Shown here: positions 1 through 32,000 of the stretch, one piece after another | Layout of the letters: each line of letters opens with the position of its first letter | Position numbering within the stretch: position 1 is the stretch's first letter | Source of the DNA: Geobacter metallireducens GS-15 | GTDB taxonomy: Bacteria > Desulfobacterota > Desulfuromonadia > Geobacterales > Geobacteraceae | DNA: 32,000 bases | Assembly: GCF_000012925.1 (NCBI RefSeq) | Contig: NC_007517.1 | Span: forward strand, 2,280,001-2,312,000 | Reading direction: 5' to 3' | Notes under the pieces: generated by a model | Database searches by the model: none | Told to the model about the DNA's origin: nothing | The model's input: only the letters and a program-made list of their open reading frames with translations | Program-made: the position numbers and the translations under genes

Positions 1-2
1 TC

Positions 3-581
3 CAACCCGAGAGCCCACTCTACCTCTACCCCCTCAAGACAATGGTTGTGGGCTCATTGCTGCTCTATTTCAGAAAACATTACCATGAAATCAGTATTAA
101 ACAAATCGTACGCCCGTCCATAGCCATATCCGCTATACTTGCAGGCATCATTGTTTTCATGCTCTGGATACAAATGGATTGGCTTTTGCCCTTCCAAAAA
201 CCGGCTCCAGGATACAATCCCAACCTCATACCCAACGATATCCACAGAATAGTATTGATCGCATTTCGGCTGGCAGGCGCCTCCATTGTAGTGCCGGTCA
301 TGGAGGAGATCTTCTGGAGGTCCTACATCGCACGGATGATCATAAATCAGGATTTTGAATCGGTACCGGTGGGGACATTCTCGTGGGCATCATTTCTGGG
401 GACGGTTCTGCTGTTTGGGCTTGAGCACCAGTTCATCATCGCCGGCTTGATGGCCGGCGCCATCTACCATGCTCTTCTATGCAGAACCAAAAGCATAGCT
501 GCGTGTATTACCGCCCACAGCGTGACCAATCTGCTCTTGGGAATCTTTGTCCTCAAGTCCGGAGCCTGGCGCTTCTGGTAG
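3..581 (+). CDS. CPBP-family (CAAX-protease-like) intramembrane glutamic protease of the kind found in PEP-CTERM/exosortase loci; 5' end probably outside the window
   Basis: The reading frame is open from base 3 to the ATG at 42, so the gene likely starts upstream. The product is a hydrophobic multi-TM protein with the three CPBP signature motifs seen directly: EEIFWR, FGLEH and HSVTN. Confidence 0.75.
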   Translation, partial: QPESPLYLYPLKTMVVGSLLLYFRKHYHEISIKQIVRPSIAISAILAGIIVFMLWIQMDWLLPFQKPAPGYNPNLIPNDIHRIVLIAFRLAGASIVVPVMEEIFWRSYIARMIINQDFESVPVGTFSWASFLGTVLLFGLEHQFIIAGLMAGAIYHALLCRTKSIAACITAHSVTNLLLGIFVLKSGAWRFW

Positions 582-645
582 CCACCCTTACTCCGACAGA
601 AGCTATCCGGACAGAACAAATTTTCCTCAGGGATATTTTCGTTGA

Positions 646-673
646 TTGAATCGAACAGAATGTGGTATATAAT
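646..673 (+). promoter_or_regulatory. sigma-70-type promoter candidate (TTGAAT - 16 nt - TATAAT)
   Basis: -35 TTGAAT at 646-651, a 16-nt spacer, and consensus -10 TATAAT at 668-673. It lies about 20 nt upstream of the riboswitch-like element. Confidence 0.45.
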
Positions 674-692
674 AAAATCGAATACATAGATA

Positions 693-768
693 GACGACAA
701 TACTCAACCATCCGTGAGGATGGGGCGGAAAGCCTATTGGGTCTCACCGAGACAGCCGGGTTGCCGAA
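693..768 (+). promoter_or_regulatory. GEMM-I-like cyclic-dinucleotide riboswitch aptamer (c-di-GMP-I class; possibly the cGAMP-type variant)
   Basis: Hairpin CCATCC-GTGA-GGATGG (708-723, GNRA loop) is followed by GGCGGAAAGCC (724-734). Next come hairpin GTCTC-ACCG-GAGAC (741-754) and CAGCCGGGTTGCCGA (753-767). The order and sequence resemble the Vibrio Vc2 aptamer segments CCAUUC-GAAA-GAGUGG / GACGCAAAGCC / UAGCGGGGUUACCGA as recalled from memory. The outer helix is CGACAA (695-700) / TTGCCG (761-766). Confidence 0.65.
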
Positions 769-804
769 ATATCTGACCAAAGATATAGGCCCCGGCTTTT
801 TTTT
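755..804 (+). terminator. intrinsic terminator acting as the riboswitch expression platform
   Basis: GCCGGG(755-760)..GCC(763-765)..ATATCT(769-774) pairs with AGATAT(781-786)..GGCCCCGGC(788-796), followed by T8 (797-804). The 5' arm overlaps the 3' strand of the aptamer. Confidence 0.7.
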
Positions 805-860
805 GTCCATTTTGGGGGCCGCACAAATTCAAGGAAGAACCGTCAAGGAGGACACCAATA

Positions 861-1673
861 ATGACAGGAAGACTTTCAAGGCTCTCTCCCGAACCGGGGC
901 TCGTCGATTACTTCAACCTTCTCTATTCAGTCATACCAGCTGAAACCGATGAACTCGTGAAGGAAACATTTCGTCTCAGGTATCAGGTTTACTGCATCGA
1001 AAACGAGTTTGAACCTCCTTCCGAAACTTCACAGCAAATGGAAACCGACGAATTCGATAAGAACTCGGTGCACTCCATCATTAAATACAACAAAACAGGG
1101 CACTCTATCGGTTCTGTCAGAATGGTTTTGCCGAATGAACGGGATCACACCCGCAGCTTCCCCATCCAGAAGATATGCAGCCACTCGATATTCACCGACA
1201 GAAAACTGTTCTCCCTTTACAGACCTATCGAAATATCACGGTTCTGTCTCTCTAAAGAACTGCGGACGATGGCAAAGCCATGCAAACATATGTGCGTTCA
1301 ACTGACATCCACAAGAGCCCCCTTTTCACCATCCTTGCTTAATCAGCATGGGCCAATACTTGGACTGATCAGAGGGCTTGTCCAGATGAGTAGCGAAAAT
1401 CATGTTACCCATTGGTTCGCCATTATGGAACCGTCACTTATCAGGTTACTGGCTAAGCTCGCGATATATTTCAAACCTGTAGGATCCCTCATCAACTATC
1501 ATGGCATGAGACAACCGTGCTATATAGAACTGTCAGAGTTATTGCGGAGGGTCTTTTCCGAGCAGCCACTGGTGTGGGAGGTATTGACCAACAAGGGGCA
1601 GTTTGACCTGAATCTCACCAACTACAATGAAAGCCTTTCTGGTTCCAATCTGAATAAAATATCACGATACTGA
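861..1673 (+). CDS. N-acyl amino acid synthase / acyltransferase, PEP-CTERM-exosortase-system-associated type (LuxI/GNAT-like)
   Basis: SD AAGGAGG at 845-851 sits 9 nt before the ATG. The FRLRYQVYCIENEF..., SVRMVLPN, EISRFCLSKE and INYHGMRQP blocks are typical of the autoinducer-synthase-like acyltransferase family found next to exosortase genes. It is a paralog of the 1732-2433 gene. Confidence 0.75.
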   Translation: MTGRLSRLSPEPGLVDYFNLLYSVIPAETDELVKETFRLRYQVYCIENEFEPPSETSQQMETDEFDKNSVHSIIKYNKTGHSIGSVRMVLPNERDHTRSFPIQKICSHSIFTDRKLFSLYRPIEISRFCLSKELRTMAKPCKHMCVQLTSTRAPFSPSLLNQHGPILGLIRGLVQMSSENHVTHWFAIMEPSLIRLLAKLAIYFKPVGSLINYHGMRQPCYIELSELLRRVFSEQPLVWEVLTNKGQFDLNLTNYNESLSGSNLNKISRY

Positions 1674-1731
1674 CACAAACCGGCTCTAATTTTTATTCGA
1701 GAACATCAACATCATGGCATAACCGGATTTA

Positions 1732-2433
1732 TCACAGCATGTTGCTTTCAATGAATTTAAAGCAATCAGGGTCTTTTCTCTCCATTCCCAGCCTTAGTTC
1801 CTGCAAATTACCAAGATACGGTGTCCTGAGCCCATGATAATCGACCTCTGGACCAACCGGATGATAAATCATTCCAACCCGCTTCAAAAGTATGTATAAT
1901 CCCCTCTTCATCGCAACATACCAATGAGATAACCCCATATTCACACTGCTCAACAAAAGAAATTTATAAAACTCATGTACATAATTGCACTTCCGCAGAT
2001 CGTGAACGACACCTGCTCCAGATGGCAACGTTGCGTCATATCCTACGAGAGCGTCGTCTTCAATCCTCTTTCGATACTCTTTGCTGATAGCTAGGCGCGA
2101 AACCTCGCCAATCTTCACATTTTCAACACCCCGTAACGCGTGCTCATGCATTTCAGAAACAATTTCACAGTGCTGAATCATGGGATAGCCCAGTGCATTG
2201 GGAAGGATAATGCGAGCGGTACCCACGATGGACTCATCTTCAGTGCACCTGATGATGAAGTGTTCTGAAAAGTCGTCATATTCATTGCGCTCCATGCCGT
2301 CAGGATAATCCTTGGGATCCTCGAATCTCCATTCTTCGCAATACACTTTGAAGCGCAATCTATAAACCTCTTCCATCGTTTCATCATATTTGTTGGAAGT
2401 TTTGTCAACACATTCGAAGGTAAATGGAATCAT
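1732..2433 (-). CDS. second N-acyl amino acid synthase paralog (PEP-CTERM/exosortase-associated acyltransferase family)
   Basis: YRLRFKVYCEEWRF, ARIILPN, EVSRLAISKEYR and VDYHGLRTP blocks align with the 861-1673 product. The start is trimmed to the ATG at 2433 (MIPFTFE...), because the longer track ORF runs into the IS630 end and the transposase start. Confidence 0.75.
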   Translation of the reverse strand: MIPFTFECVDKTSNKYDETMEEVYRLRFKVYCEEWRFEDPKDYPDGMERNEYDDFSEHFIIRCTEDESIVGTARIILPNALGYPMIQHCEIVSEMHEHALRGVENVKIGEVSRLAISKEYRKRIEDDALVGYDATLPSGAGVVHDLRKCNYVHEFYKFLLLSSVNMGLSHWYVAMKRGLYILLKRVGMIYHPVGPEVDYHGLRTPYLGNLQELRLGMERKDPDCFKFIESNML

Positions 2434-2496
2434 AAATGTCACCTGACGCGCTAAACATGCCGCTGATGGAACTCGATCCGGACAATCTTGTGCGGT

Positions 2497-3620
2497 TAGT
2501 TGTGTCAAATAAAATTGCGGTGTGGTATAGTGCCTCTCATGGCACGCACCCACGAACAATATGAATTGAAAGCAGAAGATCGTAAGTCATTGGAGTCAAT
2601 CCTACGATCTCCCAAGGCTGCCCAGAGTACTGTCTCTCGGGCGAAAGTGATTCTGTTTACTGCTGACGGCAAAACCGCTGAAGAGGTTGCTGTCGCCCTT
2701 GGCACAACCCCTCGTGCAGTCTACAGGTGGCGCAAACGTTTCAAGGATCATGGCCTTGAAGGCCTTCACGATCGACCACGTAGCGGACAACCGAAAAAGC
2801 TCTCCGAGAAAGTGGTTAAGGAAGTATTGCGGCTGTCTGTCGAATGCATCCCTCGAGAGGCGACCCATTGGAGCGTACGCCTGATGGCCAAGGCTGCCGG
2901 GATTACCACGTGGCAGGTTCGACAGATATGGGATGCCGCGGACCTGAAGCCCCATCGCCTCAAGACCTTTAAGATCAGCTATGATCCGCAGTTTGCCGAC
3001 AAAGTCATCGATGTCGTCGGCTTGTACATGAACCCTCCCGACAATGCTGTTGTCTTGGCGGTGGATGAGAAAACCCAGATTCAGGCACTGGACCGCACCC
3101 AACCGATGTTGCCAATGAAGCCCGGCCAGATCGAGCGCCGTACCCATGATTACAAACGCCATGGCACAACCAGCCTGTACGCTGCCTTCGATGTTCTGAC
3201 GGGGGAGGTGATCGGTCGAGTCACCAAAAGGCACCGAGCCAAAGAATTTCTCTATTTTCTGCGCCAGATTGACCGCTCAGTGCCCAAGGAGCTGGACCTC
3301 CATGTCATCTTGGATAACAGCAGTACTCACAAGACAGCGGAGGTCAACAAGTGGCTCGCCGAGCATCCTCGGTTCATTTTACATTTCAACCCCACCAGCG
3401 CTTCGTGGCTCAATGCCGTGGAAGGGTGGTTTGCCCAATTGGAACGGCGGGCGATTCACCGGGGTGTTTTCACCAGCGTCAAAGAGCTTCGCGACGAAAT
3501 TCAACGGTTCAACAAAGTGCATAATGCACATAGTGCCAAACCCTTCAAATGGACCCAAAAGCGCCAATGTCATCATTGAGGCAGTCAACAGAGCAAAGCA
3601 ATCATTAACTGACACGACTA
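2497..3620 (+). mobile_element. IS630-family insertion sequence (about 1.12 kb)
   Basis: A single DDE transposase ORF is flanked by imperfect terminal inverted repeats: TAGTTGTGTCAAATA (2497-2511) and the reverse complement of TAACTGACACGACTA (3606-3620), 12/15 identical. Both ends carry TA, consistent with the IS630 TA target. Confidence 0.8.
2539..3579 (+). CDS. IS630-family transposase
   Basis: There is an N-terminal HTH region (AEEVAVALGTTPRAVYRWRKRF). DDE-type blocks are VLAVDEKT, ILDNSSTHKT and SWLNAVEGWF. The start is taken at the ATG at 2539 (MARTHEQ...). Confidence 0.9.
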   Translation: MARTHEQYELKAEDRKSLESILRSPKAAQSTVSRAKVILFTADGKTAEEVAVALGTTPRAVYRWRKRFKDHGLEGLHDRPRSGQPKKLSEKVVKEVLRLSVECIPREATHWSVRLMAKAAGITTWQVRQIWDAADLKPHRLKTFKISYDPQFADKVIDVVGLYMNPPDNAVVLAVDEKTQIQALDRTQPMLPMKPGQIERRTHDYKRHGTTSLYAAFDVLTGEVIGRVTKRHRAKEFLYFLRQIDRSVPKELDLHVILDNSSTHKTAEVNKWLAEHPRFILHFNPTSASWLNAVEGWFAQLERRAIHRGVFTSVKELRDEIQRFNKVHNAHSAKPFKWTQKRQCHH

Positions 3621-3826
3621 ATCAAACGTGACACTAGATGAATGGACTTGAAACGTACCCAGAAATCAACGTATCGACAAAATGTTTTGATGACATAGTC
3701 GAGAACGTCGATTCAAGAACAAGATCACTCGTCAAGGGTTCCAACACTGACCAGGAGCTTCTCACAGAATCGGAAATTCTGTCATGCAGTTGAATAACGC
3801 CGAGTAGTCAGGTTGCTACCCGGCAA

Positions 3827-4630
3827 CTACATGATAATTTCTTCGTCAGCATGTTCCAGAATGTAGGCGATTCTCGTAAAGAACCGTGCCGCTGGAGCTC
3901 CTGCCATGATCCGCCGGTCGAAAATCAAACCAAGCGGAACAGTCCTGCGGGCCTCGACACGCCCATCAATCGCAATCGGCCGCTCCTTGACCCATCCAAA
4001 GGTTACCGTAAGGGGCCACAACATGTCTCCAATGAAAAAATCGATCCCATATTTGGCAGGAGAATTAACAAAACAGGCCCCGCCCCTATGTGTTGCCCAC
4101 ATACTTGGGAAAAGGCGTGGCAAACGGATGAGCCACTTACTAAAAAAAACGGGAACCTTACTAAGAAGTGAATAAAAAAGCCGCCACCGAGGATTGGAAT
4201 CTTCCGTTGCATTAGATAACTCTACCAACTCGCACGTGAGGTCGGCAAGGGATTTTTTATCACATTCCAGAATAGTAGCTGCCAAAACAACAGATTCGGC
4301 ATTTGGGACGTTGCGCTCAACAGCTACAGTAATATCAAACCGGTTAAATTGGACAAATCGCTTCCAGAACGAAAACCCGAGAAGAGCCCGGTTTGCATAA
4401 GGATGTTCCTGGAGAGCCATTGCAGCTGCCTTGATCACGAATGCCGTATATGAAGGCTTGACGGAAGTCTGCCTTAAAATGTTCTGGCGAAGTCTATCCA
4501 TTGCTGAAGCATCAATCTCCCGCACAAAGGTTACCTTATAGGCAGGCTTCATCTCGTCATTGAGAGTCCAAAATGCTTTTACAATCCGATTTGAAGATAG
4601 TATGGAGAATTTATTTTCTGAAGTATTCAT
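3827..4630 (-). CDS. 2-oxoacid dehydrogenase E2-type acyltransferase, catalytic domain only, with a degenerate active-site motif
   Basis: SYTAFVIKAAAMALQEHPYANRAL, GGACFVNSP and LGLIFDRRIMAGAPAARFF align to E2 catalytic-domain blocks. The start is taken at the ATG at 4630, 7 nt after the upstream glycosyltransferase stop. Confidence 0.7.
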   Translation of the reverse strand: MNTSENKFSILSSNRIVKAFWTLNDEMKPAYKVTFVREIDASAMDRLRQNILRQTSVKPSYTAFVIKAAAMALQEHPYANRALLGFSFWKRFVQFNRFDITVAVERNVPNAESVVLAATILECDKKSLADLTCELVELSNATEDSNPRWRLFYSLLSKVPVFFSKWLIRLPRLFPSMWATHRGGACFVNSPAKYGIDFFIGDMLWPLTVTFGWVKERPIAIDGRVEARRTVPLGLIFDRRIMAGAPAARFFTRIAYILEHADEEIIM

Positions 4631-4637
4631 GGAGACC

Positions 4638-5858
4638 CTATAAAATGCTATCAATGAGAATTTTGGCGCTGGTGGTTGCAGCATTATAAGATTTCAGGAC
4701 AGCTTGAATTTTTTGGGCACTATTTCGGAACGAATGATCAGACAGTACTTGTTTAACCGTGTCAGCAAGCAATGATGGCTTTTCCAAAAATTGTTTTAAG
4801 TCAAGTGACTTTCCAAATCCCATTGCCTCAACACGGCGCATATTGAATTTTTGATCAGGTATGGTTGGAATGCCGATCACTGGCTTGCCGTGAGAAAGAG
4901 CCTGGTATATGGTGCCATTGCCTCCATGACAAATTACAACATCACTACGCTCCATGACCAGATCGCCATCGAGGTAACTTTCCACATAAACCTTTCCTGG
5001 CATCGGCTTGAGCTCTGATGATTGGCCACCAGTGGTTACAATTGACGAAAAAAAAGATGTAGAGAGACTTGGGCCAAGTTTTGAAAAAAATTCGGAAACT
5101 CCCGTTGTGCCCATTGTCACATAAACCAGCGGAGATGAAGGAATATCAAGCGGCCACCATGCCGGGGGAGCAAGAACACTTTTCCAGGTTAATGGTCCCA
5201 CATAATGATAAGAAGCCGGCAGATTACGCGATGGGAAATACTCCGGAATATCCGCAAGGAGTGTTATATCCTTTCCAGTAAGGCAATTTGTCGCCGTAAC
5301 AGTTCGGTTTGTGTTCAATTCCCGGCTTAACCTCTTGAATACCTTCATAACATTGTCAAACAACTTCATTTCGAGAAAAAGATTCAGCCGGACCAATGCT
5401 TTCCAGATCATCGCATCGCGACTAATCAGCCAGGGGGGCATCCAATCAAAAAAAGGCACATAGGGGAGTGCTCGGTACTCCGTTGATGAAGCATTCACAA
5501 TAGCAGCGTGCCTGACATTGGTCAGATGAGTAGACAAGGGCGCACTGAATCTACCGTCTGAAAGCACCAAATCAGGTTTCAAGGACCTAATTACCTCTAT
5601 ATCTGCCGTCAGCATTTGCAACAGTTCGGCATCTTCAACAAATCGAAGCTTACCGGAACGAATGTTGCCAAAAAGCATCTCAGGATCAGGTTCATGAATG
5701 GGTACCACATCGAAGCCCTGCTGCGATACAAATGAAACCTTGGCGCTCTCGCCGGCAAAAACTACCTCATGGCCCATCCTTCGTAACTCAAGAGCGACTG
5801 CCAGAACGCGGCTGAGATGAGACAGTGTATGAGTATAGGGGAAGGCAAGAATTCGCAT
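4638..5858 (-). CDS. GT-B fold glycosyltransferase, family 1 (UDP-glycosyltransferase / MGT-like)
   Basis: The N-terminus MRILAFPYTHTLSHLSRVLAVALELRRMGHEV and the C-terminal nucleotide-sugar motif ICHGGNGTIYQALSHGKPVIGIPTIPDQ are typical of UGT/MGT-type GT1 enzymes. Confidence 0.85.
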   Translation of the reverse strand: MRILAFPYTHTLSHLSRVLAVALELRRMGHEVVFAGESAKVSFVSQQGFDVVPIHEPDPEMLFGNIRSGKLRFVEDAELLQMLTADIEVIRSLKPDLVLSDGRFSAPLSTHLTNVRHAAIVNASSTEYRALPYVPFFDWMPPWLISRDAMIWKALVRLNLFLEMKLFDNVMKVFKRLSRELNTNRTVTATNCLTGKDITLLADIPEYFPSRNLPASYHYVGPLTWKSVLAPPAWWPLDIPSSPLVYVTMGTTGVSEFFSKLGPSLSTSFFSSIVTTGGQSSELKPMPGKVYVESYLDGDLVMERSDVVICHGGNGTIYQALSHGKPVIGIPTIPDQKFNMRRVEAMGFGKSLDLKQFLEKPSLLADTVKQVLSDHSFRNSAQKIQAVLKSYNAATTSAKILIDSIL

Positions 5859-5897
5859 AATTTAAATTTATCATAGCACATAAATAGAAAATAAAAA

Positions 5898-5922
5898 GGG
5901 CTCTCAATCGAGAGCCCTTTTT
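5898..5922 (-). terminator. bidirectional intrinsic terminator downstream of the PEP-CTERM gene
   Basis: GGGCTCTC (5898-5905) / GAGAGCCC (5910-5917) form a hairpin flanked by A5 on the left and T5 on the right. This gives a U-tract on either strand. Confidence 0.6.
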
Positions 5923-5946
5923 ATTCCACAGAAACTGAAGAAAATG

Positions 5947-6915
5947 TTATTTTTTCGCCCTACGGCGCATGAAACCACCTGCAAGCAGAAGCCCAAGCCC
6001 GGTTAAAGCGAAAGTCGACGGTTCGGGAACAGCGGCAATTTGAAAACTGTTGTTGCCGTCAGCCTGGAAAATGATATCAGGGCCATTTATACCATTCACT
6101 GCGCCGAGTGCAGGAACAACGTTAGCCCCTGCGGATACGTCCCAGAACAGCCTGGACGGATCAGCTTGCAGGAAGGGTAGATTGTTCGATGTATTGAAAT
6201 TAAGGGACATAATAATAAAGTCCAAATTAAGGGGATTGGTAATAACAACCTCATCCTTATTGATCTGATCTACTGCGATAGTGACAGCGGTGGATCCTGT
6301 ACCATAAATGGTTTGTTGGCCCGCCCAATCATCACCTAAATTCTGATCAAGGAGACCAGTGTTGGCTTCGGTGCTAAAATTGCTCCGAGTAACGCCTACA
6401 ACCCTGCCCGACAGAAATTCATTGCCGTCATTAAAGCCGGTTCCAGCGAGGTCACTGGCATTAATGGCAGATTTATAGAATTTTACATAATTGGGCAAAG
6501 TTGGGTCAAAGAAGAAACTGGCGTTTGCTGGCACCGGACCCGCAATGGCACTTGTATACCCTCTTTCACCAAACGCAATCATTGCTGTTATTTCGTACGT
6601 TGAATTCAAGCCGGAACCAAGAATAGGTTTATTGGTTGCGTTATTATAGTTACCCAGTATTGCCTGATAATAAAGATTAAAATGTGTCTGCAAGGCAGGA
6701 TTTACTGCAGGGTCGGTAGCAGGATTTCCAGTACCATCTGTTACTGCAAGCGGTACAGCATTTACACCTAGGGCGTTACCCACGGACCAGTCGAGTTGGG
6801 CTACCGGCTGGCTCACTCCCGCAAAATCGATGGTTGTCGTTGCAGCAAATGCATTACTTGCAGCGCAGGTAGCAAACAATGCTGCTGTGATGGCTACGTT
6901 CTTTACAGTTTTCAT
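5947..6915 (-). CDS. PEP-CTERM sorting-domain protein (secreted, exosortase substrate)
   Basis: The signal peptide is MKTVKNVAITAALFATCAASNAFA. The C-terminus VPEPSTFALTGLGLLLAGGFMRRRAKK gives PEP motif, TM helix and Arg cluster. A strong SD GGAGAGGAGGAG precedes the ATG. Confidence 0.9.
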   Translation of the reverse strand: MKTVKNVAITAALFATCAASNAFAATTTIDFAGVSQPVAQLDWSVGNALGVNAVPLAVTDGTGNPATDPAVNPALQTHFNLYYQAILGNYNNATNKPILGSGLNSTYEITAMIAFGERGYTSAIAGPVPANASFFFDPTLPNYVKFYKSAINASDLAGTGFNDGNEFLSGRVVGVTRSNFSTEANTGLLDQNLGDDWAGQQTIYGTGSTAVTIAVDQINKDEVVITNPLNLDFIIMSLNFNTSNNLPFLQADPSRLFWDVSAGANVVPALGAVNGINGPDIIFQADGNNSFQIAAVPEPSTFALTGLGLLLAGGFMRRRAKK

Positions 6916-7062
6916 CTTTCTCCTCCTCTCCTTAACTACGCTATTAATATTAACTCGGTTATTCTCGCCGTCACAACCAACCCACCTACCTCCTCCTTTC
7001 CATTTAAACTCTTATTATCTTCAGATTAATCAGATCTTCGCCTCAGCGATAAACTAAAAAAC

Positions 7063-7078
7063 AGCAATTAACATGCCA
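7063..7078 (-). promoter_or_regulatory. sigma-54 (-24/-12) promoter for the PEP-CTERM gene
   Basis: The minus strand reads TGGCAT-GTTAA-TTGCT, with exact GG/GC spacing against the consensus TGGCAC-N5-TTGCW. It lies about 150 nt upstream of the ATG at 6915. Confidence 0.6.
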
Positions 7079-7575
7079 CAAATAATTTGCTGCAAATATC
7101 GATAGTTGCACAATCCAACCATCCCCTCCCCCAACAAAGTGTAAATTTTATCGACAAACCGCCCAAACAATTTTACACAACGCCTCGAACACGGGGACAG
7201 GATCTCTCGTGAATACAAATCATTCTCGCAAGTCTCGCTAATTGCGAATCACATTGAAGCTTAGGCATCCAGAAATCACCTTACGCTAGCCAACTAGCCA
7301 AATCCTAAACATTACATTAACCCTTATTACCCTGTTGGAAATCTTTACACCTACGCTATCCCACTTTGTAATTCCCTTGAATAATCACATAGTTACAAAC
7401 GGTTTAAAAATTGCATGCCTTATGGCATTGCAATTATCGGGAGATTAACGATTCCGCAATAATTTATGGTTATCAAATCATATTTATATTTCGTTAAAGG
7501 AAGGAGGCGATTTATCCCGGCAATGAATAATGTAGCTTCCATTTAAAGTTTGATATTCTAAGAAAGGAGAGGATT

Positions 7576-10500
7576 ATGCGAAAATGTGCATACTATTTTT
7601 TACTAATTGCAACATTGTTATGTTTAAGCACTATTCAAACGCACGCTGCGTCTGGCACGTTGCAATTCAAGGACACTAGACTTGGCAACATCACAGTGTC
7701 AGTATTTGATTGGTCGCCGGATAACGGTCTGGCGGTAGGGGTGGTACCATTACCGACTTCACCGGCTTCATCTGATTTCAATCTGCTTCTGCATAGTTTT
7801 CTTACTAATTTTAAAGGACCCAATGGAATAATAGCAGGAAGTGGATTGAACGCTGATTATGAAATTACTGTTGTTATGGGTGCTACCCAAACAGGATTTA
7901 CAGATTCGAGCACCATTCCTGTTAATACGAATTTCAAATTAAGTTCTAATAAGACTATTAATTATTTCAAAGTATATTACGATACAAATTTAAATTCCAA
8001 CTCATTAACTGGCCAAGGATACAATGACGGCATTCTCCTAATGAGTGGAACCATCAGCAATGACAATGGCAATTTTTCTATTACAACTAATGCTACAGTC
8101 CCTTTAGATAATTTTTTGAACAATAATTATCCTACTGCGACCACTTTACAAGGCGGCGGTGGCTATGCAGCTTCTGTAGCTATTGATTATTACAATCCAG
8201 AATTTATAACTTTCACATCTCCGAATGCACGTTTATCTTTCGCCACTAACACCAATGAAGTGACCCCTTTCAATCAAGCCGACCCATCTGCTGCTTTTTA
8301 TAATGGAACCGGCTTTCAAACCCCAATCAGAGGTGCCGGCAACGTTAATGGCATGCCAGCAACACAAGGTAAGGCTGATTTCCAGTTCCAGGCTGATGCT
8401 AACAGTAGCGTCCAGTACGAGGCATGCACCGGCTCCATAGGTGACATAGTCTGGCACGACCTGAACCGCAACGGCATCCAGGATCCCGGCGAACCAGGTA
8501 TAGACGGAGTGCCGGTCAGTATCTACAAAGCCTCAGATAACAGCCTTATCACTACGACAACCACTGGTGTCGGCCCGCTGAACCAGCATGGCTACTACCA
8601 GTTCACCGGTCTGTGCGCCGGCAACTACAAGGTAGTTGTCGACGAGACGAAACTGCCGACAGGATTTACCCCAACAACGTCGAACGTGGGAAGTGACCCT
8701 GCGATCGACAGCAACGGCAGCCCGGCTTCCGTCACGCTTCCCACTGACTCCAGTTCCGATCAGACCATCGATTTCGGCTATGTCTCTCCCTGTACCGGTT
8801 CTATCGGTGACTTTGTCTGGCTGGACATGAATCGTGACGGCATTCAGAACGACGGTCCGAACGCCGGCATTAACGGCGCAACAATCAGGCTCTATAACGA
8901 CACCCTTACGACGGTGCTGGCAACAACGACAAGCGGTCCCAACGGTTATTATCAGTTCTCAGGACTCTGTGCCGGAACATATCAAGTGGTTGTCGATGAA
9001 ACCACTCTGCCACCGGGACTGCTGCAGACAGGCTCCCTACAGGGCACTGACCGCGCGATCGACAGCAACGGCAGCCCTGCCTCCGTGACTCTGCCCACTG
9101 ACTCCAGCTCGGATCAGACCATTGACTTTGGTTATGTCGCCCGCTGCACCGGCACAATCGGAGATTATGTGTGGCTGGACCAGAACTTCAACAGCCTTCA
9201 GGATGCCGGTGAACCGGGAATCGATGGTGTAACCATCAATCTGCGGAAGGCATCCGACAACAGCCTCATTACAACGACAACAACTGGCTCCAATGGCTTC
9301 TATCAATTTACTGGCCTCTGTGCCGGCGACTACTTGGTGGAATCCACTCCTCCGCCGGGCTTGAGTCGTGTACCACTTTGCAGCGCTGACCAAACGATCG
9401 GAAATGACAGTAATTGTTCACCAGCGCAGGTGACTCTGCCGGCTGACAACTCCTCAAACCAGACCATTGATTTCGGTTTTGAGAGTGCCTGTACCGGGAC
9501 GATTGGCGACTTCGTCTGGGAAGACGCAAACCGCAACGGGATTCAGGACGCTGGAGAACAGGGAATCAATGGTGTAACCCTCAATCTGCGGAGAATATCA
9601 GACTACAGCGTTATTGCTACCACGACCACCAATACCGTCGGTTACTACCAGTTTAACGGACTCTGTGCAGGCAGCTACAAAGTCGAGGCTATTACACCAA
9701 CTGGCTACATGCCGACCCCATCATGTAGCTCTGATCAGACGATTGCAAATGACAGCAACTGCAATCCAGCACAGGTGGATCTGCCTTCTAATTTTAGTCC
9801 CAATCAGACCATCGACTTCGGCTTCTTCACCCCCTGCTCCGGATCGCTTGGCGACTTTGTCTGGAACGACCTGAACCACAACGGTATCCAGGATGCCAAC
9901 GAGCCGGGCATCGCCGGCGTTCCGGTAACCATCACCGGCACCAACATCTACGGCACCGCCGTCAATACGACGGTCAACACCAACGCCAGCGGCATGTACA
10001 CCTTCACCGGCCTGTGCCAGGGAACCTACACCGTTACCGTGCCGACCCCTGCGGGCTACACTCCGACGCTGACCGGCAAGGGTACCACCGCCACCGACAG
10101 CAACGGCAGCCCCGCTTCCGTGACGCTGCCCGCTGACAATTCCTCGGATCAGACCATCGACTTCGGCTTCTTCACCCCCTGCTCCGGATCGATTGGCGAC
10201 TTTGTCTGGAACGACCTGAACCACAACGGCGTTCAGGATGCCAACGAACCGGGCATTGCCGGCGTTCCGGTAACCATCACCGGCACCAACATCTACGGCA
10301 CTGCCGTCAGCATGACGGTCAACACCAACGCCAGCGGCATGTATCAGTTCACCGGCCTGTGCCAGGGAACCTACACCGTTACCGTGCCGACCCCTGCGGG
10401 CTACACTCCGACGCTGACCGGCAAGGGTACCACCGCCACCGACAGCAACGGCAGCCCCGCAACCGTGGTCCTGGCCGCTGACAATTCCTCGGATCAGACC

Positions 10501-13500
10501 ATCGACTTCGGCTTCTTCACCCCCTGCTCCGGATCGATTGGCGACTTTGTCTGGAACGACCTGAACCACAACGGTATCCAGGATGCCAACGAACCGGGCA
10601 TCGCCGGCGTTCCCGTCACCATCACCGGCACCAACATCTACGGCACTGCCGTCAGCATGACGGTCAACACCAACGCCAGCGGCATGTACACCTTCACCGG
10701 CCTGTGCCAGGGAACCTACACCGTCACCGTGCCGACCCCTGCGGGATTCACTCCGACGCTGACCGGCAAGGGTACCACCGCTACCGACAGCAACGGCAGC
10801 CCCGCAACCGTGGTCCTGGCCGCTGACAATTCCTCGGATCAGACCATCGACTTCGGATTCTTCACCCCCTGCTCCGGATCGATTGGCGACTTTGTCTGGA
10901 ACGACCTGAACCACAACGGTATCCAGGATGCCAACGAACCGGGCATCGCCGGCGTTCCCGTCACCATCACCGGCACCAACATCTACGGCACTACCGTCAG
11001 CATGACGGTCAACACCAACGCCAGCGGCATGTACACCTTCACCGGCCTGTGCCAGGGAACCTACACCGTCACCGTGCCGACCCCTGCGGGATTCACTCCG
11101 ACGCTGACCGGCAAGGGTACCACCGCTACTGACAGCAACGGCAGCCCCGCAACCGTGGTCCTGGCCGCTGACAATTCCTCGGATCAGACCATCGACTTCG
11201 GATTCTTCACCCCCACGCCCTCCATCAAAATCATAAAATACACCAACGGTGATGATGCCGATCTTCCCACCGGTCCCATGATCCCCGTTGGCGGCTTGGT
11301 CACGTGGACGTACGTGGTCACCAACACCGGCAATGTGGATCTCGCCAACGTTGTCGTCACCGACGACAAGCTCGGCGCCATTTGCACCATCGGTCCCCTG
11401 GCTACTGGTGCCTCACAGACCTGCACCAAGACCGGTACGGCCGTTATGGGCCAGTATGCCAACACAGGTACCGTTACGGGCACGTTCGGTACTACGACCG
11501 TTACCGACCAGAATCCAAGCCACTACTTCGGTGTCAAGGCGAGCATCGACATCCGCAAACAGGCCGAAGGTCCCGATACCCGGAACTTCCCTGCCGGATC
11601 AAATGTTCCCTTTGAAATCGTTGTCACCAACACCGGCAACGTGGCACTGAACAACGTCGTAGTTACCGATCAGATGGTACCGGCATGCAATGCAACCATC
11701 GGCACCCTTAACCCAGGGCAGATTTATACCTACACCTGTACTGCCCCCATGGTGCTCAATAACTTTACGAACACCGCCTGCACAGAAGGAATGGCCGGCA
11801 CCACCACCGTTACCGATTGCGATGATTCCACGGTAGTGGTCACCACTCCCAAGATTAGCATTAAGAAGTACACCAACGGCGACGACGCCGATTTGGCACC
11901 CGGTCCCTACATCCCGGTTGGCGGCGAAGTCAAGTGGGAGTACGTAGTCACCAACACGGGCAATGTGGATCTCACCAACGTTGTCGTCACCGACGACAAG
12001 CTCGGCGCCATCTGCACCATTGGTCCCTTGGCGGCAGGCGCTTCCCAGACCTGCACCAAGACCGGCACTGCCGTTATGGGCCAGTACGCCAACATGGGTA
12101 CCGTTACCGGTCAGTACAACGGCACTACCGTAACCGATCAGAATCCGAGCCACTACTTCGGTGTCAAGGCAAGTATCGACATCCGTAAGCAGGCCGAAGG
12201 TCCTGATACCCGAAGCTTCCCTGCCGGATCAGATGTTCCATTTGAAATCGTTGTCACCAACACCGGCAACGTAGCATTGAACAATGTCAAAGTTACCGAT
12301 CAGTTGGTGCCGGCATGCAACACGACCATCGGAACGTTAAACCCAGGGCAGGTTTATTCCTACACCTGCACTGCTCCGATGGTACTCAACGGCTTCACAA
12401 ACACCGCATGTACGGAGGGGATGGCCGGGGCCGTCGTGGTAACTGATTGTGACGATTCTACAGTCACGGTTACTACTGCAAAGATTGACATCGCAAAATA
12501 CGTTTCCATCGATGGCAAAACCTGGTTCCACACGGACAGCAGTGATGTCCTCAAGGTCGCGCTGTGTGCCACCTGCGAAGAGGAATACGACAAGGAGCAC
12601 TGCGACTATAACCACGACAACAAGTGCGATGAGCGAGACGTCGATTACTGCAAGTCCAACAAGTACGAGTGCGACAGGCACGACTCCGAGCATGGCAGCA
12701 ACAAGCGCAAGCACCGCTGCGATGACAGCTCGAACAAGTCCTACTGCGAGGACAAGGCAGAGGATGCGCACGAGCGGGATCACAGCGACTACAACAACGA
12801 TGGCAAGTGTGATGAGCGCGACATCGATTACTGCAGGTACAACAAATCCACCTGCGACCGGCACGATGCCGACCATCACAGCACTACGCGGTCTTACAGG
12901 TGCGACGACAGTTACAGCAAGACCACGTGCGAAAGCAAGAAGAAGGATGAAGAGAAGTCTGACAAGGAGCGCAGCGACTACAACCGCGACGGCAAGTGTG
13001 ACGAGCGCGACGTAGCCTACTGCCAAAACAACAAGTCATCCTGTGACTCGTTTGACAGGGACCGTGGCAACCTCAAGCGGCGCTTCCGGTGTGACGACAG
13101 CACCAGCGGCGGTAAGTGCGAGGATATGGCACGCACAGAGCACGACAAGGATGACGGAGATTACAACAACGATGGCAAGTGCGACGAGCGCGACATCGAC
13201 TACTGCAAGTACAACCGCTCTGCTTGCGATCAGCACGACAAGAACCATGGCAGCGGCAAGCGCACCTACCGCTGCGACGACAGCTCGAACGAGTCATCGT
13301 GCGAGGACAGGGTCCGGAAGGAACATGACCACGACCGCAGTGACTATGATCATGACGGGAAGCTCGACGAGGACGACATCAAATACTGCCAGGAAAACAA
13401 GGATCGATGCGTCAAGCAAGACCGTGACTACAGCAACTGCAAACGCACCTACCGGTGCGACGACAGCGAACACAGGGAAGATTGCGGCTACTACGCCCAG

Positions 13501-15390
13501 CGTGAGCATGACAAGGATGACAGCGACTACAATCACGACGGCAAGTGCGACGAGCGTGACATCGACTACTGCAAGAACGAGCAGGAGCGGTGCGACGAGC
13601 ACGACAGGGACCATAAGCTGACTAAACGTACCTATCGGTGCGACGACAGCTCTTACAAGGATTCATGTGGTTCCTACGCGCAACGGGAGCATGACAAGGA
13701 CCGCAGCGACTACAACCGCGATGGCAAGCGCGACGAGCGCGACATCGACTACTGCAAGGGGAACGATGAGGAGTGCATCAAGCACGACAAGGGGCACGGC
13801 AACTTCACCCGCTCATACCGGTGCGATGAGAGCTCCAACAAAACCCTTTGCGAATCGACCCGGTATTCGCAAAACAAGAGTGAGAAGGACGACAGCGACT
13901 ACAATCGCGACGGCAAGTGCGACGAGCGCGACATCAGCTACTGCAAGTACAATCGCGACGCTTGCGACAAGTTCGATAGTGATCGCGGCAACAGGAAACG
14001 GACCTATCGTTGCGACGACAGCTCCTACAAGACCTCGTGCCAGGATAAGGCCGAGTATGAGCATGATAGGGACCACGCCGACTACAACCGCGATGGCAAG
14101 TGCGACGAGCGCGACATCGACAATTGCAAGAACAGTCCCTACGGATGCGATGATCATGACAGGGATCACGGCGATTCCAAGCGGCACTATCGCTGCGACG
14201 ACAGTTATGACAAGACGCGGTGTGAAGAGCGTTCAAGAGAGGAACGTGATCGGGAATCCAGCTGCAGCGGAAGTGGCAGTTATCCCTCACCGGCATGCGG
14301 CAAGGTCTACTTCAAGTACCTCGTGACCAATACCGGATCAACTACCTTGACTAACCTCACCCTCACCGACGACAAGAACAGCGTGAGCAGTTGCACCATC
14401 CCGGCAGGGCTGAATCCCGACGGTTCCTTCAGCTGCATAATCGGGCCCCTGCCGGCCAAGGCCGGACTCCAGGTAAACACCGCTACGGCAACAGGAACAT
14501 ATGGCGGCGTAACCACTACTGATACCGACAAGGCCTACTATTACGGGTGCGACGGAACCGCACCGAAATCCCCCGGTTACTGGAAGAACCATCCCGAGGC
14601 CTGGCCGGTGGAATCAATCACCATCGGTGGCAAGACGTATACAAAGGCCCAGGCCATCAGCCTCATGAACACTCCGGTCAGCGGAGACAAGACCTACACC
14701 CTGTTCAAGGCACTGGTTGCTGCTAAACTGGATGCCATGGGTTGCGGCGACTCATCCTGCGTAACCGACACGATCGCCAAGTCCGATGCCTGGATGGCCC
14801 TGCACCCCGTGGGAAGCGGAGTTGCCGGTGATAGTTATGCCTGGAAGCAGGCAGAACCGTGGTATCTGATACTTGACGATTACATCAACGGGAAGCTGGT
14901 GTGCGGAGGGAGCAACACCTGTACTCCTCCGCCTCCTCCCGCACCAACCTGCGGTCAATGCAGTGGCGGTACAACGAAGCTGGCACTCAAGTACACTGGT
15001 GATTGCCTTGCAAAGGTCGAGGTAAAAGACAGCAACGGCCGGACGCTGTTCTCCAGCACCGTTGCACCGGACAGCAGCTTCAACTTTACCGGCATGTCCA
15101 CCAATGGCACCATGGGACAATACGTGAAGGTCTACGTCAACGGCAGCTACAAGGCTACGATCTACACGGATTGCTCCAAACCGATCTATCCAGGGATGGG
15201 AATTGGTTCCTTCAACGTTGTGGAGGGGTATAGCCTGAATGGCGGGAAGTTCTGCCGGGTATCGTCATCATCCTGCACAAGCTATGACGACGATCACTAC
15301 AGCAGTGACTACTGCGGCTCGCACGACGGAGAATCAAGCTGCCTCAACTTCTTCGACCACGAAAGCAGTGATAGTCATCACGATGATTGA
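7576..15390 (+). CDS. giant secreted repeat protein (2604 aa), adhesin-like
   Basis: A 7.8-kb uninterrupted ORF with SD AAAGGAGAGG before the ATG and the signal peptide ...STIQTHA/AS. The domain order is an N-terminal module shared with the PEP-CTERM protein, 8 SdrD-B-like repeats, 4 DUF11 domains, 9 Asp/Cys-rich repeats inside a fifth DUF11, and C-terminal Cys-containing modules. GxIGDxVWxDxNxNGxQD repeats match the SdrD B-like domain, and VTNTGNVxLxNVxVTD blocks match DUF11. No PEP-CTERM is present at the C-terminus. Confidence 0.9.
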   Translation: MRKCAYYFLLIATLLCLSTIQTHAASGTLQFKDTRLGNITVSVFDWSPDNGLAVGVVPLPTSPASSDFNLLLHSFLTNFKGPNGIIAGSGLNADYEITVVMGATQTGFTDSSTIPVNTNFKLSSNKTINYFKVYYDTNLNSNSLTGQGYNDGILLMSGTISNDNGNFSITTNATVPLDNFLNNNYPTATTLQGGGGYAASVAIDYYNPEFITFTSPNARLSFATNTNEVTPFNQADPSAAFYNGTGFQTPIRGAGNVNGMPATQGKADFQFQADANSSVQYEACTGSIGDIVWHDLNRNGIQDPGEPGIDGVPVSIYKASDNSLITTTTTGVGPLNQHGYYQFTGLCAGNYKVVVDETKLPTGFTPTTSNVGSDPAIDSNGSPASVTLPTDSSSDQTIDFGYVSPCTGSIGDFVWLDMNRDGIQNDGPNAGINGATIRLYNDTLTTVLATTTSGPNGYYQFSGLCAGTYQVVVDETTLPPGLLQTGSLQGTDRAIDSNGSPASVTLPTDSSSDQTIDFGYVARCTGTIGDYVWLDQNFNSLQDAGEPGIDGVTINLRKASDNSLITTTTTGSNGFYQFTGLCAGDYLVESTPPPGLSRVPLCSADQTIGNDSNCSPAQVTLPADNSSNQTIDFGFESACTGTIGDFVWEDANRNGIQDAGEQGINGVTLNLRRISDYSVIATTTTNTVGYYQFNGLCAGSYKVEAITPTGYMPTPSCSSDQTIANDSNCNPAQVDLPSNFSPNQTIDFGFFTPCSGSLGDFVWNDLNHNGIQDANEPGIAGVPVTITGTNIYGTAVNTTVNTNASGMYTFTGLCQGTYTVTVPTPAGYTPTLTGKGTTATDSNGSPASVTLPADNSSDQTIDFGFFTPCSGSIGDFVWNDLNHNGVQDANEPGIAGVPVTITGTNIYGTAVSMTVNTNASGMYQFTGLCQGTYTVTVPTPAGYTPTLTGKGTTATDSNGSPATVVLAADNSSDQTIDFGFFTPCSGSIGDFVWNDLNHNGIQDANEPGIAGVPVTITGTNIYGTAVSMTVNTNASGMYTFTGLCQGTYTVTVPTPAGFTPTLTGKGTTATDSNGSPATVVLAADNSSDQTIDFGFFTPCSGSIGDFVWNDLNHNGIQDANEPGIAGVPVTITGTNIYGTTVSMTVNTNASGMYTFTGLCQGTYTVTVPTPAGFTPTLTGKGTTATDSNGSPATVVLAADNSSDQTIDFGFFTPTPSIKIIKYTNGDDADLPTGPMIPVGGLVTWTYVVTNTGNVDLANVVVTDDKLGAICTIGPLATGASQTCTKTGTAVMGQYANTGTVTGTFGTTTVTDQNPSHYFGVKASIDIRKQAEGPDTRNFPAGSNVPFEIVVTNTGNVALNNVVVTDQMVPACNATIGTLNPGQIYTYTCTAPMVLNNFTNTACTEGMAGTTTVTDCDDSTVVVTTPKISIKKYTNGDDADLAPGPYIPVGGEVKWEYVVTNTGNVDLTNVVVTDDKLGAICTIGPLAAGASQTCTKTGTAVMGQYANMGTVTGQYNGTTVTDQNPSHYFGVKASIDIRKQAEGPDTRSFPAGSDVPFEIVVTNTGNVALNNVKVTDQLVPACNTTIGTLNPGQVYSYTCTAPMVLNGFTNTACTEGMAGAVVVTDCDDSTVTVTTAKIDIAKYVSIDGKTWFHTDSSDVLKVALCATCEEEYDKEHCDYNHDNKCDERDVDYCKSNKYECDRHDSEHGSNKRKHRCDDSSNKSYCEDKAEDAHERDHSDYNNDGKCDERDIDYCRYNKSTCDRHDADHHSTTRSYRCDDSYSKTTCESKKKDEEKSDKERSDYNRDGKCDERDVAYCQNNKSSCDSFDRDRGNLKRRFRCDDSTSGGKCEDMARTEHDKDDGDYNNDGKCDERDIDYCKYNRSACDQHDKNHGSGKRTYRCDDSSNESSCEDRVRKEHDHDRSDYDHDGKLDEDDIKYCQENKDRCVKQDRDYSNCKRTYRCDDSEHREDCGYYAQREHDKDDSDYNHDGKCDERDIDYCKNEQERCDEHDRDHKLTKRTYRCDDSSYKDSCGSYAQREHDKDRSDYNRDGKRDERDIDYCKGNDEECIKHDKGHGNFTRSYRCDESSNKTLCESTRYSQNKSEKDDSDYNRDGKCDERDISYCKYNRDACDKFDSDRGNRKRTYRCDDSSYKTSCQDKAEYEHDRDHADYNRDGKCDERDIDNCKNSPYGCDDHDRDHGDSKRHYRCDDSYDKTRCEERSREERDRESSCSGSGSYPSPACGKVYFKYLVTNTGSTTLTNLTLTDDKNSVSSCTIPAGLNPDGSFSCIIGPLPAKAGLQVNTATATGTYGGVTTTDTDKAYYYGCDGTAPKSPGYWKNHPEAWPVESITIGGKTYTKAQAISLMNTPVSGDKTYTLFKALVAAKLDAMGCGDSSCVTDTIAKSDAWMALHPVGSGVAGDSYAWKQAEPWYLILDDYINGKLVCGGSNTCTPPPPPAPTCGQCSGGTTKLALKYTGDCLAKVEVKDSNGRTLFSSTVAPDSSFNFTGMSTNGTMGQYVKVYVNGSYKATIYTDCSKPIYPGMGIGSFNVVEGYSLNGGKFCRVSSSSCTSYDDDHYSSDYCGSHDGESSCLNFFDHESSDSHHDD
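8425..11214 (+). repeat. eight tandem SdrD-B-like domain repeats (366, 354, then 6 x 345 bp), in frame within the giant gene
   Basis: Units start at 8425, 8791, 9145, 9490, 9835, 10180, 10525 and 10870. Each begins C(T/S)G(S/T)(I/L)GD and ends DQTIDFG(F/Y). Confidence 0.85.
9835..11214 (+). repeat. four nearly identical 345-bp tandem copies (the last four SdrD-B-like units)
   Basis: Period is exactly 345 bp. The protein units differ at only a handful of residues, for example AVNTTV/AVSMTV/TVSMTV, GYTPT/GFTPT and ASVTLPA/ATVVLAA. Confidence 0.9.
11218..12477 (+). repeat. 2 x 630-bp duplication encoding two pairs of DUF11 domains
   Basis: PSIKIIKYTNGDDADL... (from 11218) and PKISIKKYTNGDDADL... 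(from 11848) are 210-aa units that are highly similar over their full length. Confidence 0.85.
12604..14262 (+). repeat. nine tandem 61-63-aa Asp/Cys/His/Lys/Arg-rich repeats (183-189 bp each)
   Basis: The hand-derived consensus is DYNxDGKCDERDIDYCKxNxxxCDxHDxDHGxxKRTYRCDDSSxKxxCE..(E/R/D-rich). Unit lengths were counted as 61,63,61,61,61,61,63,61,61 aa. The ninth unit starts at 14080, as predicted from the sum of the preceding units. Confidence 0.9.
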
Positions 15391-15427
15391 TTCTGCAATG
15401 ATTGCATAATTAGCTCCTCTGTACCAA

Positions 15428-15455
15428 GGGAGATGGGAAACCATCTCCCTTTTTT
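15428..15455 (+). terminator. intrinsic terminator of the giant gene
   Basis: GGGAGATGG (15428-15436), a GAAA loop, CCATCTCCC (15441-15449), then T6. Confidence 0.8.
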
Positions 15456-15524
15456 ATTACTCCAACGATTCACGAGTACTTGAAACTGATTGTCAGTGTG
15501 GTAAGAGTCTCAGGGGAGGAGTTC

Positions 15525-16850
15525 ATGAGAGTCAGCAGGGCTGTTGCCATACTCTTCATCGGGCTGCTGATAATGCAGCATTTCCGTCCAGACGCCCATG
15601 CTGGTTATGTCGTGAAGAATCGTATCATTACGAATTCTGCAACGAACGGGCAGCTCTTGCCGTGGGGTACAGGGAGAATCGCCTCCTTCGGGGAAGTATC
15701 GGCGTTTCTCTATCGGACGGAATCCTCCGGAGACTGGCTCTATATGTATGATGGCTCTGGAAATGAGTCGCACATTCCACTCCCAGACCGTATTGATCTG
15801 AATGACCGTGCCAATACCGAATATCTCCTGGCAAGCCCCACCGATCTTTGGATATGGTCGGGGGTATTGGGGCAGGCCGCGTTGCGCCATTATCGGCTGT
15901 TGACAAACGGCAGGAGTCGATTGCCGGACAAGGCGGTACGTGTTTCCATTACCAAGGTAGGGGATGAAGAAACTCGGCCAGGGGCACTGCTGAAGCTCGC
16001 GAGCGGAGGTATTATCGCAGTCTGGCACCAGTTTAGGTACCATCTGGATCGCCGGTTGGATATGGGGTTTGCCTACGTGAACCCAAAGGGGGGAATTACG
16101 ACCAACTACCCGATCTCAGCACCCGGCAGGGAAGGAACACCCGTCGCGACGCGATGGGCCATGGCGCAGCATCCGGCCGACGGAAGCATCTGGGCGTTTT
16201 TTAAGCGGGACAGCTATCATGAGATCAGTGCTCTTCATCTGACGGAGACAGCAAAAGGGATTAAACTCGATTGGGTCAAGACGGATTTCATCGGAAGGAA
16301 CGACGGAATCCACGAACCCGAAGGGGAATATCCCTATCTTACCGCTGTTGCTGATTCTGGTAACAATTCGATTGCTCTCGCCTATCAGAATAAGCGTTCT
16401 GAAATCTTGTATGCTACCGATGGGGACGGGAACCTCATGAATGGCAGTTGCGGTCAAAGCCTTTCACAACGGATGGAGCCCTACTTTTTCGCCAAGCGCT
16501 CATTAGTGAGTATCGTGCGGATAACAGCGGACGGTAGGAAAGCATTCCAGGATTTTCCGGGGCTTGTCGAGCGGACCCAGGAGTTTGGACTATCGGTTGC
16601 TGATCGGCTCTGGGTCCTCTACCGGCGAATTGATTGCGAAACGAGCAACTATGAGATGCTTCAGCGGCAGGGCGAAGTCATGCTCCGCTATAATGATGGT
16701 GCATGGAGCGAACCTCTGATACTCGGCAAGTTGGATGTTGAGAAGGAGTACTACGGGGCTTCTCTGTTCTCTTCGCCTTATCAGCCTCACTTTCTGATGC
16801 GTCTTAACGATGGGAAATTACATCTCTTTGAAGCGAAATCCAGCCATTAG
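15525..16850 (+). CDS. secreted hypothetical protein (441 aa)
   Basis: SD GGAGGA sits just upstream of the ATG at 15525 and is preferred over the TTG at 15480 used by the track. The N-terminal signal peptide is MRVSRAVAILFIGLLIMQHFRPDAHA. I recognise no family motif. Confidence 0.65.
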   Translation: MRVSRAVAILFIGLLIMQHFRPDAHAGYVVKNRIITNSATNGQLLPWGTGRIASFGEVSAFLYRTESSGDWLYMYDGSGNESHIPLPDRIDLNDRANTEYLLASPTDLWIWSGVLGQAALRHYRLLTNGRSRLPDKAVRVSITKVGDEETRPGALLKLASGGIIAVWHQFRYHLDRRLDMGFAYVNPKGGITTNYPISAPGREGTPVATRWAMAQHPADGSIWAFFKRDSYHEISALHLTETAKGIKLDWVKTDFIGRNDGIHEPEGEYPYLTAVADSGNNSIALAYQNKRSEILYATDGDGNLMNGSCGQSLSQRMEPYFFAKRSLVSIVRITADGRKAFQDFPGLVERTQEFGLSVADRLWVLYRRIDCETSNYEMLQRQGEVMLRYNDGAWSEPLILGKLDVEKEYYGASLFSSPYQPHFLMRLNDGKLHLFEAKSSH

Positions 16851-16952
16851 CACAATGTCAGTTGCTCACCAATCGCTCTACTGGAATACGCAGTGAACGG
16901 GCGCTCGGAGGCCCTTTTTCGGGAATGTTACAAGAAAATTTTCAGCAACTGA

Positions 16953-18008
16953 TCAAGGAGCATCAATAACCTTATCTATGGGATACCGCATCGAGTACAC
17001 ACTCGGCGGTCCACACCTGCCAACTCTGAACATTATGAACAGAGAACCGTCCTCAACTCCGAAACGGTTCGCGAGCGTGCCATAGGCTTTCTTTATTAGT
17101 TCTCCGTGCTGAGAAGAAATATTTTCTGTCTCACCATCGAGCACACGCCGCATGAGAAGCGTTATCCCTGTCATCAGCTGAAAGCTTAGACCGAGCTTCG
17201 TCGCTTCGAGCCACACTCGCTCGATGAGCCGGCCCGCAGCGATACAATCCTTATCCCCTTTGCCCGGAACCGAAACAACCCCGATTGCGGCGGCAGAAAG
17301 GGCAAGCTTTCGAGCGGATCCAGCTATTATTCGGGGCACGCCGAAATTCTTCAGAAAGTCCACCAGCGGCCAGCTCTTTAGCAGCGGGAAAGCAAGGGAG
17401 TCCGGTGGCGCCAGCTCCAAGGTCTTGATATCGAGTCCGTCACCTCGTTCACGGGCTTCAGCGTCACTCCATCGCACATGTTCAAAAAGAAATGCGTGGA
17501 GATGCTCGTTTTCAAAAACAAGACGGTCATTAAGGGCATTAACTTCGGCAACTTCAGCCTTGTCTTGGACGCTCCCCGTTAGCGCGACCTTACCTCCAGG
17601 TACACGCTCGGCAACAGACAGAAGAGTTTGGCTTTCGGCGGCAGAGAGAGCCCCCCCATTGTAACGCTTACGATTCGTGCAGCGTTTGGGGATGTACGGG
17701 TAGAGGGAGTCATCGAAAGAGGGCCCTTCTGTCATCCGAACTGCTGCGACAAGGTTCGGAACATGGCTGTCGGGGAAAAGGGATATGTCCGGAGCATAAC
17801 CGAATGCTGGTGCAGCAATGGAAAGATTCTCAAGCAGGGCGCCGTGCGCCACGTAGGATGCCCTTTGATGGAGGTTGAAGAGTGACGTATCCTGGTCGGG
17901 TATATTGAATATGCGTATCACGTCACCCTCCATGACGAAACGCCATGGCTGGCAGTTTTCACCCGACGGTGCCCGGACAGCGGCCTCCAGTATTTCTCGA
18001 TACTTCAT
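16953..18008 (-). CDS. tandem-domain nitroreductase-family protein (Rv1355c C-terminal / Acg-like architecture)
   Basis: The N-terminus EILEAAVRAPSGENCQPWRF is a classic nitroreductase-fold motif. The length of about 350 aa fits the two-lobe type. SD GGAGG lies 8 nt upstream, inside the end of the ThiF gene. Confidence 0.75.
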   Translation of the reverse strand: MKYREILEAAVRAPSGENCQPWRFVMEGDVIRIFNIPDQDTSLFNLHQRASYVAHGALLENLSIAAPAFGYAPDISLFPDSHVPNLVAAVRMTEGPSFDDSLYPYIPKRCTNRKRYNGGALSAAESQTLLSVAERVPGGKVALTGSVQDKAEVAEVNALNDRLVFENEHLHAFLFEHVRWSDAEARERGDGLDIKTLELAPPDSLAFPLLKSWPLVDFLKNFGVPRIIAGSARKLALSAAAIGVVSVPGKGDKDCIAAGRLIERVWLEATKLGLSFQLMTGITLLMRRVLDGETENISSQHGELIKKAYGTLANRFGVEDGSLFIMFRVGRCGPPSVYSMRYPIDKVIDAP

Positions 18009-18010
18009 GA

Positions 18011-18883
18011 CTAATCCTCCGACTTCATGAGCAGGTTTTCCATGATGAGGCGACGCTTTTTCTTCTGGGATGGACTCTTCGCCCCCAATGCTATTTTCCC
18101 CATTTTCACCTTATTAAGAAGCATGTCGAATTGAAGATAACAGGGGATGGGGCGAAGCTCTCCCTTACCGGTCAGGATCTTCACGATTTCGGTCGCCACA
18201 AGTGAAGCGGCCAGGGTGCATGCTGGAGATACCGCCGGTCCGGTACGCCGCTTGAAGCTCACCCGGCTGGCATCCATGTAGGAAAGATGATAGGGATTCG
18301 GAGTCAAGCCGGCGGCAAAAGCTGCAATTTTCTCCAGCGGAGGCGTCTGATCATCAATGCCGAAGTAGTCGTCGAAACTCATCCCTTCAGGGTCAAAAAC
18401 CTGCAACGTGGCGCCGAAACCGAGGGGAGCAGCAGTCAGCGCATAGATGCCTTTTGCACGGCAACTGTTGAAGATGAGGCGACGCATATCTATCTCAAAA
18501 AAGTCTATGCTATCCACATAGACATCGACGCCATCAAGGAATGCATTAATGTTGTCTTCCGTAACACCCTCTTCCATGACGCGAACTTCGGCATTCGGGT
18601 TGATATCCTTCACCATCTCCGCCAGCACCTGCGCCTTATTGCGGTTAAGGGTGCTGTGGAATGCCCCAAATTGCCTGCTTATGTTTACCACGTCGAACGA
18701 ATCATGGTCGGCTATAGTGAAACAGCCAACGCCAAGCCGAGCCAGAGTAAGTACATGAATACCCCCTACCCCACCCGCGCCAGCCACCGCAACTCGTGAG
18801 GCCAGTAGCCGTTTTTGTTCCTCAACAGTAAGAAGACCTATGTTCCGCGCAAACTCATTTCTTATGAGGCTATCACTGTCCAT
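18011..18883 (-). CDS. ThiF/MoeB/HesA-family E1-like adenylyltransferase
   Basis: The nucleotide-binding loop is VAVAGAGGVGGIHVLTLARLGVG, followed by DHDSFDVVNISRQ. No CxxC zinc pairs are visible. The stop lies 2 nt before the nitroreductase ATG. Confidence 0.85.
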   Translation of the reverse strand: MDSDSLIRNEFARNIGLLTVEEQKRLLASRVAVAGAGGVGGIHVLTLARLGVGCFTIADHDSFDVVNISRQFGAFHSTLNRNKAQVLAEMVKDINPNAEVRVMEEGVTEDNINAFLDGVDVYVDSIDFFEIDMRRLIFNSCRAKGIYALTAAPLGFGATLQVFDPEGMSFDDYFGIDDQTPPLEKIAAFAAGLTPNPYHLSYMDASRVSFKRRTGPAVSPACTLAASLVATEIVKILTGKGELRPIPCYLQFDMLLNKVKMGKIALGAKSPSQKKKRRLIMENLLMKSED

Positions 18884-19003
18884 TTATAAACCTCCGTCGT
18901 GGGAAATAATTCATAAAACAACAAAACATTTGCCGGCCCTGCTTGTAGCAGCAACCATCAAATCGAAAAAATATCACACAGTTATCATGCCATCAAGACA
19001 CAT

Positions 19004-19537
19004 TCACTTCCGCCACTCAAACGGCACCCCTGCCCTGCTTGCCTCGTTATCAAGGGCGGAAAGTTGTGCTTCCAACTCCTTGATGCGTGCTTCATCCCGC
19101 TCGATCTTGTCCATTTGCTCATTGTAGGCCGCTCTATCCTGGGGACGCTGATAAATGGTTCGCTTGCGGTGGAGTTGGTTGAGGGCCTCCCGTTTCTTGG
19201 GTAGTCCGTCCTGAAGTGCCTTCAGTTCAGCACGAAGGGTTGCAAAGCGTGAACGCCACTCTTGCTCGGAAAGACTGTCCGTGGGTTTCTTATCAGATTT
19301 GTTTACAGGGGGCTTTGATTGCCGTTGCGGGCGGGACTCTGGCTCGCTCTCCGGTGAGGGCGCCGGGTTTGTCATCGATGGACTCTTCCGGACACGCTTC
19401 CGGTACTTGGATGGTATCAAATCGGGGTTATCGGTGAAATTTACAACCCCCTTATCGTCGACCCATCGATAGGTATCAGCCCGAGCAGCACCACTGAACC
19501 CCATCACCACTGCCAAAGCGAAGATAAGTTGTTTCAT
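19004..19537 (-). CDS. DUF4124-domain secreted protein with a coiled-coil C-terminus
   Basis: The signal peptide MKQLIFALAVVMGFSGAARA is followed by DTYRWVDDKGVVNFTDNP, the DUF4124 signature. The ATG at 19537 has AGGTGG upstream and is preferred to the GTG at 19549. Confidence 0.75.
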   Translation of the reverse strand: MKQLIFALAVVMGFSGAARADTYRWVDDKGVVNFTDNPDLIPSKYRKRVRKSPSMTNPAPSPESEPESRPQRQSKPPVNKSDKKPTDSLSEQEWRSRFATLRAELKALQDGLPKKREALNQLHRKRTIYQRPQDRAAYNEQMDKIERDEARIKELEAQLSALDNEASRAGVPFEWRK

Positions 19538-19616
19538 CGGTCTTGCCACCTACGCATAAATGCCTCCACGTACTATAGAATCAGTCCCAATGCCGCATGG
19601 CAACTGGTATTTTGCG

Positions 19617-19645
19617 TTGACGACCATGCACCTCAAGTGTATAGT
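19617..19645 (+). promoter_or_regulatory. sigma-70 promoter candidate for the cytochrome gene (TTGACG - 17 nt - TATAGT)
   Basis: -35 at 19617-19622, a 17-nt spacer, and -10 at 19640-19645. It lies about 55 nt upstream of the ATG at 19699. Confidence 0.5.
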
Positions 19646-19698
19646 ACAGCGTTTATAAACAGTCTATCAGTCGAACTTCACTATATGAGGGACACATC

Positions 19699-20721
19699 AT
19701 GAATCTTCGCTCAATCTCGATCGCCTGTATGCTCTTCCTTGCCTGTATATTGCCGGCAACGGCCAAGGAAACCAAAGAGATAACCTTCAAGCTCAGGAAC
19801 GCGGAACCTGTCGTTTTCAGCCACGACTATCACCTTGCCAAGTATAACAATAACTGCCGTATTTGTCATAACACCCTTTTCAATCTTAAGAATCGTAAAC
19901 GTTACACAATGCTCGAGATGGAAAAAGGTAAGTCATGCGGCGCCTGCCACACCGGCATCAAGGCCTTCAGCGTTGCCGATGACGCTGAATGCGTTCGCTG
20001 CCACAAAGGCAAGCCCCGCCCAGTAGTCTTCAAGATGAAGGGGGCCACTGATGCGGTCTTCAAGCACGAGCTTCACGTCCCCAAGCTCGGCGGCAAATGC
20101 CGCACCTGCCATAGCAACAAGAATATTGTCGGTGCCCGGAAGGTTACCATGGCCCAGATGGAGAAGGGGAAATCCTGCGGCGCCTGCCATGACAGCAAGA
20201 AGGCATTTACGGTGTCCGGCAACTGCGGCAAATGCCACCAGGGAATGGCGCCGCCGAAAACCGTGGCGTTCAAAATCAAGGGAGTTGCCGACGCCGCCTT
20301 CAGCCACGACTTCCATCTCGGCATGTACAAGTGTGCCGATTGCCACACGAAACTCTTTGCATACCGGGCCGGCGCCAAACATAACACCATGGCCGACATG
20401 GAAAAAGGTAAATCCTGCGGCGCCTGCCATAACGGCAAGGATGCCTTTGCCTCCACTGGTGACTGCGGTAAGTGCCACCCGGGCCTCAAGCCGGCCAAGC
20501 TTACCTGGAAGACAAGCCTCGGTGAAGCCTTCTTCGACCATGGATTCCATCTGGGGATGTTCAAATGCGCCGATTGCCACACCAAGATCTTCAAATACAA
20601 GAAGGGCGCTTCCTCTGCCACCATGGCTCAGATGGAAGCGGGCGCTTCCTGCGGCACATGCCACAACGGCAAGGACGCCTTCTCGGTGAAGGACGACTGC
20701 GTCAAGTGTCACAACATGTAA
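19699..20721 (+). CDS. dodecaheme c-type cytochrome built from four c7-type triheme modules (GSU1996-like c7 polymer)
   Basis: There is a signal peptide plus exactly 12 CXXCH motifs: CRICH, CGACH, CVRCH, CRTCH, CGACH, CGKCH, CADCH, CGACH, CGKCH, CADCH, CGTCH and CVKCH. They occur in four repeated units of about 80 aa, each with M(A/E)xMEKGKSCGACH. Confidence 0.92.
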   Translation: MNLRSISIACMLFLACILPATAKETKEITFKLRNAEPVVFSHDYHLAKYNNNCRICHNTLFNLKNRKRYTMLEMEKGKSCGACHTGIKAFSVADDAECVRCHKGKPRPVVFKMKGATDAVFKHELHVPKLGGKCRTCHSNKNIVGARKVTMAQMEKGKSCGACHDSKKAFTVSGNCGKCHQGMAPPKTVAFKIKGVADAAFSHDFHLGMYKCADCHTKLFAYRAGAKHNTMADMEKGKSCGACHNGKDAFASTGDCGKCHPGLKPAKLTWKTSLGEAFFDHGFHLGMFKCADCHTKIFKYKKGASSATMAQMEAGASCGTCHNGKDAFSVKDDCVKCHNM

Positions 20722-20744
20722 TACCAAGGTAAATGTATGCATAA

Positions 20745-20786
20745 CAGAAACGGCGGAGTCTCCCTAAGACTCCGCCGTTTCTGTTT
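20745..20786 (+). terminator. intrinsic terminator between convergent genes
   Basis: A perfect 16-bp stem, CAGAAACGGCGGAGTC (20745-20760) / GACTCCGCCGTTTCTG (20768-20783), is followed by TTT. Confidence 0.7.
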
Positions 20787-20818
20787 GTGGCACCACTGAA
20801 CAAATAAGCGGCAACGAT

Positions 20819-22120
20819 CTACATGGACCGCACCCGCCTCAAGGCATCCACTACCCCTTGAGGTGTTGCCTCAACAACCAACACCCTGGTTCCGAGAGAT
20901 TTTCCCAAGCCATCCACCGACAGGTCATCCAGAAAAATGCCCTCCCCTTCCTTGAGCATCACATCGGGAACCAGGACCGCATCACCAAGATCCCTTCCCG
21001 ACAACTCTTCGACGATATCGCTGCCGGCAACGAGGCCGGTCACCGTAACCGATTCCCCAAAGAGTCGGTTATGGACCGCCACGGGCTTGAAAGTGGCCCC
21101 CGTCCTGACCGAAAGCCTTTCGAGAAAGGCTGCCAGATAGCGATAGGGGGATTCGCCGGTTACGACGGTGACCGTAACCGGCTTCCCCTTCCGGGCCTTC
21201 TTGAGGACACGCTCTGACTCGTCGAGAAAGAGCGGAATCATGCCAACACCGTTCTCGATTTGAGGTAAGTCGCCATAGGTTTCAAGGGGTGGAAACGGGA
21301 GCCCGGCCTTGATGTAGAACTCATCGGCGATAAAGAGAAACGGCGCTCCCAACTCGCGCTCCAGACGCTCCGCCGCAGGCTGCCAGTTTTGAACGAAAGT
21401 CTCGGCATAGCTGGCCGTGACCGGTTCCAGCGCGGGCAGCCCCCGTCGGTGCTTCGTGAGGCCGATCGGGACAATGGCAAGGGATTCAACCCAAGGGTGA
21501 AGTCCGGCCAGATCCCGGACCGTCTTCTCAAGTTCGACGCCGTCGTTCAGGCCGGGACAGAGGACGATCTGGCTATGCATGACAATACGGGCAGCAGCCA
21601 GTTCCCGCATAAGGTCAAGGATCGGCAGGATTTCCGAGCGCCCCAGGAGCCGTTCCCTCAGAGCGGGGTTCGTGGCGTGGACCGAAATATAGAGGGGAGA
21701 GAGGCGCTGGGCGACGATCCGGTCCAGGTCGCCACGCCTGATATTGGACAGGGTCACGTAGTTGCCGTAGAGGAAGGAGAGGCGGTAGTCCTCATCCTTC
21801 ACGTATAGGGGGCGCCGAAGCCCCTTGGGAAGCTGGTGGACAAAACAGAAGACGCACTTGTTCCCGCACTGGGCCGGAACGGGTGGAGCAAAGACGAGGC
21901 CCAGAGGCTCATCGCCGTCTCGCTCGATCTCCGCCTCCCAGTGATCTCCGGAGGGTTTCACAATTTCCAGAGCGAGCTCCTCGTCATGGGCATAGAACGA
22001 AAAATCGATAATATCGCGGAGATCCTGGCCGTTTATGGCCACAAGACGGTCACCCGCCTCTATTTCCAGCTCTTCAGCAATGCTCCCCGGCTGAACATAG
22101 TCGATAAGAAGTCCTTCCAT
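20819..22120 (-). CDS. DUF512-family radical-SAM-like protein with an N-terminal PDZ domain
   Basis: CGNKCVFC (CX3CX2C) is followed by VHQLPKGLRRPLYVKDEDYRLSFLYGNYVTLSN. The PDZ-like N-terminus is GSIAEELEIEAGDRLVAING. The start is the ATG at 22120, which overlaps the upstream stop (TGATG); the longer track ORF is rejected. Confidence 0.85.
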   Translation of the reverse strand: MEGLLIDYVQPGSIAEELEIEAGDRLVAINGQDLRDIIDFSFYAHDEELALEIVKPSGDHWEAEIERDGDEPLGLVFAPPVPAQCGNKCVFCFVHQLPKGLRRPLYVKDEDYRLSFLYGNYVTLSNIRRGDLDRIVAQRLSPLYISVHATNPALRERLLGRSEILPILDLMRELAAARIVMHSQIVLCPGLNDGVELEKTVRDLAGLHPWVESLAIVPIGLTKHRRGLPALEPVTASYAETFVQNWQPAAERLERELGAPFLFIADEFYIKAGLPFPPLETYGDLPQIENGVGMIPLFLDESERVLKKARKGKPVTVTVVTGESPYRYLAAFLERLSVRTGATFKPVAVHNRLFGESVTVTGLVAGSDIVEELSGRDLGDAVLVPDVMLKEGEGIFLDDLSVDGLGKSLGTRVLVVEATPQGVVDALRRVRSM

Positions 22121-23226
22121 CAGGTCCCCCGGTAGAATGGAGTGGTGAGATACCAGCCTGTGAGGTGGCGGAGAAAAACCTTCAGAACGGCGGCCACGGG
22201 AACCGCCAGGAGCATGCCAAAAATGCCGAACCACTGCCCACCGATGAAAAGAGCGATGATTGCAACCACTGGATGCAGCCCCACCCTGTTGCCGACGATG
22301 GCAGGGGTGATGAGCGCCCCTTCGATGGCCTGCACGATCACAAACCAGCCCAGACAGAGGAGCGGATGGAGCAGGTCGTGGAATTTGAGAAAAGCCATGA
22401 TCATGGACACCACAATACCGAAGATGGTCCCCACATAGGGGATGATGAAAAGGATGCCGGAGAGGGTCCCAATGGCGATTGCCAGGTCTATGCCGATCAG
22501 GGAAAGGCCGATACTGTAAAGGACCGCCAGAATGACGCAGACCGAGAGCTGTCCTCGCACAAAGGCGGAAAGGACACCATCGATTTCGTCGCCAAGACCG
22601 GTTACCGTCTCCCGGGAACGCTCGGGCACCAGTTTCAGAGCCCCCTCCTTGAAATGAGGCAGATCGGCCAGGAAGTAGTAAAGGTAAACCGGCGTGATGA
22701 AATAGCCGACCACGGTCAGGATGAATCCCAGGGTCGACGAGAAGGCCTTTTTCACGAAATCATAGGCCCCACGGGCAATATCGAAGGAGATGCCGCGCAA
22801 TTCATTCAGCATCCGGTCCACCTGCCGGTAGAGCTTATCCGGGGTTTCAATCTGGAGATAAACCTTCACCTTCTCGGGGATAAGGCCGTAAAAACGGTTT
22901 GCGTAATCAGGGAGGTTGATCTGCACCGCCGCCAGCTCATTCTGGATGGAACCGGCAAAGAAGGCGAACGCCCCCGCAAAGCCGACAACAATCCCGGTCA
23001 TGACCAGCAGGATTACCACGACCCGCGGGACCCGCTTCCCCTCCAGCCATGACACGACCGGATTGAGCACATAGGCGAGGATCAGGGCGAGGAGCACCGG
23101 AAGGAAGATGGAACTGAGCGACCAGGCAAAGAAAAGCCCTGCCAGGACGAGCACCCCGACAATGATGAATGGAGAGTATTCTTTGAGATAGGTGGTCACG
23201 GAAAAATAACTGCCGGCAAGACGCAA
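22120..23226 (-). CDS. AI-2E family transporter (PerM/UPF0118)
   Basis: A polytopic membrane protein with the typical family C-terminal block (GALITPAIVGNRVGLHPVVAIIALFIGGQWFGIFGMLLAVP). A TTG start at 23226 is preceded by GGGGGAGGG, but the start is uncertain. Confidence 0.8.
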   Translation of the reverse strand: MRLAGSYFSVTTYLKEYSPFIIVGVLVLAGLFFAWSLSSIFLPVLLALILAYVLNPVVSWLEGKRVPRVVVILLVMTGIVVGFAGAFAFFAGSIQNELAAVQINLPDYANRFYGLIPEKVKVYLQIETPDKLYRQVDRMLNELRGISFDIARGAYDFVKKAFSSTLGFILTVVGYFITPVYLYYFLADLPHFKEGALKLVPERSRETVTGLGDEIDGVLSAFVRGQLSVCVILAVLYSIGLSLIGIDLAIAIGTLSGILFIIPYVGTIFGIVVSMIMAFLKFHDLLHPLLCLGWFVIVQAIEGALITPAIVGNRVGLHPVVAIIALFIGGQWFGIFGMLLAVPVAAVLKVFLRHLTGWYLTTPFYRGT

Positions 23227-23259
23227 CCGGCCCTCCCCCGGCGATGGGGAAAGGGCCGG
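23227..23259 (-). terminator. GC-rich hairpin downstream of hfq (possible attenuator or partial terminator)
   Basis: CCGGCCCT(CCCC)...(GGGG)AAAGGGCCGG forms a hairpin. On the minus strand it is followed by only a T-poor tract (TTGCGTCTTGCC). Confidence 0.35.
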
Positions 23260-23280
23260 ATACGCCCCGGTGGAAGGGGG

Positions 23281-23505
23281 TTACTGGTGAAGTTTAAAGG
23301 TGCCGTCAACGGAGGTGATGGACGAAATGGCGTGCTTGTAAATCAGCATGTCGCCCTGGATCTCCATGAGAACCGAGAAATTGTCGAATGACTTGATGTA
23401 CCCTTCGAGTTTTTCTCCCGACATGAGCCGAACAGCAACCTTGATCCGCTCTTTCCGCGACTGGTTGAGGTATTGATCCTGGATGTTGAACGGTGCTTTT
23501 GCCAT
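23281..23505 (-). CDS. hfq: RNA chaperone Hfq
   Basis: QDQYLNQSRKERIKVAVRLMSGEKLEGYIKSFDNFSVLM...YKHAISS matches the Sm1/Sm2 motifs of Hfq. It sits in the conserved mutL-miaA-hfq gene order. Confidence 0.95.
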   Translation of the reverse strand: MAKAPFNIQDQYLNQSRKERIKVAVRLMSGEKLEGYIKSFDNFSVLMEIQGDMLIYKHAISSITSVDGTFKLHQ

Positions 23506-23516
23506 ATGCCGCTCCT

Positions 23517-24446
23517 TTAATGATAAAATCCCATGACAGTACTCAAGATACTATCAAACTTCCCCGGATATTCAACCCAGATAATTTCCGAATCCCGGCG
23601 AAACCACGTCATCTGGCGTTTTGCATACTGCCGCGTGTTCTGTTTGATGAGCCGCATGGCCTCATCGAGGGAGAATTCACCGGCAAGATGAGCGCAGATT
23701 TCCCGGTAGCCGATGGAGCCCATGGCCTTGAGGGTTGCGGGATACCCTGCTGACAGGAGTCCCCTCACCTCCTCAACAAGCCCCTCGGCGATCATCCGGT
23801 CCACCCGTTCCTCCACCCGCCGGTAGAGAAGCTCCCGCTCGACGGTAATGCCGAGCTTGAGGCAGCGGTAGGGCTCGTCGGCAAAGCGGTGCGCTTCCTG
23901 AAAGGCCGACAGGGGACGCCCCGTCAGGAGAAAGACCTCCAGTGCCCGCACGATCCGGACGCCGTCATTGGGGTGAAGCCGGGCTGCAGCAACGGGATCG
24001 ACCGCGGCGAGGCGCCGGTGCAGGGACTCCAAGCCTTCGCCGTGGGCCTGATCTTCCAGTTCGCGGCGGATATTGTCGTCCCCGCCGGGAGAAGCCACGA
24101 GCCCCTGGGTCAGGATCCTGATGTAGAGACCGGTGCCCCCTACCAGAATGACCCGCTTTCCCCGACGCTCAATATCTGCAATCGCCCGGGATGCGTGCTC
24201 GCGGAAGTCGGCGGCGGTAAAATTCACCTTGGGATCGACAATGTCGTAGAGGTGGTGGGGAACCCGCCGGCGCTCCTCTTGGGAAGGCTTTGCGGTGCCT
24301 ATGTCCATGCCCCGATAGACCTGCATGGAATCGGCGTTGACGATCTCGCCGCCGATCCGCTCGGCAAGCTCCAGGGCCAGCGCCGACTTTCCCGATGCCG
24401 TGGGTCCCTGGACGATGACGAGCCTGGTCTTTTCTTCTTCCTTCAC
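23517..24446 (-). CDS. miaA: tRNA dimethylallyltransferase MiaA
   Basis: The P-loop is VQGPTASGKSALALELA and the block ADSMQVYRGMDIGTAKPS is present. The start is GTG at 24446. It lies between mutL and hfq. Confidence 0.95.
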   Translation of the reverse strand: MKEEEKTRLVIVQGPTASGKSALALELAERIGGEIVNADSMQVYRGMDIGTAKPSQEERRRVPHHLYDIVDPKVNFTAADFREHASRAIADIERRGKRVILVGGTGLYIRILTQGLVASPGGDDNIRRELEDQAHGEGLESLHRRLAAVDPVAAARLHPNDGVRIVRALEVFLLTGRPLSAFQEAHRFADEPYRCLKLGITVERELLYRRVEERVDRMIAEGLVEEVRGLLSAGYPATLKAMGSIGYREICAHLAGEFSLDEAMRLIKQNTRQYAKRQMTWFRRDSEIIWVEYPGKFDSILSTVMGFYH

Positions 24447-24457
24447 GCCATGACTCC

Positions 24458-26242
24458 TTACCGTTTGAACATCCGCTCCACCTCGGCAAGGGTGAGCCGC
24501 TGCAGGACGGGGCGGCCGTGGGGGCAGTTGGTGGAGTAGTCGGTGGCGTCCATCTGGGCAAACAGGGCCTCGATCTGGGCGGTGGTGAGGGGGTGTTCTC
24601 CCCGCACCACGCTGTGGCAGGCGATGCGGGTAAGGATCTCCTCTACGGCGTCGGCAACGGAACGGTTCGCACCGACCGCCTGAAACTCCTCCAGGGTATC
24701 CCTCAGGATGCGGAGGTAGTCCTTCCCGGCCAGAAGCCGCGGCACACCTTTCACCACCCAGGTGGTGCCGCCGAACTCATCCAGATCAAACCCGATGCGG
24801 CGCAGCTCCTCGCCATGTTCGCGCAGTTCCGCCACCTCACGATGGGAGAGCTCAAGGGTGTCGGGGAAAAGGAGCCCCTGCCCTTCCACCCCGCCGGCCG
24901 CGAACTGGGCCTTGAGGCGCTCGAAGGCCACCCGTTCGTGGGCCGCGTGCTGGTCGATGATAACCAGGTCGCTTCCGTCCTGGCAGAGAATGTAGGAGGC
25001 ATGAAACTGCCCGATGATCGCAAGCCGTGAGAAGTAGCCGCGATCCATGGGCCGGTCCGGTTCCTCCGCGGACTGGTCTGGTGCCGGAACAACCGCAGGC
25101 AGAGGCTGAAAGAAGGGACGGCTTGGGGCTGGCGAGGGACGGTAGTTGACGAGAAGCTCCCGCACCTCGGCGACCCGTTCCGAACTCGTGGCTGGCTCGC
25201 GGCGTTCAGGGGGGGGTGAGGAAACTGTCGACTGCGATTCCTTGCGCAGCCAGGGGGTCGGGCGAAGCGCCTCCTCGATCACCCCCTGGATCACGTCGTG
25301 AACGACCCCCTGTTGCCGGAACCGGACCTCATGCTTGGTGGGATGGACGTTCACGTCCACATCCCCTGCCGGTACCTGGATAAAGAGGACCACCACAGGG
25401 TAGCGCCCCCGCTCCAGGAAGTTGCGGTAGGCTTGGAGTACGGCGTGTTGCACCACCCGATCACGGATGAAGCGGCCATTGATGAAGGTGTAGAGGTGCC
25501 CTGCGGCGGAGCGGCTCACGTCGGGCCGGGCCACGAGCCCCCGCACCGTCACCCCTTCCACGGTGGAGTCCAGGGGGTACAGGGCTCCGGCAATGGTGCG
25601 CCCCAGCAGCGCCGCCACCCGCTCCTCCATGGTGCCGTTCAGGGCCCGGAAGACAGTCTTGCCGTCGTTCACATAGGTGAAGCGCACCTCGGGGCGGGAG
25701 ATGGCGAGGCGGGTGAGAAGATCCCCCACATGGCCGGCCTCGGTCTCGGCGCTCTTCATGAACTTGAGCCGTGCCGGGGTATTGAAGAAGAGGTTCCGCA
25801 CGGTGATGACCGTCCCCTCGGCCATGCCGCACGCCTTCACCTCTTTGATCCGTCCCCCCTCGGCATAGATTTCCGTCCCCTCGATGGCTCCCCGCTGGCG
25901 GGTGGCAAGGGAGAACCGGGAGACGGAGGCAATGGACGGGAGCGCCTCTCCCCGGAAACCGAGGGTGCAGAGGGAGAAGAGGTCGTCATCGGAGGCGATC
26001 TTGCTGGTGGCGTGGCGTTCAAGGGAAAGGAGGGCATCCTCCCGGGACATGCCGCTCCCGTCGTCGGTGACCCGGATGAGGCGCCGCCCCCCTGCCTCGA
26101 TCTCGACAATGATGTCGCGACACCCGGCGTCCAGGGAATTTTCCACCAGTTCCTTAACCACCGAAGCAGGGCGTTCCACCACCTCGCCGGCGGCGATCTT
26201 GTTGGTCAGGTTTTCAGGCAGGATTCGGATCTGGGTCGACAC
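24458..26242 (-). CDS. mutL: DNA mismatch repair protein MutL
   Basis: IRILPENLTNKIAAGEVVERPASVVKELVENSLDAG is the GHKL ATPase N-terminus. The C-terminal block is CPHGRPV. The start is set at the GTG at 26242 (VSTQIRIL), with GGAGAGG 6 nt upstream; the 66 extra N-terminal codons of the track ORF are rejected. Confidence 0.93.
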   Translation of the reverse strand: MSTQIRILPENLTNKIAAGEVVERPASVVKELVENSLDAGCRDIIVEIEAGGRRLIRVTDDGSGMSREDALLSLERHATSKIASDDDLFSLCTLGFRGEALPSIASVSRFSLATRQRGAIEGTEIYAEGGRIKEVKACGMAEGTVITVRNLFFNTPARLKFMKSAETEAGHVGDLLTRLAISRPEVRFTYVNDGKTVFRALNGTMEERVAALLGRTIAGALYPLDSTVEGVTVRGLVARPDVSRSAAGHLYTFINGRFIRDRVVQHAVLQAYRNFLERGRYPVVVLFIQVPAGDVDVNVHPTKHEVRFRQQGVVHDVIQGVIEEALRPTPWLRKESQSTVSSPPPERREPATSSERVAEVRELLVNYRPSPAPSRPFFQPLPAVVPAPDQSAEEPDRPMDRGYFSRLAIIGQFHASYILCQDGSDLVIIDQHAAHERVAFERLKAQFAAGGVEGQGLLFPDTLELSHREVAELREHGEELRRIGFDLDEFGGTTWVVKGVPRLLAGKDYLRILRDTLEEFQAVGANRSVADAVEEILTRIACHSVVRGEHPLTTAQIEALFAQMDATDYSTNCPHGRPVLQRLTLAEVERMFKR

Positions 26243-26358
26243 GGTGCACCTCTCCCCCTTGAGCGATTGTTCAATTCCGCTGCGCGGGAGACGCAGCATA
26301 CCATAAAAATGAAAAACCCGGAGCATTTCTCTCCGAGCCACACGTGCCTGTTCTTCTG

Positions 26359-26410
26359 AAAAAAAAATGCACCGTACGCCGAGGAAAAGTTGCTTCCGGG
26401 CGTACGGTGC
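26359..26410 (-). terminator. intrinsic terminator of the CoA-transferase gene
   Basis: A perfect 12-bp stem, GCACCGTACGCC (26369-26380) / GGCGTACGGTGC (26399-26410). On the minus strand it is followed by A-T9 (plus-strand A-run 26359-26367). Confidence 0.8.
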
Positions 26411-26453
26411 CGGTCCCAGTCCGGGAGGGTACCAGGCCAAATCGTGTTTATGT

Positions 26454-27779
26454 TCAGATTCTGTTCATTCTCCTGGCTGCTTCCATGAGCTCGCCCCGGA
26501 AATCGGGATGGGCAACATTGATCAGGTTCATGGCCCGCTGCTTGGCGGTCTGGCCCCGGAGTTTGGCAACTCCGAACTCGGTCACCACGTGATCCACGTC
26601 GTTCTTGCTGGTGGTGACCGAAGAACCGGCCATCAGGCTCGGCACGATGCACGAAACCGTTCCGTTCTTGGCGGTGGACGCCGTACAGATGAAGGCCTTG
26701 CCCCCACGGGACCGGTTGGCGCCGCGGGCAAAGTCGGCCTGTCCGCCGGTGCCGCTCCACTGCAGGTGGCCGAAGGATTCGGAGCAGCACTGCCCCAACA
26801 GATCCACCTGGATGGTGGCGTTGATGGCGATCATGTTGTCCATCTGGCCGATGACGTACGGATCGTTAACGTAGTCCACCGGATGCATCTCGATCGTCGG
26901 GTTTTCATTCATAAAATCGAAAACTTTCCGTGTCCCCAGAGCAAAGGTGCCCACGGTCTTGCCGCGGTGGATGCTTTTGCGGGAGTTGTTTACCGCTCCG
27001 GCAAGCATCAGGTCAACGATGCCGTTGGAAATCAGTTCGGTGTGTATTCCCAGGTCCTTCTTCTTGAGCAATGCCTGGCAGACCGCGTTGGGAATGCCGC
27101 CCCACCCCATCTGGACGGTTGATCCGTCATCGATCATTTCCGCAATATAGCCGCCGATGGCCTCTTCTATCGGGGATATGGGGGGAATATCCAGTTCCTT
27201 GAGGGGCTCGTCGCACTCGATGATATGGGTAACTTCGGAGATGTGGATATGACAGTTGCCGTGGGTGCGGGGGCACTGGGGATTCACCTGCACCACCACC
27301 TTGCCGCCGGTCTGAATCGCTTTCCTCACCGCTTCCATGGTGTAGCCCACGGAGAGGCTACAGGTGAAGTAGCCATACTCATCCATGGGGGAAACCACGG
27401 TTCCGGCCACTTCGACGGGCCAATACATGCTCAGAAGCTTGGGGACCTCGCTGAAGTGATTGGGAACGAAGTCGGCCCACCCTTTCTGGACCGCCTCGCG
27501 GGAGACGTGGCTGGTGAACCATGCGTTCACCTTGATGTGCGGGGCCGAATCCTCGGTGAAATAGTCGGGACAGAGGTGATGCTGCTGGTTGACAACCACA
27601 CCTTCCAGTTCGCGCTTGCGCGCCGCCAGTGCCCTGACGAAGAGGGTCGGCTCACCCACGCCGAGGGGGAAACAGAGGTGATCGCCGGACCTCACGATTG
27701 ATGCCGCTTCTGCCGCTGTGCAGAGTTTCTGCTGGTATTCCTGCTGGAAATTCTTTTTGCTCAGTGTGACGACGTTCAT
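26454..27779 (-). CDS. acetyl-CoA hydrolase/transferase family protein (4-hydroxybutyrate / butyryl-CoA:acetate CoA-transferase type)
   Basis: The size is about 440 aa, and it carries the SGTGGQADFARGA block and the family-typical N-terminus (AAEAASIVRSGDHLCFPLGVGEP). The ATG at 27779 is preferred because GGAGG lies 8 nt upstream. Confidence 0.88.
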   Translation of the reverse strand: MNVVTLSKKNFQQEYQQKLCTAAEAASIVRSGDHLCFPLGVGEPTLFVRALAARKRELEGVVVNQQHHLCPDYFTEDSAPHIKVNAWFTSHVSREAVQKGWADFVPNHFSEVPKLLSMYWPVEVAGTVVSPMDEYGYFTCSLSVGYTMEAVRKAIQTGGKVVVQVNPQCPRTHGNCHIHISEVTHIIECDEPLKELDIPPISPIEEAIGGYIAEMIDDGSTVQMGWGGIPNAVCQALLKKKDLGIHTELISNGIVDLMLAGAVNNSRKSIHRGKTVGTFALGTRKVFDFMNENPTIEMHPVDYVNDPYVIGQMDNMIAINATIQVDLLGQCCSESFGHLQWSGTGGQADFARGANRSRGGKAFICTASTAKNGTVSCIVPSLMAGSSVTTSKNDVDHVVTEFGVAKLRGQTAKQRAMNLINVAHPDFRGELMEAARRMNRI

Positions 27780-27976
27780 GGCCGATACCTCCATAGTGAA
27801 TTTAGTCTGTGGTTTGAAGAGCTATTCCGGCAACCTGCCCATGATTTACGGGAGATTTCATTTCAGCACCGATTTCAGCGTTCGCTTCTCTTCACCCGGT
27901 CAATGCATTAATCGTATATACATTCTCCTTTCGCGGGTGAAGTCAATGTGACATCAAACACCGTTACACACTATGT

Positions 27977-27992
27977 TGCAACCACTACGCCA
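27977..27992 (-). promoter_or_regulatory. sigma-54 (-24/-12) promoter upstream of the CoA-transferase gene
   Basis: The minus strand reads TGGCGT-AGTGG-TTGCA, with exact consensus spacing. It is about 185-200 nt upstream of the start codon and downstream of a sigma-54 activator gene. Confidence 0.6.
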
Positions 27993-28097
27993 AAACGTTG
28001 TTATTTTTTTACAACAACATCTTTTTGCCAATACCCCGTAAATCCACAAGATTTACGAACCCTGCACAATTACTAAAATAATATTAATACAGCCAAA

Positions 28098-28117
28098 GTA
28101 AACCAACGTTGTCACCA
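28098..28117. promoter_or_regulatory. candidate enhancer (UAS) site A for the sigma-54 activator
   Basis: GTAAACCAACGTTGTCACCA contains the palindrome CAACGTTG. It is 17/20 identical to site B, 103 bp away, and lies about 140 nt upstream of the predicted start site. Confidence 0.35.
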
Positions 28118-28200
28118 CATAAATGGTAATTTATTTCAAATATCAGCTACAACCCAGTAAAACCAGTTAACTCATTTTGTTTACAGAGCAGAACCCAACT

Positions 28201-28220
28201 GTAAACAACCGTTGTCATCA
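28201..28220. promoter_or_regulatory. candidate enhancer (UAS) site B for the sigma-54 activator
   Basis: GTAAACAACCGTTGTCATCA contains the palindrome ACAAC-C-GTTGT and is a direct repeat of site A. Confidence 0.35.
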
Positions 28221-28427
28221 ATGGATTCATAGAGAAGCTCATCGTGAAGATGCGAAATCCTGATTATTTTCGCGTTCAACACTGAGCGGAAAAAACTCTT
28301 TGTTGTAAAACATTGTTCTTGGTATTTAAAATGTGCAGTACGGGGGAAGAGGTGAATAAATAAAACAGGCGGGAGATCAGGCGAGCCGGCGATTGGCCGC
28401 ATGATTGTGATTCGTAAGCGGAGGCAT

Positions 28428-30230
28428 TCAGCACTGGATGGGGTCATCCTCATCGGCATGCTTATGTAGTTTTTTATAGAGTCCCTGCCGGGAGATCCCC
28501 AACAGGTGGGCAGCATGGACCTTATTGCCGTGGCTAACCTCGATTGCCTCATGGATGAGCAGCTTTTCGAAATCATCCATAATCCGGCCGATATCCTTTT
28601 TACCGAGGCTGGCACGAATAAATTCCTCTGCTCCCGGTTCAGTAGCTTGCCCCCCCCCCTCTCCTTCACTGGGGAACAGGAGACAAAGCTGATCGGGTAA
28701 ATGCTCTCTCTTGATCAGCGGCCCGACAACCACGTTGAAGGCGCTTTCGATCACATTGCGGAGCTCGCGGATATTCCCGGGCCAATCGTAGCGGTTAATG
28801 ATATTCAATACCTCTTCATCGAGCCCCTGCACGTCAAGTCCGAATTCGGAGTTGAACTTGCTGACGAAGCTGCTGATGAGCAGCGGAATATCCTCCATCC
28901 GCTCCCGAAGCGGAGGGATGGCGAAGGTCACCACATTGAGCCGGTAGTAGAGATCTTCCCGGAACTTTCCTTCCTTGACCTGCTGCTCCAGATTGCTGTT
29001 GGTCGCCGCCACCACCCGGACATCAACGCTCCGAGGGATGGTGCTCCCCAGCGGCGTCAGTTCCCTTTCCTGCAACAGCCGCAGCATCTTGGCCTGCATG
29101 TAGAGCGGCATGTCACCGATCTCGTCCAGAAAGATGGTGCCGGTATGGGCCTGCTCGAACCTTCCAAGCTGCCCCCCCTTCTTGGCGCCGGTAAAAGCCC
29201 CCTCCACATAACCGAAGAGCTCCGACTCCAGAAGATGCTCGGGAATGGCCGCGCAGTTCATGCTGACGAATGGCGCATACCGCCGGTTGCTGGCGGAGTG
29301 AATGGCATGGGCGAACAGCTCCTTGCCGGTGCCGCTCTCCCCGCGCAGGAGAATGTTGGACATCTTGAGGGCGACCCGCAGCAGGGTTTCCTTCAGCTCC
29401 ACAATCTTTTTGCTCTGGCCGACGATACTGTTGATGTCGTACTTGAAGTGGATTTCGCAACCCGCACTGTGTCGGTGCTGTTTCCGCGGTTCCGCGGCCT
29501 GGAGCCGGTTGGCGATGAGAGTGATCTCCCGTATGTCGCTGAAGAGGATCTTCCCCACGCAGCCGATGATCCTCCCATCCTTGATAAGGGGAAAGATGCT
29601 GGCGTAGACCTGTTTGCCGTTCAGGTAATGGGCAACGCCGATCTCGGGCTTGCCGGTTTCCATAACCGTCGGCATGCGTGAAGGCTGGGAAGTAGTGGTG
29701 TAGGCCTGGCGGATGTGCTTACCGATCATGGCCTGGGGTGTTGTCTCGAATAGCCTGGCGAAGGACTGGTTAACCAGGACCACGATCCCTTTGCGGTCGA
29801 CAACGATGATGCCGTCATGGTCAAAATTAAGGAAGGAATTGGCGGAGCGAAGAATTTCTCCCAACTCGTCAGAGGAGTCGGGAAAGCCGTCGGGGAGCAT
29901 CCTGATGAGCGAAAGCGTGCCTCCCACGATCCGGTCGTTGTCAATGATCGGTACGTAGTCGCAGACTATGGAGCCGGTCTTCGACTTTATGACCTGGCTG
30001 CTAAAACTGTTGCCACTTCGCATGAGGTTGCCGAGATTCGCCAGATCGACCACAGCGTCGATTCTCTTCCCCAGCAGGGCTTCCGGAGTCTCCCCCAGCA
30101 GTTTTCCAGTGGTCTCGTCAAGAGAAACAATCGCGAAATCAGTGTCTATGCAGAGAATTCCCGCACTGCTCGGCTCTGCTGACGGGTTCTCATTCAACCC
30201 GACCATTGCATTATCATCGGCACATTTCAT
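28428..30230 (-). CDS. sigma-54-dependent transcriptional activator (PAS sensor domains + AAA+ + Fis-type HTH)
   Basis: Walker A is GESGTGKE. The sigma-54 contact loop GAFTGA is present (VEGAFTGAKKGG). The C-terminal HTH is AAHLLGISRQGLYKKL. There is no receiver domain, and the N-terminal region of about 270 aa is PAS-like. Confidence 0.92.
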   Translation of the reverse strand: MKCADDNAMVGLNENPSAEPSSAGILCIDTDFAIVSLDETTGKLLGETPEALLGKRIDAVVDLANLGNLMRSGNSFSSQVIKSKTGSIVCDYVPIIDNDRIVGGTLSLIRMLPDGFPDSSDELGEILRSANSFLNFDHDGIIVVDRKGIVVLVNQSFARLFETTPQAMIGKHIRQAYTTTSQPSRMPTVMETGKPEIGVAHYLNGKQVYASIFPLIKDGRIIGCVGKILFSDIREITLIANRLQAAEPRKQHRHSAGCEIHFKYDINSIVGQSKKIVELKETLLRVALKMSNILLRGESGTGKELFAHAIHSASNRRYAPFVSMNCAAIPEHLLESELFGYVEGAFTGAKKGGQLGRFEQAHTGTIFLDEIGDMPLYMQAKMLRLLQERELTPLGSTIPRSVDVRVVAATNSNLEQQVKEGKFREDLYYRLNVVTFAIPPLRERMEDIPLLISSFVSKFNSEFGLDVQGLDEEVLNIINRYDWPGNIRELRNVIESAFNVVVGPLIKREHLPDQLCLLFPSEGEGGGQATEPGAEEFIRASLGKKDIGRIMDDFEKLLIHEAIEVSHGNKVHAAHLLGISRQGLYKKLHKHADEDDPIQC

Positions 30231-30405
30231 AAAGCCTTCTCTCTCTACGTATCCTCACTACAAAAATGCATGTTTAAAAACCACTAACAATTCGTCACGC
30301 CAGTGGTCACCCGGTCTTAGCTTCATACATTTTAATTGAGTTTATACAAGAGGTTAGACTTCTGTCAATTGATAAAACATTATTTTATATAAATGCATAC
30401 CAAGG

Positions 30406-31263
30406 CTATGCACCATACAAGACACACCCCAGAAACCTGGTGGGGTTACCGTTGAACACCTGCGCTTCGATTTCTTCAGGCAATCTCAGCTCCCTGACCA
30501 TGCTGATGTAGTCAAGGGCAGAGCCGGCCTGATAGAGAAAGGTATCGGTTCCGAAGCAGATCCGGTCGGGATAGTGCATGATGAAGTCGCGGTAACTGGC
30601 GGGATTACTCCGCATGTACGGCAGAAGGCCGGCAATGTCGGTAAAGATGTTGGGGTAGCGGTCGAGAAACGCACTGAACGCCTTGCGGCCGATCCCCAGG
30701 TGGGGGAAATTGACCCGTACCCGCGGAAAATCGTCCAGAAGGTCTTTCATCACGTCGCCGTATCGGCGGGCGTCCATGTGGTAGAGCAGAGGAAGATCAT
30801 GGTTCTCGGCGTAGGCAAACAGGTCCCATTCCCTGCGGCGGTACTGTTCGAGACTGATGCCGAGGGTATCCGGCACGTTGCCGACACCAAGGTCGTTCTC
30901 GTTATCTGGTAGATAGATCCCCTTGACCCCCTTGAACCCCTGCCCCATATACCCGTCAAGGGCTGTCGCCACGTCGCCCCGCAGGTAGCGCGTATCGACG
31001 AAGGGCAATAGGGCGTGATCCACGGATTCCGCGAGCGCCAGCAAATCATCCGCTTCGTTGAAATGGGGATCCCCATGATTTTCGACGTAATCGGGAATTA
31101 GGTTCCAGGTGGTTTCAGGATCCGGGTGGGTATTCACCAGACCAGCAACGACCATCCGCCTGAGCCCTTCACGGCGCAGCAGGGCGATATCGCGGGCAAG
31201 AGCCGTCTCCTGCTGGCGGCCCACAAAACAATGCATGTGAACATCGATAATCTCAGAGGTCAT
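30406..31263 (-). CDS. amidohydrolase-2 family metal-dependent hydrolase (TIM barrel)
   Basis: MTSEIIDVHMHCF carries the metal-binding HxH at the N-terminus. SD GGGAG lies 7 nt upstream of the ATG at 31263. The 157-codon upstream extension in the track overlaps the crotonase gene in another frame and is rejected. Confidence 0.8.
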   Translation of the reverse strand: MTSEIIDVHMHCFVGRQQETALARDIALLRREGLRRMVVAGLVNTHPDPETTWNLIPDYVENHGDPHFNEADDLLALAESVDHALLPFVDTRYLRGDVATALDGYMGQGFKGVKGIYLPDNENDLGVGNVPDTLGISLEQYRRREWDLFAYAENHDLPLLYHMDARRYGDVMKDLLDDFPRVRVNFPHLGIGRKAFSAFLDRYPNIFTDIAGLLPYMRSNPASYRDFIMHYPDRICFGTDTFLYQAGSALDYISMVRELRLPEEIEAQVFNGNPTRFLGCVLYGA

Positions 31264-31304
31264 AATCGCGCTCCCGGCCGCTGAATATTCAACACTGGCG
31301 GCCA

Positions 31305-32000
31305 CTACCGTCCGCTGTAGCGGGGCGCCCGTTTTTCCAGAAAGGCCGTGACCGCCTCCAGATGATCGTCTGAATGGTGGGCCATGGCCTGGAAACAGGC
31401 GGTCGCATCGAGGAAATCCGGCAGGTCGTTGCGTTGGGCCAGTTTCAGCAGACGTTTCATCAGCCGCAATGCCTGGGGAGGTTTGGCGGCAATCTGACCG
31501 GCCAGCTCCCGTGCCCGCGGGAGCAACTCCTCCGGTTCCACGACCTCCAGGAACAGGCCCAGTTGCAGCGCCTCCGCAGCCTTCATGATCCTTCCGGTGA
31601 ACAACATCTCCGCGGCCCGCTGGTACCCTACAAGTCGGGGAAGGAACCAGGCCCCCCCATCCCCCGGGATGATGCCGAGATTGATGAAGGTTCCACCAAT
31701 CAAAGCCTTGTCCGAGGCGATGCGGATATCGCACATGCAGGCCAGGTCGAGACCGGCCCCCATGGCCGGCCCATTGACGGCGGCAATGACCGGGATCTCT
31801 GCCTTGTGGAGGGCCAGCGGCACCTGCTGAATGCCGCGCCGGTACTGGTTCTGGACATCAATGGGACCGCCGGCAAAGATGCCGCTCTTTTCCTGCATCT
31901 CCTTGACATTGCCGCCGGAAGAAAATGCTGCCCCTGCGCCCGTGATGACCAGCACCGAAACTTCCGTCGAGGTGTTGGCCCACTGCACCGTCCGCACGAG
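31305..32000 (-). CDS. enoyl-CoA hydratase/isomerase (crotonase) family protein; 5' end outside the window
   Basis: VLVITGAGAAFSSGGN and AAVNGPAMGAGLDLACMCDIRIAS are crotonase oxyanion-hole blocks. The frame stays open to base 32000. Confidence 0.88.
   Translation of the reverse strand, partial: LVRTVQWANTSTEVSVLVITGAGAAFSSGGNVKEMQEKSGIFAGGPIDVQNQYRRGIQQVPLALHKAEIPVIAAVNGPAMGAGLDLACMCDIRIASDKALIGGTFINLGIIPGDGGAWFLPRLVGYQRAAEMLFTGRIMKAAEALQLGLFLEVVEPEELLPRARELAGQIAAKPPQALRLMKRLLKLAQRNDLPDFLDATACFQAMAHHSDDHLEAVTAFLEKRAPRYSGR

Follow-up and report, generated by a model that had tools for sequence, protein, structure and literature searches.

What does the leader of Gmet_2037 sense, and how could that signal decide whether the gene is expressed? 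The leader lies on the plus strand, in the intergenic region at 582-860 between an upstream CAAX gene and Gmet_2037, within a stretch of 32,000 nucleotides of Geobacter metallireducens GS-15 that was analysed as a whole (here called the window, and from whose first letter all positions are counted). We confirmed that it is a genuine GEMM-I riboswitch for cyclic dinucleotides, of the A20 (cGAMP-type) subclass known from Geobacter, and that it is equipped with a transcription terminator. G. metallireducens GS-15 has 16 paralogous GEMM-Ib riboswitches, of which this element, Gmet_R3013, is one; it is likely to be a cGAMP-responsive ON switch for Gmet_2037.

The element and its earlier description

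Gmet_R3013 is named in Table S4 of the 2009 G. metallireducens genome paper, whose Figure S7 gives its sequence and its chromosome positions, 2280689-2280806 (PMC2700814). These positions correspond to 689-806 of the window, where the printed sequence matches at 117 of 117 letters; the length stated for it, 118, is that of the window stretch, and the missing 118th letter is a G lost from a GGGG run in the machine-read PDF. The same paper catalogued 16 near-identical copies as 'predicted regulatory short RNAs', noted that the repeat sequence overlaps with predicted cyclic-diguanylate riboswitches, and proposed riboswitch control of Gmet_2037 (PMC2700814). It described Gmet_2037 and Gmet_2038 as adjacent, low in G+C and weakly similar to autoinducer synthetases, Gmet_2040 as a 2-oxoacid dehydrogenase acyltransferase, and Gmet_2041 as GT28-related (PMC2700814). 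The published gene order (Gmet_2037, 2038, 2040, 2041, 2042) agrees with the ORFs of the window. Given these matches, neither the element nor the regulatory role proposed for it is new to the literature, and the novelty implied by an initial annotation of this DNA, made from the sequence alone, falls away. To connect a cyclic dinucleotide explicitly with a PEP-CTERM acyltransferase is to relabel a known pairing and not to find a new one, since the 2009 paper had the pairing but not the term: the word 'exosortase' is absent from it (PMC2700814).

In the accessible literature we found no ligand-binding, termination or in vivo data for Gmet_R3013, nor a product for the enzyme that it precedes. 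A literature search on 'Gm2037' returned unrelated papers only. GEMM-Ib (cGAMP) riboswitches have been an established class since 2015, and Gmet_R3013 is a catalogued, ordinary member of this well-characterised subclass.

Layout of the leader

At its 5' end the leader has a sigma-70-type promoter at 646-673 (+), made up of a -35 hexamer TTGAAT (646-651), a 16-nt spacer and a -10 hexamer TATAAT (668-673). This promoter, already pointed out in the initial annotation, fits the consensus at 10 of 12 positions, and its hexamers are for the most part retained in the two nearest species, G. grbiciae and G. hydrogenophilus. Transcription is predicted to start near 680. At the 3' end, a Shine-Dalgarno sequence AAGGAGG (845-851, +) could be read nine nucleotides 5' of the ATG start codon of Gmet_2037 (861-863, +), the latter being found both in the sequence and in the ORF list. 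Relative to shuffles, folding of the 131-nt leader has z = -4.3. An ORF of 93 aa (662-943) that runs over the leader was taken as a chance ORF because it crosses both the aptamer and the terminator.

Between these two ends, the plus strand carries the hairpin CCATCC-GTGA-GGATGG (708-723), which is P2 with its GNRA tetraloop and was recovered as originally described from the sequence, the fold and the model alignment; next, as read from the sequence, come GGCGGAAAGCC at 724-734, a small hairpin of 13 nt in upper P3 at 741-753, and CAGCCGGGTTGCCGA at 753-767. The small hairpin had been noticed before as well, and only its loop had to be rewritten: GTCTC-ACCG-GAGAC counts one G twice, and the true form is GTCTC-ACC-GAGAC.

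Aptamer family and pocket nucleotides

The whole window was scanned against Rfam 15 at curated thresholds, and a single match was obtained, namely RF01051 (c-di-GMP-I) at 692-768 (+), which covers the full model (1-87) with 43.3 bits (E = 1.9e-05 over 32 kb), above the gathering score of 35 bits. The covariance model thus recognises the GEMM-I aptamer that had first been proposed from its likeness to Vc2. A scan at permissive settings found no second GEMM copy in the window. With its extended P1 the aptamer occupies 688-774 (+). According to the pair list, P1 joins 688-692 with 770-774 and 695-696 with 765-766 (+), and P3 (731-762, +) is formed by 731-734/759-762, 738-740/756-758 and 741-743/751-753, with an AG bulge at A754 and G755 (+) that is also seen in the model alignments. 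The GEMM-I helices, namely P1, the GNRA-capped P2 and P3, can therefore all form, and the junction nucleotides A729 and C764 are present. The deviations from the canonical core listed in the initial annotation, CTCAACC for GGCAAACC and GCGGAAAGCC for ACGCAAAGCC, were borne out by the covariance-model alignments.

In the Vc2 aptamer, A47 intercalates between the two ligand bases. The C92 nucleotide is the Watson-Crick partner of the ligand guanine (PMC6140456), and the nucleotide at position 20 tells GEMM-Ib (A, for cGAMP) from GEMM-I (G, for c-di-GMP) (PMC6140456, PMC6456294), the signature of GEMM-Ib being an A at the G20-equivalent with A47 and C92 kept (PMC6140456). This signature is present on the plus strand of Gmet_R3013 in the RF01051 and RF03167 alignments: both models place A702 at the G20-equivalent, A729 at the A47-equivalent and C764 at the C92-equivalent, the last a nucleotide that also belongs to the terminator stem, where it pairs with G789. 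The canonical G20 is absent, in agreement with the A that a naive gapless alignment had put there, and it is by A instead of G at position 20 that the Ib subclass is defined. The two alignments are also concordant in that C703-G728 corresponds to the Vc2 pair 21-46, and U704-G727 to the pair 22-45. For these assignments, Rfam model columns were converted into Vc2 numbers by means of the Vc2 sequence and of what PMC6140456 says about G20 and C92.

When compared with Vc2 from Vibrio cholerae (PDB 3IRW), Gmet_R3013 has in common the three-helix fold, the GNRA-capped P2, A47, C92 and the match to RF01051. It differs in having A for G20, in having C-G and U-G pairs where Vc2 has G21-C46 and C22-G45, and in its predicted ligand, which is cGAMP whereas that of Vc2 is c-di-GMP. 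Its P3 is much shorter, with 4 nt where the Rfam consensus has 16.

A terminator that shares the 3' strand of the aptamer

An intrinsic terminator spans 754-804 (+). Its outer stem pairs 754-760 with 791-797 and continues with 763-765/788-790; an inner hairpin (769-774 with 781-786, +) appears in the folds, and a U8 tract (797-804, +) in both sequence and folds. The stem that the initial annotation had seen to reuse the 3' strand of the aptamer is thus located at 754-765/788-797, followed by T8 at 797-804. The region 750-812 folds with -23.3 kcal/mol (z = -3.9). A simple consensus terminator scan of 400-1200 reported no terminator, a blank result that we attribute to the bipartite stem and to an inner hairpin that exceeds the loop limit of the scan. 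Eleven nucleotides are paired both in the aptamer and in the terminator, namely 756-760 of the P3 3' strand, and 765 plus 770-774 of the P1 3' strand; G763 and the ligand-contacting C764 also lie inside the terminator stem.

By nearest-neighbour energies, the terminator conformer reaches -38.5 kcal/mol, versus -17.5 kcal/mol for the secondary structure of the aptamer. Termination would therefore be the default outcome, and a ligand would have to act during transcription, as expected of an ON switch. This direction, suggested by the geometry of terminator and aptamer, is consistent with data from G. sulfurreducens, where expression 3' of every GEMM-Ib riboswitch falls when gacA is deleted and termination close to the recognition site becomes more frequent (PMC6456294), and where the Gs1761 leader terminates without cGAMP (PMC8835794). 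The proposal that aptamer and terminator are mutually exclusive in an ON design is thus supported at the sequence level, and agrees with the in vivo behaviour of Geobacter GEMM-Ib riboswitches (PMC6456294, PMC8835794).

The switch may then be pictured as follows. Transcription would start from the promoter at 646-673, and the nascent leader would fold into the three-helix GEMM-I aptamer (688-774) with A702, A729 and C764 in its pocket. Upon binding of 3',3'-cGAMP, made by GacA (Gmet_1914), the aptamer would hold the 3' strands of P1 and P3, such that the terminator is blocked and RNA polymerase reads into Gmet_2037. Without ligand, the terminator (754-804) would capture 754-765 and 769-774, and transcription would end at the U8 tract.

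Conservation of the leader

In each of the 11 Geobacter-like loci examined, the window counted, an aptamer was found 5' of the TIGR03694 homologue, down to a protein identity of 41%; in the homologous loci it sits 100-360 nt upstream of the acyltransferase gene. The loci with an aptamer belong to G. hydrogenophilus, G. grbiciae, G. argillaceus, several Geobacter/Desulfuromonadales genome bins and two metagenome contigs. None was present in the four other loci examined (Acidobacteriota, Tistlia and two more), and G. sulfurreducens has no orthologue of Gmet_2037 (PMC2700814 Table S1). Ten related leaders score 42.9-54 bits with RF01051, all above the gathering score, and none of the 12 aptamers departs from A20, A47, C92 or the C-G and U-G pairs. 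What is modestly new here is the strict pairing of aptamer and acyltransferase across the Geobacter-like genomes examined, along with the absence of the gene from G. sulfurreducens, the model organism in which the cGAMP regulon was measured.

Compensatory changes were sought in two alignments. Among the ten closest sequences (alignment A1) there were none, and shuffles equalled the observed values; covariation appeared only after more distant leaders were added. In the resulting alignment of 12 leaders (A2), 94% of the cells are paired and four pairs show compensatory changes, including P2, where three of the six pairs change on both sides in the leaders L012b, L013 and L014. The covariation score of A2 was reached by 0 of 500 shuffles, and slid controls gave 0 or 1 such pairs, although related sequences can beat shuffles without any structure. 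In view of this effect of kinship, independent support for the fold comes mainly from the Rfam model score. The terminators were conserved in their logic as well: in all six loci that were folded (L001-L006) they reuse the aptamer 3' strand, and a U-to-C change in P3 (GGGUUG to GGGUCG) is matched by CGACCC in the 3' arm of the terminator.

The ligand

Evidence on the ligand comes from a paralogue in the same genome. The aptamer of Gmet_R3013 (693-769) is 85.7% identical over 77 nt to that of Gm0970 (Gmet_R3005), an experimentally validated cGAMP sensor with a Kd of ~16 nM and ~1600-fold selectivity over c-di-GMP (PMC8835794), whose A20G variant is selective for c-di-GMP (PMC6456294). G. metallireducens has a cGAMP synthase, the Hypr GGDEF enzyme GacA (Gmet_1914) (PMC6456294), whose gene lies outside the window. 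Gm0970, located 5' of Gmet_0970-0975, has the same GEMM-Ib backbone as Gmet_R3013 and is identical to it in AAUACU with A20, in C21-G46 and U22-G45, and in A47 and C92; it also has an intrinsic terminator that overlaps the aptamer. AAUACU, and hence A20, is common to all 16 G. metallireducens copies in the rows of Figure S7; quantitative comparison of the copies is confined to the three complete rows, as 13 of the 16 machine-read rows miss one or two letters.

None of the 11 differences between the two aptamers, out of 77 positions, falls at positions 20, 47 or 92, or in the two adjacent pairs. Two of the substitutions, A23 to C (C705) and A43 to G (G725), replace A residues of Gm0970 in the junction that adjoins the pocket; the tetraloop is GUGA versus GCGA in Gm0970, and the P3 loop is also changed. 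The downstream genes differ too, an XRE regulator and pilMNOPQ in the case of Gm0970 and the TIGR03694 acyltransferase in that of Gmet_R3013. Gs1761 (GSUR3008, PDB 4YAZ), the pgcA cGAMP riboswitch of G. sulfurreducens, could be compared by description: it is a GEMM-Ib element like Gmet_R3013, has an A at the G20-equivalent (A14 in its own numbering; PMC6140456), switches transcription ON, has a terminator and depends on GacA in vivo (PMC6456294), but it belongs to another species and controls an extracellular cytochrome.

The view that position 20 is of the cGAMP rather than the c-di-GMP type, put forward in the initial annotation, is hence favoured by the model alignments and by the identity with Gm0970, the ligand itself being predicted from this likeness. 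Among natural riboswitches with A20, several bind c-di-GMP as well as cGAMP (PMC6140456), and therefore A20 alone is no guarantee of selectivity. Our best inference, drawn from sequence comparison, is that Gmet_R3013 would be a cGAMP-responsive GEMM-Ib riboswitch.

Alternative readings of the element

Natural bispecificity raises the question of whether Gmet_R3013 might be functional but bispecific or c-di-GMP-responsive in the cell, with Gmet_2037 following c-di-GMP also or instead. Precedents exist, both in bispecific natural GEMM-Ib members, c-di-GMP being able to pair with a protonated A20 (PMC6140456), and in the OmcST riboswitch of G. sulfurreducens, which was reported to respond to both ligands (PMC6456294). 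The C705 and G725 substitutions relative to Gm0970 point in the same direction, as does the genomic setting: PEP-CTERM and exopolysaccharide loci are a classic c-di-GMP theme, and in a Methylophaga strain c-di-GMP riboswitches are reported 5' of PEP-CTERM protein genes (PMC12530212). However, A20 is invariant in 12 of 12 orthologous leaders, and in the backbone of Gm0970, a copy from this very genome, A20 confers cGAMP selectivity, whereas selectivity for c-di-GMP needs G20. We therefore consider a response to c-di-GMP unlikely, and retain cGAMP as the predicted ligand. Far less probable still, to the point of being negligible, is that we are dealing with a member of the orphan c-di-GMP-I-GGC variant (RF03167) that senses another ligand. 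This variant is the top-scoring member of the clan in E-value scans, with 44.4 bits for Gmet_R3013 and up to 54.8 bits in its relatives, but all these scores are below the gathering score of the family, 59. Moreover, the RF03167 consensus has G at the equivalents of positions 20 and 47, where Gmet_R3013 has A (A702 and A729), which places it outside the variant; score and pocket nucleotides together rule out membership. We read the 'GGC' in the family name as its three pocket nucleotides, and the higher RF03167 score most likely reflects a common short-P3 backbone and not the pocket of the variant.

The element could also be a decayed or purely structural repeat that does not regulate Gmet_2037, whether constitutively terminating, constitutively read through, or giving rise to a short RNA that acts in trans or sponges ligand. 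Some observations fit such a scenario, namely the listing of the 16 copies as short RNAs in 2009, a terminator far more stable than the secondary structure of the aptamer, and the low G+C of the gene cluster, which was possibly acquired by transfer. Nevertheless, aptamer, pocket nucleotides and terminator are kept 5' of homologues with 41-48% protein identity in 11 of 11 loci, and retention of the leader at such protein divergence points to purifying selection that acts on the arrangement in cis. The RF01051 score above the Rfam gathering threshold, the promoter directly 5' of the element, and the strong Shine-Dalgarno sequence and start codon directly 3' of it likewise speak against decay, which we regard as very improbable. 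A cis-acting, cGAMP-responsive switch of Gmet_2037 is thus the reading that we adopt.

The regulated gene and its neighbours

Gmet_2037 (861-1673, +) encodes a PEP-CTERM/exosortase system-associated acyltransferase, as had been supposed in the initial annotation: it matches TIGR03694 with 295.8 bits, well above the cut-off of 111.95 bits, over profile positions 2-240 of 241. It also matches Pfam Acetyltransf_5 and FeeM, the latter with 31.6 bits for a cut-off of 27, and its product has the same sequence as ABB32266.1 / WP_004512914.1 of Geobacter metallireducens (100% identity). A sequence search against the PDB gave nothing significant (E = 0.12), and structure prediction with Foldseek was used instead. 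The AlphaFold2 model, built with 29 homologues (mean pLDDT 84.7, pTM 0.83), had as its best PDB matches the AHL synthase TofI (3p2h), the N-acyl amino acid synthase FeeM (2g0b) and LasI (1ro5), at E ~1e-7 and with target TM-scores of 0.6-0.7. Over the top matches as a whole, TM-scores are moderate, between 0.41 and 0.51 on the query and between 0.55 and 0.79 on the targets. On the basis of this model, the assignment of an AHL-synthase/FeeM-like GNAT fold to Gmet_2037 appears sound. FeeM/LuxI-type AHL synthases would thus be its closest characterised relatives, with a predicted GNAT-type acyltransferase fold in common, but identity to them is only 11-19% and Gmet_2037 is ~70 residues longer; any substrate assigned to the enzyme is accordingly a prediction. 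We know of no product for any TIGR03694 member.

Gmet_2037 is likely monocistronic, and the riboswitch most likely controls this gene alone, because the next gene, Gmet_2038 (1732-2559, -), is convergent. This paralogue is a second TIGR03694 member by profile match, 29% identical to Gmet_2037; in public gene calls it has 233 aa, corresponding to 1732-2433. The GEMM scan of the window found no riboswitch 5' of Gmet_2038, and neither a promoter nor a terminator was found between the convergent genes (1600-1800). Directly 5' of the leader, a gene for a PEP-CTERM-associated CAAX protease-related protein (42-581, +; TIGR03008, 277.4 bits, cut-off 81.05) ends 65 nt 5' of the promoter; on the 3' side, a PEP-CTERM protein was detected by profile match at 5947-6915, ~4 kb downstream. 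The scanned ORFs of the window yielded no exosortase gene. The context of Gmet_2037 is the edge of a PEP-CTERM locus.

Implications for cGAMP signalling in Geobacteraceae

As a discovery in itself, Gmet_R3013 carries little weight: it is found by Rfam at the default threshold, and was interpreted in 2009. The cGAMP (GacA) regulon has so far comprised genes for cytochromes, pili and surface polysaccharides. It is tempting to suggest, as something possible rather than probable, that in Geobacteraceae this regulon may include a conserved riboswitch-gated, FeeM/LuxI-like PEP-CTERM/exosortase acyltransferase. Such a pairing would have been invisible to regulon studies in G. sulfurreducens, because that species lacks the gene. 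If this were true, cGAMP would turn on production of an N-acyl amino acid or of a lipid related to it, which could be a diffusible signal or could modify surface proteins sorted by exosortase while the cells attach to metal oxides. A conserved riboswitch in Geobacter-like genomes ties TIGR03694 enzymes to cyclic-dinucleotide signalling, and offers a simple experimental handle on what a PEP-CTERM-associated acyltransferase makes, and when.

Genomic context of the convergent acyltransferase genes

The first 8 kb of the window (positions 1-8000), which encode acyltransferases, a glycosyltransferase and a PEP-CTERM protein, have a G+C content of 42-50%, as compared with 51-65% in the rest of the window (8001-32000). 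This low G+C content is consistent with a recent acquisition of Gmet_2037 and Gmet_2038, the convergent pair of genes for TIGR03694 (PEP-CTERM/exosortase-associated) acyltransferases, which is the view taken in the 2009 genome paper of G. metallireducens (PMC2700814). The GEMM-Ib riboswitch found upstream of Gmet_2037 is nonetheless similar to the 15 other copies in this genome.

Two features of this gene pair concern Gmet_2038. At its 5' side, a gene for an IS630-family transposase (2500-3579, + strand; 285 bits) separates Gmet_2038 from the gene of an E2-like acyltransferase and extends into Gmet_2038 when the latter is read as its longest ORF. Since the transposase is missing from the otherwise identically ordered loci of G. 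hydrogenophilus (L002) and G. grbiciae (L011), we conclude that this element is an insertion, located immediately upstream of the start of the second acyltransferase, and that it may influence the promoter of Gmet_2038. At the 3' side, the stop codons of Gmet_2037 and Gmet_2038 are only 58 nt apart (1673-1732), and no terminator was detected between them by a simple scan. Therefore, transcription permitted by the riboswitch might continue antisense into Gmet_2038.

Further downstream, a PepA-like PEP-CTERM protein (5947-6915, - strand) is encoded divergently from a giant protein of 2604 amino acids (7576-15390, + strand), and a domain of approximately 260 residues is common to the former and to the N-terminus of the latter (32% identity, E = 1e-29). 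In addition to this domain, the giant protein contains eight SdrD B-like repeats, five DUF7507 repeats, and a long repeat region rich in Cys, Asp and Arg with a weak dockerin-like match. Another ORF (19699-20721, + strand; TIGR04257, 344 bits) codes for a multihaem cytochrome that comprises four trihaem domains of the c7 type; unlike many Geobacter cytochrome genes, which have a GEMM element upstream, none was found upstream of this ORF.

Comparison with other TIGR03694 loci

Among the 12 leaders compared, junction positions 23 and 43 (Vc2 numbering; 705 and 725 in the window), which adjoin the ligand pocket, are C/G in the window, L001, L002 and L011 and A/A in the remaining eight, a pattern without statistical weight since the four C/G leaders form a single close group with aptamers 95-97% identical.

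In L012, a metagenome contig with three TIGR03694 paralogs (63-3780), two of them are preceded by GEMM-Ib aptamers, scoring 49.4 bits (1142-1218) and 29.5 bits (2350-2426) against RF03167, the weaker one with a non-GNRA loop, GCGC. At locus L017 the riboswitch is absent, and the gene following the acyltransferase (2517-3065) shows a weak match to the c-di-GMP-binding PilZ domain, which could represent a link to cyclic dinucleotides at the protein level. Lastly, adjacent genes in the window encode a ThiF-like adenylyltransferase and a nitroreductase-like protein (16953-18883, - strand), resembling the halves of Rv1355c / PRK14851-type proteins, and a protein combining ThiF and nitroreductase is encoded directly 3' of the TIGR03694 homolog in L015 (2434-3927), a possible sign that these enzymes are functionally connected.

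Follow-up and report, generated by a model that had tools for sequence, protein, structure and literature searches.

The host gene and its split domain

The window, that is, the whole stretch of 32,000 nucleotides of Geobacter metallireducens GS-15 DNA that was analysed, contains a long ORF whose product exactly matches the database protein ABB32272 / Q39U02, annotated as a "repeat-containing protein" (Table 1). Positions 12478–14547 are in frame (offset 0) with this ORF, and their translation runs from AKIDIAKYVSIDGKTW to TDTDKAYYYG. From the N- to the C-terminus, the host protein consists of a Sec-type signal peptide, an N-terminal region, eight SdrD_B domains, four intact DUF7507/DUF11 domains, a split DUF7507 domain bearing a repeat array, and a C-terminal region. 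In the Pfam search, SdrD_B scored 739 bits in eight stretches and DUF7507 161 bits in five, and the older DUF11 model PF01345 was weak (16.8 bits); the TIGR01451 DUF11-type repeat scored 71 bits for the protein taken whole. No RTX-repeat family was reported in the Pfam scan of the whole protein. The SdrD_B repeat of the gene showed 96% identity over 4.1 copies (TRF). The N-terminal regions varied among the orthologues, and the C-terminal region was present wherever the split domain and the array occurred among the complete relatives. The approximately 115-aa domain of the C-terminal region reads SPGYWKNHPEAWP...LDDYINGK, and the SPGYWKNH domain of the same region is widespread. Haem attachment was ruled out, in that the C-x(2-4)-CH motif was absent throughout the host protein. 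Elsewhere in the window, a multihaem c7-type cytochrome is encoded at 19699–20718. Literature searches turned up nothing specific on the host protein accessions or on Geobacter DUF11/SdrD proteins.

Table 1. Coordinates of the host gene, the split DUF7507 domain, and the repeat units in the window
Feature	Position (nt)	Strand	Description	Basis
Host gene	7576..15390	+	2604 aa	ORF list and translation, exact database match
Strand A of the split fifth DUF7507 domain	12478..12525	+	aa 1635-1650, AKIDIAKYVSIDGKTW	Alignment, AF2
N-side connector	12526..12591	+	aa 1651-1672, FHTDSSDVLKVALCATCEEEYD; conserved Cys pair	
Unit 1	12592..12774	+	61 aa; loop DYNHDNKCDERD, nt 12604-12639	Unit HMM (81 bits), alignment
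Unit 2	12775..12963	+	63 aa; loop nt 12787-12822	Alignment, unit HMM
Unit 3	12964..13146	+	61 aa; loop nt 12976-13011; Phe30/Arg34 replaces His30/His34	Alignment, unit HMM
Unit 4	13147..13329	+	61 aa; loop nt 13159-13194	Alignment, unit HMM
Unit 5	13330..13512	+	61 aa; loop DYDHDGKLDEDD, nt 13342-13377	Alignment, unit HMM
Unit 6	13513..13695	+	61 aa; loop nt 13525-13560	Alignment, unit HMM
Unit 7	13696..13884	+	63 aa; loop DYNRDGKRDERD, nt 13708-13743	Alignment, unit HMM
Unit 8	13885..14067	+	61 aa; loop nt 13897-13932; Phe30/Arg34 variant	Alignment, unit HMM
Unit 9	14068..14250	+	61 aa; loop nt 14080-14115	Alignment, unit HMM
C-side connector	14251..14298	+	aa 2226-2241, RESSCSGSGSYPSPAC; two conserved Cys	
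Rest of the split DUF7507 domain, strands B to G	14299..14547	+	aa 2242-2324, GKVYFKYLVTNTG...YYYG	Pfam, AF2
C-terminal region	14548..15390	+	~115-aa domain, Pro-rich linker, weak DUF7467-like beta domain, Asp/His/Ser/Cys-rich tail	

The earlier note, made from the sequence alone, had described the array as nested in a DUF11-type domain. Both of the flanking sequences that it quoted were found bordering the array, and the domain is more exactly Pfam DUF7507, with the chain exiting after strand A according to the profile, the alignment, and AF2. The N flank aligned with strand A of the four intact domains (I4, I6, and K8 were invariant), and the sequence after the array matched Pfam DUF7507 at 28.7–32.2 bits (cutoff 27), only at profile positions 21–97. 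When the flanks were joined, the Pfam DUF7507 score was no higher, whether or not the connectors were included, and profile positions 1–20 were still uncovered. The expectation that the flanks would fold together once the array was deleted was borne out by AF2, which predicted a single beta-sandwich (pTM 0.71) containing strand A as a paired strand (residues 4–12, pLDDT ~90). Foldseek matched this array-deleted model with generic Ig-like sandwiches (AP2 appendage, TRAP-beta, and complement MG; E 0.005 or weaker), which fit a beta-sandwich without being diagnostic of it. A homologue labelled Nitrospirae (P0005) contains two tandem split domains, each composed of strand A, an array (4.5 and 3.5 units, respectively), and the remainder of the domain. 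Its first split domain directly follows an SdrD_B domain, so this strand A cannot belong to a preceding DUF7507 domain. According to these alignments and models, the flanks are one DUF7507 (DUF11-like) beta-sandwich, which the array exits after strand A and to which the chain returns.

The connectors between the sandwich and the array were themselves conserved. The N-side Cys pair (LCxTC, LCPAC, VCLC, or LCGPDGKPC) and the C-side pattern C-x(9-13)-C-G-[KN]-V-[YW], the second Cys of which abuts strand B, were kept in all eight arrays examined. Ahead of the first loop, the linker helix is replaced by CEEEYDKEH, which extends into the start of unit 1. The Cys pairs of the two connectors probably clasp the base of the array, a role that would involve disulfides.

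Composition, constraint, and distribution of the array

The array consists of nine units of 61–63 aa (nt 12592–14250, aa 1673–2225, 553 aa). The starts of the DY[ND]xD[GN]K motif (aa 1677, 1738, 1801, 1862, 1923, 1984, 2045, 2108, and 2169), which are spaced 61, 63, 61, 61, 61, 61, 63, and 61 residues apart, agreed with a MAFFT alignment on the nine tandem units counted previously. The units had 16 invariant columns and 39–69% pairwise identity. D5, Y6, D9, D13, E14, D16, C20, C27, D31, R39, R42, C43, D44, S46, and C52 were kept in all nine, and D5, Y6, D9, D16, C20, C27, D31, C43, S46, and C52 were invariant in 52 units from seven arrays. In terms of composition, the array contains 114 Asp (21%) and 45 Cys (8%), with only 5.8% AVLIMFW and a net charge of about −38; D, R, K, S, E, and C together account for 67% of the residues. 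The count of 44 Cys in 553 aa given in the earlier note is reproduced when the frame starts at DYN, and 45 are counted over aa 1673–2225 because unit 1 has an additional Cys immediately preceding its loop. The other irregularities that it listed, four Cys in unit 7 and shifted Cys in unit 5, also held: unit 7 has R at loop position 8, and unit 5, the most divergent unit, has Leu at this position and an additional Cys at unit position 37. Most units contain five Cys, and the Cys count of the whole insertion was odd in all eight arrays; therefore, a typical unit contains one or more Cys without an apparent partner. The array contains eight HxxxH motifs. In the set of 52 units, F30 was paired with R or K at position 34 and never with H34, although unit 8 of G. 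hydrogenophilus, with F30/H34, is an exception to this covariation. The Cys at loop position 8 was exchanged for L, H, R, S, or D in the orthologues.

The units have diverged at the DNA level, as the earlier note had stated. Their mean nucleotide identity was 65% (55–74%), with a third-position mean of 56%, and TRF recognized merely 2–2.6 copies at 74–78%. The same nine units, spaced 61/63/61/61/61/61/63/61, were found in the related loci L001, L003, L004, and L005, and a further related locus, L007, likewise has nine units. In eight or nine of the nine rows, unit i was closest to unit i of the orthologue (65–75%, vs 52–54% for other pairings). The dN/dS of the array was 0.09–0.15, comparable to that of the adjoining globular C-terminal region. 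Both the low dN/dS and the best matches between same-position units of different species support the earlier reading of selection rather than slippage. By these comparisons of orthologues, the array is old and constrained, under purifying selection.

Neither Pfam nor NCBIfam contains a model for the repeat unit, and a profile search of 1.84 billion representatives recovered three true members (representative clusters). The family ranges over a handful of Geobacter-type lineages and one MAG labelled Nitrospirae. As the three-unit model had no PDB neighbour by Foldseek either, the impression that the repeat was not a named family stood up to these searches, and judged by them, it is a lineage-restricted, very rare, and hitherto unnamed family.

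The calcium-type loop and the predicted fold

The loop of the unit has the consensus D-x-N-x-D-G-K-x-D-x-x-D (D1, N3, D5, G6, the backbone at position 7, D9, and D12), and a helix is predicted immediately after it. The EF-hand loop pattern used, which we take to be PROSITE PS00018, matched eight of the nine loops, that of unit 7 failing at position 8 alone; composition-preserving shuffles of the array gave a mean of 0.019 matches. Loop position 12 (D16 of the unit) was Asp in 52 of the 52 units counted, and the bidentate Glu of the canonical EF-hand was absent. Dockerin_1 was the sole Pfam match on the array (35.4 bits, cutoff 22.9; 27.6 bits on P0005) and aligned the calcium loops of two neighbouring units and nothing else. 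Its best stretch (aa 1984–2058, profile positions 3–50) bridges the loops of units 6 and 7, and all single junctions were below threshold (best E 0.0059, 13 bits). When PDB sequences were searched in a loop-centred (shifted) frame, every match was a dockerin, among them 2vn6_B, which carries DYNNDGNVDSTD. An hhalign comparison with dockerin-like segments gave E 3.3e-5 over 22 columns, with a comparison set that came partly from the matches of our own searches. The Pfam EF-hand families gave no match on the array at E up to 1 and one match in 46 on the single junctions (EF-hand_6, E 0.31), and hhalign detected no similarity to the calmodulin EF-hand profile (probability 0.2%). The TSP_3 HMM matched neither the array at E up to 1 nor the single junctions at E up to 10. 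With the loop placed at the N-terminus of the unit, the PDB search returned the second EGF domain of factor VII (E ~0.05, over C20–S47), which we judged a chance match because the score was at noise level and one Cys position of the matched EGF domain is occupied by Asp in the unit.

In AF2, three consecutive units starting at unit 2 (units 2–4), modelled from a 23-row alignment, were predicted to form a helical structure (pLDDT 82.5, no residue <50, pTM only 0.57). With this pTM, the confidence of the model extends to the single units and not to their mutual arrangement. Within each unit, the prediction placed a long helix leading into the 12-residue loop, then a further helix, a second short helix, and a closing loop. 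One helix (49–67) ended at D68, which is loop position 1, and the next (77–85) began at loop position 10, so that the loop is predicted to be flanked by helices on entry and exit. Foldseek found no PDB neighbour of this model, which may in part be due to a low sensitivity of the method to short helical repeats. Of the two resemblances raised in the earlier note, the EF-hand/dockerin-like loop gained support from the pattern, the Dockerin_1 score, the dockerin PDB matches, hhalign, and the AF2 helices, whereas the thrombospondin type-3 resemblance did not survive, given the missing TSP_3 match and the helical prediction. On primary structure, the loop is of the dockerin type, with Asp at position 12; beyond these 12 residues, the unit resembles nothing known.

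Comparisons with known calcium-binding modules show where this likeness ends. The dockerin type I F-hand (PF00404) shares the 12-residue loop, Asp12, and the helix that follows, and the loop is near-identical to that of 2vn6_B, but approximately 16–22 residues align at most. Dockerins contain two F-hands with hydrophobic helices within ~60–70 aa, whereas the array loops are 61–63 aa apart and separated by a putative Cys-stapled helix/loop segment of ~45 aa with no dockerin counterpart; loop position 8 is Cys in the array and Val/Ile in dockerins. The canonical EF-hand (calmodulin) has the same ligand positions (1, 3, 5, 9, and 12) and Gly6, and flanking helices are predicted in the array, but the array has Asp rather than Glu at position 12, matches no Pfam EF-hand family above noise, shows no evident EF-hand pairing, and has helices nearly without hydrophobic residues. 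SPARC/BM-40 has extracellular disulfide-bonded EF-hands and shares with the array the extracellular setting and the Cys. Thrombospondin type-3 repeats (PF02412), like the array, have tandem Asp-rich calcium-type motifs with interleaved Cys and few hydrophobic residues, so that the fold would rest on Ca2+ and disulfides. In addition to the failure of their HMM, they differ in Cys spacing and are not known to have regular secondary structure, in contrast to the predicted helices of the array unit. The Excalibur calcium-binding domain, with its DxDxDGxxCE motif, is likewise a bacterial extracellular Asp-rich loop with neighbouring Cys and Glu, but its Cys register is off by one residue and its length and other Cys differ; no Pfam match to it was reported on the array or the junctions at the thresholds used.

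Taken together with the model, each ~61-aa unit would form a helix–loop–helix around a dockerin/EF-hand-type Ca2+ site. After the loop, there would be a short second helix (C27-x2-H30-D31-x2-H34) and then a 15-residue loop with the invariant R-x-x-R-C-D-D-S, and the long helix would link each unit into the next. Because hydrophobic residues are so scarce relative to Asp and Cys, we infer that the fold is held by Ca2+ and disulfides and not by a hydrophobic core. The candidate disulfides would lie among the four invariant Cys (C20, C27, C43, and C52). The gain and loss of Cys between orthologues, in which the loop-position-8 Cys is present in unit 7 or unit 9 depending on the species and an extra Cys occurs at linker position 56, yielded no consistent disulfide pairing. 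Geobacter habitats are reducing, and extracellular disulfides are less secure there.

Interpretation of the array

We consider it fairly probable that the array is a Ca2+- and disulfide-held side arm displayed by the split domain, and that it is a binding module rather than an in-line stalk. This acidic, Ca2+-dependent arm would belong to a Sec-exported fibrillar surface protein, would project sideways from the fibre axis, as do the ligand-binding modules that split domains carry in RTX adhesins, and would act in binding, with cations, mineral or polymer surfaces, or partner proteins as targets, rather than in adding length. What we infer for this arm is that it binds Ca2+, forms disulfides, is clasped at its base, and has a binding role. 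In the RTX adhesins AhLap, FrhA, and MpIBP, as here, a sandwich of a fibrillar surface protein is interrupted after strand 1 and then completed. In AhLap, the chain exits an Ig-like split domain after the first beta-strand to form a projected domain, and one of the projected domains is a Ca2+-binding RTX roll (PMC12077191). The host protein differs in its Sec signal peptide and in having no reported Pfam RTX family, and the analogy is thus borrowed from another class; moreover, the sandwich is of the DUF7507/DUF11 type and the insert is a nine-unit array of 553 aa, not one globular domain. If the side arm is real, split-domain presentation would occur not only in type-I-secreted RTX adhesins but also in a Sec-exported SdrD_B/DUF7507 fibre. 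The insert would be an entire tandem array whose two ends must meet, an uncommon topology for a repeat protein, and the new family, absent from Pfam and NCBIfam, would combine a familiar calcium loop with an unfamiliar Cys-stapled helical segment almost without a hydrophobic core. The Geobacter surface proteins that touch minerals or partner cells are poorly known, and the array is one conserved module of this type in GS-15, although the family is confined to a few lineages, which limits its reach and makes its impact modest.

A bolder version of this proposal, which is speculative and quite unlikely to hold, is that the unit founds a new extracellular calcium-binding fold, one that joins a dockerin-type loop to a helical segment stapled by disulfides. 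A second site, sensitive to redox or transition metals, would be formed by the Cys at loop position 8, H30-x3-H34, and D31/D44/D45, and the nine position-specific units would close up, either as a ring or as a hairpin, with the clasp at the base of the split beta-sandwich. If this were true, Ca2+, Fe(II), or redox state would alter the shape or stickiness of the side arm and thereby control the attachment of metal-respiring bacteria to Fe(III) minerals or partner cells.

Apart from the calcium-dependent side arm, the units could constitute a transition-metal module, a rather unlikely alternative in which the units, rich in Cys, His, and Asp, coordinate Fe, Zn, Cu, Ni, or related ions through the helix-borne H30-x3-H34, the unpaired loop-position-8 Cys, and the acidic cluster, and serve in metal sequestration, attachment to metal oxides, or metal sensing on the surface of a metal respirer. 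H30 and H34 fall on a predicted helix with a spacing of four residues, as reflected in the eight HxxxH motifs; the number of Cys is odd (five) in most units; the pairing of F30 with R/K34 suggests that positions 30 and 34 interact; and both the organism and its neighbourhood, with the multihaem cytochrome, are those of a metal respirer. However, at positions 30 and 34, units 3 and 8 have F/R and unit 5 has Q/Y instead of His/His, and the loop-position-8 Cys is freely exchanged in the orthologues; because both are replaced, neither is essential. The covariation is violated in G. hydrogenophilus, it is Asp, Cys, and Arg that are invariant and not His, no haem or known metal-cluster motif was found, and the best-conserved motif is a loop for a hard cation (Ca2+).

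Unlikely, too, is a purely architectural role, in which the array is a rigid strut or spacer stiffened by Ca2+, or a charged bumper separating fibres, and has no specific ligand; binding would then fall to the N-terminal region, which is variable, or to the SPGYWKNH domain of the C-terminal region. The host protein is assembled from the stalk-type domains SdrD_B and DUF7507, its N-terminal regions vary among orthologues as adhesive tips often do, the widespread SPGYWKNH domain could be a functional head, and the surface of the array is uniformly charged. Nevertheless, an insert in a loop bears no load between the ends of the protein and thus cannot be an in-line extender, and the retention of unit identity across species favours position-specific surfaces over generic filler.

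It is very improbable that the array is a dockerin-like assembly module, with loops acting as F-hands that bind a cohesin-like partner and tether proteins to the fibre. Although Dockerin_1 exceeded its gathering threshold and the PDB and hhalign matches (E 3.3e-5) were to dockerins, the likeness goes no further than the loop and the opening turns of the helix after it, the threshold was reached only where the match spanned two loops at a distance of 61 aa, every single junction fell below it, and the hhalign comparison set was partly of our own making. In addition, the packing of two F-hands with hydrophobic helices that characterizes dockerins contrasts with the charged, Cys-bearing helices of the array. 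Finally, the extreme composition of the array might suggest that it is no folded module but either a disordered linker of low complexity and high charge or a recent repeat prone to slippage, but this is almost certainly wrong, given a dN/dS of ~0.1, the 16 invariant columns, the fixed number and order of units between species, a nucleotide identity between units of just 65%, and an AF2 model with a pLDDT of 82.5 in which every residue is ≥50.

An array nested in a split DUF7507 domain

The Cys/Asp-rich array lies in frame within a single long ORF, whose translation exactly matches ABB32272.1 (UniProt Q39U02, "repeat-containing protein", G. metallireducens GS-15). Translation of window positions 12478-14547 reproduced the nine tandem units and the two flanking segments described in the earlier note. 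The 2604-aa GenBank protein opens with a Sec-type signal peptide (MRKCAYYFLLIATLLCLSTIQTHA), followed by an N-terminal region of ~285 aa unassigned to any family, eight SdrD_B domains (Pfam), four intact DUF7507 (DUF11-type) domains (Pfam), the nine-unit array, a partial DUF7507 domain, and a 280-aa C-terminal region. The RefSeq entry WP_187148441 is 2345 aa long, compared with 2604 aa in GenBank (start at window 7576); it presumably starts ~259 codons downstream (window ~8353) and would hence lack the signal peptide. Within the host gene, a 345-nt SdrD_B repeat occurs in 4.1 copies with 96% nucleotide identity and is a recent intragenic duplication, sharply unlike the old Cys/Asp units.

Coordinates of the array-bearing gene, its parts and its neighbours
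Feature	Window position	Strand	Host protein residues	Details
FeeM-like N-acyl amino acid synthase/GNAT genes	861-1670; 1735-2559	+; -		Divergent pair, beside transposase
IS630-type DDE_3 transposase gene	2500-3576	+		
PEP-CTERM protein gene	5950-6915	-		
Host gene	7576-15390	+	1-2604	Translation
SdrD_B nucleotide repeat	9803-11214			Within host gene
Insertion used for Cys counts	12541-14298			
Nine-unit array	12592-14250		1673-2225	Units of 61-63 aa
~115-aa domain	14548-14910		~2325-2445	
Asp/His/Ser/Cys-rich tail	15244-15348		2557-2591	
ORF directly downstream of host gene	15480-16850			456 aa
Multihaem cytochrome gene	19699-20718			340 aa, four c7-type domains; Pfam Cytochrome_C7, 246 bits, 4 stretches

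Five lines of evidence concordantly show that the array is nested in a DUF7507 domain, as the earlier note had claimed for a DUF11-type domain. Together with its array, the split domain spans aa 1635-2324 of the host protein. After the array, the DUF7507 match covers profile positions 21-97 only. Strand A of the four intact domains (TPKISIKKY, KASIDIRKQ) has its counterpart in the N-terminal flank, TAKIDIAKY; two I and one K are invariant in the alignment, which places the insertion point in the A-B connection. When the array was deleted, the construct was modelled as a beta-sandwich (pTM 0.71) in which strand A was paired at a pLDDT of ~90, and confidence was low at the artificial junction only. 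In P0005, a homologue from a Nitrospirae-labelled MAG, two tandem modules, at aa ~793-1230 and ~1231-1610, each run from strand A through an array to the remainder of the domain (locus L006, 7265-12454). The first of these modules directly follows an SdrD_B domain, and strand A is therefore not the spare strand of a preceding DUF7507 domain. The P0005 arrays comprise four units plus a half and three units plus a half, both ending in a half unit (the loop and first two helices) that, as in the first unit of the Geobacter arrays, carries a loop-flanking Cys pair. When the two flanks were joined, the Pfam match grew no longer; strand A is too short and too diverged to register with this profile. 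Conserved Cys pairs on both connectors, found in all eight arrays, suggest a disulfide clasp at the array base.

The repeat unit and its predicted fold

The DY[ND]xD[GN]K motifs start at aa 1677, 1738, 1801, 1862, 1923, 1984, 2045, 2108, and 2169. A MAFFT alignment of the nine units, which share 39-69% pairwise identity, contained 16 invariant columns (D5, Y6, D9, K11, D13, E14, D16, C20, C27, D31, R39, R42, C43, D44, S46, and C52 in unit numbering). The units were 55-74% identical at the nucleotide level (mean 65%; 56% at third codon positions). The Cys counts in the earlier note were confirmed: its 553-aa frame holds 44, and ours, which includes the Cys just before loop 1, holds 45. Typical units have five Cys, unit 7 has four, and in unit 5 the loop Cys is swapped for one at position 37.

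The reading of the loop as EF-hand- or dockerin-like also stood. The PROSITE EF-hand loop pattern was matched by eight of the nine loops, with an average of 0.019 matches in shuffled sequences. The likeness to dockerins lies in this loop, with its Asp at position 12. All PDB sequence matches in the loop-centred frame were dockerins, including 2vn6_B, which carries DYNNDGNVDSTD. The only Pfam match in the array was Dockerin_1. Among 46 unit junctions scanned, 22 matched this model, each below threshold when taken singly. An hhalign comparison with dockerin-like segments, a set drawn partly from our own search matches, gave an E-value of 3.3e-5 over 22 columns, and the calmodulin EF-hand profile gave no hhalign match to the unit. 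The thrombospondin type-3 resemblance proposed in the earlier note was not supported.

Units 2-4 were modelled with AlphaFold2 from a 23-row alignment (pLDDT 82.5, pTM 0.57, every residue at or above 50). The predicted unit consists of a loop (residues 5-13), two helices (14-22 and 24-33), a second loop (34-48), and a long helix (49-67) reaching precisely to position 1 of the following calcium-type loop. Since this helix ends at position 1 and the exit helix begins at loop position 10, the unit junctions are predicted to be helix-loop-helix elements with EF-hand geometry. Foldseek found no PDB neighbour for the tri-unit model. With 21% Asp, 8% Cys, and only 5.8% hydrophobic residues (net charge approximately -38), a conventional hydrophobic core in the array is unlikely; we infer that its fold is held by metal ions and disulfides.

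Distribution, age, and selection

The repeat family is real but very rare, given the few members recovered in the cluster, profile, genome, and metagenome searches, which all come from a handful of lineages. The earlier claim of an unnamed family is supported; NCBIfam contained no model matching the array. A word-seeded search of 5.8 billion clusters returned two orthologue fragments, and an exhaustive profile search of 1.84 billion representatives found the full unit in three proteins, with three marginal, loop-only matches (two dockerin-like proteins and one FG-GAP protein). A metagenome scan added one further orthologue and a true dockerin. Scanning one genome per species yielded six loci: G. 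hydrogenophilus, three MAGs labelled uncultured Geobacter, Pelobacter, and Deltaproteobacteria, the Nitrospirae-labelled MAG, and a 3.4-kb contig binned as Methanoregulaceae (L002, JAJRBU010000184.1). This last contig carries a full Geobacter-type orthologue with nine units and is probably misbinned. A fragment labelled Candidatus Methanoperedens (P0017) carries the C-terminal domain. For these archaea-labelled sequences, misbinning is the likely account and horizontal transfer a possible one.

All Geobacter-type orthologues have nine units, with identical 61/63 spacing in those checked. In 8-9 of the nine rows, unit i was closest to its same-numbered counterpart in the other species (65-75% identity on the diagonal vs 52-54% off it), which indicates that the nine-unit array is older than the divergence of these lineages. 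The array dN/dS was 0.09-0.15, no higher than in the adjacent C-terminal region. These values rule out recent slippage or a drifting linker and, with the match of units by position, bear out the selection argued for in the earlier note.

Proposed role and neighbouring features

The array does not act as an in-line extender, because a loop insert carries no load between the protein ends. RTX adhesins have "split domains" in which the chain departs once the first beta-strand is complete and the ligand is bound by the domain projected there; among these inserts is an RTX roll that binds Ca2+ and has no known ligand (PMC12077191). The array-bearing DUF7507 domain shares this topology, but its host lies outside the RTX adhesin class. 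Calcium-loop repeats and split-domain presentation are both already known, and what is new is a calcium-loop repeat variant presented by a split domain. By analogy, we propose that the array is an acidic side arm that would be stabilised by Ca2+ and disulfides and serve binding. The conservation of the split domain, array, and C-terminal region across orthologues, with variable N-terminal parts and stalk-domain number, fits such a binding arm.

A transition-metal or redox role is kept as the main rival. Several features would allow for it, among them the five Cys of typical units and the odd Cys count of the insertion in all eight arrays (window and L001-L006: 49, 49, 53, 49, 49, 53, 27, and 23). 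Individual insertion Cys were gained and lost among these arrays, yet the count stayed odd, which points to changes that offset one another within a disulfide network, although no pairing scheme could be derived. Over the whole mature window protein the Cys total is even, at 96. The Cys just before the loop was found only alongside the loop-position-8 Cys; otherwise the position-8 Cys can give way to L, H, R, S, or D. Positions 30/34 were both His in 30 units, a further 10 paired F or L with R or K, and F/H occurred in none of the 52 counted, although unit 8 of G. hydrogenophilus, left out of the count as near-identical, has F/H. No haem motif was found in the host protein.

The ~115-aa domain in the C-terminal region (SPGYWKNHPEAWP ... 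LDDYINGK), which matched no Pfam or NCBIfam model, has at least 889 homologues, occurring alone in 150-300-aa proteins or after SdrD_B, DUF7507, TSP_3, or PF24517, and is a candidate functional head for proteins of this class. The Asp/His/Ser/Cys-rich C-terminal tail (DYCGSHDGESSC) showed a weak echo of unit positions 18-36 that was not significant (independent E-value 0.06). The neighbourhood is Geobacter-like, with a c7-type multihaem cytochrome, a PEP-CTERM protein, FeeM-like acyltransferases, and a sigma-54 activator. The ORF directly downstream of the host gene had no Pfam match and, among the fetched loci, was kept only in G. hydrogenophilus (79% identity).
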